Shown in pieces: positions 1 through 64,000 of a stretch of 64,000 nt of DNA. The DNA comes from Candidatus Enterousia sp. (GTDB lineage: Bacteria > Pseudomonadota > Alphaproteobacteria > Rs-D84), in NCBI GenBank assembly GCA_045592905.1, contig JAZNVR010000023.1, positions 12,986 through 76,985 of the forward strand. Direction: 5' to 3'. Numbering within the stretch: position 1 is the first letter of the stretch; every line of letters begins with the position of its first letter. Made by a program: the position numbers and the translations under genes. Below the pieces are notes generated by a model. That model had not been told where the DNA came from. It made no database searches and saw only the letters and a list, made by a program, of their open reading frames with translations.

Positions 1-64
1 ACGATGCGTTTGCTGAATTTGTGTATATTGCAATTAAAGATGTCATTATGATTGCTTTTTTCAT
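1..64 (-). CDS. 5' end (about 21 codons) of a gene running off the left edge; the N-terminus looks like a signal peptide
   Basis: The reverse strand reads AGGAA-N6-ATG, then MKKAIIMTSLIAIYTNSANAS. Too little sequence is in the window to name a product. Confidence 0.3.
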   Translation of the reverse strand, partial: MKKAIIMTSLIAIYTNSANAS

Positions 65-204
65 ATCTGATTCCTTTTTTTTGTATTCGTGGATCACAAA
101 TTACGATATTTTTATATGTCCTTAGGACTATTATATCATAAAAACATAAAAATAAAAACGCTATTACACGCAGAATTATTATTGTAAAAAGTGAAAAATT
201 TGAT

Positions 205-780
205 ATGATTGGTCTTGTTATGGATAAGATAAACGAAGAATTTATTGATAGACCTGTGGTTATGGTTGGTTTAATGGGGGCAGGTAAGACCAGTGTTGGG
301 CGTGCTTTGGCCAGACGGCTTGGTATACCATTTGTTGATTCTGATAAAGAGATAGAAGCGGCAGCAGGTTGTAGTGTTGTTGATATTTTTGCGATGTATG
401 GCGAACAAGAATTTCGTCGGGTTGAACAGCGTGTAATTGAACGTTTGTTGGATACACCGCCTGCATTAAAAGTTATTTCTACGGGCGAGGGGGCTTTTAT
501 TACGCCTGCGGTTCGGCAAATGGTGCTGGACAGGGCGTTGTCTGTATGGTTAAAGGCTGATTTGAATTTGTTGGTAAAGCGTACAAATTCGCGTGATACA
601 CGTCCGCAGTTGCTTAATACGGACAGTCGTAAAATATTAGAACAATTGATAGAAGAGCGTTATAAAACGTACGCATTGGCAGATATAACTGTGGAAACAA
701 AAGATGAAAATTTACGTAAAACGTTATATAAGGTTTTATGTGCAATAGAAGAATATTCTGAAAAACAAGAAAAGGAGTAA
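205..780 (+). CDS. aroK: shikimate kinase
   Basis: P-loop VGLMGAGKTSVGRALARRLG is followed by FVDSDKEIE. Length and layout fit shikimate kinase I. An alternative start is at 220. Confidence 0.9.
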   Translation: MIGLVMDKINEEFIDRPVVMVGLMGAGKTSVGRALARRLGIPFVDSDKEIEAAAGCSVVDIFAMYGEQEFRRVEQRVIERLLDTPPALKVISTGEGAFITPAVRQMVLDRALSVWLKADLNLLVKRTNSRDTRPQLLNTDSRKILEQLIEERYKTYALADITVETKDENLRKTLYKVLCAIEEYSEKQEKE

Positions 781-782
781 AA

Positions 783-1355
783 ATGACTAAAAAGAATAAC
801 TTATTAAAGGAATTTAGTGCGTTTGTTCAGCGTGGTAATGCGATAGATATGGCTGTCGGTATCATTGTTGGTAGTGTTATGACAAGCGTTGTAAATTCGT
901 TGGTAAAAGATGTTATTATGCCACCGATTGGGTTGTTAATTGGCGGTGTTGATTTTTCGCAATGGTTCTTTGTGTTGGGTGGGGGACAAGCTGGGGCGAC
1001 ATATGAAACGATAGCCCAGGCACAGGCGGCTGGGGCGACCACGTTGAATTTGGGGTTGTTCCTGAATTCTGTGGTTAGTTTCTTTATTACAATGTTTGCG
1101 ATATTTTTGTTTGTGCGTACGATGAATAAAATGCGTGATAAAAAGCCTGCAAACACACATGCGTGTCCGTATTGTAAATCTAATATTAATAATTCGGCAA
1201 CAAAATGTGCGTTTTGCTGTTCGGATGTAGTGCCGGTTGAAACAGCGGGTGTAGAAGAAAGCGATTTGAAAAAAGGATTGAAAAGTCTTAAAAAGGTCGC
1301 TGCAAGTGTTGCGACAGATTCTGTTAGTAAAATTAAAAAAATTACAAAGCGTTAA
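783..1355 (+). CDS. mscL: large-conductance mechanosensitive channel MscL with a C-terminal 4-Cys extension
   Basis: LKEFSAFVQRGNAIDMAVGIIVG...DVIMPPIGLLIGGVDFS is the MscL signature. A second TM helix is present, then an extra tail with CPYC-x11-CAFCC. Confidence 0.9.
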   Translation: MTKKNNLLKEFSAFVQRGNAIDMAVGIIVGSVMTSVVNSLVKDVIMPPIGLLIGGVDFSQWFFVLGGGQAGATYETIAQAQAAGATTLNLGLFLNSVVSFFITMFAIFLFVRTMNKMRDKKPANTHACPYCKSNINNSATKCAFCCSDVVPVETAGVEESDLKKGLKSLKKVAASVATDSVSKIKKITKR

Positions 1356-1386
1356 TTTTTATTTGTGATAAAATAGATAAATAAAA

Positions 1387-1411
1387 AACAGGTGTAAAAA
1401 CCTGTTTTTTT
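1387..1411 (+). terminator. intrinsic terminator after mscL
   Basis: AACAGGU-loop-ACCUGUU hairpin followed by a U-run. Confidence 0.75.
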
Positions 1412-1675
1412 GTTGTTGTGTGTATATGAATGACAGGGTGTATTATGTATAGTTTTTTAAGGTGATGTTTTTGCTGTCGGGTAGATTATAGGAAGTATGT
1501 GTGTCGCTTTTTAGATGTTTTTAAGAAGTTGGATGTTTGTATGTGTTTGTTTTGTGGTATTGCTGTGTTGGATGTGTTGCTGAACGGGTAAAATATTTTT
1601 ATTGTGTATACTGTTTGTTAGAAAAAAGAGCCAGGAATATGCAGGGGACACGATATTATAAAGGCGTATAATGTA

Positions 1676-1858
1676 TATTATGTATACTTTACGATATAAA
1701 AATTAAAAATTTTTATATTCGTATGCACATCAATTCAAACATCGCTGACGCTCGTTTTCATTGGTGCACCTGTATACATAATATTCGTTATATCGCTTTG
1801 GCTTTTGGTTATGCTTCGCAACGGTTGATTGTTTGCTTTCCCTTGCGTGTATACCGCC
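1676..1858. repeat. left copy of a ~180-bp direct repeat (units A+B)
   Basis: 1676-1784 matches 3655-3763 exactly by eye. 1781-1858 matches 3857-3935 with a few mismatches. It contains the near-palindrome CGATATAAAAATT-AAA-AATTTTTATATTCG. Confidence 0.85.
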
Positions 1859-2080
1859 GCCAAAACGCACGCTGCAATTTTTCTGTTTTGCACTAATTAT
1901 TTTAACACAAAAACATCGTTTACACAAGCGTCATGTTTTGCGGTTTTCTGCGGTTTTGGAAAATATTTTTTTCAAGTTGTGCCGAATTTTTATTTTGCAA
2001 TTTAATTATCGCTTATAATTATAATTATTTATTTATATATTTATTTATAAATAAATAAAATAAATAAAAAATACATCGCC

Positions 2081-2335
2081 CTATTCTTGTGGTTTTGTGC
2101 TTATGGTATTGCGGCTCTGCCGCGGCTCAGCAATGGTTATGTTCAATAATTTTTCTATTTCTGTACGCTGTTTTTGTAGTGCGGCAATGTGTTCTTGTAT
2201 TTCTTTGATGTTTTGTTCTGTTTGTGTTGTTGGTTGTATTTTGTGCATATCGTGTGCCGCCCGCAGTTGTGTGTGGGCGGCAGAGATTTCTTGTGATATT
2301 TCTAAATATTTATCGCACAGATAGTTGTGTGTCAT
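2081..2335 (-). CDS. hypothetical coiled-coil protein (cassette gene 4)
   Basis: 84-aa ORF whose start overlaps the stop of the upstream ORF (ATGA-type overlap). It is Q/E/K-rich and helical. No recognisable family. Confidence 0.55.
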   Translation of the reverse strand: MTHNYLCDKYLEISQEISAAHTQLRAAHDMHKIQPTTQTEQNIKEIQEHIAALQKQRTEIEKLLNITIAEPRQSRNTISTKPQE

Positions 2336-2619
2336 AACTTGCCAATTTTAGCAGATAATATTGTTAAAGCAACATCTAAATCAGTGCGGTTATATGGCTC
2401 ATTGTATCCGTATTGACTGACTGCTTCTAATGCTCTGTCGGGCAATTCTAAGATTTCATTTTGTAATTTTAATAAATCAATACCGCTAAAAACAAGTCTG
2501 TGTTGACTGTATCGGTGTAATCCAAGATTGTGCTCCATTTGGTAGCCGCCAAGGTCGCAAAACATCCGTATTGCCATTTTAATAGATTTTTTTTGTATTT
2601 TTTGTGTCATTTTAATCAT
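2332..2619 (-). CDS. hypothetical protein (cassette gene 3)
   Basis: 95-aa ORF preceded by AAGGAA-N7-ATG, in a tightly packed same-strand operon. Confidence 0.6.
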   Translation of the reverse strand: MIKMTQKIQKKSIKMAIRMFCDLGGYQMEHNLGLHRYSQHRLVFSGIDLLKLQNEILELPDRALEAVSQYGYNEPYNRTDLDVALTILSAKIGKL

Positions 2620-2640
2620 TGTTTATTTCCTTTTGTTGTT

Positions 2641-2973
2641 TTATCTAAATTTGCGTACAAAATAAATTAACCATTTGTCGGTTATAAGTTGTGCGGGCTT
2701 TAATTTGTTTCTTATAAACGCGGCACATCTTTCTAATTTTTCGGGGTTGTATATTTCGCCGCTTGCATCCATTACTGACTTGATTGTATCTGCTGTTATG
2801 TATGCACTGTATCTATTTTGAAAAAAGTTATTCAAAAACTTTTGCCACGCTAATTTTGCAAGGTATTCATTGTCATTTTCTGGTGTAAATGTTGCTGGGT
2901 CTTTTATTAAATGTCCCAATTTTGTATAATCATTTACACGATTTAATGATTCTAATAATTCGGCTAAAATCAT
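2641..2973 (-). CDS. hypothetical protein (cassette gene 2)
   Basis: 110-aa ORF with a 4-nt overlap with the upstream gene. Composition is natural and no motif is recognised. Confidence 0.6.
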   Translation of the reverse strand: MILAELLESLNRVNDYTKLGHLIKDPATFTPENDNEYLAKLAWQKFLNNFFQNRYSAYITADTIKSVMDASGEIYNPEKLERCAAFIRNKLKPAQLITDKWLIYFVRKFR

Positions 2974-3269
2974 AGTATTATGCCCTTTTTTATAAATTCG
3001 TTTTTAATTGTGTTTATTGCGTTGTTCCATGCGTCGCGGTGTCTGCCGCGGTATGGTGGACGACATAATTTATAACCATAAAATATAATTATTTGTTGTT
3101 CATAATGTGATAAATTGCAATTATTCAAGATTGTTGAGATGTCTAAAACTTCATAATTGTTCAAATGTCTTGTGGGTGTTGTTTTTTTTAAAAAATATTT
3201 TACAATTTTTATATGTGAAAAATATTTAAAAATAATATTTTCAGTTTCAATTGTTTGTTTGTCTATCAT
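2970..3269 (-). CDS. hypothetical small protein, possibly HTH/sigma-region-4-like (cassette gene 1)
   Basis: The internal ATG at 3269 has AGGAAA-N6 upstream, while the 3398 start lies in low-quality sequence. LSHYEQQIIIFYGYK...AINTIKNEF weakly recalls phage RinA/sigma r4 regulators. Confidence 0.5.
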   Translation of the reverse strand: MIDKQTIETENIIFKYFSHIKIVKYFLKKTTPTRHLNNYEVLDISTILNNCNLSHYEQQIIIFYGYKLCRPPYRGRHRDAWNNAINTIKNEFIKKGIIL

Positions 3270-3654
3270 TTCTGCTTTCCTTTCTGTTTTGTTGTTTGAT
3301 TGTGTTATTGCCTGCTGCAATAACAATTTGCAGAAAAGAAAATCGCAACGCCCGCCCGCGGGCTGCGGGTCGCATGCAAACTGTCGTGCATGCTCCAATG
3401 ATTGCTTTGTGTGGTATCACATGCCAACCGCACGCAAACAACACAACGCCATGTGTAAAACACAACAACCTGCGTCATTTTGTTTGTGCGTGTAATATAT
3501 GCTCGCATGGCTCGCATATATAACACTTACAACACGCAATGACCGGTTGTGTTTTAAGACATGTCTTATGTTGTTGTTTGCTTTCTTTGCGGTTGGCAAA
3601 CGAACAACGCAACAACAACCTGCTACGCATAACCGCCTGCTGCGTATAACGCGT

Positions 3655-3935
3655 TATTATGTATACTTTACGATATAAAAATTAAAAATTTTTATATTCG
3701 TATGCACATCAATTCAAACATCGCTGACGCTCGTTTTCATTGGTGCACCTGTATACATAATATATGTGTATACTTTATGGTATAAAAATTAAAATATTTT
3801 TATATTCGCATGCACAACAATTCAAACATCGCTGACGCTCGTTTTCATTGTATGTAATATTCGTTATATCGCTTTGGTTTTTGGTTATGCATTGCAAACG
3901 GTTGATTAATTGCTTTCCCTTGCGTGTATACCGCC
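3655..3935. repeat. right copy of the direct repeat, with unit A duplicated (A, degenerate A', B)
   Basis: 3655-3763 equals 1676-1784. 3764-3850 is a diverged second A unit. 3857-3935 is approximately 1781-1858. Confidence 0.85.
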
Positions 3936-3953
3936 AGCAATATAGGTATTGTG

Positions 3954-4270
3954 TTTTTGTTTGATTGTGTGCTTATGGTGTTGTCGTCTTTGTTGCACGT
4001 GGCTGAAAAAACATGTTTGTACCCTATTCTGGTGTTAAAAATGTTAAAAAACCGCAGATTTCTGCGGGTTTTATCGTGTTTTTTGTGGGGTTTTACATAA
4101 TCGTGCGATTTTTTTGTTTGATTGTGTGCTTATGGTGTTGTCGTCTTTGTTGCACGTGGCTGAAAACATGTTTGTTATTACCCTGTTCCGGTGTTAAAAT
4201 GTTAAAAAAACCGCAGATTTCTGCGGTTTTTATCGTGTTTTTTGTGGGATTTTACATAATCGTGCGATTT
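3954..4270. repeat. two tandem copies of a ~157-bp unit, each with a terminator-like hairpin
   Basis: TTTTTGTTTGATTGTGTGCTTATGGTGTTGTCGTCTTTGTTGCACGTGGCTGAAAA...CCGCAGATTTCTGCGG...TTTTACATAATCGTGCGATT occurs twice back to back with a few indels. The hairpin is CCGCAGA-UU-UCUGCGG, flanked by A- and U-runs. Confidence 0.85.
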
Positions 4271-4481
4271 TTTTACCGTATTTAATGGCTTTTTCTTTGG
4301 TGTCTAGTAATGGGACATGTTTTGTTTTATTTTCGCTTTCGTATTCTGTTATTGCCTCGTTTGCGATTGTTGGTATATATTTTCGTATAACGCCAACAAA
4401 ATAAGGTGCAGGAACGGCATCAATTTTGCAATGTAGTGGACATCTGTTACAAATTATAGGCGTTTTTGTTTTTGATATCAT
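4230..4481 (-). CDS. small 4-Cys protein, one copy of the CxxCx3C...PTI...C module
   Basis: The ATG at 4481 lies 1 nt after the upstream stop. MISKTKTPIICNRCPLHC...IPTIANEAITEY...AIKYGKKIARLC. It is a paralogue of the three upstream genes. Confidence 0.65.
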   Translation of the reverse strand: MISKTKTPIICNRCPLHCKIDAVPAPYFVGVIRKYIPTIANEAITEYESENKTKHVPLLDTKEKAIKYGKKIARLCKIPQKTR

Positions 4482-4482
4482 T

Positions 4483-4983
4483 TTATTTCTCTTTGATTTG
4501 TCGTTGTTTTTTATAAAAGTCGCAACGTGCTGCGATTTGTTTTGCATATTGTATTGTTTGGGGTATGTTTTTGTTTTGTTGGGATATTTGCAACGTGCCA
4601 TGTGCATCTATGTACCCATGTATAGTTTGATTGTTGATGGTTGGTAAAAAGCCGTTTGTTGTTTTGTGTGTGCCTAGTTTGCATAATTTGTTGCAGCCGG
4701 TACAGGTGTTTGCATCAGAGGATTGTACTGTTGAGAATTTTTCAACATAGTGCGTACATGTTCTGGTAATTGTTTTTGCTGCGTCTATGGCGTTATATCT
4801 GCTGCGATATAGGTGTAAGAATCGTTTAGTGTTGTTTGCATCAATATAATATTTGATGGTTTTACCACAGATTGTAGGCAAGAAACCTTGACGTTTTTTC
4901 TCATAGTATACAGCGTCAATTTCGCAGTGTTTTTTACAGCCGTTGCATTTATTTGCGTTTAATCTGTTTGTCTGAGAAAACAT
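4483..4983 (-). CDS. 4-Cys module protein, two tandem modules
   Basis: MFSQTNRLNANKCNGCKKHC...FLPTICGKTIKYYID...AKTITRTCTHY, then CTGCNKLC...FLPTINNQTIHGYID...AKQIAARCDFY. The ATG at 4983 is preferred over the 5046 start. Confidence 0.7.
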   Translation of the reverse strand: MFSQTNRLNANKCNGCKKHCEIDAVYYEKKRQGFLPTICGKTIKYYIDANNTKRFLHLYRSRYNAIDAAKTITRTCTHYVEKFSTVQSSDANTCTGCNKLCKLGTHKTTNGFLPTINNQTIHGYIDAHGTLQISQQNKNIPQTIQYAKQIAARCDFYKKQRQIKEK

Positions 4984-4990
4984 AACTGTT

Positions 4991-5491
4991 TTACCTTTGG
5001 TAATGATCGCATAGTTTTGATATTTTGGCAGCACGAATACGTGCACGTAATGGGTCGTTATAGTGTGGAACTATTTTTGTGATACCACGTTTGTCTGTGT
5101 ATCTTCTTATTTCTCTGGTTCCGATAACAGGTAAAAAACCATCACGTGTTGCGGATTTTATGTGTTTTATTCCAAATGTGCATTTGTTTTCACAGCCTTG
5201 GCATTGTGTGTTTGTGTAGGTGCTGGGGCTTGGTTGTGCTGGTCGTGTGTAGTGTGGGCATAATTTTGATATTGTGCGTGCAAAAGAAATAGCGACAGCG
5301 GCATTTCTGTATTGTTGTACAAGGCGTTTTTTACCTTGTTTGTCGGTATATGATTTTTGTATTTTGTTGTTGATAGTAGGGACAAAACAACTGTAATTAT
5401 CGTGAAAAATAATTGTTTTTGCACCAAGTGTGCATTTGCGATTACAGCCGTTGCATCTGCCGATGTTAAGTTTTTGTGTCTGTGTAAACAT
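4991..5491 (-). CDS. 4-Cys module protein, two tandem modules
   Basis: MFTQTQKLNIGRCNGCNRKC...VPTINNKIQKSYTD...ARTISKLCPHY, then CQGCENKC...FLPVIGTREIRRYTD...AAKISKLCDHY. Confidence 0.7.
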   Translation of the reverse strand: MFTQTQKLNIGRCNGCNRKCTLGAKTIIFHDNYSCFVPTINNKIQKSYTDKQGKKRLVQQYRNAAVAISFARTISKLCPHYTRPAQPSPSTYTNTQCQGCENKCTFGIKHIKSATRDGFLPVIGTREIRRYTDKRGITKIVPHYNDPLRARIRAAKISKLCDHYQR

Positions 5492-5505
5492 CTGTTGAAA
5501 CTTTT

Positions 5506-5757
5506 TTATCTTTTGTTAGTGTTATATCCGCATTTTGCAGCGATTGCACGTGCCATTTGATGTGCGTATTCACGTTTTTTTGCAGATATCTTGGTTGTGA
5601 TGTTATTTTCGTCGGTGTATTCTGTGATTTTTCTGCAATTAATTGTTGGATAGTATTTTGCAGGAATAGAAAACAGTTTCCATTGTGTGCCTAAAACACA
5701 ATGAAATTCGCAACCGTTACAGTAGTCTTTGTCGTTTTGACTTAATTTTACACACAT
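5506..5757 (-). CDS. small 4-Cys protein, one module
   Basis: MCVKLSQNDKDYCNGCEFHC...YPTINCRKITEYTD...MARAIAAKCGY. It is the first gene of the array. Confidence 0.7.
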   Translation of the reverse strand: MCVKLSQNDKDYCNGCEFHCVLGTQWKLFSIPAKYYPTINCRKITEYTDENNITTKISAKKREYAHQMARAIAAKCGYNTNKR

Positions 5758-5852
5758 TTAGAATCCTTTTTTATTATGTATGCATTAAATATAGACAAAT
5801 ATAATAAAATGTCAAGTTGATTTTGTGTAAAATTTGTGTTATTTTGTTCTTT

Positions 5853-6566
5853 ATGAGATTAGATCAAGCATTAGTTTTTCAGAAAATATACCCGACACGT
5901 GCCAAAGCGGTTGCTGCAATTAATGCGGGATTGGTAACGGTAAATGGCGTTGTGGCAAAGAAACCAAGTCAGTCTGTTGATACGGATGATGTTTTGGTTG
6001 GTGGTGTTTTGCCCTATTCTGCTGGGCGTGGTTTGTTAAAGTTGGCACGTGCACTGGAATATTTTAATGTTAATCCAGATGGTTTTGTGTGTTTGGATGT
6101 TGGTGCAAGTACAGGCGGATTTACAGAAGTTTTATTGAAAAGTGGTGCGAAAACTGTTTATGCTGTTGATGTTGGTTCAAATCAATTAATTGATGAATTG
6201 CGTAATGATTTGCGTGTTGTTTCGTTGGAACAAACAGATATTCGTGATTTAAAGCCGCTGTCTGTGGTTGATTTGATTGTTATTGATGTTTCATTTGTGT
6301 CGTTGGTAAATATTGTAGATTGTTTACCGCAATGGGGTGCGAAAACAATAATTGTGTTGATAAAACCACAATTTGAAGTCCCACGTGATGTATCTGCAAA
6401 GTTTCGTGGTGTTATAAAATCAAAAGAGTGGCATGATTATTCTGTTAATCGTGTTGTGGATGCGTTTAGAATGCATAATTTTGATTGTTTGGGCGTGATT
6501 GAATCACCGGTCAGGGGCGGCAGTGGCAATGTGGAATTTTTAGCCTGTTTCAAGTTGAAAAAATAG
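5853..6566 (+). CDS. tlyA: TlyA-family rRNA 2'-O-methyltransferase (S4 + FtsJ-like domains)
   Basis: MRLDQALV...RAKA...I..G.V.VNG (S4-like), then LDVGASTGGFTEVLL and AVDVG SAM-binding motifs. The ATG at 5853 is preferred to the 5817 start. Confidence 0.85.
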   Translation: MRLDQALVFQKIYPTRAKAVAAINAGLVTVNGVVAKKPSQSVDTDDVLVGGVLPYSAGRGLLKLARALEYFNVNPDGFVCLDVGASTGGFTEVLLKSGAKTVYAVDVGSNQLIDELRNDLRVVSLEQTDIRDLKPLSVVDLIVIDVSFVSLVNIVDCLPQWGAKTIIVLIKPQFEVPRDVSAKFRGVIKSKEWHDYSVNRVVDAFRMHNFDCLGVIESPVRGGSGNVEFLACFKLKK

Positions 6567-6620
6567 TTTAATAATGTGTGTTATTTTATTGAGTTTTGCT
6601 TAAAAAATGTTTTTAGCATG

Positions 6621-7562
6621 TTAGTTCATTTTTATACCAAATAAACGGATTTTATTGTCTTTTGTTGTGGTGATAAATGGTATATTTGTTTTGTTGTTGT
6701 GCTTTTTTTGTTTGCGTTTATATTCTTGTTTTATGAAATCTTCGGGATATAAGTCAATTTTATATGCAGTACGTGTAAACAGTGAATATATGTTTACCGG
6801 TGTGAATTGATAATAGAATGGTTTGATTGCATAGAAATGCATAATATGTATTTTGTTTTGTACAAAATTACGTTCAGATTGTTTGAATTTCTTGTCAATA
6901 TAAATTTCTGGTATGCAATTGTATCGCAGTGGTAATTCAAGTATTTGCCCGTCAAAGGTAGTGTTTATGATGTCTTGATCCGGGTAAGTTAGTTCGCTTT
7001 TAATTGGCCATGGTGATTTAATTGTGCGTAAATATTCTAAATTTAATAACAATACCCCAGAATTAACGTATAAATCATGTTGTAAATACTTTTCTTTGAA
7101 TTCACGAACGTATATGCCGTTTGGATCGTTTGGGATATTTGTTGGTGCCATATCCCGAATTGCACCCAATGCATATTTGGAAATGTCCGTTTGATATAGT
7201 TCTGTTAAATCAGATTGAATCAATGTGTCAGAATCAAGGTATAACAATTTGTTTTGATTTGGAAAAACTGTGTGTGCAAACATGCGATAGAATATTACAG
7301 GCGACCAACGTGAATAGTCTATGTTTGCATATGGATTTCGTCTGTTTGGGATGGTTTTCCATATCAGTTTGCCACCCTGCCCGATGATTTTTTTTATCTT
7401 GCGATGACCATGTGTGTGGGGTGCAACCATACAGTGTACATTAATGGTTGTGTCGGGATTCTTGTGTTCAAATAATGAATAAATAGAAACGGCCGCCATT
7501 CGCCAAAAGTTGTTATCAAAACAATATAATACATTTATTTCAGACATGATAAAAACCAGCAT
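6621..7562 (-). CDS. glycosyltransferase family 8 (LPS/glycan alpha-glycosyltransferase-like)
   Basis: NVLYCFDNNF...LLYLDSDTLI (DxD)...YVNSGVLLLNL is the GT8 pattern. An alternative start is at 7547 (MSEINV). Confidence 0.8.
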   Translation of the reverse strand: MLVFIMSEINVLYCFDNNFWRMAAVSIYSLFEHKNPDTTINVHCMVAPHTHGHRKIKKIIGQGGKLIWKTIPNRRNPYANIDYSRWSPVIFYRMFAHTVFPNQNKLLYLDSDTLIQSDLTELYQTDISKYALGAIRDMAPTNIPNDPNGIYVREFKEKYLQHDLYVNSGVLLLNLEYLRTIKSPWPIKSELTYPDQDIINTTFDGQILELPLRYNCIPEIYIDKKFKQSERNFVQNKIHIMHFYAIKPFYYQFTPVNIYSLFTRTAYKIDLYPEDFIKQEYKRKQKKHNNKTNIPFITTTKDNKIRLFGIKMN

Positions 7563-8476
7563 AAAATTCGTTGTTTGAAACGCAGATATCTGCGTGGAAT
7601 ATATTTACATGATTCAATAACAGCTGCCTTGGATTCGGCATGGGCGGTGTTATATTGTTTTGATTTTATAATTGTTTCGTGTATCAAATATTTAAAGGTG
7701 TCGGTATAAAATTTTCGCCAAAAGATATGATTGTATTTATCTAGCAGGTTGTTATAAATATATTTGAAGTATTTTGGAAACCATGTAACGTTGTTTTCAC
7801 AAAAGTCTTGTGAACTTATATTATTTTGATGTGCACGATGATATACGCATACATTGTTGCATTCTGCACTGGAATTTGCACGATATGCAATATTTAACAT
7901 GAATGTTAAATCGTCACCAAATGTTGTAAATTCTGGTAAAAATCGTGTGTCACCAATTAATTCACGTTTATATATACGTCGCCATATCCAGCACCATGAA
8001 TGCTTTTGTGGTAATAATAAGAATTCTTCGGGTGCGTATGAGGTTACGAAATCTTCCAAGGAAAAAGTCGCTTTTGGGTTTTCTTTGAATGTGAATGCAC
8101 TGTCAATCATATGTGTTCGTCCGCCAGCCATATCGGCACCAGTTGTTTCAATTAACTGTATCAGTGTTTGTAATGCCGTATCTGTATAGCAGTCGTCGGA
8201 ATCCAAGAATGCAATATATCTGCCTTGGGCGGTGTCCAGACCATGGTTGCGTGCCACAGATGGGCCGGATTGTTTTGATAATTGAATCAGTTTGAAACGT
8301 TTGTCTTTTTTTATGTATTGCTTTATTGTTTTTACAGAATTGTCGGTACTGGCATCATCAATTATGATGCATTCCCAATTTTTTTCTGTCTGGGCAGATA
8401 CGGATTTTAATGCATCGGTAATATACTGTTCGCCGTTATAGTTCGGCATAATAATAGATACAATTGGTTCTTTCAT
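7535..8476 (-). CDS. glycosyltransferase family 2
   Basis: VSIIMPNYNGEQYITDALKSVSAQT...IIIDDASTDNS...ARNHGL..A.G.YIAFLDSDD is the classic GT2 N-terminal domain. Confidence 0.85.
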   Translation of the reverse strand: MKEPIVSIIMPNYNGEQYITDALKSVSAQTEKNWECIIIDDASTDNSVKTIKQYIKKDKRFKLIQLSKQSGPSVARNHGLDTAQGRYIAFLDSDDCYTDTALQTLIQLIETTGADMAGGRTHMIDSAFTFKENPKATFSLEDFVTSYAPEEFLLLPQKHSWCWIWRRIYKRELIGDTRFLPEFTTFGDDLTFMLNIAYRANSSAECNNVCVYHRAHQNNISSQDFCENNVTWFPKYFKYIYNNLLDKYNHIFWRKFYTDTFKYLIHETIIKSKQYNTAHAESKAAVIESCKYIPRRYLRFKQRILCWFLSCLK

Positions 8477-8481
8477 GGTTT

Positions 8482-9183
8482 TTATTCATATGGGCAACTG
8501 GTTGCGTTGACATAAGTGCCGGTGTCGTCGGTAAAACTGGTATTGGCTGGAATATAACAATCTGAAACAGTATTAGAAGAAATCTGCCGTGTATTAACGC
8601 TGTATTGTTGTTTTATACATCTACCGTCCTGGTCTGTTGTGCCGTTTGCATTAAGTATTATGCCGACACCTGTGCCAGCATAGTCTTTATAAGATGTTGT
8701 CATTTGGGCCGTTGGTGTCAGATTTTGTGTTGAACATAGTGTCCAAATTTTGGAGGTGTATACTGATATTTGTGTCGCTGGTACTGTTGCAACACTTTTC
8801 CCATTGTAATTTGGACATGCATAGCATCTGGCACCAGAAGCGGTACAAGATGTTAGTTTTGATTGGTTTGCAGATGTGTTGTCAACAGATGTGTCGCCTA
8901 TTATACAAGAGGCCAAATAACTTCCTGCGTTGCATAGTGTAATGTAACTGTCTGGTTGTGTATTCTGTAAGTATTCCCATATTTGATCTTTGGTGGTTAC
9001 TGCAGCTGTTGTTATTCCTGCATTGCTGCAGAGGGTTCTGCATGTTTCTTCGTTGGTGCTGGTTGATAATGTGTTAAAAGTTGATAGTCTGATTGTGACA
9101 GCACCATATACAGTGTTAATTTTATAACCAATAAAAACACTGCAACTGATTATACTGTATAAGATTTTGCTGATTGTTCTCAT
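8482..9183 (-). CDS. secreted Ser/Thr/Asn-rich, Cys-rich hypothetical protein
   Basis: The ATG at 9183 (GGGGA-N5) is preferred to the TTG at 9195. It has a signal-peptide-like N-terminus and many Cys and N-x-S/T triplets. It lies 5 nt upstream of the GT2 gene on the same strand. Confidence 0.65.
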   Translation of the reverse strand: MRTISKILYSIISCSVFIGYKINTVYGAVTIRLSTFNTLSTSTNEETCRTLCSNAGITTAAVTTKDQIWEYLQNTQPDSYITLCNAGSYLASCIIGDTSVDNTSANQSKLTSCTASGARCYACPNYNGKSVATVPATQISVYTSKIWTLCSTQNLTPTAQMTTSYKDYAGTGVGIILNANGTTDQDGRCIKQQYSVNTRQISSNTVSDCYIPANTSFTDDTGTYVNATSCPYE

Positions 9184-9314
9184 GCTATTCCCCAAATAAC
9201 CTCTGGTTATTGTATAGTTTTTTTATGTTAAAGTCAAATCGTTTGTTTAATTTCCTTGAAATCTGTCGGATTTGTCGCTAAAATCGGGCTGATTATAAAA
9301 TATAGGATGTAATT

Positions 9315-11714
9315 ATGGCAGACGATATCAAAAAAATTCATGAACGTGAAACAAAATGGCAAAAAAAATGGGCGGATGCACGTGTGTTTGTGCCAAAAAA
9401 CGATGGTTCTAAGCCAAAGTATTATAACTTGATTGAATTTCCATTCCCAAGCGGTTCTGGATTACATGTTGGACATATGTTGCCGTATACAGGTATGGAT
9501 GTTTTGGCCCGGTTTCAACGTATGCGTGGATTTGATGTGCTGTATCCAATTGGATATGATTCTATGGGAATATCGTCTGAAAATTATGCAACAAAAATTG
9601 GTAAACACCCCAGTGAATCTGTCGCAGAATTGATTAAAATTTTTGAACGTGATATTTCAATAATGGGGTTGTCTTTTAATCCTGAATCAAAATTATCTAC
9701 ATCTGATCCTGAATTTATTAAATGGACCCAGTGGATGTTTATTCAGTTTTACAAGGCAGGATTGGCGTATAAATCAGAATTACCAATGAATTGGTGCCCA
9801 AATTGTAAAACAAATTTGACCAATGAAGAACTGGAAGATGGCAAATGCGAACGTTGCCATGGGCCTGTTGAAAAGAAAATGAAATTACAGTGGAATCTGG
9901 CAATTACAAAATACGCAGACAGACTGATTGATGATTTGGCATTGGTGGATTATCCAGAACGTGTAAAAACAGAACAGATAAACTGGATTGGACGTTCGCA
10001 TGGTGCCGATGTTAATTTTATGGTTGGCGATGATGTTATGACAGTGTATACAACACGAATTGATACTATTTTTGGTGTAACGTTTTGTGTTTTAGCACCA
10101 GAACATGCGTTGGTTAAAAAATGGTTGAATGCTGGTAAAATTGAAAACGCAGATGCGGTAAATGAATATATTACTGCGGCACGTGCAAAATCTGAAATTG
10201 AACGTACAGATGTTACACGTGAAAAAACAGGCGTTCGTTTGAATGGTGTCATGGCAGTAAATCCATTTAATGGTCGTGAAATACCAATCTTTATTTCTGA
10301 TTATGTATTGGCCGATTATGGTTTCGGTGCAATTATGGCGGTGCCAGCACATGATGGTCGTGATTGGGATTTTGCCAAGAAATTTGGATTGGATATTATA
10401 CCTGTGTTGGCAGGTGGTGAAGAAAATCAAGTTTGGGAAGGTGATGGTGCACATATAAATTCGTCTTTCTTGGATGGAATGGGCAAAGAAGATGCAATTG
10501 CTGCTGCAATTAAGTATGGAACAGAACATGGGTTTGCACGTGGTACAACCAAATATAAATTGAAAGATTGGGGATTTTCGCGTCAGATGTATTGGGGCGA
10601 ACCAATTCCAATGATTCATTGTGAAAAGTGTGGCTGGGTGCCTGTACCAGAATCTGAACTGCCGTTGTTGCAACCATATATGTCAGACTATAAACCGACC
10701 GATGATGGTGAAGGTCCATTGGCACGTGCAACAGATTGGGTGAATACAACATGCCCACATTGTGGGGGTGCGGCAAAACGTGAAACAGATACAATGCCAC
10801 AATGGGCGGGTTCTTCGTGGTATTTCTTGCGTTATTTAGATTCCAAGAATAATAATGAATTTTGCTCACGCAGACAGATGGATAAATGGATGCCAATTGA
10901 CCACTATAATGGTGGTATGGAACATACAACACGTCATGTCCTGTATTCCAGATTCTGGTACAAGGTTTTACATGACCTGGGGGTTGTGCCAGGGGTTGAG
11001 CCATATAAAAAACGTACCAGTAACGGTCTGATTATGGCGGCAGATGGTACAAAAATGTCAAAATCACGTGGAAATACTGTGCCAAGTTCGGATGTCGTTA
11101 ATCGTAGTGGTGCAGATGCGTGTCGTATGGCAATCTTGTACTTAGGCCCATGGGAACAAAGTGCAAATTGGTCCGAAGATACACTTCGTGGTGTTGAACG
11201 TTTCTTAAAACGTGTAGAAAATTTGGCAGATAATCTGACAGACGAACCAATGACTGCAGACCAAGAACGTTTACAGCATAAACTGATTGCTGATGCGACA
11301 GAACGTTTGACAGAAATGAAGTTTAATACAACGATTTCAGCAATGATGGAATATATTAATGCGTTTGGCGGTAAAATGCCCCGCCCTGCGTATGAAACAC
11401 TGTTACAGGTTTTGAATCCTTTTGCACCGCATTTAACCGAAGAAATGTGGGAAAAATTAGGACATGATGATATGCTGGTGTTTGAACCATGGCCAACGTT
11501 TGATGCAACAAAGTTGGTTGAAACACAAATGACAATTGTTGTATCTATCAATGGTAAACGTGCAACGGATTTTGTTGTCGCTGCTGATGCAGATGAAAGT
11601 GTGATTGTTGATGCAGCAAAAAATGCTGCTGGTGCAAAGTTATGTGATTGCGAAATCATCAAGACGATTGTTGTTCCAAAAAAGTTAGTGAACTTTGTGG
11701 TTAAAAAGGCATAA
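9315..11714 (+). CDS. leuS: leucyl-tRNA synthetase
   Basis: FPFPSGSGLHVGH (HIGH), KMSKS, a CP1 editing region and zinc-type CxxC pairs. The 799 aa are collinear with bacterial LeuRS. Confidence 0.95.
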   Translation: MADDIKKIHERETKWQKKWADARVFVPKNDGSKPKYYNLIEFPFPSGSGLHVGHMLPYTGMDVLARFQRMRGFDVLYPIGYDSMGISSENYATKIGKHPSESVAELIKIFERDISIMGLSFNPESKLSTSDPEFIKWTQWMFIQFYKAGLAYKSELPMNWCPNCKTNLTNEELEDGKCERCHGPVEKKMKLQWNLAITKYADRLIDDLALVDYPERVKTEQINWIGRSHGADVNFMVGDDVMTVYTTRIDTIFGVTFCVLAPEHALVKKWLNAGKIENADAVNEYITAARAKSEIERTDVTREKTGVRLNGVMAVNPFNGREIPIFISDYVLADYGFGAIMAVPAHDGRDWDFAKKFGLDIIPVLAGGEENQVWEGDGAHINSSFLDGMGKEDAIAAAIKYGTEHGFARGTTKYKLKDWGFSRQMYWGEPIPMIHCEKCGWVPVPESELPLLQPYMSDYKPTDDGEGPLARATDWVNTTCPHCGGAAKRETDTMPQWAGSSWYFLRYLDSKNNNEFCSRRQMDKWMPIDHYNGGMEHTTRHVLYSRFWYKVLHDLGVVPGVEPYKKRTSNGLIMAADGTKMSKSRGNTVPSSDVVNRSGADACRMAILYLGPWEQSANWSEDTLRGVERFLKRVENLADNLTDEPMTADQERLQHKLIADATERLTEMKFNTTISAMMEYINAFGGKMPRPAYETLLQVLNPFAPHLTEEMWEKLGHDDMLVFEPWPTFDATKLVETQMTIVVSINGKRATDFVVAADADESVIVDAAKNAAGAKLCDCEIIKTIVVPKKLVNFVVKKA

Positions 11715-11717
11715 AAC

Positions 11718-12545
11718 GTGACCGAAAATTATAATGTGGGTTTGGGATGGTTGGATGGATTCTTTGCAAATCGTCTGAAAAGACGTGGACCAGTTGAGTT
11801 CTACTGGATGAAAAAAGGACAATCCCGCTTGTTTCGCATGGTGGTTGAATATAAGTGGAATAATTCCCCAGATGTAAAATTGGCACGAAAACTAAATCGT
11901 ATTTTGCGTTGGGTAAAATTTATTGATGCATCGCAATATAAACAGTTCAGAAAACAAGTCTTGTATGATATCAAGCAAGGTGCACATGGGGATATGAATG
12001 CATATAATGCGTATGTTAAAATGATTGATAATCCGAAAATTGGTAAAAATTACGATGATTTTGTATGTGAAATATTAGCAGACAGTCCAAAGACAGATAG
12101 TGTTATTTGTAAATTTGTTGAACGTGATTTAGAATTGCAAAAATTTAATCTGGATTATCGTTCTGATTATATTGTTAATGATTCTAAAAAGATAGATATT
12201 TGGATTAGCAAAGCAATATTTTTATATACGTTTTTGCGTTGTGATGCAAACTTGATGTGGAAGTGTATACGTATCGGCATGCGGTTGCAAGGTGATATCG
12301 CAAGATTAAATGTGGCAAAATTTTTGTGGGGTGATTTTCCGCATATTATAAATACGTACCAGACACGATTAGATGCACAACAAGAATTATATAATACAGC
12401 AACAGAGTTGTATCAAAAAACAGTTGATGATACTAGAAAGGCATATAAGAAAGCCGAAAAAAATATTGAAAAAAAATATGCAGGTATTGCACAATATAAA
12501 GAATTAATACGTACAGGACAGTTGTCAAAGTTTGTAAAAAGATAA
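11718..12545 (+). CDS. hypothetical protein (GTG start), in the position often held by lptE but without a signal peptide
   Basis: 275-aa ORF starting 3 nt after leuS. Composition is natural and the C-terminus is coiled-coil. No family recognised. Confidence 0.6.
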   Translation: MTENYNVGLGWLDGFFANRLKRRGPVEFYWMKKGQSRLFRMVVEYKWNNSPDVKLARKLNRILRWVKFIDASQYKQFRKQVLYDIKQGAHGDMNAYNAYVKMIDNPKIGKNYDDFVCEILADSPKTDSVICKFVERDLELQKFNLDYRSDYIVNDSKKIDIWISKAIFLYTFLRCDANLMWKCIRIGMRLQGDIARLNVAKFLWGDFPHIINTYQTRLDAQQELYNTATELYQKTVDDTRKAYKKAEKNIEKKYAGIAQYKELIRTGQLSKFVKR

Positions 12546-12575
12546 AAAAAATCCCCAAATTGGGGATTCTTTTTA
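12545..12575. terminator. bidirectional intrinsic terminator (AUCCCC...GGGGAU family)
   Basis: AAAAAAAATCCCCAAATTGGGGATTCTTTTT lies between convergent genes. Confidence 0.75.
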
Positions 12576-13454
12576 AATGCTGTCAGCGTTTACCCAACGG
12601 CCATCTTTTAATAAGCCTGGGGCCATGCCTTCGTTAGAACGCAGTGCATCAATTACAGCACGTGCCTTGGTTGCGTCCAGATTGATAATGCGTACCTTGA
12701 ACATATCGCCTTCGTTAACAACGGCCGTTTCACCATATGTTTTCATACGAATTGCCAATGCGTCTGCACTGTCCTGGGCGTAAAATGCAGCCAACTGAAT
12801 GCTGTATGGGCCGGTTGCTGTCGGTGCAGAAACAGTTGTTGTTTCTGCTGGTGTTGCGGCAACAGTTGTTGTTTGTTGTGCAACTGTTGTCCCCAGGGTT
12901 GCATTTTTAACAGCAGTTGATTGTTCTGGCATTACTTGGATTTGTACTTTTGCCTGGCCGGTTAGACCGATTTTTTGGGCTGCTGCAGCCGATAAATCCA
13001 TTAAACGAGTATTAACAAATGGACCACGATTGTTTACACGTACAATAACAGATTGACCGTTTTCTAGATTTGTTACACGTGCAATTGTTGGTAATGGTAA
13101 TGTTTTGCTGGTCGCTAACATTTGATTGCTGTCAAATGTTTCACCGTTGCTGGTTTTTGCACCGTTCAAATCAACAGGAATAATTCCAGCAATACCGGTT
13201 TGATTGTATGTCATATCTTCAACAGGGATGTATTGGACATCGTCAACCTTGTATGCAGAACCAACATAATATTTTGGTGCGGCCGCCATTAAGTATGTGT
13301 CTGTTAATGCGTCTGTCTGTGCAACGGGTGCCGTTGCAACCAATGGTTCTTCGCCAAAACCATCTGTGCCATAATTAGCACTGCCTGTTGTGCTAAGATC
13401 TGCACAGCCAGCTAATATTGCGGTCAATGCCGTCAAAGAGATTAATTTTTTCAT
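12573..13454 (-). CDS. rlpA: septal ring lytic transglycosylase RlpA-family lipoprotein with C-terminal SPOR domain
   Basis: Lipobox LAGC. DPBB core TSNGETFD...ATSKTLPLPT.ARVTNLENGQSVIVRVNNRGPFV..R.MDLS. SPOR-like YSIQLAAF... Confidence 0.85.
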   Translation of the reverse strand: MKKLISLTALTAILAGCADLSTTGSANYGTDGFGEEPLVATAPVAQTDALTDTYLMAAAPKYYVGSAYKVDDVQYIPVEDMTYNQTGIAGIIPVDLNGAKTSNGETFDSNQMLATSKTLPLPTIARVTNLENGQSVIVRVNNRGPFVNTRLMDLSAAAAQKIGLTGQAKVQIQVMPEQSTAVKNATLGTTVAQQTTTVAATPAETTTVSAPTATGPYSIQLAAFYAQDSADALAIRMKTYGETAVVNEGDMFKVRIINLDATKARAVIDALRSNEGMAPGLLKDGRWVNADSI

Positions 13455-13532
13455 AATATATGACTCCTTCCATTACATTTATGATTTTATTTTATCATAA
13501 AAAAGCACCGCATTCAAATTTATTTTTATAGA

Positions 13533-14993
13533 TTAAATTTTACGGTCAATTAGGTATGCAATTGGCAGGTATATTATAGCGTATCCAGTAATCGCCAGTC
13601 CCAGTGTCCAGATGCTGGAAATAGAAATTGTTGACAGTATTAACCCCAGTATTGATGCCCATAAACCAAACGCAATGATTGCACGAATTGTACGTCCGTC
13701 ATGTTTGATTAGTTCACGCTTGCGACATGCACGTCCCAACAAATAATTTTTTAGATATCCACTGATAACAATTCCAATTGGTATTGCCAAATATCCAACC
13801 ATTGGGAACAATGCTAAATATAATACTGCGGCAACGCTTAATGAAATCATACTGGTTTTTACAGGCGTTTTTACATCCTGGGATGCGTACAATGTTTTGT
13901 TATATATTTGACTGACCAACATTGCAGGTAATACAAATACCTGAATCATAATTGCCAATGCAACGGCATGTGTTGATTCTGGGGTCCATGCACCGTATTC
14001 AAACAGGTATTTAATAATTGGTTCTGCCAGTACAAATAATCCAACCACACATGGCAGTATCAGCATCATTGAACGACGTAATGAAGAATTTTGCTGGATA
14101 TAAACACTGCGAATATTGTTATTTGTCAGTGCGTTTGATATTGATGACATCAGTACTGTTCCAACCGCCAGACCAATCATTGCAAATGGCAATTGTACAA
14201 TTCTGTCAGAATAATACAACCATGATACAGCACCGCTTTGGAAACTGGCGACCAGTGTACCGATAATAATTGTTATCTGATAAAATCCATTGCCAACAAT
14301 ACTGACCCCCAGACGTTGAAACATTGATTTAATTTTGTTGTTCCAGTGTGGTCGTATTAAATATAGGCCGAAATGGTTTTTGCGTATGCGGGACCACAAA
14401 ACACCAAACTGAATAATTCCAGATAGTACAACGGTGCCTGCCATTAAATATAATATATGTGTGCTGCCAAATATCATGGCAAACAACAGTGTGCATATCA
14501 GCATTATGTTTAACAGTACAGGCATAAAAGCCGCCAATAAAAATTTGGAAAACGCATTCAGAATTGCTGATAAAAATGCCGCCCCACATATAAAGATGAC
14601 GTAAACAAACATTATACGTGATATAACAATTGTCATTTCCATTTTGCCAGGCGTGGCATCAAACCCAGGTGCCAAGAACCATACAACCAATGGCATAAAT
14701 ATCTCAAATAATATCGTTATTCCCAATAATATCAGCATTAGCCATGAAAATACATTGCGTGCGAATGATTCGTCTTTTTTGGAATCTGTATACATGGGAA
14801 TAAATATCGCAGACAGTGCCCCTTCGCCCAGCAAATCACGAAACAGGTTTGGTAACTTGAATGCCGCCAAGAATATGTCAGACAAACGCCCTGCACCCAG
14901 AACACGTGCAATTAACATGTCACGAATGAATCCGAAAATACGACTGATGCCCGTCATGGCACCAACACCGAAAATATGTTTGCCAAGTTTCAT
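13533..14993 (-). CDS. murJ: lipid II flippase MurJ (MviN)
   Basis: SRIFGFIRDMLIARVLGAG..SDIFLAAFKLPNLFRDLLGEGALSAIFIPMY, plus a polytopic MOP-family profile. Confidence 0.9.
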   Translation of the reverse strand: MKLGKHIFGVGAMTGISRIFGFIRDMLIARVLGAGRLSDIFLAAFKLPNLFRDLLGEGALSAIFIPMYTDSKKDESFARNVFSWLMLILLGITILFEIFMPLVVWFLAPGFDATPGKMEMTIVISRIMFVYVIFICGAAFLSAILNAFSKFLLAAFMPVLLNIMLICTLLFAMIFGSTHILYLMAGTVVLSGIIQFGVLWSRIRKNHFGLYLIRPHWNNKIKSMFQRLGVSIVGNGFYQITIIIGTLVASFQSGAVSWLYYSDRIVQLPFAMIGLAVGTVLMSSISNALTNNNIRSVYIQQNSSLRRSMMLILPCVVGLFVLAEPIIKYLFEYGAWTPESTHAVALAIMIQVFVLPAMLVSQIYNKTLYASQDVKTPVKTSMISLSVAAVLYLALFPMVGYLAIPIGIVISGYLKNYLLGRACRKRELIKHDGRTIRAIIAFGLWASILGLILSTISISSIWTLGLAITGYAIIYLPIAYLIDRKI

Positions 14994-15045
14994 AGTTTAG
15001 ATTATACTGCGTTAGACAAGCGAAAATCAAGACAGGAATTAAATT

Positions 15046-15768
15046 ATGAAAAAATTAGTAGTTTTATTGATTATTGGTGCTGTATTGACAGGATGTGCCG
15101 GTACAGATAATGAAATTGTGGCTGATTTACCAGTGGCTGATATTTACAAAAATGCATATGCAGAATTAAATGATGAAAATTATGAACAGGCAGCAATTGA
15201 ATTCTTAAAGGCAGAAACGCAATATCCTGCCAGTCCATGGGCGGCAGATGCGCTGGTTATGGCGGCATATGCACAATATCTGGATAATGATTTTGCTGGT
15301 GCAATATTAACAATGGACAGATTTATGCGTTTTCACCCCGGACACGCTGATGTTCCGTATATAATGTATTTACGTGGTATGTGCTATTACCGCCAGGTCA
15401 GTGATGTGCGTCGTGAACCGGGTATGTCTGCGTATGCGTTACAACAGTTTCAGACATTGGTAAAGCGTTTCCCACGCAGTCCATATGCAGAAAATGCCAA
15501 GAATAAAATTATTATCTTGAAAAACTATATTGCAGGTAAAGTTATGTATTCTGCACGTAATGATATGCAAAAAGAAAACTGGACCAGTGCGATTGCTCGT
15601 TTGCAGTCTGTTGTAACGGATGCCCAGGAAACAGTTATGACTGCCGAAGCGATGTATCGTCTGACGGAATGTTATAACGCAATTGGATTGCCAGAACAGG
15701 CAGATGGATATGCCGAAATGTTAAAGTTAAATTTTCCAGACAATGAATGGACAAAAAAGTTGAAATAG
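15046..15768 (+). CDS. bamD: outer membrane protein assembly factor BamD (TPR lipoprotein)
   Basis: Lipobox LTGC, then the YfiO/BamD-like TPR pattern (YEQAAIEF...YPASPWA..A....AYAQY...). Confidence 0.85.
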   Translation: MKKLVVLLIIGAVLTGCAGTDNEIVADLPVADIYKNAYAELNDENYEQAAIEFLKAETQYPASPWAADALVMAAYAQYLDNDFAGAILTMDRFMRFHPGHADVPYIMYLRGMCYYRQVSDVRREPGMSAYALQQFQTLVKRFPRSPYAENAKNKIIILKNYIAGKVMYSARNDMQKENWTSAIARLQSVVTDAQETVMTAEAMYRLTECYNAIGLPEQADGYAEMLKLNFPDNEWTKKLK

Positions 15769-15777
15769 ATGCTCACT

Positions 15778-15798
15778 CCCCCATTTGGGGGCTTTTTT
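15778..15798 (+). terminator. intrinsic terminator after bamD
   Basis: CCCCC-AUUU-GGGGG, then CUUUUUU. Confidence 0.7.
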
Positions 15799-15802
15799 AT
15801 TA

Positions 15803-15830
15803 TTGAAAAAGATGTAATTTTTGATAGAAT
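15803..15830 (+). promoter_or_regulatory. sigma70-type promoter for RNA leader copy 1
   Basis: TTGAAA, a 16-nt spacer, then TGaTAGAAT (extended -10). Confidence 0.55.
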
Positions 15831-15836
15831 ATAATT

Positions 15837-16048
15837 TGAACTGACAGGGATGTCGGTTCGGGCCTTAGAAAAGCCCAACAGTTTCGGTGCGAATGCATCG
15901 TAATCCGATTAAAATCGGTGTCTTTGCACCGTTATTTTTACCCCCGATAATGGTCGGGGTGCCGTTGTAATATATTGAACGCAACGGGGTCACTAAACTG
16001 TTGATTTTTCTAACACCCCGACCGTCATTTCTGTGGCGGTTTTTGTTT
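15837..16048 (+). promoter_or_regulatory. structured RNA leader, copy 1 of a two-copy unclassified motif ending in an intrinsic terminator
   Basis: It shares sequence blocks and four compensated helices with 30570-30818. The terminator is ACCGUCA/UGGCGGU plus a U-run at 16021-16048. Confidence 0.6.
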
Positions 16049-16121
16049 AGGGGTAATATTTGTTTTCAACCACCACCTTAAAGTATGAAAATGTGTTACC
16101 CCACCAATTTGTGGGGGGTAT

Positions 16122-16991
16122 ATGAGAAAGATAATTTGTCTGTGTCTGATGATATTATGTGTTTCTGCACATGCACGTGTGTTGCATGTGGGTGATAATA
16201 CAATAAAACTGTCACAAACAAAAACAACAGACCCCGCCCTGCACGTGCGGGTTGATAATGAAGTATGGTATGGGATGATGTGCACGAATTTCAAGCAAGA
16301 TTCATTACACATAAAATATAATGACACGGTATACGATGTTACCAACCCCTTTGCCGACACAACAAACTATACATATGACACAGACGGCCGATTAATTGGT
16401 GCAAATGAAAATATTTATTTGGAAAACATTGATAAAGCATGGATAGATACTGGAATTTTGCCATCTTTGAATTTATTAACACATATCAGTGTTTATGCAT
16501 TAAACTATACAGGAAACGTCATTTATGGCACAGGAGGGCCAAAAGATGCCTCCGTCATGGACGTTGAAACATACCGTTTATTTAACTACAACGGCCAAAT
16601 ATATTTTGATATAAATGGAATAACTAATAGACTTGTTGGAGAATCTTTAAGTTTTGATAAAAATATTAAATATAATTTTGAACTTGGTAATCGTTATGTC
16701 AAAGATTTAAATTCTGGTTATATCATAGAAAGAACACCGCTAAAAACACTAACATTTATTCCAAACGATTCTCATAAGCTACGTTTGTTTGATAGATATA
16801 TTGGAATAATTAGAATATTTTACACAAAAATCTGGGATAATGATACGCTTGTTCGGCATTTTGTGCCGGTGCCGTGTGGGTTAAAAATTGGGGATTTTGT
16901 TGTGCCAAGTAACGGTATGTGGGATATTGTGGAACAAAAATTCTATGGCAATATGGGAACTGGCGATTTTATTTATGGCGTGGATGAGTAG
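16122..16991 (+). CDS. secreted hypothetical protein (possible lectin/tail-fibre-like C-terminus)
   Basis: Signal peptide MRKIICLCLMILCVSAHA. From memory, the C-terminal LVRHFVPVPCG...GMWDIVEQKFYGNMGTGDF resembles a motif of an uncharacterised family common in gut bacteria and phages. This is unverified. Confidence 0.7.
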   Translation: MRKIICLCLMILCVSAHARVLHVGDNTIKLSQTKTTDPALHVRVDNEVWYGMMCTNFKQDSLHIKYNDTVYDVTNPFADTTNYTYDTDGRLIGANENIYLENIDKAWIDTGILPSLNLLTHISVYALNYTGNVIYGTGGPKDASVMDVETYRLFNYNGQIYFDINGITNRLVGESLSFDKNIKYNFELGNRYVKDLNSGYIIERTPLKTLTFIPNDSHKLRLFDRYIGIIRIFYTKIWDNDTLVRHFVPVPCGLKIGDFVVPSNGMWDIVEQKFYGNMGTGDFIYGVDE

Positions 16992-16995
16992 ATGT

Positions 16996-17023
16996 AAAAA
17001 AATCCCCCAAACGGGGGATTTTT
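16996..17023. terminator. bidirectional intrinsic terminator (AUCCCCC...GGGGGAU family)
   Basis: AAAAAAATCCCCCAAACGGGGGATTTTT lies between convergent genes. Confidence 0.8.
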
Positions 17024-17468
17024 AAGAGATTTTTTGGATGCGTCTGATGCGACGTTCTGATGCATCAAATGGCGATTCCAAAAATGTTTGAACGCACATA
17101 AATGCAACTTCTATGTCAATGTCGTCTGCAGCCAATGCCAGAACATTTGTGTCGTCATGATATCTGTCATCACGTGCCTGGTTTGGTGTGTTACAACGTG
17201 ATGCACGAATATGTTTGTATCTGTTCGCAGCAATCATTACACCGGCACCTGTGCCACAGATTATTATGCCACGTGATTCTGATTCGTCCAGCATTGCATC
17301 TGCCAATGTTGCTGCAACATCAGGATAATCAACAGATGTGTTTGGATCATCAACACCCAAATTTACAGTGTTATATCCAGCCGCAGCCAACATTTCAATC
17401 AAGTATAATTTCAAGCCAACACCACGATGGTCAGCAGCAACAAAAACACGTGATACATTTTTATTCAT
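17022..17468 (-). CDS. rpiB: ribose 5-phosphate isomerase B (RpiB/LacA/LacB family)
   Basis: VAADHRG..LK......L...GY...NLG........DYPD.A......RGIIICGTGAG..IAANR is the RpiB pattern. Confidence 0.85.
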   Translation of the reverse strand: MNKNVSRVFVAADHRGVGLKLYLIEMLAAAGYNTVNLGVDDPNTSVDYPDVAATLADAMLDESESRGIIICGTGAGVMIAANRYKHIRASRCNTPNQARDDRYHDDTNVLALAADDIDIEVAFMCVQTFLESPFDASERRIRRIQKIS

Positions 17469-17826
17469 CTTTCTTTCCTTTGTCTTCTTCTTTGCGTCGT
17501 GATAATTTACAGTCCAGGCCAGTGTTACCTGTGATGTTTAATGTTTTGTACGCCAGTGTACCTGTCATTTTGGCGGCGTTAAATACATTTGCCGTATTTA
17601 CAGTTGCAGAACCATCCAATGCACCATGTAAAAATAATACAGGTGTATTTACATCGCCAATAACAATGCCACCACGTCCGATAACGACTGTTTCGGCTGT
17701 GATGTTGCCAATGACTTCGCCATGAATTTGGACATTGTGGTCTGTTTTGATGTCGCCTGTCAGTTTGCACCCTGCCCCGATTACGGTTGGCGATTGTTTT
17801 TCTGATGCGTTTGTAAAAGCCAGCAT
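17461..17826 (-). CDS. bactofilin
   Basis: The beta-helical repeats VIGAGCKLTGDIKTDHNVQIHGEVIGNITAETVVIGRGGIVIGDV are typical of bactofilin (DUF583). The ATG at 17826 lies 1 nt after the M23 gene stop. Confidence 0.8.
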   Translation of the reverse strand: MLAFTNASEKQSPTVIGAGCKLTGDIKTDHNVQIHGEVIGNITAETVVIGRGGIVIGDVNTPVLFLHGALDGSATVNTANVFNAAKMTGTLAYKTLNITGNTGLDCKLSRRKEEDKGKKDE

Positions 17827-17827
17827 T

Positions 17828-19108
17828 TTATTTTTCCCCCTGTACAAATTTTGTTGGATCAAATGGTGTGCCCTTGTATCTGATTTCATAGTGTAAATGT
17901 GGGCCAGTTGAACGACCAGATGAACCCGCCAGGCCGATAACTGTTCCTGGGCGTACCCAATCGCCACGTGATACCTTTATCTGTGACAAATGTGCGTACA
18001 ATGTTGTAAACCCAAGGCCATGATCAATTTCAACAGTTGTGCCATATCCAACACGTTCACCCGCAGATACAACACGACCAGGTGCAACTGCCATTAATTC
18101 TGTGCCAATTTTACCAGCAAAATCAATGCCACGATGTTTCTTTGGTTTGCCAGTGAATGGATCGTTACGTGTGCCATAGTTTGATGTTACACGTGATTTT
18201 ACAGGTTTTCCCAATGGTAAAACATCGTTCAGACGACGCAGACCATTCCATTTTTCTAGTCCGTCTGCCAGTTTCTGATATTTTGCATCCAAATTTTTAT
18301 TAAATTCAATAGGTGTAAATGCAGAACCGACCAATGGGCTGGAATATTTGTTAACACCACGTATAAGTGTTTTTTCATTCAAACCCAATGATGATAATGT
18401 GCTGTTTATTTGTTTAATTTGTTTGTGTAAGGTATCAGAATTTTCCTTGGTTAATGTGCTGACAGTATCTACGATTATATTGTCTGCTTCTGCAATTTGT
18501 AGCATAGATTCAATCATTTGAGTATTGCGTTTTTTCAAGTCTTCGTTTTCAGCACGTGTTAATTCATATTCTGCGGATAATTCAGACATTTTGAAATATT
18601 CTGGTGTGTAATCATCGTCTTTTAACATTTCTGCAATGCGTGTGCGTAAAAATTCCAGTTCGCCCCATGTTTTGCTGCGACTGTTCATTAATGATTCTTT
18701 TTCTTTGTCTGATTTATCCTTGGCGTTTAAAATTTTGTCATCAATTATATTCAAGTCACGTGCCAACGATGTGTATTTTGCCAAATATGTTTGTAAGTCA
18801 GTCATATGGCGTGAATGTGTATCACGTACCTGTTCCAGTTGTTGTGTACGCATTTGTAATAATGGACGATGATATATAAATACATATGTTGACCACGATG
18901 CCCATAAAAATAAACCAACCTTGCCACAAAAGCGTGTAAAACGCCAAAAACTGCTTTGTTCATAAGAATAAACATTGCCATGCGGTGTGTCCATAACGGT
19001 AAATTGACGTGGTGGAAAAAAACGTGCAATCAAACGCCATACAGCACGAAATGGCGATGTAATAAACGCCCAAAGTGATGTAAAATATTTTGCAATAAAG
19101 TTTAACAT
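17828..19108 (-). CDS. bitopic M23 (LytM) peptidase with N-terminal TM and coiled-coil
   Basis: C-terminal HRGIDFAG..GT...A...G.V...........G..V.IDHG.G..T.YAHLS......G..V..G..IG..G.SG.STGPHLHYE. Confidence 0.9.
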   Translation of the reverse strand: MLNFIAKYFTSLWAFITSPFRAVWRLIARFFPPRQFTVMDTPHGNVYSYEQSSFWRFTRFCGKVGLFLWASWSTYVFIYHRPLLQMRTQQLEQVRDTHSRHMTDLQTYLAKYTSLARDLNIIDDKILNAKDKSDKEKESLMNSRSKTWGELEFLRTRIAEMLKDDDYTPEYFKMSELSAEYELTRAENEDLKKRNTQMIESMLQIAEADNIIVDTVSTLTKENSDTLHKQIKQINSTLSSLGLNEKTLIRGVNKYSSPLVGSAFTPIEFNKNLDAKYQKLADGLEKWNGLRRLNDVLPLGKPVKSRVTSNYGTRNDPFTGKPKKHRGIDFAGKIGTELMAVAPGRVVSAGERVGYGTTVEIDHGLGFTTLYAHLSQIKVSRGDWVRPGTVIGLAGSSGRSTGPHLHYEIRYKGTPFDPTKFVQGEK

Positions 19109-19794
19109 GTCCGGGATATTGTAGACAACGCATCTGCAATAGTCAAGCCATCACGCAAAATCGTTTCGCAGTTCATTGAAATACCACGATGTATAATACT
19201 GATTCCATGTGTGCCAAGACGACCAGATATTAATACACGTTCTGCAGTGTCTTTTGTGCCAAATAACGGTAATATATTAATGTTCCCCAATTTTTTTGAC
19301 ATTTCTGCGATTACTTTTGCTGTTGTGGCCGCATCTGTAATTATACAAAATGTGCCCATTGGACGGACACGTGCAATGCAACGTGAAATCCACGTGGGTA
19401 AATCAGCATTATGATGTGCGTTATGGTGTGCAGGTGTGCCATTAAAATATGGTGGGTTTGTAACAACTAAATCAAATGTTCGTGTTGTTTTCCATGTATT
19501 TATATCGGCATTAATTAGTTCTAGTTCTGTGTTATTTAAGGCAGCGTTTTGTGCAACCTGATTCAACATATCGTCTGATATGTCAATGCCTGTAATTTGT
19601 GCCCCAGGATTATGTGCGTGCAGACACAGTGATACCCCGCCAGTGCCAATACCGACGTCTAAGATTGTTTTTGCGGTTGTTGGTGCAAACGCAGCCAGCC
19701 ATACAGCATCTGATGTAGGGTTGTAAAAACTGCGGTGCATTTTTACAAGACCACCCATTAATGTAAAAATATCTTGTTTTGTGCTCATATGCAT
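19102..19794 (-). CDS. class I SAM-dependent methyltransferase with NPPY motif (TrmN6/YfiC-like)
   Basis: LDVGIGTGGVSL (motif I) and FDLVVTNPPYF (motif IV). Confidence 0.75.
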   Translation of the reverse strand: MHMSTKQDIFTLMGGLVKMHRSFYNPTSDAVWLAAFAPTTAKTILDVGIGTGGVSLCLHAHNPGAQITGIDISDDMLNQVAQNAALNNTELELINADINTWKTTRTFDLVVTNPPYFNGTPAHHNAHHNADLPTWISRCIARVRPMGTFCIITDAATTAKVIAEMSKKLGNINILPLFGTKDTAERVLISGRLGTHGISIIHRGISMNCETILRDGLTIADALSTISRTC

Positions 19795-19828
19795 TTATAA
19801 TAAATAATTAAAATCAAAAGGCAAGTTT

Positions 19829-20815
19829 ATGTTAGAAGATCTTACTGTTGTGCAAAGTGCGGTCAGTGCGTTTAATAATGCTGCATTGTGGGCACCTGCG
19901 TTTTTGTGGTGGGCGTTATTAATGTTACCGCTGTTTGCATTTGTTGTGAAATGTGGGGGTGTTTTTGTTAAACATATCGGTTGGAATCGTGAAAATTTAA
20001 TCAATAAAGTTGCGTTTTGGACAGCAGTATTTGTCTTTTTGTGGATGGTCTTGTTTGCTGGAAATTATGGTGTGTTACGGGATAGTTTGTCTGTGTTGCC
20101 GATGTTGAATGCGACAATATTGTTTTTGTCGTCTTTATTTGTTTCTTCGCATTTTGCCACAGAAAAAATACCGCATATCAAATTGCGTGGTGTTTTATTT
20201 GCTGTTTTGTTGGTGGTAATGGTTGGAATGTCTGGTATATATACATGGTGGGGGCCATTGTTGCAGATTGGTGCATTTGTTGCGGGTGTATTATTTGGTC
20301 GTGTTGCAAAATCGCCAATGCGTCCAATCGGGGGCAGTATATTAATTATGCTGACAACTGTATCTGCAATATTAATGCAACCAGAATTTTTTAGATTTGG
20401 ACAGCTGGGTAATCTGACAGTATTTCATTTGTCGGCAATATTACTGTTTGGGGTATTTTCTGTGGCAACAGTTGTTGTGTATAATATTAATCCTGGGGAT
20501 AAAATAAATCACAGTATTTATATAAAGTTAAAATGGCTGTGTCGTGTATTCTGTATGCTGGGCAGTGCGTTGTTCTTGTTGACCGAAGCGGTACCTGTAT
20601 TTCTTGGAACATTAGTCGTTTTTGGGTTGATGTTCATGTTATCTGTGTTTCACGTTGAACATATTACAGATAATTTACAAGAAAAGTTGTTTGCTTTGTC
20701 TTTGATGTGTTTTGGTGTTATAACTGTGATGCCTGTTATTACAGCAATGGGATTGCTGTTATGGATTGATAACCCTAAGAATAAGTTTTGGTCTGAATTC
20801 AAGGCGTTGTTATAA
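19829..20815 (+). CDS. polytopic inner-membrane protein, unknown function
   Basis: 328 aa with about 9 hydrophobic helices. No recognisable family. Confidence 0.7.
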   Translation: MLEDLTVVQSAVSAFNNAALWAPAFLWWALLMLPLFAFVVKCGGVFVKHIGWNRENLINKVAFWTAVFVFLWMVLFAGNYGVLRDSLSVLPMLNATILFLSSLFVSSHFATEKIPHIKLRGVLFAVLLVVMVGMSGIYTWWGPLLQIGAFVAGVLFGRVAKSPMRPIGGSILIMLTTVSAILMQPEFFRFGQLGNLTVFHLSAILLFGVFSVATVVVYNINPGDKINHSIYIKLKWLCRVFCMLGSALFLLTEAVPVFLGTLVVFGLMFMLSVFHVEHITDNLQEKLFALSLMCFGVITVMPVITAMGLLLWIDNPKNKFWSEFKALL

Positions 20816-20898
20816 TTTGTTATATTATTTTAATACCAATTATCGCCTGAATAATATACTATGCGTATAGTTAATATTAAAGAAAGGCGATACATATT

Positions 20899-21696
20899 AT
20901 GTTTATACATCCAACGGCGATTGTTCACGAAGGGGCACAGATTGGTGCAGATTGTAAAATTGGCCCATATTGTATTATTGGGTCAAATGTTGTTCTGGGG
21001 GAACGTGTTGAACTGGTTTCGCATGTTGTTATTGATGGTAAAACATCAATCGGTGATGATTCAATTGTCTATCCATTTGCGGTACTGGGCGTTATGAGTC
21101 AGGACTTAAAATGGCAAGACGAAGCATCAATGACAGGGTTACGCATTGGCAAAAGATGCAGAATTCGTGAATATGTAACAATTCATTCTGGAACACCTGC
21201 TTCGGATGGGACTGTTATTGGTGATGACTGTCAGATAATGGTTAATGCACACGTTGGTCATGACTGTAAAATTGGAAACAGTGTTGTTATGTCTAATTTG
21301 GTCCAAGTTGCAGGTCATGTAGAAGTTGAAGATTTTGCAATATTGTCTGGTGGTGTAATGGTGTTGCAGTTTGCACGTATTGGGCGTAATGCATTTGTTG
21401 GTGGTATGTCTGGGGTTGGTAATGATGTATTGCCATATGCTATTTATGATGGTGCACGTGCTGTGTATCGTACAATTAATCGTGTTGGTTTAATGCGTCA
21501 TGGGTTCACAAACGAAGATATGCATGCAATTCATGCTGTGTACGCTGCGGTATTTCGTGCAGAAGATGGAACTGTTGCAGAACGCTTGGCCAAGGTTCGT
21601 AAAGAAGTAAAGAATAATAAATACGCAATGGATGCGATTGATTTCATTGAAAACCGTTCAAAACGTGGAATTGGTACATCAAAAAATGCAGAATAA
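20899..21696 (+). CDS. lpxA: acyl-ACP--UDP-N-acetylglucosamine O-acyltransferase
   Basis: MFIHPTAIVHEGAQIGADCKIGPYCIIG hexapeptide repeats, plus an LpxA C-terminal helical domain. Confidence 0.9.
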   Translation: MFIHPTAIVHEGAQIGADCKIGPYCIIGSNVVLGERVELVSHVVIDGKTSIGDDSIVYPFAVLGVMSQDLKWQDEASMTGLRIGKRCRIREYVTIHSGTPASDGTVIGDDCQIMVNAHVGHDCKIGNSVVMSNLVQVAGHVEVEDFAILSGGVMVLQFARIGRNAFVGGMSGVGNDVLPYAIYDGARAVYRTINRVGLMRHGFTNEDMHAIHAVYAAVFRAEDGTVAERLAKVRKEVKNNKYAMDAIDFIENRSKRGIGTSKNAE

Positions 21697-22819
21697 ACAT
21701 AAACGTATTTTTATAATTGCAGGTGAAGTTTCTGGCGATGTTTTGGGTGGCCGTATTATGTCAGAAATTCCGGATGCTGAATTTGTTGGCATCGGTGGTG
21801 AAAATATGCAGGCTGCGGGATTAAAATCATTGTTCCCAATGTCTGATTTGTCGGTGATGGGAATTGTAGAGGTGTTAGCACACGCCAAAACATTAACACG
21901 CAGAATTAAACAAACTGTTGCTGCAATACTGGAATATAAACCAGACTTGGTTGTAACGATTGATTCACCTGGATTTGCAAAGTCTGTAATTAAACAAGTT
22001 CGTAAGCATACTGGCGGTAAAAGTTTAATTGCAAATGGGTTGCGTTTTCACCATGTTGTTGCACCCCAAGTGTGGGCATGGCGTTCTGGACGTGCAAAAA
22101 AATACGCCAGGTTGTTTGATAAATTATATGCATTTTTTGATTTTGAAATACCATATTTTACGAAGTATGGCTTGGATACAGTGGCTGTTGGACACCCAAT
22201 TGCAGATAAATTAATTGGTAAGTTTAACAATGCAAAAAAAACAGATGAAAAAGTAATTGCCCTAATTCCTGGCAGCAGAATGAGCGAGGTTAAACGTCTG
22301 ATGCCGTTGATGCGTGATATTGCCGATCAAATGGTACGAAATGGTTACCAGGGGTATAAGTTTATAATACCAACAGTTGAAACAACAGTTGGGTATGTTT
22401 CAGAAGAAATAAAAAAATGGCCAATTCGTCCTGTGTTGGTGCCATCTGAAAAACGATATGATGTATATTCCAAGGCATATATTGCGATTGCAGCCAGTGG
22501 AACTGTATCTGCTGAATTGGCAATGTTGCACGTCCCGACAGTTGTTGTGTATAAAATGAATCCAATAACAATGTGGATTGGGCGGCATTTAATTCATGTT
22601 AAATGGGTGTCATTGGTAAACATATTATTAAATTGTTGTGTTTATCCAGAATGTTTGGGTGCAGACGCAAATGTTAATTGTGTGTTGGATGCTGTACAGA
22701 AATTAACAATACCATCCGTACGAAAAAATATGATTGCAGATTTGCAAAGTGCCGATAGTTTATGGAAAAAATCAGGCAAAGGTGCCGCAGCGTTAATTGC
22801 AAAAAACATATTAAATTAG
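21686..22819 (+). CDS. lpxB: lipid-A-disaccharide synthase
   Basis: RIFIIAGEVSGDVLGGRIM..., IDSPGF, ALIPGSR are the LpxB pattern. The ATG at 21686 overlaps the lpxA end. Confidence 0.9.
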   Translation: MQNKHKRIFIIAGEVSGDVLGGRIMSEIPDAEFVGIGGENMQAAGLKSLFPMSDLSVMGIVEVLAHAKTLTRRIKQTVAAILEYKPDLVVTIDSPGFAKSVIKQVRKHTGGKSLIANGLRFHHVVAPQVWAWRSGRAKKYARLFDKLYAFFDFEIPYFTKYGLDTVAVGHPIADKLIGKFNNAKKTDEKVIALIPGSRMSEVKRLMPLMRDIADQMVRNGYQGYKFIIPTVETTVGYVSEEIKKWPIRPVLVPSEKRYDVYSKAYIAIAASGTVSAELAMLHVPTVVVYKMNPITMWIGRHLIHVKWVSLVNILLNCCVYPECLGADANVNCVLDAVQKLTIPSVRKNMIADLQSADSLWKKSGKGAAALIAKNILN

Positions 22820-22883
22820 TAATATATTTTTATGGAATTAATTTTTTGTTTGTGATATTATTACACTATCAAAGGAGAAAAGA

Positions 22884-23150
22884 ATGCGTATGTTTTTAGT
22901 CGGATTAATGTGTGTATTATTTTCTGGGGCTGGTTTTGCACAGATGCAAAGTGTGAAAGTTCCAACAAAATCATTTGCTGAAAATGCTGATAATTTAACA
23001 TCTGGTACGGTTAATGTTGAACGTTTGCCTGTTGGCGAAGGTTCTGGTAAGGTTGCCGCTGGTGATGACAAACGTTTTAACACTGTATCGTTGGGTCGTC
23101 CTGATGATGCAACGGTTGTTGAAGGTCGTGCATTAATGTGGATTGAATAG
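22884..23150 (+). CDS. small secreted hypothetical protein
   Basis: Strong RBS AAAGGAGAAAAGA-ATG and signal peptide ...SGAGFAQ. 88 aa, followed by a terminator. Confidence 0.7.
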   Translation: MRMFLVGLMCVLFSGAGFAQMQSVKVPTKSFAENADNLTSGTVNVERLPVGEGSGKVAAGDDKRFNTVSLGRPDDATVVEGRALMWIE

Positions 23151-23172
23151 TTTGGTTTTTATTACAGATAAT

Positions 23173-23199
23173 AAAAAACACCCGCTGGGTGTTTTTTTT
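23173..23199. terminator. bidirectional intrinsic terminator
   Basis: AAAAAACACCCGCTGGGTGTTTTTTTT lies between convergent genes. Confidence 0.8.
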
Positions 23200-23208
23200 G
23201 TTGCTTTT

Positions 23209-23526
23209 TTATCTTAATCCTTTGTCACGACAACATGCAGAAGCGGCAGATTGCCAACTGGAATATTCTTTGGATGGGTTCCTTAGGTCACGCCATGGTT
23301 GCCATCCGCTGCAACGTTTGGTTGTGCCAACATTTGTACATTTGGCATAGCGACGTAAAGAACATGTTTGGTTTGAAACCTTGCCAGTATCGGTTGTGCA
23401 TTTAATAACAATATTTTGATTTTTTGCATCGTTTTTCCCCAGTTCTTTGGATGATAAAACCTGATACGCATTTGCAGAACATATTGTCATAAGAACCAGT
23501 ATAGAAGATAGTAATATTTTTTTCAT
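23209..23526 (-). CDS. small secreted Cys-rich hypothetical protein
   Basis: Signal peptide MKKILLSSILVLMTICSANA. The 105-aa protein has 8 Cys in the mature part. Confidence 0.7.
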   Translation of the reverse strand: MKKILLSSILVLMTICSANAYQVLSSKELGKNDAKNQNIVIKCTTDTGKVSNQTCSLRRYAKCTNVGTTKRCSGWQPWRDLRNPSKEYSSWQSAASACCRDKGLR

Positions 23527-23602
23527 AACTTATACCCCCATGCTCTTTGTATTTTACATTTATATTATAAGTAATTTTTTATATAAATACAATGGGAATA
23601 TA

Positions 23603-25564
23603 TTAATTTGTTGTCCATGGTATATCGTTCATAATCAGATAATACAGTTGTGCATTATCGCTGTCTGGATTGCGGATAATTGGGCGTACAACGAAAATAT
23701 CAACGTTGCATGGGCTGTTTGTGTCATTTTGTATTTCTGTTAAATCTTCGTGGAATTTTGCGGCAAAGTCCATTGCTTGCAGATATGCGGCATCGTCGTC
23801 TTCGGGATTGGTTGAATCGCCCTGCCACATTAGCCACATTCCGTAATTTACGACATTTTCTTGACCTGTGATATCGTCTGCAGATAACAGCAGCAGTGGC
23901 TTGAATTCAATATCATTTGTAAATTCACCGGTACTGGTTTCTGTAAAATCGTACATATCGCCTGCAAATTTCAAGGCACCGTATATAAATCCTGTTGATG
24001 CCCCTACTTTGGCAAGTTTCCCGATATTGCTCATCGTTGAATGAAATAACCAATCTTTGACACGTGTTGAAATTTTGCTGGCCCGCCCCAGTTTTGCACC
24101 CTTGACAATCAGTTCGTTCCCAGTAAATGCCGCCTTGCCGGCTTTTATCGCCTTGACCCCACGTGTAATAACATTGCCCGTTTTTGCCATACGTGTTAAT
24201 GCATGACGTGAAGCATTTAATGTTTTGTATGCATCTGCAGTTTCTTTATATTTTTTTACATCATCTGTGTTTTCTAGTGTTTTTAATGAATCTTTTAGTT
24301 TATCAAGTTCGGCAGTTTTTTCTGCGATTTTTGCAGCATCTGTCAGTGTGTTAATTTCATCGGTCAGTCTGGTTATTTGGGCGGTTGTTTGTATATAATT
24401 TTGTACAGATGTACGCTGGCGTAAATTTTTCAATGTGCCAGCCATTTCTTTTAATTGCAGTTTTGTACGTGCTTTTCTGGATGGATCTAGCAGTTGATGG
24501 CGGTATTTATTCAAGTCTGCAAATGTTTCTGATGTTTCTTTGTATTTTTTTACATCGTCTGCTTTTTCCATTGTTTTAATAGAATCTTTTAATTTATCAA
24601 GTTCGGCTGTTTTTTCTGCGATTTTTGCAGCATCTGTCAGTGCGTTGATTTCGTCTGCTAATTTATTTGCACGTGCAGTTGCTTTTATATAATCTTGGAC
24701 AGAATCTAGTTTACGCAGTTGTTTCAGAACGTCTGCCATCCCGTTTAATGCACGCAATGCACGTGTGCCTTTGGTCGCACCAGAAATAACAGTCCATCCG
24801 CCAGATGTAGCAACAGTTATCACAACGTCAAGTGCGATTTCTGTATATCCAATCCATTCCAGATTTGCGTCACCAGCAACATAATAGTCATTTGAATCGT
24901 CTTCTGCACCAACAGTTTGTGTAACGGCACGATTAAGTGCCTTGGTATCACGTGCCAATGCGTGCTTTGTGGTGCAATTTACGCCATGTGGAAATAATTG
25001 GTTTATGTTATCATTTATATATTGGATTGAAACAGTATTGTTTTTGTCTGGGCCAACAAAGTTATCCAGTGTTCCAGATTCAACCACCATAATCGCATAC
25101 CATGCAGGATTTGTATTTGTCCAAATCGCATCGTCATTTATGTCCCCAACACGTGGATTGGGATCAGCGGTTGGTAAATTACGCTTATTAGACAGTGTTA
25201 ATCGTTGTTTCAATACAATTGGCTGTGTTTCGTAATTTACTGTGATTGTACGTCCTATTGGAAAAGTGTACTGAATCGGTGAAAAGCGGATTGTTTCTGT
25301 GTCGGTTACAGATGTGATTTCTGGACATTTTAATACGTTTGATAATGTATTTGTGTCGGAAAATATTGAATAAATCCATTGTTGAATTATCTCTTCATCT
25401 GCTGTTTCATCAACTGTGGTGGCTGTTTTTGCCATTTGATTTGCGAAAATTTGTGATGCACATGGTGTTGTTGCATCTAATAAATTACTTGCATTTGATG
25501 TGTCGTCTGCCCATAAATAACAAGGCAGAAAAATTAGTGATAAAATGTAAAATAGTTTTTCCAT
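23603..25564 (-). CDS. large secreted hypothetical protein with an internal 98-aa tandem repeat
   Basis: Signal peptide ...CYLWA/DD. It is a 653-aa protein. Residues ~265-362 and ~363-457 are a helical tandem duplication. Confidence 0.75.
   Translation of the reverse strand: MEKLFYILSLIFLPCYLWADDTSNASNLLDATTPCASQIFANQMAKTATTVDETADEEIIQQWIYSIFSDTNTLSNVLKCPEITSVTDTETIRFSPIQYTFPIGRTITVNYETQPIVLKQRLTLSNKRNLPTADPNPRVGDINDDAIWTNTNPAWYAIMVVESGTLDNFVGPDKNNTVSIQYINDNINQLFPHGVNCTTKHALARDTKALNRAVTQTVGAEDDSNDYYVAGDANLEWIGYTEIALDVVITVATSGGWTVISGATKGTRALRALNGMADVLKQLRKLDSVQDYIKATARANKLADEINALTDAAKIAEKTAELDKLKDSIKTMEKADDVKKYKETSETFADLNKYRHQLLDPSRKARTKLQLKEMAGTLKNLRQRTSVQNYIQTTAQITRLTDEINTLTDAAKIAEKTAELDKLKDSLKTLENTDDVKKYKETADAYKTLNASRHALTRMAKTGNVITRGVKAIKAGKAAFTGNELIVKGAKLGRASKISTRVKDWLFHSTMSNIGKLAKVGASTGFIYGALKFAGDMYDFTETSTGEFTNDIEFKPLLLLSADDITGQENVVNYGMWLMWQGDSTNPEDDDAAYLQAMDFAAKFHEDLTEIQNDTNSPCNVDIFVVRPIIRNPDSDNAQLYYLIMNDIPWTTN
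24194..24772. repeat. intragenic 294-bp tandem duplication
   Basis: The ~60-bp core TTATCAAGTTCGGC.GTTTTTTCTGCGATTTTTGCAGCATCTGTCAGTG.GTT.ATTTC occurs at 24300 and 24594 (period 294 = 98 codons) and is nearly identical. Confidence 0.85.
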
Positions 25565-25573
25565 TATATCGTA

Positions 25574-27004
25574 TTAATCAATGTTATATGGACCACTAAT
25601 AATTTTATTGATATTAAACTGGCGTGTATTTGGTATTTGTGTAACTTTGACTGTGTATATATCCAAGCCAGAGCAATTACTGTTCTTTAATATCTTTATT
25701 AACCATAAAGCTAATTTATGTATATCGTTTTCTGTTTGTTGGCGTACAGGATAAGGAAATCCGGGCCTGTCAGACATCAAAAGCCCAACAGGAGAAGATG
25801 TAGATAAAAAATAATCTGTAGTATCATCGAAACTAAGTGGGCTTTTGTGTAATAAGCTGTTTATATCTGTGCTATCGTCATAATACATATAATATGATTG
25901 GTCGGCACACTTTTTGTGCCAAAATACCTTGTTATTATGTTCGTCTGTTTCGTATATTTTGTTTTCTGCGGATTGTATAGATTCTCGTGGACTGAATAAT
26001 ATGGCAAATTCTCCTTTTTGATCATTGTCTTTACTGTGCTCCGGTTTATAACCTTCTGGTAATTCTACTTCATTGTTTTCGGGTTTTTCGGGGTCTGTTG
26101 TTGTTGTGGGTGTGTTTTGTTCTGGTGTAGTCGACTGTGTCGGCTGAGTTGGTTGAGATGGTTGCGTTGATATAGTTTGCGTCGTCGTCTGAGACGATTG
26201 TTGTTGTGAATTTGTGTTTAGTGTTTGAGTGGGTGGATTTTTTAGATTTTCAATATCTTTCTGACGTATAACATATTCTTTTTCGGTTTCAATTTTTAAT
26301 GTGGTATATGCACTGGTATCTTTGAATGGTTCGTATCCTGCCTGTGCGTTTTCCATACGTTCAGAAAAAGATATGTCGGCGTATGTTGTTGGAAACGCAT
26401 TTGCATATATACCATAATCATTTGTGCCGTTTTGAGATTGTAAATCTTGTAGTTCTTGTTTGCGTTCTTGCATTTCTGTTGCCCATTCTGGTTTTTCATG
26501 GACCAGTGGGTTTTTTATTTCAATTTGGCTGTTGACCCCAATATTATGATTTGGCGTTGTTGCGGTTGGAAAACTGGTCGCAATACCACGTGGGGCAGCG
26601 TTTGCATATTGCGAAATATATTCATTAAAGATGCCATCTAAATACCCAGAGCATGCAGTTGCATAATTGCCACCAGACATGCGTGATAATTGTAACATAA
26701 TTGTTGGTCTGATATCAGATAAATGTGTGTCAATACAGTTGTTCATGTTCATACACTGAACGGTTACCAAACTGCGTACAATACGTTGGCATTCATCTGT
26801 TGTAATATCTGGGCCAGTTGCGTATACCGGTTGGGGCATGCGTTGATTATATGGCGAATCGGGATTCCAAAATGGATTGCTGGAATAGTTCTGGACATTT
26901 TGAATAATCCCATATTTAGAAAATGGCGTTGACGCATGTGCCGTAACACAGTATGTCGTTACGCATGTAAAAAAATACAGAAATTTCTTGAAAAACATCC
27001 TCAT
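25574..27004 (-). CDS. secreted hypothetical protein with Q/T/P-rich linker
   Basis: Signal peptide ...VTAHA/S and a low-complexity linker PTQTLNTNSQQQSSQTTTQTISTQPSQPTQPTQSTTPEQNTPTTTT. It lies 9 nt from the downstream gene. Confidence 0.75.
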   Translation of the reverse strand: MRMFFKKFLYFFTCVTTYCVTAHASTPFSKYGIIQNVQNYSSNPFWNPDSPYNQRMPQPVYATGPDITTDECQRIVRSLVTVQCMNMNNCIDTHLSDIRPTIMLQLSRMSGGNYATACSGYLDGIFNEYISQYANAAPRGIATSFPTATTPNHNIGVNSQIEIKNPLVHEKPEWATEMQERKQELQDLQSQNGTNDYGIYANAFPTTYADISFSERMENAQAGYEPFKDTSAYTTLKIETEKEYVIRQKDIENLKNPPTQTLNTNSQQQSSQTTTQTISTQPSQPTQPTQSTTPEQNTPTTTTDPEKPENNEVELPEGYKPEHSKDNDQKGEFAILFSPRESIQSAENKIYETDEHNNKVFWHKKCADQSYYMYYDDSTDINSLLHKSPLSFDDTTDYFLSTSSPVGLLMSDRPGFPYPVRQQTENDIHKLALWLIKILKNSNCSGLDIYTVKVTQIPNTRQFNINKIISGPYNID

Positions 27005-27026
27005 TCCAATTCCCTGTTCAGACTGA

Positions 27027-27497
27027 TTATATCAAAAATAGATTTATAATAAAAGATAAAAATCCCCCAAAAATAAAGAATGGTGCAAATGGTATAAATC
27101 GTTGCCGGTGTAAATGTGCCCAAATATATCCTGATATGCATGCGAATATTAACGAAATTGCCAATCCGTTCGTGCCCAACCATAATCCGCCAACCCCCAG
27201 TAACTTTATATCACCCATACCAATTGGAGGCGTGTTCTTGGTGTCTTGGTTTCGCAAGAAATATTCAAATACAATACCAACTGTGGCACCAAGTATATAT
27301 CCAAATGTGGCACCCAATGTGGCATTCTGAATACTGATTGGGAAAGAATAAAATGATATCAGTATTAAACCTGTTAATAACAGTGGAAACAGATATGCGT
27401 CTGGAATAATTCTGCGACGAAAATCCGCAATTGAAATTTTTAGGGCAAAAAATCCTGAAAAAGCCAGCAAAATAATGAAAAATATGTCAGAAATCAT
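27027..27497 (-). CDS. A24-family prepilin peptidase, short CpaA-like form
   Basis: Both catalytic Asp motifs are present: ISIADFRRRIIPD and GMGDIKLLG. 156 aa, polytopic. Confidence 0.8.
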   Translation of the reverse strand: MISDIFFIILLAFSGFFALKISIADFRRRIIPDAYLFPLLLTGLILISFYSFPISIQNATLGATFGYILGATVGIVFEYFLRNQDTKNTPPIGMGDIKLLGVGGLWLGTNGLAISLIFACISGYIWAHLHRQRFIPFAPFFIFGGFLSFIINLFLI

Positions 27498-27570
27498 GTT
27501 TTTCTCCCTTGCGTTTCGATTCGGAATTATGTTACAATACTATTATAATTTATAACAGGGGTTTTGTAAA

Positions 27571-28134
27571 ATGAGCAAAGGTTGGGATAGTACCGCATTA
27601 AAAAAATTAAAGGCTTTAACTGGCAAGGGTTTATCTACATCTGAAATTGGTAAACGTTTGGGTATGTCAAAAAATGCCATTGTTGGGAAACTGAACAGAT
27701 TGGGTTGGAATGCCAAGGCTGGTGGTGCAGCCACCGCTGTAATCCCAGAAAAGAAAACAACGAAAAAAGTTGCTGGGACAGCAAAGAAAACAGCAACGGT
27801 AAGCAAAACAGAAAGTGCAAAAAAAACCGCAGCGGTTAAAGTTGTAAAAAAAGCACCTGTCAAAGCAGTTGTAAAAAAAGCCGTTGAAAAAAAGACTGAC
27901 GTTAAGGGAACTGTGTCGTCTAAGAAAACTGCCAAGGATTTAGCGGTGCATCAACGTATTATTCAACATTCACTTGAAATGGCAAATCTGAAGCCAAATC
28001 AATGTCGTTGGCCGATTGGGGATCCAGATTCAGAACATTTTCATTTCTGTGGCGAAACAGTTTTTGTTGGAAAGCCATATTGTTATGAACATTGTAAACA
28101 AGCATATCAGTTTAACCCGCCAAAGAAAAAATAA
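27571..28134 (+). CDS. gcrA: cell-cycle transcriptional regulator GcrA
   Basis: N-terminus W....LKKL...GLS.SEIGKRLG.SKNAIVGKLNRLG and C-terminus CRWPIGDP....FHFCG......PYC..H match the GcrA family of Alphaproteobacteria. Confidence 0.9.
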   Translation: MSKGWDSTALKKLKALTGKGLSTSEIGKRLGMSKNAIVGKLNRLGWNAKAGGAATAVIPEKKTTKKVAGTAKKTATVSKTESAKKTAAVKVVKKAPVKAVVKKAVEKKTDVKGTVSSKKTAKDLAVHQRIIQHSLEMANLKPNQCRWPIGDPDSEHFHFCGETVFVGKPYCYEHCKQAYQFNPPKKK

Positions 28135-28149
28135 TACAGGGATTTATAC

Positions 28150-30432
28150 ATGACAAACGAGAGAGAAACTTTTTTTCAGCCCTTGACAATGGTGGATTAT
28201 GATATCGCAGGAAATTCGTTTCGTGCGTATTATGATGTAGATAAAAAACTTGTCTTTGTGATTGATTTCTTGACCAGTGATATAAAACCAAATGTTTTGT
28301 TGGTAATAAATCCTGTTGGGGATCGTAAATGGGATGATATTCTGGAAAATGATTATGGCGTTGATTTAGAAACTGTTCGCCCAAAGAAAGATAATAAATA
28401 TCAGAAATTAGATATTGAATATGCTGGTTTGTCTGAATATGATGAACTGATTGCTGCATATGAATCTGGTAATAATTTGAATCAAAAACTGGATGCGTTG
28501 ACAGAATTTCGCCATGTTGCTGCAACACGTGCCGCAATTGAACGTTTGGGGGCTGCTGAATTAACGGTTAAACGCAGTCGTGAAACAATTGATAAAACAG
28601 ACGTTAAAATACAAGATTTGCAAGAAAAATTGAAAAAATTACGCTTAAAGTTGTCTGATGCAAGACAATCTATTGGTAAAGAACCAACCAAGCAGTCTGC
28701 ATCCAAAATATTGCGTATTGAATCACAAATAGATTCTACAAATGATAAGATAAAACGTGCAAAAAAACGCCTGAATAATGCACAAAATCGTTTAAGTGCT
28801 GCAGAAGATGAAATTGAAGTTGCACAGTATATCTTAAATAAATTAAAGGTAAATTTGCCTGCGGAACCTGTGCCGGCTCAAATTGTTGTATCAGAACCTG
28901 CACCTGTTCCTGTGGTCAATGATGATATTATATATGAAGAAACAAAGGCGGATGATATGGATGATGATGTAAAACCATTGTTTGATACAGACCCAAAAAT
29001 TCTTGATGAAGAAATTGCCTTTAAACCAATTAATTTTGGAACAGATTCAACAACAATCGTATCCAGCGGTTCGCAACCTGTAAACAACACGTTTACAGAA
29101 GATGTCAACGATGATACAGATGATGATTCCGAAGAAACTATGCCTGTCGTGTCTGTGCCGATGGGGGGGTATTCTGAAAATACAGAATATGAAGAAGATG
29201 ACGATGAAGATGAACAAAAACAAGAAAATATTGTTCAGCCATTGTCTTTTACACCACCGGTCAGTTTTGAACCTGTTGCAGAAGAATCTGACACAGAAAT
29301 AGAAAACGAAGAAAATACAACAAAACCTATGTTGGATGGGTTTACACCAATTCCATTTGGTTCTGAACATGAAGAATTAAACGTTTGGGAAGAACCTGTG
29401 ATTGATATGCCGACTGTTTATCCGATGAACGAAAATGCATCTGAAAAACAAGAAAGTACAGAACAAAATGTAATGCCTGTGCCAGAATATGTTTCGGAAC
29501 CAGTTGTTGCTGATACAAATGATGTTGCTGTTGCACCTGTTACATCCAGTTTGCGTCCTGTGTCCCCTATTTCTGGTGGTGCAGATGTGGCACCTGTGGT
29601 GGCTGTTGCCCCGGTTGCAGGGGGAAATAAAAAACCAACAATGCTGTATTATGTTTTATTGATTGTTTTGATTGTTTTGTCTGTGTTTACATTGTGGGTT
29701 TATCAGAATTCTGCAAATGATGTTATGCCTGAACTTGGGGTAAAGACAGAAACAGCCGCTGTTGTTTCAGAATCAGAAGATGTTGTAACTGATGTAGCCC
29801 CTGTGGCGGTGCCAGACGTTGTTGACGAAGAAGTTGTTGTTACAGAAGATATTGCAGAAGAAGTTGTCCCAGAAACAACAGATGTGGTTGTGCCAGACGT
29901 TGAGCCAACACCAGTAGAAGTTACAGAGCCTGTTGTTGAAACTGTTGTTGCGGATGCAACAATTGTTCCCGTTACACAGGAAAAAACAGAAAATACAGAT
30001 ACTGATGTTGCCGAACAGGCGGACGTGATAAGCCCGTTTATAAATTTATCTGCTGATACAATATTTAGAAATGTGCCAGATGCACCAGAACCAGAACCAA
30101 CTAAAATTCCAACCGAAGAAGAAATATTGGCATCAAAACCTGCCTATGGTGTTTCGCAGAATGAGAATATGTTTGTTGCAGCACCAGAATATGAAACAGA
30201 TGTTGATATTGTTGCACCTGTTGAAGAAGTGTCAGCACCGGTTGTTGAAATCGCAGAACCAACAGTTGTCACAGAATATGCAGAAGAAGAATATATGGAA
30301 GAAGAAACCTGTTCTGATGGCAATCCACCTGATATGTATGGGTGCTGTACTGGTGAAGATTTTGTCTTGTTGCCAGATGGCGAACGTGCGTGCTGTGCAG
30401 AAAGTACAGGCGAATGCTTCCCGCCAATGTAA
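28150..30432 (+). CDS. 760-aa acidic bitopic protein: cytoplasmic coiled-coil, one TM, V/E/P/T-rich exterior, C-terminal 7-Cys knot
   Basis: TM KKPTMLYYVLLIVLIVLSVFTLWVY sits mid-protein, with long D/E-rich low-complexity regions. The end is ETCSDGNPPDMYGCCTGEDFVLLPDGERACCAESTGECFPPM. Confidence 0.75.
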   Translation: MTNERETFFQPLTMVDYDIAGNSFRAYYDVDKKLVFVIDFLTSDIKPNVLLVINPVGDRKWDDILENDYGVDLETVRPKKDNKYQKLDIEYAGLSEYDELIAAYESGNNLNQKLDALTEFRHVAATRAAIERLGAAELTVKRSRETIDKTDVKIQDLQEKLKKLRLKLSDARQSIGKEPTKQSASKILRIESQIDSTNDKIKRAKKRLNNAQNRLSAAEDEIEVAQYILNKLKVNLPAEPVPAQIVVSEPAPVPVVNDDIIYEETKADDMDDDVKPLFDTDPKILDEEIAFKPINFGTDSTTIVSSGSQPVNNTFTEDVNDDTDDDSEETMPVVSVPMGGYSENTEYEEDDDEDEQKQENIVQPLSFTPPVSFEPVAEESDTEIENEENTTKPMLDGFTPIPFGSEHEELNVWEEPVIDMPTVYPMNENASEKQESTEQNVMPVPEYVSEPVVADTNDVAVAPVTSSLRPVSPISGGADVAPVVAVAPVAGGNKKPTMLYYVLLIVLIVLSVFTLWVYQNSANDVMPELGVKTETAAVVSESEDVVTDVAPVAVPDVVDEEVVVTEDIAEEVVPETTDVVVPDVEPTPVEVTEPVVETVVADATIVPVTQEKTENTDTDVAEQADVISPFINLSADTIFRNVPDAPEPEPTKIPTEEEILASKPAYGVSQNENMFVAAPEYETDVDIVAPVEEVSAPVVEIAEPTVVTEYAEEEYMEEETCSDGNPPDMYGCCTGEDFVLLPDGERACCAESTGECFPPM

Positions 30433-30458
30433 ATAAATTAAATATAATAATTCATCTA

Positions 30459-30480
30459 CAAGCGGTGCCAGCACCGCTTG
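30459..30480 (+). terminator. hairpin after the 760-aa gene (weak U-tract)
   Basis: CAAGCGGTGC-CA-GCACCGCTTG, then TATTTAT. Confidence 0.5.
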
Positions 30481-30535
30481 TATTTATATCGTTCTATTTA
30501 ATTTCTTTGCTAAATTGCAGGCAGTGTTTTTTTAT

Positions 30536-30564
30536 TTGTATATGAATAAAAAATCTGGTATAAT
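30536..30564 (+). promoter_or_regulatory. sigma70-type promoter for RNA leader copy 2
   Basis: TTGTAT, a 17-nt spacer, then TGgTATAAT (extended -10). Confidence 0.55.
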
Positions 30565-30569
30565 AATCT

Positions 30570-30818
30570 TGAAATCATAGGGATATGGTTTCGGGGACTT
30601 AAGAAATCCCGTATTTGGCGATACAGTGATGTATTGATATCCGACCAAGGTAAAATATTTGGCGCGGATGCGCTTTTTATTTTATCAAAAATCCCGATAA
30701 TTGTTGTCGGGGTGCCTGTGGCTATAACACAGTGCTGTGCACAAAGGCCACAGGGGTCATTCCAAATATGATTTTCTTAACACCCCGACCGTCATATTCT
30801 ATGACGGTTTTTGTTTTT
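30570..30818 (+). promoter_or_regulatory. structured RNA leader, copy 2 of the unclassified motif, ending in an intrinsic terminator
   Basis: It has the same blocks and helices as 15837-16048. The terminator is ACCGUCAU-AUUCU-AUGACGGU plus a U-run (30788-30818), and GGGG-N6-AUG follows. Confidence 0.6.
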
Positions 30819-30829
30819 CGGGGAAAACG

Positions 30830-31120
30830 ATGAAACGAATATTGTTTTTTGTATTTATGTTATTGCCAATATCTGCCACAGCATCAGATGTTGTGGCATT
30901 GCAGACGCAAATTGATTTATTGCGTAATGAAATAACACAACTGGATAAAGATTTAATGGAATGTAAACAGGGGTTAAAGGGGTGGACCGCTGCGACCGCA
31001 TTGGGCGCGGTTGGAACTGTGGCAACTGGGGTTGGTGCAACGATTCAAGGGGTCAGTTTGCATAAATTAAAAAAAGAACAACAACAAGAAAAACAAAAAT
31101 CAACCGAAACGGAAAAATAA
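30830..31120 (+). CDS. small secreted coiled-coil / glycine-zipper protein (paralogue 1)
   Basis: The ATG at 30830 follows GGGGAAAACG. Signal peptide MKRILFFVFMLLPISATA, a coiled-coil with a single Cys, then AATALGAVGTVATGVGATIQG. The 30737 start would lie inside the RNA leader. Confidence 0.7.
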   Translation: MKRILFFVFMLLPISATASDVVALQTQIDLLRNEITQLDKDLMECKQGLKGWTAATALGAVGTVATGVGATIQGVSLHKLKKEQQQEKQKSTETEK

Positions 31121-31509
31121 TGATTAGATATTTATTTGTTATTGGTTTGTTTATTTGTTTCGGCACAACAGTGTTTGCCAATGATATGTATATCCAAATA
31201 CTGAATGCACAGATTGAACAGTTGACTGCGGAACGCGATGCAAAACGCATGGAATTGGACGAGTGTCAAGATAAACAAAAAAAGATGAAGGTTGCAGGTT
31301 CTGTGACAATGGCAACAGCCGGTGTTGGTTTGGGGGTAAATATTGCATTGGCATCAAAACTTGCCAGCGAGAAATCTGGTGGTCCTTTGGCCAGTGGTGC
31401 CGGAATGCCACGGGATACAAGGTCACAAGAACAAAAGAATTGTGATAGTTGTCAAATGTTCAAAAAAAGGAATATATCACCGATGCCCGGTGAATGTAGT
31501 GGTTGTTGA
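31120..31509 (+). CDS. small secreted coiled-coil / glycine-zipper protein (paralogue 2) with Cys-rich tail
   Basis: Its start overlaps the upstream stop (TAATG). The layout is the same (LDECQD...AGSVTMATAGVGLGVNIALA), plus the C-terminal CDSC...GECSGC. Confidence 0.7.
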   Translation: MIRYLFVIGLFICFGTTVFANDMYIQILNAQIEQLTAERDAKRMELDECQDKQKKMKVAGSVTMATAGVGLGVNIALASKLASEKSGGPLASGAGMPRDTRSQEQKNCDSCQMFKKRNISPMPGECSGC

Positions 31510-31530
31510 TATATAAAAAAAGGAGAAAAA

Positions 31531-32193
31531 ATGAAAAAAATATCTGTTATATCGTTGGCTGCGTTGATTGGCGGGACGTGTGTTGCGTCTGCAGCAACAT
31601 TAAAAGAAACTTGCTTGGCAAATCCAGAATATTTTGTCTGGGTTGAAAAGACGTCTGATTGTGCAACTGTGCATCCATGTGAGGATCCGTCTGATCCGCA
31701 TTACGCATTTTATTGCAATACTGCATTCAAAGATATTCAGGTGGCAAGTGTTCGTGAAGCACAAGAATTGGCAAATTTGTTCGTGTCAAAACGTATGGGG
31801 GTAACGTGTTCTTTCTTGGCAGCACAAGACGCGAAGTTGGTTGGTCAAGATTATGTTGGTTGCAAAACATCAGATGGTGGATTTATAGAATTCGAATTTG
31901 ATGATTATTCTGAACATGGATCTTCTACGGCTGATTTTTCATATGAATTGGGTAAATGTATCGCGTATGGCGGGAAACCAACATTGGCTGATATTGCCAG
32001 TTCACAAGATGTGTTGGGTGTTCCGACAGAAGCGGGTTTAGAAGGTGGTATAGCTGTAAAACAAGAAAATTTAATTGGTGGTTCACGTAAGACAATTGAA
32101 TGCTATAATGTTAGTGAATCGCAGTGTAAAGAAATGTATTCTGATCGTGCGACTTACAACCCGACAAATAAATTGTGTACATTACATAGATAA
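31531..32193 (+). CDS. secreted Cys-rich hypothetical protein
   Basis: RBS AAAGGAGAAAAA-ATG and signal peptide ...CVASAA. 220 aa with about a dozen Cys. Confidence 0.75.
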   Translation: MKKISVISLAALIGGTCVASAATLKETCLANPEYFVWVEKTSDCATVHPCEDPSDPHYAFYCNTAFKDIQVASVREAQELANLFVSKRMGVTCSFLAAQDAKLVGQDYVGCKTSDGGFIEFEFDDYSEHGSSTADFSYELGKCIAYGGKPTLADIASSQDVLGVPTEAGLEGGIAVKQENLIGGSRKTIECYNVSESQCKEMYSDRATYNPTNKLCTLHR

Positions 32194-32219
32194 AAATCCC
32201 CCATTTGGGGGATTTGTTT
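32192..32219 (+). terminator. intrinsic terminator (AUCCCCC...GGGGGAU family)
   Basis: AAAAATCCCCCATTTGGGGGATTTGTTT. Confidence 0.8.
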
Positions 32220-32266
32220 ATTTATGAATTATATGATATACTATCCTGTATATAAAGGAGTTTATT

Positions 32267-32803
32267 ATGGCGGATAATGTTGTGTTAAAATCAAAAGAAA
32301 AGATGGTCTTGATGGAAGTTGTGCGTTCTTTGATTGATAAAAATCAAAGTGCTGTTGTTGAAACACTGCATGACCGGGTTGATGGTAATGTTGCATATGT
32401 GGGTGACGGACCGCATCTGCCAGCACATGGTATGGATTTTGGAAAGAATAATTCCAAGCACATGAACGCAGAACATGCACGCAGTGTAAAACTGGGGGAC
32501 GATATTACAATTACATTTGAAAATGGTAAATATCAGGTTCATACGCCAAATGGAACAGCTGTTGTGCCTGATAATAATTATGATATGCAAACAGCATGGC
32601 GACTGGCGTTGCGTAAATATGAAAAAGGTGTAAAATCTTTACATTCTACGGCATACTATTTTCGTGATGCAGAATTGCAGGATACATATATGAACGATGG
32701 TCCAGAATTAGAAAAAAATTCTAAATTTGAAAAAGCAACAAATAAGTTAAAGAATATGGGTATAACTAAATTTAGATATATGTCTGATAAACAAAATGAT
32801 TAA
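32267..32803 (+). CDS. hypothetical cytoplasmic protein
   Basis: RBS AAAGGAG-N8-ATG. 178 aa with no signal peptide and no recognisable motif. Confidence 0.7.
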   Translation: MADNVVLKSKEKMVLMEVVRSLIDKNQSAVVETLHDRVDGNVAYVGDGPHLPAHGMDFGKNNSKHMNAEHARSVKLGDDITITFENGKYQVHTPNGTAVVPDNNYDMQTAWRLALRKYEKGVKSLHSTAYYFRDAELQDTYMNDGPELEKNSKFEKATNKLKNMGITKFRYMSDKQND

Positions 32804-32833
32804 AAAAATCCCCCACAAACGGGGGATTTTTTT
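32802..32833. terminator. bidirectional intrinsic terminator (AUCCCCC...GGGGGAU family)
   Basis: AAAAAAATCCCCCACAAACGGGGGATTTTTTT lies between convergent genes. Confidence 0.8.
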
Positions 32834-33773
32834 ATCGGGCGACATCACCACGCAAACGTTCGTGACAGACATAGTCTTTTAATTTAAATCCATTATCTGC
32901 GTGCCACTTCAGCATGCCGTTCCAGTTTTCGTCTGGAATTTCAACAGTTGGTAACTTATATGGTGTGCGTGATATCTGTTCACGTGCTTGATTTATATGA
33001 TTTTCGTAAATGTGAACATCGTGCAATTCACCACGCAGTACACCTGGTTGCAGCCCTGCTTCCTTGGCGTATAACATCAATAACAGTGCATACGATGCAA
33101 TGTTATATGGAATGCCCAAGAACATATCACATGAACGCTGGGTCCATATCAGATTCAGTTTGTTGTTATGTACCAATACCTGATGCATGATATGACACGG
33201 TGGTAACGCCATTTGATATTGGTCAACCGGATTCCATGCGTTCACAATAATACGGCGATTGTTTGGATCTGTCTTGATTGTGTTTATTGCATTTGCTAAC
33301 TGGTCAATGCCAGGATATTGTGGTTCAAAGTTCTTTTGTGGGGCTACCGGATTCCAAAAGTATTTGCCACCAAAATGACGCCACTGCCAACCATAAATTG
33401 GCCCCAAATCCCGTTCAGATGACATAAGTTGATTTTTTAATTCTGTTTTTTTGTCGTCTGTCATATTTGGGTTTAATTTGATAGCCTGTTCGTATTTTGG
33501 TTGCCATTTTGTCGGATTAGACCATTCGTCCCAAATGTGACATTTTCTGTCAGCCAGCCATTGTTTGTCTGTTATTCCGTGTATAAAGAATTCTAGTTCT
33601 GTGGCAATGTTTTTTAGGCCCATTTTTTTTGTTGTAACCAATGGGAATCCGTTTGACATGTCGTGTTCAAAGGTTGCACCCCATGGTATGCGCAATGTTC
33701 GTATGCCTGTGCGGTTGTCGGACATTGTCCCATTGTTCAGACAGTTGTTTAATATATCTAGGTATGCTTTCAT
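32832..33773 (-). CDS. thyA: thymidylate synthase (long form with insertion)
   Basis: YLDIL........DRTG.GT......F.......FPL.TTKK, plus the active-site region ALPPCH and DLGPIYG.QWR. Confidence 0.95.
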   Translation of the reverse strand: MKAYLDILNNCLNNGTMSDNRTGIRTLRIPWGATFEHDMSNGFPLVTTKKMGLKNIATELEFFIHGITDKQWLADRKCHIWDEWSNPTKWQPKYEQAIKLNPNMTDDKKTELKNQLMSSERDLGPIYGWQWRHFGGKYFWNPVAPQKNFEPQYPGIDQLANAINTIKTDPNNRRIIVNAWNPVDQYQMALPPCHIMHQVLVHNNKLNLIWTQRSCDMFLGIPYNIASYALLLMLYAKEAGLQPGVLRGELHDVHIYENHINQAREQISRTPYKLPTVEIPDENWNGMLKWHADNGFKLKDYVCHERLRGDVAR

Positions 33774-33791
33774 AATATATGCCTTGTGTAG

Positions 33792-33818
33792 AAAAACGCG
33801 CCGGCTGGTGCGTTTTTT
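33792..33818 (-). terminator. intrinsic terminator after tig
   Basis: The minus strand reads AAAAAACGCACCAGCCGGCGCGTTTTT. Confidence 0.7.
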
Positions 33819-33819
33819 A

Positions 33820-35127
33820 TTATCTTACAGATGCTTGTTTGAACAGATCATCTGCATTAACCTTCTTTTCTTTGGTTTTGACGTGTGTCAACATTGCATC
33901 CAATGCCTTGCGCTCAAACAGCATGCCACGTAGCATTGCTAATGCATTTTGATTCTTGTTATAGAATTCAAATACCTGTTTTGGATCTGGGTAACGTGAT
34001 GCTTCGGCCCAAATGGCTTGTTGCAGGTCTTCACGTGTTACCTCAACTTTGTTTTGTGTACCCCATTCTGCCAAGATTAAGCCTAATTTAACACGACGTT
34101 CTGCTTCTTTGCGTTCTGATTTTTCATCCCATTTATGGTCGCATTTTTCATCATGACAATGTGCGTGTGAACGTTCAAATTCAGATTTTGCCATGTTTAA
34201 TTCTTGTTCAACTAATGTTTCTGGCAAATTCAATTTAACCTTATCTGCCAAGACATCCAGCAGTTCGTTACGCATATCACGTTGTGCCGCTTCACTGTAT
34301 TGTTCGTTGATGATTTTGCGAATATGTTCTTTTAATGCATCAACAGAATCTTGTCCAACCTGTTTTGCCAATTCATCATTTAATTCTGGCAAGATATGTT
34401 TGCGGATTTCATGTACTGTAACTGCAAAGCGTGCGTCTTTGCCAGCCAAGTTTTCTGCGTGATAGTCGGATGGGAATTTTACGTTTACATCAAATTTATC
34501 GCCAACCTTATGACCGATAATTTGATCTTCAAATCCTGGGATGAATGAACCAGAACCTAAAATCAAATGATGTTTTGTTGCTTCGCCACCTTCAAATGCT
34601 TCGTCACCGATAAAGCCCTTGAAATCAATTACAGCAACGTCACCATTTGCCGCTTTGTATTTTTCGTCTTGCTTTTCAGCAACGCTACGGCTTTTGCGGA
34701 TGTTTTCAAGTGCGGTATCTACTTCTTTTTCGTCTAAATCTGTAATTTTTTTGGTTACAGTGATTTTGCCCAAATCAATTTCTGGTAATGTTGGCAAAAT
34801 ATCAAATTCCAGTGAATATTCTGCATCTTTACCAATTTCCCAACCGGCCAAATCAGCCTTTGGTGCACCGGCCAAGCGGATTTTTTTATCTGCGATATAG
34901 TTGTTCAAATCATTGTTCATTAATTTATCAATTGCTTCGCCATATGCAGATGCGTTGTATTTTTGACGCAAGATAGATAATGGAACCTTGCCTGCACGAA
35001 AGCCAGGCATTTTTACTTTCTTGCCGTATTCTAACAGAATTTCATCTGCGGCAGCCTGTAAATCTGTGGCGGAAATTGTGCCGTTAACCGAGTAATGTAA
35101 ATCTTTGATTTTTTCTTTTGTAAACAT
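33820..35127 (-). CDS. tig: trigger factor
   Basis: The N-terminal ribosome-binding GFRAGKVP motif, a central FKBP-type PPIase (VIDF.GF..GE.FEGG) and a C-terminal helical arm are present. Confidence 0.95.
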   Translation of the reverse strand: MFTKEKIKDLHYSVNGTISATDLQAAADEILLEYGKKVKMPGFRAGKVPLSILRQKYNASAYGEAIDKLMNNDLNNYIADKKIRLAGAPKADLAGWEIGKDAEYSLEFDILPTLPEIDLGKITVTKKITDLDEKEVDTALENIRKSRSVAEKQDEKYKAANGDVAVIDFKGFIGDEAFEGGEATKHHLILGSGSFIPGFEDQIIGHKVGDKFDVNVKFPSDYHAENLAGKDARFAVTVHEIRKHILPELNDELAKQVGQDSVDALKEHIRKIINEQYSEAAQRDMRNELLDVLADKVKLNLPETLVEQELNMAKSEFERSHAHCHDEKCDHKWDEKSERKEAERRVKLGLILAEWGTQNKVEVTREDLQQAIWAEASRYPDPKQVFEFYNKNQNALAMLRGMLFERKALDAMLTHVKTKEKKVNADDLFKQASVR

Positions 35128-35193
35128 ATGTTTCCCCTAATGTGAATTATATTGCCACGTGATTATACAATGTTTTTTAATGAAAGCAATAAT

Positions 35194-35222
35194 AAAAAAA
35201 TCCCCATGGTGGGGATTTTTTT
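35194..35222 (-). terminator. intrinsic terminator after rpsI (AUCCCC...GGGGAU family)
   Basis: AAAAAAATCCCCATGGTGGGGATTTTTTT is symmetrical. Confidence 0.8.
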
Positions 35223-35237
35223 GTTTGTTCCAAACGA

Positions 35238-35720
35238 TTAACGTTTGCTGAACTGTGTAGAACGACGGGCCTTGCGATAACCGTAGTGTTTACGTTCAAC
35301 AACACGACTGTCGCGTGTCAAGAAGCCAGCGGCCTTTAACGCAGCACGTAATTCTGGTTCTATCTTTTCTAATGCCTTAGAGATACCATGTTTAACAGCA
35401 CCTGCTTGCCCAGACAAACCACCACCTTCAACCATTGCAACGATGTCGTATGCGGTTTCACGTTTTGTGATTTCAAATGGTTGTGCGATAATCATCTGTA
35501 ATACAGCACGACGGAAGTATTCGTTTGATGATTTGCCGTTAACTGTGATGTTGCCCTTGCCTGGCATCAAGTATACACGTGCAACAGAATCTTTACGTTT
35601 ACCTGTTGCGTATGTTGCGTCGTTTAATTTTGGTGTTGCAACTGCTGCCTTGGCAACTGTTTTTTTTGCAGGGGCAGCCTTTTTAACTGTCTTTGTTGCT
35701 GTTTTCTTTGTTTCTGCCAT
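35238..35720 (-). CDS. rpsI: 30S ribosomal protein S9
   Basis: GKRK.S.ARV.L.PG.G...VNG...E.YF and C-terminal [14 protein letters not shown], with a K/A-rich N-terminal extension. Confidence 0.95.
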
Positions 35721-36193
35721 TATTCGCCCCTTTTGTTTTTGCGGTTCAAACCTGCGAAGTCAATTACCTGTGGATTTTGTGCAGCGTGTTTGTGTTCGCT
35801 GCCTGCGTATACATGCAGTTTTGTCAGGCGTTGATTTGCCAATGCAACTGCTGTACGACGACCCATCATGCGTTTTACTGCGTTGAATACCAATTTTTCT
35901 GGTTTTTCAGAACGCATCTGACCCAATGTGCGTGATTTCAAGGAACCTGTCCACAAAGAGTGCCAGAAGAAACGATCTTTGTCAGCCTTGTGACCAGATA
36001 ATGCAACCTTGTCAGCGTTAATGATAATAACATGATCACCGCAATCCATGTTTGGTGTCCATGTTGGCTTATGCTTGCCACGCAGGATGTTTGCAGTATA
36101 TGCCGCCAAACGACCCAATGTGCATTCTGTTGCGTGAATCAGATACCATTTTGCATCCAATTCGCACTTTTTTAACGATTTTGTCGCTGCCAT
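35720..36193 (-). CDS. rplM: 50S ribosomal protein L13
   Basis: WYLIHA....LGRLAA..A..LRGKHKP.....D.GD.VI..NA is the L13 signature, in the rplM-rpsI operon order. Confidence 0.95.
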
Positions 36194-36303
36194 TTTATGT
36201 TTTCCTTATGGTTTATAAATTAAAGCGTGGACATTATGACCCAAACCCGCATAAAAGTCAAGAAAAATCAATACGGTATTATTATACCGTACAAATGTTG
36301 TAA

Positions 36304-36329
36304 TAAAAACGCCCGTTTGGGCGTTCTTT
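36304..36329 (-). terminator. intrinsic terminator after the histidine kinase gene
   Basis: The minus strand reads AACGCCC-AAAC-GGGCGTT plus TTTT. Confidence 0.75.
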
Positions 36330-36331
36330 AT

Positions 36332-37612
36332 TTATATTGGTAAAACCACCCTGACTTTTAACCCGCCCAGGTCGCTGTTTTCCAAAAATAACTGACCCCC
36401 ATGATTTTCAATGGCTGTTTGGGCAATTGATAACCCCAGTCCTGTGCCACCAGTATCTGTGCCGCGTGCATCGTCCAGGCGGACAAATGGACGCAGTGCG
36501 TCTTTCTTGCGGTCGTCTGGAATTCCAACACCATCGTCTTCAATTATTATTTCAATGCTGTCAATAGAATCTATTTCGGTTATCTTTATCTTTTTATTTG
36601 CATATCTTGCAGCGTTTTCAATAATATTGCCGAATGCTCGTGCTAATGCCATTGGTCTGGCATAGAATTGTGCAGGATTGTCTGGAAAGTTTGTAATTAT
36701 CTTTTTATCTGGAGCCGCATCACGTGCAATGCGTGTCAGCATTGGGGGCAGTTCTGTTGCCTGCTCTATTTCTGGGGTTTCACCACGTGCAAATGCCAGA
36801 TATCCGTTAACCATTTCTGTCATTCTGTCAATATCACGAATTAAATCATCGTTTGACGCTGTATTCGTTTCAATAGACAGTCGCATACGTGTCAGTGGTG
36901 CTTTTAAGTCGTGGCTTACTGCATTCAGCATGTCTGTACGTGTGCGATTGTATCTGTCTAGACGTTCTTTCATTGTTATCATAGAAGCGGCTGCTTCGCG
37001 GATTTCTTTGGAACCACTTGGTGTAAATCCAGGTGCGTCCAGACCACGACCAAAGCGACTGGCCGCACGTGCAATACGACGAATGCTGCGTGTGTGCATG
37101 ATTATAAATGGCGTGACTAATATAGATACAATTAAAATAGAACCCAATAACCATATAATAAATACTTCGGTACTGGTTGAATATATACGATATAATGATG
37201 TTCCAAATGTTGCAATTTCTTTGTTCTGTGTGGGTACATCAACAAAAACTAAACGTTTTCCTTTGTCTATATAAATATCAGCGGGGCGTTTCAAGCGTTT
37301 GGATAGTTCTGTTGCAAGTTCCCCTGTTTCGTGTTTGTTGTTATCGTTTTTAGCAGGACGATTTAATTTTTGATTTATACTAAAATTAACCCCAATACCG
37401 TTTGCCAGTTGTTGTGCATCAGCAATTTTATTACGATCAATAAAATCCATCATAGTTACAATTTCACCGGCAAGTGTGCGGGCTAATGTGTTATGAACAC
37501 GTGACCAATGGTTGCCAAAAAAAGCATTTGCAACAATTATTTGTGCAACAACTAATGGTATCAATATCATCAATATCGTTCGCCATAAGAAACTGCGTGG
37601 TATTAATCTCAT
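36332..37612 (-). CDS. EnvZ-like sensor histidine kinase (2 TM, HAMP, HisKA, HATPase_c)
   Basis: H-box VSHDLKAPLTRM, an N-box, the G2 box GGTGLGLSIA, and two TM segments flanking a periplasmic loop. Confidence 0.9.
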   Translation of the reverse strand: MRLIPRSFLWRTILMILIPLVVAQIIVANAFFGNHWSRVHNTLARTLAGEIVTMMDFIDRNKIADAQQLANGIGVNFSINQKLNRPAKNDNNKHETGELATELSKRLKRPADIYIDKGKRLVFVDVPTQNKEIATFGTSLYRIYSTSTEVFIIWLLGSILIVSILVTPFIIMHTRSIRRIARAASRFGRGLDAPGFTPSGSKEIREAAASMITMKERLDRYNRTRTDMLNAVSHDLKAPLTRMRLSIETNTASNDDLIRDIDRMTEMVNGYLAFARGETPEIEQATELPPMLTRIARDAAPDKKIITNFPDNPAQFYARPMALARAFGNIIENAARYANKKIKITEIDSIDSIEIIIEDDGVGIPDDRKKDALRPFVRLDDARGTDTGGTGLGLSIAQTAIENHGGQLFLENSDLGGLKVRVVLPI

Positions 37613-37651
37613 GTTTTTTTCTCTTTGTGTTGCAAGGGTGTAAGCCTTGGT

Positions 37652-38284
37652 TTACTGGGCGGACAAGTCAATAAGTTTATATCCTTGACCACGAATAGTT
37701 ATTATATCTAGGTTTGATAATACCATTTTTAATTTGCTTCGCAAGCGTTTTGCAACCATTGGTGGTGCAGGCACAATATTCCCAACAGGGTGTGTCAGAT
37801 GTTGTAATAATTTTTTTTCTTCGCCAGATAATGCCAATGCCTTGGCAGATTTGTCGGTTGTTACAAAAAATTCGTTATCTGCGAATGATAACCCATTGGG
37901 CATTTTGGAATATGTATAACTATCTTTCTTTATGATATTATTAAGACGCAAAATCAATTCACGTATTTGGAACGGTTTTGCCAGATAGTCATTCGCACCA
38001 TTAGATAAGCCATCAATTGTGTTTTCTGGCCCAGACATTGCTGTCAACATAATCACAGGAGTTTGATTTCCAGAATTTCGTATCTGTTTCAGAAACGTTA
38101 GGCCATCAATACCTGTCATCATTCTGTCCAGAATAATGGCATCAACGGATATTTTTGATAAAATTTCTGCAGCGTTTTCTGCGGATGATGCGGTTAAAAC
38201 ATTAAAACAATCATTACGTAACCCCTTGGACAGCGAGGTACGTAAAACATTGTCATCGTCAATAACTAAAACTGTTTTGTTCAT
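37652..38284 (-). CDS. OmpR-family response regulator (divergent, short winged-helix domain)
   Basis: Receiver domain motifs VLVIDDD...ILDRMMTGIDG...ML(T)A...DYLAKPF. The C-terminal ...ITIRGQGYKL is like the OmpR wing. Confidence 0.85.
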   Translation of the reverse strand: MNKTVLVIDDDNVLRTSLSKGLRNDCFNVLTASSAENAAEILSKISVDAIILDRMMTGIDGLTFLKQIRNSGNQTPVIMLTAMSGPENTIDGLSNGANDYLAKPFQIRELILRLNNIIKKDSYTYSKMPNGLSFADNEFFVTTDKSAKALALSGEEKKLLQHLTHPVGNIVPAPPMVAKRLRSKLKMVLSNLDIITIRGQGYKLIDLSAQ

Positions 38285-39195
38285 TTTCTCATTGGTTCAA
38301 CAGCATATTCGCCAGGTTGTATTGTGCGATTGCCGTTGTTTGGTACTTCGTCATCATACGTTGCTGCACGAAACTGCATGCCACCTGTTGTAAATTCTGT
38401 TTTGAACAGTGCATACCCTGTTCCGCCACCTGTGGTTGGGCCCTGCATCCCCAAAGAATAATAACCACCCAGTATACCATAATCCAAGTCAATATAATCT
38501 AAACTGACGATTAATGAAACACTGCTGATACCATCGCTGGTCATGTTACATGCAAATTCACGATTTGATAAAACTGCTTCTGAATTTACTGGAACAACAA
38601 TATCCATAACGGTTGGTTCGCAATTACGGTCAATACCATTTACCAAGAATTCATATGTCATACCAACAGTTGCCTTGGATAAACCAGTAGATACACTGAC
38701 CTGTGAAATGGTGCCTTTGGGAATTTTTACCATTGCGTTTGCAATACCAGAACGTACAGGGAAAGAAATGCCAGACTGCAGACAATCACGTGAGAAAGGA
38801 TCTGCTTCGCAAATATATACACGTGAATGTGCGTTCATCATAAACATATTTGCCAAACTGTTAAACAAGAAAGAACGTGTAATACGGTCGTTCAAACGTG
38901 TGCAACCAAAATTACGGCAAATAACCATTGGGCGATTTGCAAACATTACCCCTGGGTGCATTGCTGCTTCTGCGTTGCGTGCATCAATGATGTTTTGATC
39001 ATAATCAAGACTGTCTGCACGTTCCATAAATTCTGTTTCAGGAATAAAATTTGGGTCGTCTGGATACGCGTAGTATGACTGAACCGGTGTTTCAGTGTAT
39101 ATTGTCTGAAATTCTTGGTATGTCATTTCTTCCTGGGCATAGGCAGAAAATCCGCAGAATACTGCAAAAATAGACGTTAAAAATATTTTCAACAT
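38281..39195 (-). CDS. secreted hypothetical protein co-transcribed with the two-component system
   Basis: Signal peptide MLKIFLTSIFAVFCGFSAYA and a 4-nt overlap with the response-regulator start. 304 aa, no family recognised. Confidence 0.75.
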   Translation of the reverse strand: MLKIFLTSIFAVFCGFSAYAQEEMTYQEFQTIYTETPVQSYYAYPDDPNFIPETEFMERADSLDYDQNIIDARNAEAAMHPGVMFANRPMVICRNFGCTRLNDRITRSFLFNSLANMFMMNAHSRVYICEADPFSRDCLQSGISFPVRSGIANAMVKIPKGTISQVSVSTGLSKATVGMTYEFLVNGIDRNCEPTVMDIVVPVNSEAVLSNREFACNMTSDGISSVSLIVSLDYIDLDYGILGGYYSLGMQGPTTGGGTGYALFKTEFTTGGMQFRAATYDDEVPNNGNRTIQPGEYAVEPMRK

Positions 39196-39332
39196 GGTAC
39201 GACCTTTTGTTCTCTCAGATGAATATTAGAACATTTTGGACATTTGTGTCAAAACAAAAATATTTTTATTGAAATTTGTATTCGGTTTGTTCTAACGTTT
39301 AGTATGATTAATATAAAAGAAAGGTAGAAAGT

Positions 39333-39992
39333 ATGGTTGATATCATAATTTCAGGGGAAGCAGGTAAATTACATGCTGTTTATCATAAATCTGAGCAGGA
39401 AGCAGCACCATTGGCGGTAATACTGTCTGGTAATCCACGTCAGAAATATCATATGAATGATCGTGTTTCGTATGCGATGTTTCGTGCGTTTATGGATATT
39501 GGTTTTTCTGTTGTTAGATTTAATTATCGTGGTGTTGGTGATTCCGAAGGGGTAATTGGCACAACGTCCGAAAATATGTTGGATATTGCAACAGTGATTG
39601 ATTGGATACAAAATCACAATGAAGATAGTGATAAAATTTGGCTGGCGGGACATCAGTTGGGTGCGTGGTATGTGTTGCAGGCAATGATGCGTCGCCCAGA
39701 AATTTCTGGTTTTACATTGGTTTCACCTGATGCATCTGTGTCGGATTTTGCATTCTTGTCACCACGTCCAAATCGTGGTTTGTTACTGCAAGGCGGAATG
39801 GAATCTGATGATGCACGTACGTTCGGAACACATTTGACACAAATCTTGAAAAAACAAGCACAAATAGATTTGGAAACTATTCGTGTCAAAGGTGCGGACG
39901 CAATGTATAGTCAACCGGCAGATTTACGGCAAATGTATAATGACCTGAAAGCGTATGTTGGACGTGAAAACGAAGAAGATAAGTTGTTATAA
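39333..39992 (+). CDS. alpha/beta-hydrolase-fold protein (COG2945-like) lacking the nucleophile serine
   Basis: Fold pattern ...VILSGNP...FNYRGVGDSEG...IWLAGHQLGA..., where G-x-S-x-G would be expected. Confidence 0.75.
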   Translation: MVDIIISGEAGKLHAVYHKSEQEAAPLAVILSGNPRQKYHMNDRVSYAMFRAFMDIGFSVVRFNYRGVGDSEGVIGTTSENMLDIATVIDWIQNHNEDSDKIWLAGHQLGAWYVLQAMMRRPEISGFTLVSPDASVSDFAFLSPRPNRGLLLQGGMESDDARTFGTHLTQILKKQAQIDLETIRVKGADAMYSQPADLRQMYNDLKAYVGRENEEDKLL

Positions 39993-39995
39993 AAT

Positions 39996-40985
39996 ATGCA
40001 AAACAAAGAAAGATTTTTAGATGCAAATATTCCAGACGATATGGCTGCAACCATTCGTCCACGCAGTTTAACGGACTTTATCGGGCATGAAAGTTTGAAA
40101 CAAAACTTGTCTGTTTTTGTTGCAGGTGCACGCAGTCGTGGCGAAGCAATGGATCATGTGTTGTTGTATGGCCCCCCAGGATTAGGTAAAACAACATTGG
40201 CACATATTGTCGCAAATGAACTGGGGACAAATTTTCGTGCGACGTCTGCACCAATGCTTACAAAACAAGGAGATTTGGCAGCAATATTGACCGCTTTGGA
40301 ACCGATGGATGTTTTATTCATTGATGAAATTCACCGTTTGCCAACTGCAATTGAGGAAGTTTTATATTCCGCAATGGAAGATTTTAAGTTAGATATTATG
40401 TTGGGCGAAGGTGCCAGTGCGAAAAGTGTACGTATTGACCTGCCCCCATTTACATTGGTTGGGGCGACGACACGTACTGGACTGTTGTCAAATCCATTGC
40501 GTGACAGGTTTGGAATTGATTTAAGATTGACATTTTATTCGCCAGATGATTTGTCTAAAATTATTAAACGCAGTGCAAATATATTGGGAATGCCAATTGA
40601 TGATATGGGGGCTTTGATGCTGGCGAAATCATCACGTGGAACACCTCGTATTGCAAACAGACTGTTGAAGCGGGCACGTGATTTTGCGTGTGCATTGAAA
40701 AAAACAGAAATAACAGCAGATATTATTAAAACTACCCTGTTCCAGTTACATATTGACGATTGTGGTCTGGATGAAATTGACAGGGAATATATGAATACGA
40801 TTATAAAATTTTATGCAGGTGGGCCTGTTGGAATTGAAAATCTGTCCGCAGCATTGTCAGAACCCAGTGATACAATAGAAGATGTTATTGAGCCGTATTT
40901 AATGCAGTTGGGTTTTGTTCAGCGTACACCACGTGGACGTATTATTACTGATTTGGGATACCAACATTTAGGATTAGAAAAATGA
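39996..40985 (+). CDS. ruvB: Holliday junction branch migration ATPase RuvB
   Basis: RP..L.DFIGH......L.......[38 protein letters not shown]. Confidence 0.95.
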
Positions 40986-41698
40986 AAAAATATATGTTAT
41001 GGCATTTTTGCCGCATTGTTTTTTGCTGTGTTTTGTTAGTTGGCTGTGCCACAACAGGAAATGTACAATATAAAACAAATCTAAAACCATATACAATAAA
41101 TGGAAAAACGTATTATCCTGTTGCGTCTGCAAATGGATATAATGAAACAGGTGTTGCATCATGGTATGGCCCAAAATTTCATGGCAAAAAGACTGCCAGT
41201 GGGGAAAGGTATAACCAAAATGCAATGACTGCTGCACATAAAACGTTACCATTTGGTACACGTTTGCGTGTTACAAATCTGGATAATAATAAAAATGTTA
41301 CGGTTGTTGTGAATGATAGAGGTCCGTTTGTAGATGGACGGATAATAGATTTATCACGTGCAGCAGCAAATAAGTTAGATATGATGCACAGTGGAACAGC
41401 ACGTGTAAAATTGCAAAGTTTAGATTCTGCAGGGAAATCAAATGCTGTAAATGTCAAATCAGTGGCTGGTTCTGGTGGAAATTATTATGTTCAGGTTGGT
41501 GCTTTTTCTTCACGTGTAAATGCAGATGCGACAGCCGCAAAATTAAAACAATCAGGATATAATACATATGTGAAGTCTGGGAAACAGAGTGAATATGTGG
41601 TACACGCAGGAACTTATTCTACCAAGGAACAAGCAGAACAAATACGTGATTTATTGCGAAATACTTTTCCTGGGGCGTTTATAGTATGGCAGAAGTAA
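40982..41698 (+). CDS. rlpA: RlpA-family lipoprotein with SPOR domain (second paralogue)
   Basis: Lipobox [25 protein letters not shown]....[19 protein letters not shown]...V.V.VNDRGPF...RIIDLS, and [13 protein letters not shown]. Confidence 0.9.
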
Positions 41699-42315
41699 TG
41701 AAAAAAATCATAGATTTTTTGACCATTGCAGAAAAACTGGAATGTGAATACCGTTTGACCCGTATGTCAGATGATATGCCCCAGGCGGTTGCATCGCATT
41801 CATGGAATATGGCGATGATTTCAATGGTGTTACAGCCCTATTTCCAAAATGACTATGATATGCGACGGGTGATGGAATTGTGTTTGATTCATGATTTGCC
41901 CGAAGCGATTGCACATGATGTGCCGTTGCACAAACAAACACCCCAGGTGCGGGAACAAAAGCATGCAGCGGAAACGGCAGCAGTGAAACAAATTCTGGGG
42001 ATTTTACAGAATGAACGTATTGCAGATTTGTTTGCGGAATACGATGCACGACAAACAAAAGAATCACAATTAGTCAAAGCATTAGATGTTATGGATACAG
42101 CAGTGCAACATATGTGTGCCAAAGATTTAACGTATATAGGCAGGTTTGATAATGGATTTTATTGGAAACTATTTTTTAATGATGAATTTGCTAAAATGTT
42201 TGATTTTGAGCCGGTATTGCGACGTCTTTTGGATGAAATTAGAATGCGTGTAGCGGCACGATTAAAAGAAGAATTAGGTATAGATGCAGCGGGGTATAAA
42301 AATGAAAGTGCATAA
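41686..42315 (+). CDS. HD-domain phosphohydrolase (YfbR/5'-deoxynucleotidase-like)
   Basis: HSWNMAM....., then HDLPEAIAHDVP (HD...D). An alternative start at 41698 forms TAATG with the rlpA stop. Confidence 0.75.
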   Translation: MAEVMKKIIDFLTIAEKLECEYRLTRMSDDMPQAVASHSWNMAMISMVLQPYFQNDYDMRRVMELCLIHDLPEAIAHDVPLHKQTPQVREQKHAAETAAVKQILGILQNERIADLFAEYDARQTKESQLVKALDVMDTAVQHMCAKDLTYIGRFDNGFYWKLFFNDEFAKMFDFEPVLRRLLDEIRMRVAARLKEELGIDAAGYKNESA

Positions 42316-42676
42316 GTTCCCATTTACAATTGCATATGCGGACACCGATGCCGAAGGTATTGTTTATCATGCCAGATATTTAGAAATTGCAGAACGTGCC
42401 AGAATGAACTGGTTGCATGGTCGTTTTCATGCCGGCGATGATGTTGGCTTTGTTGTTCGTGAATTAAATATAAAATACGTTCAGCCATTATATGTTGAAG
42501 ATGAATTGACTGTTTTGTCGCAAATGGTAGATGTTCGTAACGCAAGTATAGTTATAGAACAAAAATTTATAAAAAATAGTGAAATTTGTGCTATAATTGA
42601 AATTAAGGTTGCGTATTTAGGAAAAGATATGCGTCCAAAGCGTATACCAACAGTATTACTTGATGGGCTTGTATAA
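42302..42676 (+). CDS. ybgC: tol-pal-associated acyl-CoA thioesterase (4HBT family)
   Basis: F...I.YADTDAEGIVYHARYLEIAERAR..WL, positioned immediately upstream of tolQ. Confidence 0.85.
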   Translation: MKVHKFPFTIAYADTDAEGIVYHARYLEIAERARMNWLHGRFHAGDDVGFVVRELNIKYVQPLYVEDELTVLSQMVDVRNASIVIEQKFIKNSEICAIIEIKVAYLGKDMRPKRIPTVLLDGLV

Positions 42677-42693
42677 AATAAAGAGGAATAAAA

Positions 42694-43182
42694 ATGGAAA
42701 ACAGTTTTTCAATGTTAAACTTATTTACTGGTGATATTATGACACTGTTTGTGTCTGTTGTTCTGGTGGTTTTTAGTGTATTGTCATGGACAGTAATTAT
42801 AGAAAAAATACGTTTGTGGCGTATGGTAAAAAGAAATCCTGTAAAAATTCAGAAAAATGTTAATTTAGACACCTTTGTAGATAAAATTATACAGCCATTT
42901 GATAAAAATTTGTGGTTTTTGTCCATGGTTGCGTATATTTCACCGTTTATTGGTTTGTTTGGAACTGTTTGGGGGGTTATGGATTCTTTTGCGTCTATTG
43001 GTGTTAATCAATCTGTCAGTATTGGTGTGATTGCACCTGGGTTGGCGGTGGCGTTGGGTACAACTGCATTGGGGTTAATTGCGGCTATTCCAGCAGCAAT
43101 TGCACAGCAATATTTTGCAAAGAAATCTGATGATTTATATGACAGATTAACACAGGAAGTTCATGAACAAAAATTGAAATAA
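42694..43182 (+). CDS. tolQ: TolQ (MotA/TolQ/ExbB proton channel), short form
   Basis: ISPFIGLFGTVWGVMDSFASIG and LAVALGTTALGLIAAIPA. At 162 aa it is shorter than typical TolQ, with a reduced cytoplasmic loop. Confidence 0.85.
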   Translation: MENSFSMLNLFTGDIMTLFVSVVLVVFSVLSWTVIIEKIRLWRMVKRNPVKIQKNVNLDTFVDKIIQPFDKNLWFLSMVAYISPFIGLFGTVWGVMDSFASIGVNQSVSIGVIAPGLAVALGTTALGLIAAIPAAIAQQYFAKKSDDLYDRLTQEVHEQKLK

Positions 43183-43200
43183 TACCAAGGGAAATTGATT

Positions 43201-43602
43201 ATGTCTAGAATTCGTCGTAGACAATCAGATGCTGGGATTCAATTGACCCCAATGATTGATGTTATGACAGTGCTGTTGGCGGTGTTTATGGTTACAACAC
43301 CAATGATGACAACAGGAATTGATTTGGAATTACCACGTGCAGGTGCATCTGCGATGACCGGTGCAGATCACGCAATGCAGATTAGTGTTGATGCATATGG
43401 ACGTTATTTTTTGTCTGAAATGCAATTGTCACAGGATGATGTTGTAAAACGTGCTGTTGCAATGCGTGGCGAAAATCCAAATTTGACAATTATGATAAGT
43501 GGCGATACACATGCAGATTATGGTGCGGTTATGTCTGTTATGGGAAAACTGAAAGATGCAGGTTTTCAGAAAGTTGGATTAAGAACACAACCAGAAAAAT
43601 AA
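43201..43602 (+). CDS. tolR: TolR (ExbD/TolR family)
   Basis: LTPMIDVMTVLLAVFMVTTP TM, then ExbD-like periplasmic domain. The ATG at 43201 is preferred to the TTG at 43195. Confidence 0.85.
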   Translation: MSRIRRRQSDAGIQLTPMIDVMTVLLAVFMVTTPMMTTGIDLELPRAGASAMTGADHAMQISVDAYGRYFLSEMQLSQDDVVKRAVAMRGENPNLTIMISGDTHADYGAVMSVMGKLKDAGFQKVGLRTQPEK

Positions 43603-43603
43603 T

Positions 43604-44347
43604 ATGGCTAAATTTAATCAATTTTCAACAGAAAATTTTATGATGGCTGTTTGCGGACATCTGATATTGTTTGTTGTATTAATGATGGCGGCAACAATTG
43701 TGTTTGAACGGGCTAAATTGGTTGCCCCAGACAGAATTCAGATTATTGAAATTGATTTGAATAACGTCAAGGTTTCTGGCGATGAAACTAAATTATATAA
43801 TGTTGGTACACCAGAAGAAAAACAGAAAGAAAGCCAAGAAGAAACATCTGTGTCAAAATCAGAAGAACAGACAATTGAAAAAACAGAAATAAAATCAACG
43901 ACTTTGGTTGAAGAAGAAACAACAGATGTAAAGAAAGAAGAACCTAAACAAGAAGCCAAAAAAGAAAATAAAAATGTAGTAAAGAAAAAGCGTATTGTTC
44001 GTGTCAATCGTGAGGTTTTATCCCTGGACAGAACACTGACAATATCTGTGGTTGATGCACTGCGTGTTGCAATGACACGTTGTTGGGTGATTGATAGTGG
44101 GCGTCCAGATATTGCAGATATTCGTGCGGTCGCACATCTAAAGATGCGTAAAAATGGTACGGTTCAAAATGTCTGGTTTGAATCTGCGGCACGTGCAGAA
44201 TCTGATCCTGCATTTGCATATGTATTGGATACAATCAAAGAAGCGATTGATACGTGTCAGCCATTTCGTATGTTGCCGGTTGGTGAATATGCAAAATGGC
44301 AAGATATTCAGTTAACCTTTTATCCAACCCAGGGTAAGGTTATGTAG
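43604..44347 (+). CDS. tolA: TolA-like protein
   Basis: N-terminal TM, a K/E-rich helical spacer and a C-terminal TonB/TolA-type domain, in the tolQ-tolR-tolA order. Confidence 0.75.
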   Translation: MAKFNQFSTENFMMAVCGHLILFVVLMMAATIVFERAKLVAPDRIQIIEIDLNNVKVSGDETKLYNVGTPEEKQKESQEETSVSKSEEQTIEKTEIKSTTLVEEETTDVKKEEPKQEAKKENKNVVKKKRIVRVNREVLSLDRTLTISVVDALRVAMTRCWVIDSGRPDIADIRAVAHLKMRKNGTVQNVWFESAARAESDPAFAYVLDTIKEAIDTCQPFRMLPVGEYAKWQDIQLTFYPTQGKVM

Positions 44348-44396
44348 TTTTTTACCGTTAAATAGCGAACACTGAGTTGTGTATAGAAATGTAAAT

Positions 44397-44425
44397 AAAA
44401 AACGCACCGGATGGTGCGTGTTTTT
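44397..44425. terminator. bidirectional terminator shared by tolA and rnpB
   Basis: AAAAAACGCACCGGATGGTGCGTGTTTTT. Confidence 0.8.
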
Positions 44426-44429
44426 ATTG

Positions 44430-44745
44430 CAAGACAGGCATATAAGCCGGGTTCTGTTCTGCCACAAATCAGTTTTATACCATTTCGTGGTAGTGGACAT
44501 GATTAATCTGCATATTGCATTGCTGCATATGTCAAGCCTTCTACCCGCCCCCAATGTGGGACACATATGCGGAGGCCTATTTGAAGTTGCTGCACGCAGA
44601 GATTGCCCGTTTCACCCGAATTTAATCGTTTCGTCACTGTTGCTCTAATCGTCAGGTCGCCCTGCCCGGTATATTAGCCGGTGCGTTGTCCCATGCAGCC
44701 CGGACTTTCCTCTGATATTAATCAGCCATGCCCAGCCTGTCTTGT
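44430..44745 (-). ncRNA. rnpB: RNase P RNA, bacterial type A
   Basis: The reverse strand contains the universal GAGGAAAGUCCGGGCU (P4 5' side) and ACAGAACCCGGCUUAU (P4 3' side). P1 pairs AGACAGGC with GCCUGUCU at the two ends. Confidence 0.9.
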
Positions 44746-44785
44746 GTTGGACATGTTATCAATATTTAGATAGATTTCAATGTTT

Positions 44786-45001
44786 TTATTTCTTTTCGCC
44801 CATATGTTTTGCGGATTCTAATGCCAGACGCAGGGATTGTTCTGCGATTTGACGAATTTTTGGTGCAAATGTTCGCATATTCATTGTGTCTGCAACTGTA
44901 TCGCCAAAATTTCGTGCGATATGTTCAATTTGTGCGGGCGAAATAATAAAAATATCACTGATAATACTGTCTGTACTTAAATTCTGAATGTTTTCACGCA
45001 T
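44786..45001 (-). CDS. small hypothetical protein
   Basis: 71-aa ORF with AGGGAG-N6-ATG. It is helical and charged, with no recognised family. Confidence 0.55.
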   Translation of the reverse strand: MRENIQNLSTDSIISDIFIISPAQIEHIARNFGDTVADTMNMRTFAPKIRQIAEQSLRLALESAKHMGEKK

Positions 45002-45135
45002 AATTTCTCCCTTTGTGAATAAAAATTTATCTTTTTAGACTTGCTAAATTCGTTTAGTGTTATTATATACATAAAGTATCTTGACCGCAAGGCTCAAAAT
45101 TGCTATATATCTCATGATAAATACAAGGAAGAAAG

Positions 45136-47748
45136 ATGGTAAAAAATATTATTGGTAAATTATTGGGGTCTGCAAATGATCGTTTGGTAAAAAGTTATGA
45201 TAAAACAGTGTCTTTAATCAATGATTTAGAGCCTAAATATCATGCAATGTCAGATGAACAGTTGCGGGAACAAACAAATGTTTTGCGTGCAAGATTGAAT
45301 GCAGGTGAAAAAGAAAAAGACGTTTTGCCAGATGCGTTTGCATTGGTTCGTGAGGCATCTATTCGTACAATTGGTCTGCGACATTTTAATGTGCAAATGA
45401 TTGGTGGTATGGTTTTAACCAATGGACAAATCGCAGAAATGAAAACTGGCGAAGGTAAAACACTGGTCGCAACATTGGCAATGTATTTAAAGGCATTGCA
45501 TGGCAAAGGTGCACATTTGATTACAGTAAATGATTATTTGGCATCACGTGACGCAGAATGGATGGGTGCTGTATATAAATTCTTGGGACTGTCGGTTGGT
45601 ATTATTCAGCACGACATGACAGATGAAGAACGTAGGGATGCATATGCGTGCGATATTACATATGTTACAAATTCGGAATTGGGTTTTGACTATTTGCGTG
45701 ACAATATGAAATTTTCCAAGAAACAACAGGTTTTGCGTCCTTTCTTTTATGCAATTGTTGACGAGGTAGACAGTATCTTGATTGATGAAGCACGTACACC
45801 ATTGATTATTTCTGGACCTGCCGAAGATACAAGTGAATTGTATGCCAAGGTTGATGCAGTTGTTGCACAGTTTACAGAATCTGATTTCAAGAAAGATGAA
45901 AAAGACAGACATGTAACATTAACAGAAGCCGGGGTTGATACTGCAACACGTTTGTTGAAAGAAGCAGATTTATTGGTTGGTGATAACTTGTACGCATCAG
46001 AAAACGCCCCATTAGTTATGCACATTCAACAATCTTTGTTGGCACATCATTTGTATCAAAAAAATGTTAACTATGTGGTCAGAAATGGCGAAATTTTAAT
46101 CGTTGATGAATTTACAGGTCGTGTTATGTCTGGTCGTCGTTTCGGCAAAGGTTTGCACCAGGCAATTGAAGCCAAAGAACATGTAAAGGTTCAACCGGAA
46201 AATCAAACAGTTTCCAGTATTTCTTATCAGAATCTGTTTCGTTTGTATCCAACATTGTCTGGTATGACAGGTACCGCAATGACCGAAGCAGCAGAATTTG
46301 AAGAAATTTATAAATTGCGTGTTGTTTCAATCCCGACAAATCGCCCTGTTGCACGAAATGATCATCATGATGAAATATATCGCAATAAAGATGAAAAGTA
46401 TGCCGCAATTCTGAAGCAGATATCAGATTGCGTTGCACGTAAACAACCTGTGTTGGTTGGAACTGTGTCAATTGAAAAATCTGAAGAATTGGCTGCAATT
46501 GTACGCAAGGAATTGAAAATTAATCCTGCTGTATTAAATGCAAAACATCATGAATCCGAAGCAAAAATTGTTGCACAGGCTGGTGCCCCAGGTGCAGTTA
46601 CAATCGCAACAAATATGGCCGGACGTGGAACTGATATTAAATTAGGCGGTAATGCAGAGGCGTTAATTGCAGAATTGGATACACAGTCGCCTGATTATGA
46701 AGAAAAGAAAAAAGAAATATACGATACAATAGAAGCAAATAAGAAAGATGTATTAAATGCAGGCGGTTTATATGTAATCGGTACAGAAAGACATGAATCA
46801 CGTCGTATTGATAATCAGTTGCGTGGACGTTCTGGGCGTCAAGGTGACCCAGGGGATTCCAAGTTCTTTTTGGCATTAGATGACGATTTAATGCGTATAT
46901 TTGGTGCTGCACGTTTGCAAGGAATGCTGACAACATTGGGACTGAAGTCGGGTGAAGCAATTACGCACCCATGGATAACCAAGGCATTAGAAAAGGCACA
47001 AAAACGTGTTGAAGCAAGATATTTTGAAGCACGTAAAGAATTGCTGAAATATGACGATGTTATGAATGAACAAAGAACAGTAATTTATAAACAACGTGAT
47101 GATTTGATGGTGTCTGATGATTTGTCGCCTTTGGCACAAGAAATGATAGCAGATGTTGTTGAAATTATTTGCGAAAACTGTATTCCAGAAAAAGCAATGG
47201 CTGCGGATTGGAATTTGAATGGTATTCATAATGCAATGATGCGTGTTTTTGCATTAGATATCACAGATATTGAAAAATGGAAAACAGACGAAGAAATTAC
47301 AGAACGTAAAGCATATGAATCACTGTTGGGATTGGCACAGCGACGTTATGCACACCAGGCGGAAAAATATGGCCCAGAAATGATGCAAATGGCATCAAGA
47401 CAAATGATGTTGGGTGCGTTGGATGCTGTGTGGAAAAAACATTTGCAACAGATGGATTACCTGCAAAGTGCAATTGGATTGCGTGGTTATGCACAAAAAA
47501 ATCCATTATATGAATATAAGCGTGAAGCGTTGGAATTATTCAAAAATACAGTAAATAATTTCAAGATTATGTCTATATCTTATATTTGTCGTATGGAATT
47601 AACACGTGAAGATGTTGCCGCAACCGAAGCAGAACGTAATAATCATGATGAAAAATTAAATCAGGCATCTGGGGACGCACGCAGAAATGCACCATGTCCA
47701 TGTGGGTCTGGGTTAAAGTTCAAGCATTGTTGCGGAAAGTTGCATTAA
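45136..47748 (+). CDS. secA: preprotein translocase ATPase SecA
   Basis: MKTGEGKTLVATL (Walker A), DEVDSILIDEARTPLIISG, TNMAGRGTDI, and the C-terminal zinc site CPCGSGLKFKHCCG. Confidence 0.97.
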   Translation: MVKNIIGKLLGSANDRLVKSYDKTVSLINDLEPKYHAMSDEQLREQTNVLRARLNAGEKEKDVLPDAFALVREASIRTIGLRHFNVQMIGGMVLTNGQIAEMKTGEGKTLVATLAMYLKALHGKGAHLITVNDYLASRDAEWMGAVYKFLGLSVGIIQHDMTDEERRDAYACDITYVTNSELGFDYLRDNMKFSKKQQVLRPFFYAIVDEVDSILIDEARTPLIISGPAEDTSELYAKVDAVVAQFTESDFKKDEKDRHVTLTEAGVDTATRLLKEADLLVGDNLYASENAPLVMHIQQSLLAHHLYQKNVNYVVRNGEILIVDEFTGRVMSGRRFGKGLHQAIEAKEHVKVQPENQTVSSISYQNLFRLYPTLSGMTGTAMTEAAEFEEIYKLRVVSIPTNRPVARNDHHDEIYRNKDEKYAAILKQISDCVARKQPVLVGTVSIEKSEELAAIVRKELKINPAVLNAKHHESEAKIVAQAGAPGAVTIATNMAGRGTDIKLGGNAEALIAELDTQSPDYEEKKKEIYDTIEANKKDVLNAGGLYVIGTERHESRRIDNQLRGRSGRQGDPGDSKFFLALDDDLMRIFGAARLQGMLTTLGLKSGEAITHPWITKALEKAQKRVEARYFEARKELLKYDDVMNEQRTVIYKQRDDLMVSDDLSPLAQEMIADVVEIICENCIPEKAMAADWNLNGIHNAMMRVFALDITDIEKWKTDEEITERKAYESLLGLAQRRYAHQAEKYGPEMMQMASRQMMLGALDAVWKKHLQQMDYLQSAIGLRGYAQKNPLYEYKREALELFKNTVNNFKIMSISYICRMELTREDVAATEAERNNHDEKLNQASGDARRNAPCPCGSGLKFKHCCGKLH

Positions 47749-47752
47749 ATAT

Positions 47753-47783
47753 AAAATTGCCGAATTGTCGGCAATTTTTTTTT
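47753..47783 (+). terminator. intrinsic terminator after secA
   Basis: ATTGCCGA-ATTG-TCGGCAAT plus a T-run. Confidence 0.8.
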
Positions 47784-47840
47784 GTTTTTTAGGAAATATT
47801 GTGGTTGCCTTGGGGTGGTGGTTTTGCTATGGTAATGCAC

Positions 47841-50800
47841 ATGGAAAGACAATTTATTCATCTTCGTACGCATTCTCGCTTTTCTGTTGGGGCAAGTACT
47901 TTGACAATAAAAAAAATACCAGCATTGTGTTTGGGGGCTGGTATGTCTGCGTGTGCGTTAACAGATACGAATTTAATGTCCGGGTGTGCAGAATTTTCTG
48001 ATGTTATGCCAAAAAACAAAGTTCAACCCATAATCGGTATTGAAATATCATTAAATCATCATACCGCAGATCCTAAAATATTACGTTCTGAATCATTATC
48101 AAAAATTGTGTTGCTGGCACAAAATCATACAGGGTATCTGAATTTATGTGATTTGAATAAAATAATGTATATGCGTCAAGATAATCATCATTTGGGGCCC
48201 TTTGTTACAATTGATGAATTAGCAGAATATAATAATGGACTGATTTGTTTGTCTGGTGCACACACAGGCCCAATCGGAATGGCGTTGTTAAATAATCAAG
48301 ATGATCAGGCAAAGCGTTATGCTGAAAAGTTTTTAGAAATATTTGGCAATCGTTTTTATGTTGAAATTCAACGTCATGGATTAGATGATGAAATAAAAAC
48401 AGAACCTGGATTTCTAAAAATTGCACAAGAATTAAATATACCAATCGTTGCAACAAATGATGTTTGTTTCGCAGCAGATACAGATTATGAATCTGCAGAT
48501 GCGTTAGGGTGTGTGTTGGGACAGACCAAGGTTATTGATCCAGAACGTTTGCGTAAATCATCGGAACAGTATTTCAAATCATATGAACAAATGTGTGAAA
48601 TATTTTCTGACCTGCCAGAGGCAATTGAAAACACTGTACGTATTGCGAAACGCTGTGGTTTTATGGTTAATGTTCATGAAAAACCATTATTGCCACGATT
48701 TGGTGACGATTTAGAAACAGAATGTCAAATGTTGCGTGATAACACGATGGCAGGATTGAAACGCAGGTTAGAGCAACATAATATTACAGATACTGCACCA
48801 TATTATGAACAGGCAGAATTTGAACTGGGTGTTATTATTGGTATGGGATTCCCAGGGTATTTTTTGATTGTTGCAGATTATATTGATTGGTGCAGAAATA
48901 ATGATGTTTTAACGGGGCCTGGGCGTGGTTCTGGTGCGGGTTCTATTGTTGCGTGGGCGTTGGGGATTACAAATGTTGACCCACTAAAATATGGTTTGTT
49001 GTTTGAAAGGTTCCTGAATCCTGATCGTATTTCAATGCCGGATTTTGACGTTGATTTTGAACCAACGGGAATTGAACGTGTTTTAGCGTATGTTTGTGAT
49101 AAATATGGATATGATTCTGTTTGTCGTATTATTACTTTTGGCAGTTTGCAGGCACGTGGTGCAATTCGTGATATTGGTCGTGTATATGGTATACCCTATT
49201 CTAAATCTGACAGACTGTCCAAATTAATACCGCAAGATGCCAAGACATTAAAAGAAGCGGTTGATATGTCTGGGGAAATTCAGGATATTCTGAATAACGA
49301 TCAAGATTTAAACAAGGTTGTTACCGTTGCTGAAGAATTAGAAGGTTCCCTGCGTAATTTGGGGCAACATGCATGTGGTGTTGTTATTGGCGACAGACCA
49401 ACAACTAAAATTGCCCCTGTGTATCGTGATCCTGCGAACCCGTTGCCATCATGTCAATTTGATGGAAAATATTTGGAAAAATCAGGTTTGATTAAATTTG
49501 ACTTTCTTGGTTTGGAAACGTTGGTTGTATTAAAATACGCAATACGCTTAATCCAACAAACACGTGGTATTAATATTGATTTAGATCAGATACCAACAGA
49601 TGATCCAAAGACCATGAAATTATGGCAGGCAGGTTTAACCGAAGGTATATTCCAATTTGATGCACCGTTTGTTAAACAGACATTGCGTAAAATGCATCCG
49701 ACAAGTTTCTTGGAAATTTCAGCATTAAATGCGTTAAATCGTCCAGGACCAATCGCATTTATTCCACAGTTTATTGCACGTATGCATGGCGAAGAATCTA
49801 TTGAATATGTTCATCCAAAGGCAGAACCGATATTAAAAGAAACATATGGTATTATTGTTTATCAAGAACAGGTTATGCAATTGACACGTGCGTTGGCTGG
49901 GTTTACTCGTGGTCAGTCTGATAACGTACGTAAAGCAATGGGTAAAAAACTGATTGAAATGCTGAATGAACTGGAAGGTAAGTTTTATGAGGGGTGTGAA
50001 AAAGAACAAACCTTAGACAGGGCAACGGCCAAAGATTTATGGGAAAAATTCAAGGAGTTTGCAAAATATGCATTTAATAAATCACATGCGATTGCGTACT
50101 CTATTGTTGCGAACCAGTGTGCATATTTAAAAGCAAATTATACACCTGAATTTTTGGCTGCATCTATGTCCAGTAATTTGAATGATACAGATCAATTGGC
50201 ATTATTTGTTGATGATGCGAAATCTAATTTTGGTATTCAAATTGTTGCACCAGATATAAATGAAAGTGAGTCTTTATTCACTGTTCGTGATGGTAAAATT
50301 ATATACGGTTTGGCTGCGTTAAAGGGTGTCGGGACTGTTGCAACAGATGCAATCGTTGCGGAACGAAATGCAAATGGTAAATTCAAGAATTTAACAGATT
50401 TTGCAAAACGTTGTGCGTCAATTATGAATAAAAGAATTTTAGAAGCATTTGCCAAGACTGGTGTATTGGATTCATTAGAACCAAATCGTGCCGCTATATA
50501 CATGAATGCAGATATGATTTTGTCTTATGCCGCAAAGTCCAGGGATGGTGCAAATATGTTGTCGTTGTTCGCAAATACAGTAGAAGACGATGTCATAGAA
50601 GATAGATTGCGTAAAAATTTACCAAAAACAGAGCCATGGACATTTGGCCAACGTCTAGAAAACGAATTATCTGCACTTGGGTTTTATATTTCTGCCCATC
50701 CATTGGATCAGTACAAGCATTTAATTAAATCTGCGAATCTTGCAACCAGTGCAACTTTGGCATCTATGGGCGACAGAAAGAGTGTGCAGATTGCAGTAAA

Positions 50801-51251
50801 TGTGAATTCATTCAGTCGTCGTCGTACTAAAACAGGCAAAGAAATGATTACGATAAACGCATCAGACAGTTTGGGTAATATTGATGCTGTTGCGTTTGGG
50901 GATTCTGCGATTGAATTTTCACAGATTTTATCTTCGGAAACGGTTGTTTTGATATCTGGCAAGACGTCTAATCGTGATGACAGGGTATCGGTTTTTGTTG
51001 ATTCAATTATACCTTTGACGAACTGGGTTGCGAAAATTGCGAAAAAAATAACATTGGATATTCGTGATGGTTCTGTATTACAGGATGTAAAAAAGGCAAT
51101 TGTTGCATTGCCACGTGGTTACACCCAGGTTGTATTAAATTTACATGCTGCTGACAAGGTTGCAACAATGGCATTATCTGGCGGGGTTGAATTGGGCAAT
51201 ACAACAATTGCTGACTTTACGGCCTTGGGATTGCGTGTGGGGGTTGAATAA
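47841..51251 (+). CDS. dnaE: DNA polymerase III alpha subunit
   Basis: PHP domain FIHLRTHSRFS, the GSGAGS.VA.ALGIT..DP and PDFD.DF motifs, and a C-terminal OB fold. The ATG at 47841 is preferred to the 47799 start. Confidence 0.95.
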   Translation: MERQFIHLRTHSRFSVGASTLTIKKIPALCLGAGMSACALTDTNLMSGCAEFSDVMPKNKVQPIIGIEISLNHHTADPKILRSESLSKIVLLAQNHTGYLNLCDLNKIMYMRQDNHHLGPFVTIDELAEYNNGLICLSGAHTGPIGMALLNNQDDQAKRYAEKFLEIFGNRFYVEIQRHGLDDEIKTEPGFLKIAQELNIPIVATNDVCFAADTDYESADALGCVLGQTKVIDPERLRKSSEQYFKSYEQMCEIFSDLPEAIENTVRIAKRCGFMVNVHEKPLLPRFGDDLETECQMLRDNTMAGLKRRLEQHNITDTAPYYEQAEFELGVIIGMGFPGYFLIVADYIDWCRNNDVLTGPGRGSGAGSIVAWALGITNVDPLKYGLLFERFLNPDRISMPDFDVDFEPTGIERVLAYVCDKYGYDSVCRIITFGSLQARGAIRDIGRVYGIPYSKSDRLSKLIPQDAKTLKEAVDMSGEIQDILNNDQDLNKVVTVAEELEGSLRNLGQHACGVVIGDRPTTKIAPVYRDPANPLPSCQFDGKYLEKSGLIKFDFLGLETLVVLKYAIRLIQQTRGINIDLDQIPTDDPKTMKLWQAGLTEGIFQFDAPFVKQTLRKMHPTSFLEISALNALNRPGPIAFIPQFIARMHGEESIEYVHPKAEPILKETYGIIVYQEQVMQLTRALAGFTRGQSDNVRKAMGKKLIEMLNELEGKFYEGCEKEQTLDRATAKDLWEKFKEFAKYAFNKSHAIAYSIVANQCAYLKANYTPEFLAASMSSNLNDTDQLALFVDDAKSNFGIQIVAPDINESESLFTVRDGKIIYGLAALKGVGTVATDAIVAERNANGKFKNLTDFAKRCASIMNKRILEAFAKTGVLDSLEPNRAAIYMNADMILSYAAKSRDGANMLSLFANTVEDDVIEDRLRKNLPKTEPWTFGQRLENELSALGFYISAHPLDQYKHLIKSANLATSATLASMGDRKSVQIAVNVNSFSRRRTKTGKEMITINASDSLGNIDAVAFGDSAIEFSQILSSETVVLISGKTSNRDDRVSVFVDSIIPLTNWVAKIAKKITLDIRDGSVLQDVKKAIVALPRGYTQVVLNLHAADKVATMALSGGVELGNTTIADFTALGLRVGVE

Positions 51252-52099
51252 TGACAAAGCATATTCCTGTATTATTAGATAGTGTTATGGATGCAATTGG
51301 TGATATATCTGGTCAAACCGTTGTTGATTGTACGTTTGGTGCCGGGGGGTATTCACGTGCTTTCTTGGATGCCGGGGCAAATGTCATTGCATTTGACAGG
51401 GATCCAAATGTTGTTGCAGACGCAGATGCATTGCAACGGGATTTTGGAACACGATTTCAATTTATTCCAAGACCGTTTTCTGGTATATCTGAATTGGATT
51501 GTCTGGTTGATGTAATCGTTTTTGATTTAGGAATTTCTTCAATGCAAATTGATATTGCATCACGTGGTTTTTCTTTTCGTGCAGATGCACCGCTGGATAT
51601 GCGTATGTCTGTGGACGGTATAACCGCAGCCCAATTAATAGAACAATTATCTGTGTCGGAATTGGCGGATATTCTGCGTAAATATGGCGATATTAGCAAG
51701 GCTGGCATTCTGGCACGTGCGATTAAAGATGCGTTGCCGAAAACAACGTTTGCATTGCGTGATTTAATTTATAATCCACGTGATGTTGCACCTGTGTTTC
51801 AAGCGTTGCGTATTGCTGTTAATGATGAAATGGGTGAACTGGAACGTGCGTTATCTGTGGTGCCAGAACATTTGAACATTGGTGGAAGGTGTATTTGTGT
51901 AACGTTTCATTCATTAGAAGACAGAATTGTTAAGAATACATTTCGTACATGGACAACGCCAGTTGGGGATCCACGAATGCCTGTATTGGCCCCTGCCCGA
52001 TTTGATTTAATAAAACCACAGGTACCAACAAAATCAGAATTGGAAAATAATCCACGTGCCCGGTCTGCACATATGCGTGGTGTAATAAAAACGTATTGA
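51251..52099 (+). CDS. rsmH: 16S rRNA (cytosine1402-N4)-methyltransferase
   Basis: HIPVLL..V.......VDCTFG.GGYSRA.L, DLG.SS.Q.D...RGFSF, FHSLEDR.VK. Its start overlaps the dnaE stop (TAATG). Confidence 0.9.
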   Translation: MTKHIPVLLDSVMDAIGDISGQTVVDCTFGAGGYSRAFLDAGANVIAFDRDPNVVADADALQRDFGTRFQFIPRPFSGISELDCLVDVIVFDLGISSMQIDIASRGFSFRADAPLDMRMSVDGITAAQLIEQLSVSELADILRKYGDISKAGILARAIKDALPKTTFALRDLIYNPRDVAPVFQALRIAVNDEMGELERALSVVPEHLNIGGRCICVTFHSLEDRIVKNTFRTWTTPVGDPRMPVLAPARFDLIKPQVPTKSELENNPRARSAHMRGVIKTY

Positions 52100-52146
52100 C
52101 CCAGGCGTTTGTTTTTTTGTACTGTATATGATGAAAGGAATATCAA

Positions 52147-52557
52147 ATGCGACAAAGTACATTAAGAAAGCATATTGAAAAGGCGGATATGGCAAAAAAA
52201 TCCAATCGCTTGGATTTGTCTTCTGACCAGGATTTAACGGTTGGTTTAATGAATTTGTTGAATATAGAAGAATATATAAAATTGCATACAACAAATGATT
52301 ATGCTGGGTTATTGGATATGGTTGTTGATATTCGTATGCGTTTAATGGAACGAATTGTGAATTCATCCGACAAAAACAAGGACACAATGGAACGGTTGCT
52401 GACTGAATCAATGTCGTGTATTGATGATGGGGTACATCTGTTGTCGTCTGGGGACAATGATACAGCGTATGCATTATTTGATGATGCGTATGCAAAATAT
52501 TCATTGTTCTGGGGTTTGAATATGGGATTAATAGATAAGAAAGATATAGAAAGTTGA
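52147..52557 (+). CDS. hypothetical cytoplasmic helical protein
   Basis: RBS AAAGGAA-N6-ATG. 136 aa. The antisense 188-aa ORF has junk-like composition. Confidence 0.65.
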   Translation: MRQSTLRKHIEKADMAKKSNRLDLSSDQDLTVGLMNLLNIEEYIKLHTTNDYAGLLDMVVDIRMRLMERIVNSSDKNKDTMERLLTESMSCIDDGVHLLSSGDNDTAYALFDDAYAKYSLFWGLNMGLIDKKDIES

Positions 52558-52619
52558 AATTAACTATTGATTCCAATATGCAAAAAATGATAAAATGCAA
52601 AAAAGAGAGAAGGAAAGTG

Positions 52620-55133
52620 ATGCCTATGTTTAAGAATTTTTACCGTTTTTCTGCTGTTTTAGCAATATTTGCGTGTGCTACATCTGTGTTCGCAGACCAG
52701 GCACCAAATCCACGTAGTGCAGTTGCAGTTAATACTGCGAACAGTCGTTCCAGTAGCAAGGTTGTAACACGTGGTGATGGAACCGCTGGTACAGTTGTTT
52801 CACGTACAGGTGCAACTTCTGGGCGTTCTGCATCTGTTTCAGAACGTTCTGGCACAACAACAGCACGTACGGGACGCAACGTGTTGCAGATGGGTAATGT
52901 TGCGAATCGTGCAGCAGCGACATCTGCACGCAGTATAACCAAGGCATCCCCTGCACGCAGTGCGGTTGCAGGCAGCAAAATTGCAAATCCACGCAGTGCG
53001 GTCAGAACGGTTACTGGGGCAACGGCTGCATCACGTGCAGCGAATCGTGCACGTGCGACTGCGGTGTTTAGTGATATTTCTAAAATTGGTGGCGGATATG
53101 CACAATGTCGTGAATCGTATGCGACATGTATGGACCAGTTCTGTGCAAATGCAAATGATACATTCCGTCGTTGTTATTGTAGTGATAAGTTTACAGAATT
53201 TAACGATACAGAAGAAGCATTGAACCAGGCCAAGGTATTATTGCAACAATTTGAAGATAATAATTTGAATGCAGTTGATAAAACCGCAGCAGAAGTTAAT
53301 GCAATGTATTCTGCAACTGTGGGTGAAGCGGCAATTAAAAATGACGTCAGTGGTGCACAATCTATATTAAATGAAATTGGTGATTTGTTGTCTGGTAAAA
53401 AGAAAGTAGAAAAACCAGAAAAAGAAAAGACCACGTTTGATTTAAGCAGTTTGGATTTTACAATTAATGTTGATGACATTTGGGGCGGATCGGATTCAAT
53501 GTTTGATGCGGCTAGCAAACGTAACACTGTTGATATGACACAATTGTTTGGTCGTGAATTGTTTAATGAATCTAATAAACAATGTTTGGAAATTATTGGT
53601 GATACATGTTCGTCTGATGCAATGTTGAACATGTCTGTCAGTGCGTATAACATCATGATTACCCAGGATTGTAACCTGTATGAAAAGAAAATTGATGCAC
53701 AACGTGAAGCGGTAAAAAATACTGTTCGCCAGGCGGAAAAATATTTACGTGAAGCACGTTTGGAAGAATATCGTGCACATAATTCAGCAGACGTAAACGA
53801 ATGTATCGGCAAGGTACGTACCGCAATATTACAGGATACAGCATGTGGTGAAGATTATAAACGTTGTTTGGATTATACCGGGCTGTATATCAATCAAACA
53901 ACAGGCGAACCAATTTATTCCCCATTGTTGTTCAAATTGGTTGAAATTATTAATTTATATAACAGTGGAAATACATCATCTGACGTATTGTCATATAACA
54001 AGGAATTTGATAAATTCTTGGATTCTAAAAAGATGTTTGTAACCAAGGCATTGGATTCTTGTCGTGATATTGCAGATAATGTTTGGACAGAATTCAAACG
54101 TACTGCCCTGTTGGAAATTGCCCAGGCCCAAGATGAAAAGATAGAAGAAGTCAAGGCATCATGTGTAACAACAATGGGTGAATGTTATGATACACAATCT
54201 GGTGCATTAAAAGATTTTGATAAAACATCTGCCCAGGCATCTGGGGCGTTGGCGGCCAATGCTGCACGTGCAATGTGTTCGGACAAGGTTGCAGCATGTG
54301 CTGCGTTGTATGCACCAAATAACAAGACAGGCTGTAAGTTTAATGCCCAGGGTCAGGTTGAAAATGCGGCAAATTGTGGATTGACACAGTTGTTGGATTT
54401 CGTGGCATTGAATGACAGTGTAAAAATTGCCGAAGGTTGTGCCCAGGCGGTTACAAAATATGCCGAAGATACATGTGCACCATCCAGTGCAGATGAAGAC
54501 AAGGCGTATCCATGGGGTTGCCGCTTGTTATCACGTAACAAGTTGGAAAAGAATATCTTGGATCGTGCAGCGGTTTACTGTAATGTAAAGCCCACTGATG
54601 GCGATGATAGATTGAATAATGAATTGGTTCAGGTTGAAACCACCGTCAGAAGTGTTATTGACACAATTACAACAGAATTGTCATCTGTGTTAAATGAAGA
54701 ATGTGTAAATGCAGGTGGTATTTGGGTTGATTCTACTGAATCTGAATCTGAAGTTACATATTGTGTTGCCAATGGTAAAGTGACTGAGTCTGGTGGGGAA
54801 TGTAACGGTGAATTGTATACCATGGTTAGTGGTTATCAGGTAAATAAACCAAACAGCAGCCAAGTAATGAACCCTGATGAGGCTGGAGAATATGAAGAAA
54901 ATGCGTTCTATACAGCGATAAAGGTTTCTGCAAACGTTCACAAAGATGCAATACGTTCATATGGTGTATGTTTTAGAAACGATGTAAAAATGCATTGCGA
55001 ATTACAGGGTTCAGAATATGCAACATACAATGCGACAACAGGTATGTGCGAATTCAAGGATGAATGGTACAGTATGAAGTGTGAACAGTTGGGCGGTACA
55101 TTTGCGGACAACGTATGCTATTTGGCAGAATAA
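52620..55133 (+). CDS. giant secreted Cys-rich protein, paralogue 1 (basic R/S/T-rich N-region, CMDQFC domain)
   Basis: The ATG at 52620 follows AGAGAGAAGGAAAG. Signal peptide ...ATSVFA/DQ, a ~125-aa Arg/Ser/Thr/Ala-rich tract with NPRSAV x2, then YAQCRESYATCMDQFC...RRCYCSD. It is collinear over ~450 aa with the 56638-59214 product. Confidence 0.8.
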   Translation: MPMFKNFYRFSAVLAIFACATSVFADQAPNPRSAVAVNTANSRSSSKVVTRGDGTAGTVVSRTGATSGRSASVSERSGTTTARTGRNVLQMGNVANRAAATSARSITKASPARSAVAGSKIANPRSAVRTVTGATAASRAANRARATAVFSDISKIGGGYAQCRESYATCMDQFCANANDTFRRCYCSDKFTEFNDTEEALNQAKVLLQQFEDNNLNAVDKTAAEVNAMYSATVGEAAIKNDVSGAQSILNEIGDLLSGKKKVEKPEKEKTTFDLSSLDFTINVDDIWGGSDSMFDAASKRNTVDMTQLFGRELFNESNKQCLEIIGDTCSSDAMLNMSVSAYNIMITQDCNLYEKKIDAQREAVKNTVRQAEKYLREARLEEYRAHNSADVNECIGKVRTAILQDTACGEDYKRCLDYTGLYINQTTGEPIYSPLLFKLVEIINLYNSGNTSSDVLSYNKEFDKFLDSKKMFVTKALDSCRDIADNVWTEFKRTALLEIAQAQDEKIEEVKASCVTTMGECYDTQSGALKDFDKTSAQASGALAANAARAMCSDKVAACAALYAPNNKTGCKFNAQGQVENAANCGLTQLLDFVALNDSVKIAEGCAQAVTKYAEDTCAPSSADEDKAYPWGCRLLSRNKLEKNILDRAAVYCNVKPTDGDDRLNNELVQVETTVRSVIDTITTELSSVLNEECVNAGGIWVDSTESESEVTYCVANGKVTESGGECNGELYTMVSGYQVNKPNSSQVMNPDEAGEYEENAFYTAIKVSANVHKDAIRSYGVCFRNDVKMHCELQGSEYATYNATTGMCEFKDEWYSMKCEQLGGTFADNVCYLAE

Positions 55134-55150
55134 TTGAATGGGGTTAACAT

Positions 55151-56557
55151 ATGAATACGAATAAAGTATCTTTGTTATCTTTGATGATATTGTTGTGTGC
55201 TGTACCAATGGCGAATGCAGCAAGTAATTCTGATGGCACAAAATATCGTTCTGATTGGGGATTAAATGATGGCAGTATAACATCATTAGCCTGCTCTGGT
55301 TCTGGGGCGGATGCCGGGTTTAGTAAGTCGCATACAGGTGAAGAACCAAGTGTTGGTAGAGATGAATACTGGCATAAATGGTTGGCAAAACATTTTACAG
55401 ATGATCAAAAAGGTGATTGGTCATATGGTGCAGTTTATTATATTGCACATGAAATGTCAGAACATGGTTATAAATTCTGTAAAACGGTTGTCCAGGGCGA
55501 TCGTGATAGTTGTACATCAGACAGTACATTTTTGATGTATTATGGATTAGGCGATTGTTTGTGGATTTGTGAAAAGGGATATTATGGTGATGGCTGTACC
55601 AGCAAGACAATTGATACAACACAACCGGACACCAGTGTCCTGAAAAGACGCAAGTCATATGCAAATGGTAAAATTCATCCGTTGGTTTCTACCAAAGATA
55701 TGCGTACAGGTGGAAATATAAAGACGAAAATACCAATGTTCTTTTCTTCACACAAGGTGAAATGTTCGGATGGTAATCAGGTTAATTTGTTAAAAATGAA
55801 AAAAAAGCAAGAACATGATGTTGTTTTGGCTATCAAGACAATCACAGATTCTGACAGTTTATGGAAATTTACGTTGTCGCCAATGGTAATTCGTTCTGGC
55901 GGTGCCAAGGGATGCCATGGTGTTGATGATACTGCGTGGCCAATGATAAAATGGGCCGGCCAGGAAAGTGCAAACTATTGCCCATCTGCAGGGTTTATAT
56001 ATGATGCAACAAAATCTGCGTGTATTGCAAATGTTCCATTAGCAGAATCACAGGCTGCCGAAGAAGCAGCATCAAATGCAGCAAGTGAATTGCAACAGGC
56101 AATTGCAGATGCGGAAAAAGACAGACAAAACAAATTGAATTTGTTATGCCCTACTTTCGTTAAGGAAAATTATAATCAAAAAATCCATGATTTTATAGAA
56201 TCTAAGTTTGGTGAAACAACATGTTATAACTTAAAATGCAAGGATTCTGAATCTGGTTTTTATGAAGCAGATATGGATTCAACAACAGTGATTCCATGTA
56301 ATAAATGTGCACCAGCAGATTCAAAAAGCGATATGTTGTATGGTGTTGACAGTGATGGATATTGCGTAGAATGTGGTTTGGGTAAATATTTTGACAAAAG
56401 TACAAAAAAATGTGTAGTAGCAACCGCCATAACCAAAGAACAAATGAAAGGTGAGATTAGTTCCACTGGTTCTTTGAAAAAGACCGCAACAGATCGTTGT
56501 TGGACAAAATCAACCCCAGCAGAGTACAGAGAGTGTTTAAATTTAGATAAAGAATAA
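55151..56557 (+). CDS. secreted Cys-rich protein with EGF-like and furin/VSP-like Cys spacing
   Basis: Signal peptide ...AVPMANA/AS, CLWICEKGYYGDGC and CVECGLGKYFDKSTKKC. 468 aa. Confidence 0.8.
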   Translation: MNTNKVSLLSLMILLCAVPMANAASNSDGTKYRSDWGLNDGSITSLACSGSGADAGFSKSHTGEEPSVGRDEYWHKWLAKHFTDDQKGDWSYGAVYYIAHEMSEHGYKFCKTVVQGDRDSCTSDSTFLMYYGLGDCLWICEKGYYGDGCTSKTIDTTQPDTSVLKRRKSYANGKIHPLVSTKDMRTGGNIKTKIPMFFSSHKVKCSDGNQVNLLKMKKKQEHDVVLAIKTITDSDSLWKFTLSPMVIRSGGAKGCHGVDDTAWPMIKWAGQESANYCPSAGFIYDATKSACIANVPLAESQAAEEAASNAASELQQAIADAEKDRQNKLNLLCPTFVKENYNQKIHDFIESKFGETTCYNLKCKDSESGFYEADMDSTTVIPCNKCAPADSKSDMLYGVDSDGYCVECGLGKYFDKSTKKCVVATAITKEQMKGEISSTGSLKKTATDRCWTKSTPAEYRECLNLDKE

Positions 56558-56582
56558 AAAAAACGCCAATTGGCGTTTTTTT
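56556..56582. terminator. bidirectional terminator between convergent Cys-rich genes
   Basis: AAAAAAAACGCCAATTGGCGTTTTTTT. Confidence 0.85.
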
Positions 56583-56637
56583 ATTATGTGTTTTGTGTAA
56601 CAAATATTAATGTATAAAATATATCATCATATACAGA

Positions 56638-59214
56638 TTATATACCAACCGGTACTGTTAATAGTTCTTCTTCTGTTCCGTCTGTGCATTTAATTTGATT
56701 GTTTTCATACATAGAATGTATACATACCTGATTTTTATATGATATAGACTTACCCGATTTCCAATTTGTTGATATAACCATTTCTTCTTTGTTTTCTGTG
56801 CTGTCATTGTTTTCTGTGGCTGTTTTATCGTAATATTCTGTAACACATTTTGCGGTTTTGCCATTTTCACTGCGACGTGCACCGTTTTCCCAACATGAAC
56901 ATATTCCCCATGATTTTGTATCAATTGTTTCATGGTAGTTGTGTGGGCATACGTTTTCGTTTGCGGTTAATCCGTATAAATCGCTTAGTTTCTGCAATGT
57001 TATTGGGAATGTAGATTCGTCCGAGATATCGTCTGGCAGTTGGCACATATTTCCACTTGCACTGAAATTATATATATTTCTGTCAATGTTTGTATATTCA
57101 ATAAAGCGTCCCTGCAGGTTCATGCATTGGGTTGATAATACAGATAATATTTTATTATATACTTCGGTTGCAACGCCCGATGAACGTGGATGACGTAATA
57201 TTTTTTGCGGTATATCGTCGGGGTTAGTAAAGTATGTGTATTCTACCTCTTGGGATGTGCTGAGTATTATACTTCCTTGTTTCTTTCTTGTAACGTGCAC
57301 ATATTTATCAAATCCACCAAACACTTCTTCAATCAGTTCTTTGTCGCTGCATGCGGGTATTTCGGCAACCTGTTGTGCACATATAGATTTATATTTTGAT
57401 TTGGTAAGGCTTTTGTCTCCGTTTTCGGTGCATTTTGCGCACTCTGGTTCATCTTTTTCACAGATTGTGTCTTTTCTGTCGTTGGTGGATGTGTAAATGT
57501 ACTCGTTACATCCTTTGTCGTACAGTGTAAACCAGTCAATGGCTTCGCCTGCGTTAAACAGACCGCTGTATGGATAGTAAAAGTTTTGATAATTTACACC
57601 ACCGTATTTGTCAAAACATTGTTGAACAACGGCACGACATGCCGCACGTGTGTCTGTGTCTTTTTGATTCGCAATATAATCCTTGATAATATTGCCATCA
57701 AACATGCCATTACAGGATTCAACATAATCTGTACACATTTGCGTATTTAATGCAATTTTGTCTGGTTGTATAACAATGTTGTTCCCATTGGTTAATACCT
57801 GCATTGCGGTGGTAATTGCCTTGTCGCTGTTGATATAGCATGATGAAACAAAATCAAAACAACCCTGCTTAATTTCGTTTACCTTGGCACGTTGTGCATA
57901 GTATATGTCAAGCAGTGCCTTGTCCAGATAGTCGGCCCATGCAATATCTGCTTTTTCAACACATTTGTCCATCGCAGGGGCAGCAAATTTTTTAACACGA
58001 CTGACAAAATTGTTCACAAACGTTTTGTTGCGTTGAATTGTAGATAACTTTTGATGTGCAGAATCAACCCCATCCGCAAATGTTAATAATTCTGCCAGTT
58101 TATAGAATTGTGCAACACCAGCAATCGGTTTGCCCGTAGATACATCAATGTATTCACCGTTGTCCAAACATCTGTGATAGTTTTTACCGCATACTTCTTC
58201 GCTAAGTATTGCTGCCTCTATCTCGTTAATGCATGTGGTTAAGTCAGATGAATTATGTTTTTGCCGATTTTCAACACGTGCCAAATCTAGCATGGCACTG
58301 CCTTCACGAACGGCAGATTTCAATTGTTTCTGTGTTGTTTCAATGGCCGTCTGGACGGTATTACAGTCTTGTTCAACAGCCATTAAATATGCAGTAATTG
58401 CACGCTGTAATGATGCGTCGGTACAATCGTTTTTTACAGCCTGACGACATTGTGGGTATACTGCATTATATAACGCCAATCCGTTATAGGCGGCAATTGC
58501 CTGACCTGCATCAGATGTGCCAAATGCATTGGCAGTGTCAAAAGACATATTAATACTGTTTAAATCAGAATATTTACCACCAACATTTGTGTCCTTGCCA
58601 CGAATTGAATTCATGATTGCCTGTAATAATGCCTTGGATGCAGATTTGTCAGATGTTAATGCATTTTCCCCTTCGGATGCATTTTTCATCGCAGATGCCT
58701 GGGCAGCCGTCATGCCAACAACGTCCAAGGTTTCTGTAAATGCAGTTAATTGTTCATTTGCATCTTCAAGTGTTTTACGCTGTTCAATCAAATCAAATAC
58801 ACGATCGTTACAAGAACAACGACGATAATCATCGTTTTTTAATGTGCAAAACTGATCCATACATGAAAAATATGTCTTTTTACAATTTTCGTATTCTGCA
58901 CCAGTGCGTGTTTCAGACATGCTGGGGGCGGTGGTTGCAGCACGTGATATAACATTGCGTTTTGTAGAACTGGTTGTGTTTCGTGATTGAATACCCGGTC
59001 TGGTTTGTGTCGCACTGCGTGGATTTTTTGCAGTGTTACCACGTGCAGAAATTACAGATGTTCGTGGTTTTGATGGCAGAACAGTTGTTGCAACACGTGA
59101 TTGGGTTGCACGATTTGGACGTGTGCGTGATGTGCTGTTCCCATCACGAACAGCAGCGTCAACAACGCCAACGCAAATCAATGTGTTAATAATAAATACA
59201 AGAATTTTCTTCAT
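56638..59214 (-). CDS. giant secreted Cys-rich protein, paralogue 2
   Basis: ATG at 59214 (MKKILVFIINTLICVGVVDA). Basic R/S/T tract with KNPRSAT, then YENCKKTYFSCMDQFC...RRCSCND. It is a paralogue of the 52620-55133 product. Confidence 0.8.
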   Translation of the reverse strand: MKKILVFIINTLICVGVVDAAVRDGNSTSRTRPNRATQSRVATTVLPSKPRTSVISARGNTAKNPRSATQTRPGIQSRNTTSSTKRNVISRAATTAPSMSETRTGAEYENCKKTYFSCMDQFCTLKNDDYRRCSCNDRVFDLIEQRKTLEDANEQLTAFTETLDVVGMTAAQASAMKNASEGENALTSDKSASKALLQAIMNSIRGKDTNVGGKYSDLNSINMSFDTANAFGTSDAGQAIAAYNGLALYNAVYPQCRQAVKNDCTDASLQRAITAYLMAVEQDCNTVQTAIETTQKQLKSAVREGSAMLDLARVENRQKHNSSDLTTCINEIEAAILSEEVCGKNYHRCLDNGEYIDVSTGKPIAGVAQFYKLAELLTFADGVDSAHQKLSTIQRNKTFVNNFVSRVKKFAAPAMDKCVEKADIAWADYLDKALLDIYYAQRAKVNEIKQGCFDFVSSCYINSDKAITTAMQVLTNGNNIVIQPDKIALNTQMCTDYVESCNGMFDGNIIKDYIANQKDTDTRAACRAVVQQCFDKYGGVNYQNFYYPYSGLFNAGEAIDWFTLYDKGCNEYIYTSTNDRKDTICEKDEPECAKCTENGDKSLTKSKYKSICAQQVAEIPACSDKELIEEVFGGFDKYVHVTRKKQGSIILSTSQEVEYTYFTNPDDIPQKILRHPRSSGVATEVYNKILSVLSTQCMNLQGRFIEYTNIDRNIYNFSASGNMCQLPDDISDESTFPITLQKLSDLYGLTANENVCPHNYHETIDTKSWGICSCWENGARRSENGKTAKCVTEYYDKTATENNDSTENKEEMVISTNWKSGKSISYKNQVCIHSMYENNQIKCTDGTEEELLTVPVGI

Positions 59215-59350
59215 CTCTGATGAAATTTTAGCAAAATTATGAATTTTAGTGCAAGTGAATAATAACTGTTTGTGTGCTAAAATTACAATAAAAATAATTT
59301 TTTCTTGTTGCAATTAAGGGTTTTATAGATTAATATCATGTTCGCTTTAT

Positions 59351-59437
59351 GGGCGTATGGCGGAATTGGTAGACGCGCTAGTTTCAGGTACTAGTGGTAG
59401 CAATACCTTGGAAGTTCGAGTCTTCTTACGCCCACCA
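59351..59437 (+). tRNA. tRNA-Leu (anticodon CAG)
   Basis: Acceptor GGGCGUA/UACGCCC, anticodon arm CUAGU-UUCAGGU-ACUAG, long variable arm, T-loop UUCGAGU, encoded CCA. Confidence 0.9.
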
Positions 59438-59446
59438 TTGTATTAT

Positions 59447-59522
59447 GGGGTTGTAGCTCAGTTGATAGAGCGCTACGTTCGCATCGTAGAGGTCGTGGGT
59501 TTGAGTCCCATCAGCTCCACCA
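59447..59522 (+). tRNA. tRNA-Ala (anticodon CGC)
   Basis: G3:U70 in the acceptor stem, anticodon arm CUACG-UUCGCAU-CGUAG, encoded CCA. The D-loop is AGUUGAUA and the T-loop UUUGAGU (A19/U56). Confidence 0.85.
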
Positions 59523-59670
59523 ACATTATATGCTAATTATTTTTGTTTTATACGTTATTGTATATAGTAGTAATTCCTTGATAGATTTAAGTAAATATTA
59601 ATTAATGTAATATTTTTTGCTTGCATATGTTAAATCATATTGATAATATCTAGGCGTTATTACACACGTC

Positions 59671-59757
59671 GGGGATATGGCGGAATGGTAGACGCTGAGG
59701 ACTTAAAATCCTTTGATCATTGCGATCGTGTGGGTTCAAGTCCCACTATCCCCACCA
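59671..59757 (+). tRNA. tRNA-Leu (anticodon UAA)
   Basis: Acceptor GGGGAUA/UAUCCCC, anticodon loop CUUAAAA, long variable arm, T-loop UUCAAGU, encoded CCA. Confidence 0.9.
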
Positions 59758-59762
59758 CAAAT

Positions 59763-59786
59763 AAATGCCCGTTGCGGGCATTTTTT
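59763..59786 (+). terminator. intrinsic terminator after the tRNA
   Basis: UGCCCG-UUG-CGGGCA plus UUUUUU. Confidence 0.8.
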
Positions 59787-59793
59787 ATTTCCT

Positions 59794-60213
59794 TTATTCT
59801 TGACCGTTTAATGCTTTTAACATGCCCATAATCGCAGCACGTTGCTTGTCACTGGGTAATTTCCAGTATAAATTAATTATTTCCAATGATTCGTTCTTGG
59901 ATAATGGGTCGTCCATGGATTGATTAGATACATAATTTTTTGGTAAACGACCACTGCGGGTTTCGTGATCAATATATCCAGGCAGACCATAAAAGAAAAA
60001 TGAAACAGGTGTTTGCAAGGCAACGCTGATTTCAAATAAGCGTGATGCAGATATGCGATTGCCCGCAGATTCGTATTTCTGAATCTGTTGAAATGTAACA
60101 CCGCATGTTCCAGCCAAATCTTTTTGAGATAGTCCCATCATAACACGACGTAATTGAATGCGTTGACCAATATGCTCGTCAATTGTTGATGGTAAAAATG
60201 GTTTGCCACTCAT
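59794..60213 (-). CDS. XRE-family helix-turn-helix transcriptional regulator
   Basis: IGQRIQLRRVMMGLSQKDLAGTCGVTFQQIQKYESAGNRISASRLFEIS is a canonical HTH_3 domain. Confidence 0.85.
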   Translation of the reverse strand: MSGKPFLPSTIDEHIGQRIQLRRVMMGLSQKDLAGTCGVTFQQIQKYESAGNRISASRLFEISVALQTPVSFFFYGLPGYIDHETRSGRLPKNYVSNQSMDDPLSKNESLEIINLYWKLPSDKQRAAIMGMLKALNGQE

Positions 60214-60337
60214 GTTTTATTCCTTTGTAAATATAAGAGAATGTTCCTAATGTTCTTATACAAGTTTTCTTTTAGTTTTGCAATTAAAAAACAGTTGTGA
60301 TACCATATCGTGTAAGATGTAGAAAAAGGATTTATAA

Positions 60338-61810
60338 ATGATAAAACCATTGGTGCTGTGTATTTTGGATGGGGTTGGAATCAATGACAATGTGCAGAAT
60401 AATGCTGTGGTACAGGCAAAGATGCCTTTTTTTAATAAATTACTAAAAGAATATCCTCATTCTGTATTAAACGCCAGTGGTATATCTGTTGGTTTGCCAG
60501 ATGGTGTTATGGGAAATTCAGAAGTAGGACATATTACAATCGGTTCTGGACGTGTTGTAAATCAATTTTTACGTCGTTTTCAATTGGAAAATTGGGATAA
60601 AAATCTGCCGTTACAAAAATTTATAAATAATGTTAAGTTAAGTGGTGGTATCGTACATGTCGCAGGTTTGATGTCAGATGGACGTGTGCATTCTGATATA
60701 AATGATATTGTCGTTATTGTGCAAAATGTTATAAAGTCTGGATTGCGTGTGTGTTTGCATTTTATTGCAGATGGACGTGATACACCGCCACAATCTGCGA
60801 AACAATACACAGATTTTATCGGTAAAAAACTTGCAGATGAATTCGCATCAAAAAAGGTGTTTTTTGGTACGTTGTCTGGTCGGTATTATACAATGGACCG
60901 AAATAATAATACAGAACGTACACAGTTGGCATTTAATGCAATTGCATTGGCAAAATCTGATATCGTTGCCCCAGATATTGATGCCGCATTGATGGGGGCA
61001 TATGCACGTGGCGAAACAGATGAATTTATTAAACCAACAGTAATTCAGGGCGATGTTCCAATTACAAACAAGGATGGTTTTATATTTGGAAATTATCGCA
61101 GTGATCGGGCCAGACAGATAATGCGTGAAATCGTTACAACAGGGGCAGAAATTCTATGCTTTTCCCAGTATGGCGAAGGATTAAATGATTTGTGCCCTGC
61201 ACTGCTGGCTGACGAAGTAATTGAAAATACGTTGGGTGATGTGTTGGCAAAAAATAATTTGCGACAGTTGCGTATTTCTGAAACAGAAAAATATAATCAT
61301 GTAACTTATTTTTTTGATGCAGAACGGAATATAGACTTTGTTGGCGAAACAAAGATTCTAATTCCATCCCCGGATGTCGCAACGTTTGATTTAAAACCAG
61401 AAATGTCAGCTGTTGAAATAACAGATGCGTTGTTACCAGTATTATCTGATTTTGATGTTGTTATATTAAATTATGCCAATGGCGATATGGTTGGACACAC
61501 CGGTAATATTGATGCAACAATCTGTGCAATGGAAACGTTGGATAAACAGTTGGCACGATTAGTGCCGGCTGTATTAAATTTAGGTGGCGTTGTATTGTTG
61601 ACAGCAGATCATGGAAATGCAGAACAGATGACGGATGTAAATACTGGTGTACCATGGACAGCACATACAACAAATCCTGTGAACTTTATTGTTGTTGGTG
61701 GTGGCATTAATTCTGTCCAAGATGGCGGATTGGCAGATATTGCACCAACAATTTTGAAAATCTTAGGGATAAAAAAACCAAGTGACATGACTGGTAATTC
61801 GTTGGTGTGA
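60338..61810 (+). CDS. gpmI: 2,3-bisphosphoglycerate-independent phosphoglycerate mutase
   Basis: LCILDGVG, MGNSEVGH..IG.GR, ADGRDTPP, TADHGNAE. Confidence 0.95.
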   Translation: MIKPLVLCILDGVGINDNVQNNAVVQAKMPFFNKLLKEYPHSVLNASGISVGLPDGVMGNSEVGHITIGSGRVVNQFLRRFQLENWDKNLPLQKFINNVKLSGGIVHVAGLMSDGRVHSDINDIVVIVQNVIKSGLRVCLHFIADGRDTPPQSAKQYTDFIGKKLADEFASKKVFFGTLSGRYYTMDRNNNTERTQLAFNAIALAKSDIVAPDIDAALMGAYARGETDEFIKPTVIQGDVPITNKDGFIFGNYRSDRARQIMREIVTTGAEILCFSQYGEGLNDLCPALLADEVIENTLGDVLAKNNLRQLRISETEKYNHVTYFFDAERNIDFVGETKILIPSPDVATFDLKPEMSAVEITDALLPVLSDFDVVILNYANGDMVGHTGNIDATICAMETLDKQLARLVPAVLNLGGVVLLTADHGNAEQMTDVNTGVPWTAHTTNPVNFIVVGGGINSVQDGGLADIAPTILKILGIKKPSDMTGNSLV

Positions 61811-61815
61811 TAATA

Positions 61816-62226
61816 TTATTTTTCTTTAAAGTTTATCAGCATTTTTTGTATTTCAAATTTCATCTTTGCACGGGTCACATTATGAATAATGGCATTATGT
61901 TTTGTGTGTAACAACAAATAATCGCCACGTTCTGCTTTAATTGGACTATTAATAGTGCGCTCACCCGTTTTGTTGCCATAAACAACTAACTTATTAGTAC
62001 CTTTTTCCAAAACAACGACATAATCATAATTATGTTCATTGTATTTGAGAGTTCTTACCCAGTTATTATAGTCGTTCTTTTTGATAATAGAGCCAAAGCC
62101 CCATGGGTTTGCTTTGTATCTTGTGTGAAAAATTGCTGTACGAAAAGGATTTTCAGATGTTGCATCTAATGATATTACTGAACATCTTTCTGCGGTACCA
62201 TTGTCGAAAGAATCTTTGTCTATCAT
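61816..62226 (-). CDS. hypothetical protein translationally coupled to tadA
   Basis: The ATG at 62226 forms an ATGA overlap with the tadA stop. 136 aa, no recognised family. The ORF-track start 62253 lies inside tadA. Confidence 0.6.
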   Translation of the reverse strand: MIDKDSFDNGTAERCSVISLDATSENPFRTAIFHTRYKANPWGFGSIIKKNDYNNWVRTLKYNEHNYDYVVVLEKGTNKLVVYGNKTGERTINSPIKAERGDYLLLHTKHNAIIHNVTRAKMKFEIQKMLINFKEK

Positions 62227-62711
62227 AAAATAGTGTGTTGTTTCTTTTTGCATTTTACGTCCTTTTTTTTATTTCGTTGTTTTTGGAAAAAATCTTTTAA
62301 TAATCGTGCAGATTCATCTGCGTATTCTGGAACTTGGTATACTTTTGGCTTCCATAGGTGTTTATCTGTTTCATATATGCGGGCATTTGATGTAATTCCC
62401 CCGCCCTTTTCATCTGTGGCCGCAAAATAAATATTGTTTATGCGTGCAAATGATATTGCAGTTGCACACATCGCACATGGTTCCAAAGATACATAAATAT
62501 CACAATCGTCCAAAAATTTCGTCCCCAGTTTTTTACACGCACGATTAATCGCAACAATTTCTGCGTGTAATGTTGGATTTTTACGCATTTGTACCTGGTT
62601 TTCGCCACGTGCAATAATTTTGCCATTGTGAACAATGATGGCACCAATTGGCACATCATCGTGTTCAAATGCTTTTTTTGCTAAAACAATGGCTTGATTC
62701 ATAAAATTCAT
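62223..62711 (-). CDS. tadA: tRNA-specific adenosine deaminase
   Basis: The CDA zinc motifs HAE and PCAMC are present, and the length is TadA-like. Confidence 0.9.
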   Translation of the reverse strand: MNFMNQAIVLAKKAFEHDDVPIGAIIVHNGKIIARGENQVQMRKNPTLHAEIVAINRACKKLGTKFLDDCDIYVSLEPCAMCATAISFARINNIYFAATDEKGGGITSNARIYETDKHLWKPKVYQVPEYADESARLLKDFFQKQRNKKKDVKCKKKQHTIL

Positions 62712-62728
62712 GCTTTATACTTTATAGT

Positions 62729-63283
62729 ATGTATTCAAAATTGCAAATTATTTCTGGAAAACATCGTGGCCGCAAATTGCGATTGCCACCGAATGCACGA
62801 CCAACACAAAATCGGGCCAGGATTGCATTGTTTAATATGCTGGAATCTGGTATTGTTGATACAGAACAAGATTTTATTGTTTGGGATGCATTTGCAGGTT
62901 CTGGGGCGTTTGGTCTGGAATGTTTGTCTAGATATCAAAATGCAAATGTTATTTTTACGGATATTAATCCAACATCAATTAAAACAGTCAGTGATAATCT
63001 AAAAATCCTTGGCGAATGTGCCACAATTAGACAGGCCGATGCAATACAGTCTGTTGCAGAATATGGCAAAATGGCAGATTTGATTTTTGTTGATCCGCCA
63101 TATGCAGATTCTGGATTTGGTGGTGTATTTGTTCATAAATTAACTAAAACAGCAAAAACTGGTACTGTGTTGGTATGGGAACAAGAAACTGGACACGAAA
63201 TGAATCCGGATACTAATAAATGGTGTGTTTTGCGTGATAAATATTATGGTCGTGCCAGATTTTTGATTTTACAAAAGATTTAA
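62729..63283 (+). CDS. rsmD: 16S rRNA (guanine966-N2)-methyltransferase
   Basis: IISGKHRGRKL..P.....RPT..R.R.ALFN.L, DAFAGSGAFGLE, DPPY. Confidence 0.85.
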   Translation: MYSKLQIISGKHRGRKLRLPPNARPTQNRARIALFNMLESGIVDTEQDFIVWDAFAGSGAFGLECLSRYQNANVIFTDINPTSIKTVSDNLKILGECATIRQADAIQSVAEYGKMADLIFVDPPYADSGFGGVFVHKLTKTAKTGTVLVWEQETGHEMNPDTNKWCVLRDKYYGRARFLILQKI

Positions 63284-63388
63284 CCAATAAAATCCTTGAT
63301 TTTTCCATTTTTTTAAGTAATAATATGCCCCGCACAGCACCCTTGGAGGCTGTGAAATGTTAACAAAATGCTATAAAAGGATAAAAAA

Positions 63389-63994
63389 ATGGCAATTAAT
63401 ATAAATGCAGAAATTCGCAACGTTGCTGGCAAGGGGGCCGCACGCAGCATCCGCAATAACAAAAACATCCCTGCTGTTATTTATGGGGAAAAGAAAGCCC
63501 CTGTTGCAATTGAACTGAATGGTCATGAATTCGGGATGTTGCTGAACACACCAAGTTTGCGGACAAAATTATTCCAAATTAAAACAACCGCTGGTACAGA
63601 AGATGCAATGTTGATGGATATTCAATATCATCCAGTGTCTGATGCACCAATTCACGTAGATTTTAAGCGCATTGACGTTAAAAAACCAGTTAATGTTGTT
63701 GTTCCTGTTGAAGTTATTAACGCAGAAACATCAAAAGGCTTGAAATTGGGTGGTACATTGAACTTTGCAGTACGTAAGGTTGCATTGCGTGGTTTGGTTG
63801 ATGTTATGCCAGAAAAAATTATTATTGATTTGGCAAATTTAACAATCGGTGATGTTGTTCATGGTTCAGATTTGGTTTTACCAAATGGTGTTGAACTGGG
63901 ATTGCATCAGGCAGAATTGGCATTTGCAACAATTGGTGGTAAAATGCCTGCCGAAGAAGATGATAAAAAAGCCGCTGCAATGGCAGCAAAATAA
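63389..63994 (+). CDS. rplY: 50S ribosomal protein L25/general stress protein Ctc (long form)
   Basis: GKGAARSIRNNKNIPAVIYG......I.L, ...Q.HPV......HVDF.R, and a two-domain length. Confidence 0.9.
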   Translation: MAININAEIRNVAGKGAARSIRNNKNIPAVIYGEKKAPVAIELNGHEFGMLLNTPSLRTKLFQIKTTAGTEDAMLMDIQYHPVSDAPIHVDFKRIDVKKPVNVVVPVEVINAETSKGLKLGGTLNFAVRKVALRGLVDVMPEKIIIDLANLTIGDVVHGSDLVLPNGVELGLHQAELAFATIGGKMPAEEDDKKAAAMAAK

Positions 63995-64000
63995 TAATGT

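Follow-up and report, generated by a model that had tools for sequence, protein, structure and literature searches.

Exported cysteine-rich helical paralogues A and B of Candidatus Enterousia and their conserved place in the genomes of the Rs-D84 lineage

Proteins in which disulfides or regularly placed cysteines hold the fold have been described in several settings that bear on the locus analyzed here. OmcB, a chlamydial cysteine-rich envelope protein, is built of beta-rich repeats. Cysteines at fixed spacing on helices are found in the CHCH twin-CX9C fold and in the Helicobacter Sel1-like Hcp proteins. In trypanosome VSG and Plasmodium DBL proteins, both from host-associated organisms, exported bundles of long helices are held by disulfides and carry a variable distal part.

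[quoted passage not shown] Its members occur widely in the guts of humans, livestock and termites, and a dependence on other cells is presumed. Here, we describe a locus within a 64-kb stretch of Enterousia DNA (hereafter the window) that encodes two cysteine-rich proteins, A and B, of ∼850 aa each, together accounting for roughly 0.6% of a <1-Mb genome. We are highly confident of the descriptive part of this work, that is, the paralogy of A and B, their conservation, synteny, export signal and architecture, and their lack of a known relative or fold.

Architecture of A and B

As listed in Table 1, the genes of A and B are convergent and their products have the lengths given in the initial annotation, although the word 'giant' used there is too strong for products of ∼850 aa. 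BLASTP of A against B returned 31% identity over 508 aa (A 76-567, B 23-508; E 5e-62), a match slightly longer than the ∼450 aa over which the two had been described as collinear, and every cysteine motif quoted in that description was found in A and B. The C-terminal thirds had been said to diverge; this is correct with respect to sequence (∼14% identity), but homology persists, since the family HMM aligns B nearly end to end (positions 5-810 of 814). No additional member of the family was found in the 64-kb window.

Table 1. Features of the A/B locus, with positions counted along the window
Feature	Position	Strand	Remarks
rsmH (16S rRNA m4C1402 methyltransferase)	51251..52099	+	conserved neighbour upstream of A; start overlaps the end of dnaE
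D, 136-aa cytoplasmic helical-bundle protein	52147..52557	+	precedes A
A, 837 aa	52620..55133	+	convergent with B
A signal peptide, aa 1-25 (...SVFA/DQ)	52620..52694	+	N-terminus, conserved in homologues
A polybasic disordered tail, aa 26-155, pI 12	52695..53084	+	from composition, pLDDT and charge
A conserved all-alpha core, aa 156-570, 16 invariant Cys, four CX6C motifs	53085..54329	+	
A more variable C-terminal region, aa 571-837: helices, then small alpha/beta domain	54330..55133	+	
C, exported Cys-rich protein, 468 aa, 20 Cys in mature part	55151..56557	+	between A and B
Bidirectional intrinsic terminator AAAAAAACGCCAATTGGCGTTTTTTT	56557..56582	.	between convergent C and B
B, 858 aa: signal peptide aa 1-20, polybasic tail 21-105, core 106-510, C-terminal region diverged from A	56638..59214	-	
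tRNA-Leu(cag), tRNA-Ala(cgc), tRNA-Leu(taa) cluster	59351..59757	+	divergent from B

The shared cysteine framework noticed at the outset proved to comprise 16 cysteines within a core of ∼415 residues built on very long helices; they are identically spaced in A and B (6, 4, 9, 1, ∼130, 7, ∼20, 43, 13, 6, ∼66, 33, 6, ∼32 and 6) and invariant in the 355 full-length family members. Cysteine content is 3.7-3.9%, mature A has 30 cysteines, and the number of cysteines following the signal peptide is even in 306 of the 355 sequences (86%). In the C-terminal region, where cysteine pairs differ by subfamily, cysteines are gained and lost pairwise (572-586, r 0.97; 614-644, r 0.91; 619-634, r 0.87), values that are confounded by subfamily phylogeny. 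At the level of sequence, both the parity and the paired gain and loss fit disulfides. CxxCH is absent from A and B, CxxC is absent from the core, and A contains three histidines only; judged by these motifs, neither protein appears to belong to the haem c or Fe-S class, with its CxxCH and clustered CxxC.

Sec signals had been assigned to both proteins, and this assignment stands: the N-termini (A-type ...VFA/DQAPNPRSA, B-type ...VDA/AVRDG; the slash marks the site) are of the Sec/SPase-I type and conserved in homologues, and a heuristic reading finds the basic n-region, the hydrophobic h-region and the A-x-A-type site kept in both subfamilies. A lipobox was present in 0 of 240 sequences, the twin-arginine motif was absent, and neither A nor B contains a beta-barrel, an autotransporter domain or a recognised surface-sorting signal. 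As for the start of A, a Met at 52626 may be the true one. Elsewhere in the window lies a prepilin peptidase gene, which makes a pilus- or T2SS-type export route conceivable.

The tail that follows the signal peptide measures 60-160 residues across the family and abounds in A, S, T, V and R; its net charge lies between +8 and +20 in each of the 239 homologues. The classical Cardin-Weintraub heparin-binding motif (XBBXBX) occurs in the tails of just 7 of the 239, a point against the coat or adhesin reading given below. An integrin-type RGD in A (TRGDG) was likewise dropped, RGD being kept in 48 of 120 A-type orthologues and replaced by RDG in the B-type.

Modelling with AlphaFold and comparison by Foldseek, as proposed with the initial annotation, yielded a confident all-alpha model of A and no fold match in PDB or BFVD (best E 0.33; TM at most 0.13 in PDB). 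The AF2 model includes helices of 49 and 55 residues, with pLDDT >90 for most of residues 310-700 and <50 for residues 17-154. The CX6C pairs 515/522 and 553/560 fall on consecutive predicted helices, an arrangement suggesting that these helices are antiparallel and cross-linked by two disulfides. The CX6C spacing puts cysteines on one face of a helix, and the cysteines are scattered along ∼680 residues rather than clustered.

Family, neighbours and genomic setting

At 50% identity, the family resolves into about 885 clusters, and it has at least three subfamilies, one of them long (∼1040 aa) with different C-terminal extensions; the long members (1040-1180 aa) yielded no informative extra domain. 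Within orthologues, identity is 0.69-0.77 in the core versus 0.39-0.57 in the C-terminal region. All named members are titled 'hypothetical', and organism titles are either Candidatus Enterousia or uncultured Alphaproteobacteria. Against Pfam and NCBIfam, A and B returned nothing at E ≤1 except a noise-level match to EzrA; PADLOC gave no match, and neither did PDB by sequence, using a 120-sequence profile. The sole exception to the statement that no enzyme motif or relative is recognisable was a weak PHROGs match to phrog_17106 (unknown function; E 4e-4), which covers residues 355-471 of A and is absent from B. Searching 50,697 phage records by tblastn with the A core gave no match, and the region as a whole had no phage or defence match. 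The literature contained no description of A or B. The family looks undescribed, as had been supposed from the DNA alone. It is restricted to uncultured gut Alphaproteobacteria of the order Rs-D84 (Candidatus Enterousia and relatives), and A and B are two ancient paralogues within it.

The neighbours of the pair were also as first reported, with the 136-aa D before A and a third cysteine-rich secreted protein, C, flanked by A and B. D lacks a signal peptide and carries an invariant N-x2-DLSSDQDL motif; its 426 homologues all belong to the Rs-D84/Enterousia lineage and are usually encoded just upstream of A. The AF2 model of D (pLDDT 87) is helical throughout and found no fold match in PDB, nor did D match Pfam. 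With lineage-only homologues and a plain helical bundle that matches no fold, D was set aside as a clue to function. In many genomes a positional homologue of C follows A, at 21-47% identity, and C evolves fast. The gap between A and C is 17 bp, with a terminator only past C, and A is co-transcribed with C, another exported cysteine-rich protein. A furin/ephrin-receptor-type cysteine repeat that C seemed by eye to contain was discarded, the best Pfam match being CBM_14 at E 0.59. Further cysteine-rich ORFs with signal-peptide-like N-termini (4.7-7.8% Cys) lie at 8482-9195 (-), 23209-23526 (-) and 31531-32193 (+) of the window; these had been noted before, with the first now ending at 9195 and the second placed on the minus rather than the plus strand.

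The gene order dnaE-rsmH-(D)-A-(C)-HTH-iPGM is kept in almost every one of 80 species-level genomes, which answers the suggestion that relatives be surveyed for synteny. The products of the rsmH orthologues at loci L001 and L003 match Methyltransf_5, and at L001 a 3527-aa Flg_new protein is encoded downstream of A. In other genomes, B forms a block with the same three tRNAs beside lpxB, and loci without B are also without these tRNAs. B and tRNA-Leu/Ala/Leu are linked ancestrally and move as one block, which was relocated to its present site in a single sub-clade. The tRNA position therefore reflects an internal rearrangement and not an integration site. No integrase or recombinase gene was found between 51251 and 60213, in agreement with the initial annotation; the sole regulator-like gene of this interval encodes an HTH_3 protein, itself in conserved synteny. 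A search of 51000-60300 for att-like direct repeats returned only chance-level short repeats and the similarity between the two tRNA-Leu genes. D, A, C and B have GC contents of 0.35-0.41; that of the window is 0.38 and that of rsmH 0.41. Given this conserved synteny, the region is not an island: A and B are vertically inherited core genes of Enterousia, and neither the island at a tRNA cluster nor the tRNA adjacency as its hallmark could be upheld.

The window encodes BamD, LpxB, RlpA-like proteins, M23 and TolQ/TolR, indicating a diderm envelope with peptidoglycan. After tolQ, tolR and a TolA-like gene come RNase P RNA and secA instead of tolB-pal. A replacement of peptidoglycan by A and B in the chlamydial style was rejected, as genes for RlpA-like SPOR proteins, an M23 peptidase, MurJ and LysM occur in the window and related loci. 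Among the window ORFs scanned, no Dsb gene and no other gene of an oxidative folding system (DsbA/DsbB or VKOR) was seen, and the reported lack of respiratory chains implies that the usual DsbB-quinone route of disulfide formation may be missing.

Candidate roles of A and B

Since A and B are kept in nearly all species sampled and their fold is unrecognised, they are leading candidates for the envelope or attachment apparatus of these bacteria. The explanation that we tentatively prefer, while granting it slightly less than an even chance, is that they are exported, helical, disulfide-rich core proteins acting as a coat or adhesin; the earlier idea of an 'adhesin or envelope lattice' is a reasonable guess. 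Following export of A and B by the Sec pathway, their cysteines would pair into disulfides within each molecule and staple the helices of the bundle together, giving a protease-resistant extracytoplasmic protein. With less certainty, both proteins might serve as a structural coat or adhesin of the cell envelope or surface. Their polycationic tail could then adhere to a polyanionic surface, whether LPS of the cell itself or glycans or the envelope of a host or partner cell, while the variable C-terminal region would face outward or confer ligand specificity; A and B may work jointly. This mechanism of a coat or adhesin is likewise put forward tentatively, at somewhat below even chances.

A stronger version, which we consider quite unlikely, would make A and B the two subunits of a helical surface structure of a new type, stabilised by disulfides and defining the Rs-D84/Enterousia envelope. 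The polycationic tails would hold this structure on the cell, or on a partner or host cell, and by means of it these bacteria, with <1-Mb genomes and no respiration, would attach to another cell and live at its expense. If true, it would entail a fold without a counterpart in PDB and disulfides formed without the quinone-linked Dsb pathway. The proteins in any case raise the puzzle of how an anaerobe without respiratory chains makes proteins with apparently 15-16 disulfides, and they offer experimental handles in the form of antibodies, FISH-coupled sorting and metaproteomic markers.

A and B could equally well be confined to the periplasm. An adhesin facing the host would rarely show core identity of ∼70-77%, the level of housekeeping proteins, and such conservation suggests an internal partner that is itself conserved. 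A and B may be viewed as periplasmic scaffolds, whose long, disulfide-stapled helices would brace the inner membrane or peptidoglycan to the outer membrane, with the basic tail binding peptidoglycan or anionic lipids, in replacement of tethers lost in genome reduction. This would agree with a Sec signal that comes alone, with no recognisable outer-membrane targeting or secretion signal, with the housekeeping level of core conservation, with the wide occurrence of both paralogues in the lineage, with lpxB/lpxA and envelope genes as the ancestral neighbours of B, and with the separation of tolQ, tolR and the TolA-like gene from tolB-pal, although tolB-pal may sit elsewhere in the genome. However, A and B contain no OmpA_C, LysM or SPOR peptidoglycan-binding domain and no membrane anchor, periplasmic scaffolds are rarely so rich in cysteine, and the variable C-terminal region, together with the fast-evolving C, looks more like that of exposed proteins. 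We regard a scaffold role, as well as its mode of tail binding, as rather unlikely; if A and B are ordinary periplasmic proteins, they amount to one more orphan family.

The coat or adhesin reading, which we continue to favour, also has to be weighed against secreted effectors or toxins acting on a partner or host cell, with a colicin-like domain order in which the Arg-rich tail binds or penetrates the target and the helical body is the active part. The presumed partner-dependent lifestyle (PMC12306168), the disordered N-terminal tail, the long helices with their variable C-terminal region and the differing extensions of the ∼1040-aa subfamily could be read in this way. Yet no immunity-like gene adjoins A or B, their position is fixed and syntenic rather than patchy, the core is highly conserved, and neither a toxin, enzyme or pore-forming domain or fold nor hydrophobic helical hairpins or TM segments were found, which renders effectors improbable.

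Metal binding or redox chemistry by the cysteines, for example as thiol sinks for metals or oxidants in the anoxic gut, is very improbable. The very high cysteine content would suit it, as would an anoxic habitat and the reported absence of respiratory chains, which make oxidative folding less obvious (PMC12306168). Even cysteine parity and paired gain and loss point the other way, as do a core free of CxxC/CxxCH clusters, the scarcity of histidine in A, the dispersal of the cysteines and the CX6C motifs, whose spacing sets cysteines on a single face of the helix, as it does in helical hairpins stapled by disulfides. Finally, a horizontally acquired adhesin island inserted at the tRNA cluster downstream of rsmH, recommended by the three adjoining tRNA genes, by the lineage-restricted, orphan nature of A and B and by the lack of the usual dcw genes after rsmH, is barely credible in view of the conserved dnaE-rsmH-(D)-A order, the B-tRNA block beside lpxB in other genomes and the absence of an integrase, att-like repeats, a GC anomaly and phage or defence matches.

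Comparison with known systems

With tRNA-associated genomic islands, the locus shares tRNA adjacency and orphan genes; it differs from them with respect to integrase, att repeats, patchy distribution with an empty site, and base composition.

The likeness to chlamydial OmcB, together with OmcA, is one of general plan: Sec-exported, cysteine-rich envelope proteins in organisms with reduced, host-dependent genomes and, in the case of OmcB, a basic N-terminal part ahead of a body rich in disulfides. In contrast, Pfam and NCBIfam reveal no sequence homology of OmcB or OmcA to A and B, which are predicted to be all-alpha, and where OmcB has a heparin-binding XBBXBX motif, the tail of A and B is a long, diffuse polycation. 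Moreover, the peptidoglycan genes of Enterousia mean that A and B, unlike the OmcB paradigm, need not stand in for a cell wall.

CHCH and Sel1-like proteins resemble A and B, with their four CX6C motifs, in the fixed spacing of cysteines on helices. The spacing itself is CX9C or CX3C in the former as opposed to CX6C, A and B are far larger, and they matched neither Sel1 nor CHCH in Pfam and no PDB structure in Foldseek. Long helices, conserved disulfides (predicted in A and B) and a variable distal part are shared with VSG and DBL proteins, whose structures are in PDB and nonetheless gave no fold match; furthermore, A and B do not form a variant multigene family but are single-copy and syntenic with a highly conserved core. 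The description that A and B do match is the generic class of Sec-exported, disulfide-bonded proteins, with which they share an SPase-I signal, on a heuristic reading, and conserved paired cysteines.

Family relationships, export and host lineage

The two large exported proteins A (837 aa) and B (858 aa) share 31% identity over 508 residues (BLASTP, E 5e-62), B aligns to the family HMM across essentially its full length, and the 16 cysteines of their core (A aa 156-570, B aa 106-510) are identically spaced, in agreement with the paralogy proposed in the initial annotation. The Sec signals claimed there were likewise found: both proteins start with a Sec/SPase-I-type signal peptide whose cleavage region is kept among homologues (A-type ...VFA/DQAPNPRSA, B-type ...VDA/AVRDG), and a lipobox occurs in 0 of 240 homologous sequences. 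The further cysteine-rich exported ORFs listed for the window all exist, the one at 23209-23526 lying on the minus strand. An exact 16-nt inverted match between A (52985-53000) and B (59011-59026) encodes the common tail motif N-P-R-S-A, around which protein identity is merely ~22%; it may reflect chance or constraint on this motif.

More than 1100 homologues of A and more than 900 of B were retrieved, gut metagenomes being the source throughout; those with a name are without exception labelled "hypothetical protein", the source being an uncultured Alphaproteobacteria bacterium. Scanning one genome per GTDB species, we found at least 568 loci carrying the family. The best 80 of these are titled Candidatus Enterousia or uncultured Alphaproteobacteria and stem from the guts of humans, ruminants, horses, chickens and rabbits; in the closest, A is 77% and DnaE 95% identical to the window's copy. 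An exhaustive profile search over 1.84 billion representative proteins returned 885 clusters with E-values up to 1e-3, of which 426 reached 1e-30 or lower. Clustering of the retrieved sequences at 40% identity yielded an A-type group (n = 208), a B-type group (n = 142) and a third, longer type (n = 20, ~1040 aa), whose named members derive from Rickettsiales, Proteobacteria or Alphaproteobacteria bacterium MAGs and one distant member of which has a different gene context. Known domains were not found in the long variants.

Database searches support the supposed novelty of the family: Pfam, NCBIfam and PADLOC, and PDB when searched by sequence, gave no match. A residues 355-471 (53682-54032) weakly match phrog_17106, a PHROGs entry of unknown function (E 4e-4); this match is not common to B and gained no support from tblastn against phage genomes. 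Enterousia is placed in the order Rs-D84, whose members have genomes mostly below 1 Mb, lack respiratory chains, complete glycolysis and amino acid, nucleotide or lipid biosynthesis, and are presumed to depend on other cells (PMC12306168).

Predicted architecture and cysteine framework

Across homologues, the mature N-terminal tail spans 62-157 residues and is strongly basic (pI 12; net charge +8 to +20 in 239/239), with ~12% Arg and nearly no acidic residues in both types; Ala, Ser, Arg, Val, Thr and Gly make up most of an A-type tail, and Thr, Ser and Ala are the commonest residues of a B-type tail. In the AlphaFold2 model of A (120-sequence alignment, mean pLDDT 74), residues 17-154 are predicted to be disordered, residues ~156-700 all-alpha (pLDDT >90 over most of 310-700) with long helices of 55 (333-387) and 49 residues (485-533), and residues 700-837 a small alpha/beta domain. 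Foldseek searches with this model retrieved no comparable fold from PDB (best E 0.33, TM <=0.13) or BFVD. Among orthologues, identity amounts to 69-77% in the core, similar to that of RsmH in the same genomes, to 41-45% in the tail and to 39-57% in the C-terminal region.

All 16 core cysteines are invariant among 355 full-length members and include four CX6C pairs on predicted helices; the model suggests that the pairs 515/522 and 553/560, on consecutive helices, may form a doubly stapled hairpin. C-terminal cysteine positions vary by subfamily, yet change pairwise (572-586, r 0.97; 614-644, r 0.91; 619-634, r 0.87, correlations confounded by phylogeny). The cysteine count after the signal peptide is even in 306/355 sequences, and mature A, B and the intervening 468-aa exported protein C hold 30, 32 and 20 cysteines, respectively. 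DsbB is normally re-oxidised through the respiratory chain. Because the lineage reportedly lacks such a chain (PMC12306168) and phylogeny confounds the correlations, these patterns support disulfide formation but fall short of proof.

Taken together, A and B are two ancient paralogues of a lineage-specific, Sec-exported, all-alpha family with a cysteine framework and a polybasic disordered tail, encoded in a minimal genome.

Gene order around A and B

Within the dnaE-to-C run, the gaps rsmH-D, D-A and A-C measure 47, 62 and 17 bp (ORF listing), and an HTH_3 gene and iPGM follow beyond the tRNA genes.

Coordinates of features in the window
Feature	Position	Strand	Remark
187- and 166-aa ORFs	4483-5491	-	adjacent, slightly overlapping
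lpxB	21632-22819		beside empty ancestral B site
105-aa exported protein	23209-23526	-	conserved, beside empty ancestral B site
653-aa exported protein	23603-25564
prepilin peptidase	27027-27497
760-aa protein	28150-30432
region with tolQ, tolR, TolA-like ORF (247 aa), RNase P RNA and secA	42694-45136		tolQ 42694-43182; tolR 43195-43602
RNase P RNA	44426-44744	-
dnaE	47799-51251	+	same-strand run (ORF listing)
rsmH	51251-52099	+	ORF listing
D (136 aa)	52147-52557	+	ORF listing
A (837 aa)	52620-55133	+	ORF listing
C (468 aa)	55151-56557	+	ORF listing
bidirectional intrinsic terminator	56557-56582		between C and B
B (858 aa)	56638-59214	-	convergent with dnaE-to-C run
tRNA-Leu(cag), tRNA-Ala(cgc), tRNA-Leu(taa)	59351-59757	+	divergent from B

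In a tblastn survey of the best 80 of at least 568 loci, the order dnaE-rsmH-(D)-A was kept in nearly all, usually with C downstream of A at 21-47% identity, followed by HTH-iPGM. Apart from the window, just three close relatives (L006, L007, L049) have B beside A. Elsewhere (L004, L005), B lies beside lpxB/lpxA with the same three tRNA genes immediately upstream, and these are absent from loci without B. Given this co-occurrence, the lpxB-side position and the empty ancestral site in the window, B and the tRNA genes form a linked ancestral block that was relocated intrachromosomally in one sub-clade. No integrase, att-like repeat, GC deviation, or phage or defence signal was detected at the A/B region. 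The tRNA-linked genomic island initially proposed is thus refuted by conserved synteny, block relocation and missing mobility marks, and retains next to no likelihood.

The ancestral B site adjoins a cluster (21632-27497) conserved in L004 and L005, with gcrA, prepilin peptidase and exported 476-, 653- and 105-aa proteins without Pfam match; this cluster may represent an uncharacterised locus for a pilus or for secretion. Visual inspection of the 653-aa protein shows a stretch of ~70 residues duplicated within it (...DAAKIAEKTAELDKLKDS...DDVKKYKET...). The 760-aa protein, kept beside gcrA in both loci (45% identity between their copies), has few cysteines, no Pfam match and falls outside the A/B family. 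The overlapping 187- and 166-aa ORFs (4.8-5.4% Cys) have neither signal peptide nor Pfam match.

The cytoplasmic protein D is a lineage-specific helical bundle without fold match; upstream of A it is missing, or escapes detection, in ~1/5 of the 80 loci, so it gives no functional lead. Most D homologues (P0408-P0511) measure ~200 aa and end in a strongly conserved ...W(V/I)K.AVNCCIE-COOH with a CaaX-like CCIE as the last residues; this tail is missing from window D and the homologues nearest to it (126-144 aa). The motif N-x2-DLSSDQDL is invariant. Giant Flg_new-repeat proteins, striking in genomes <1 Mb, adjoin the A-C pair in L001 (3527 aa, 14741-22619) and lie near the locus in L003 (1235 aa, 1-292), the latter also resembling, at weak or faint match level, Ephrin_rec_like, NCD3G and TNFR-type cysteine-rich modules.

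Candidate function and comparison with known systems

Their architecture, the co-transcription of A with the fast-evolving, exported, cysteine-rich C, the giant Flg_new neighbour in L001 and the partner-dependent lifestyle lead us to favour, tentatively, an extracytoplasmic structural or adhesive role for A and B, in which the tail would bind a polyanionic surface and the variable C-terminal region would be exposed. The main rival, a periplasmic scaffold, gains support from the strongly conserved core and the absence of any surface-sorting signal in A and B; we consider it somewhat less likely. An effector or toxin is improbable, and use of the cysteines for metal or redox chemistry more improbable still; CxxCH is absent from A and B, and His is very scarce. 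For its size, its almost universal occurrence in a minimal genome and a fold unmatched in PDB, this orphan family ranks above most in interest.

The window encodes an ordinary diderm envelope with peptidoglycan (BamD, LpxB, two RlpA-like DPBB+SPOR proteins, M23 peptidase, TolQ/TolR); the TolA-like ORF is followed by RNase P RNA and secA, tolB-pal not being next, contrary to the usual order. Given this envelope gene set, the chlamydial model of a wall-replacing, cysteine-rich shell is inapplicable here. Chlamydial OmcB, which mediates adhesion through a heparin-binding motif at its N-terminus (PMC2229832), is the closest functional analogue of A and B, although they share no homology with it, differ from it in fold class and lack classical heparin-binding motifs in their tails.
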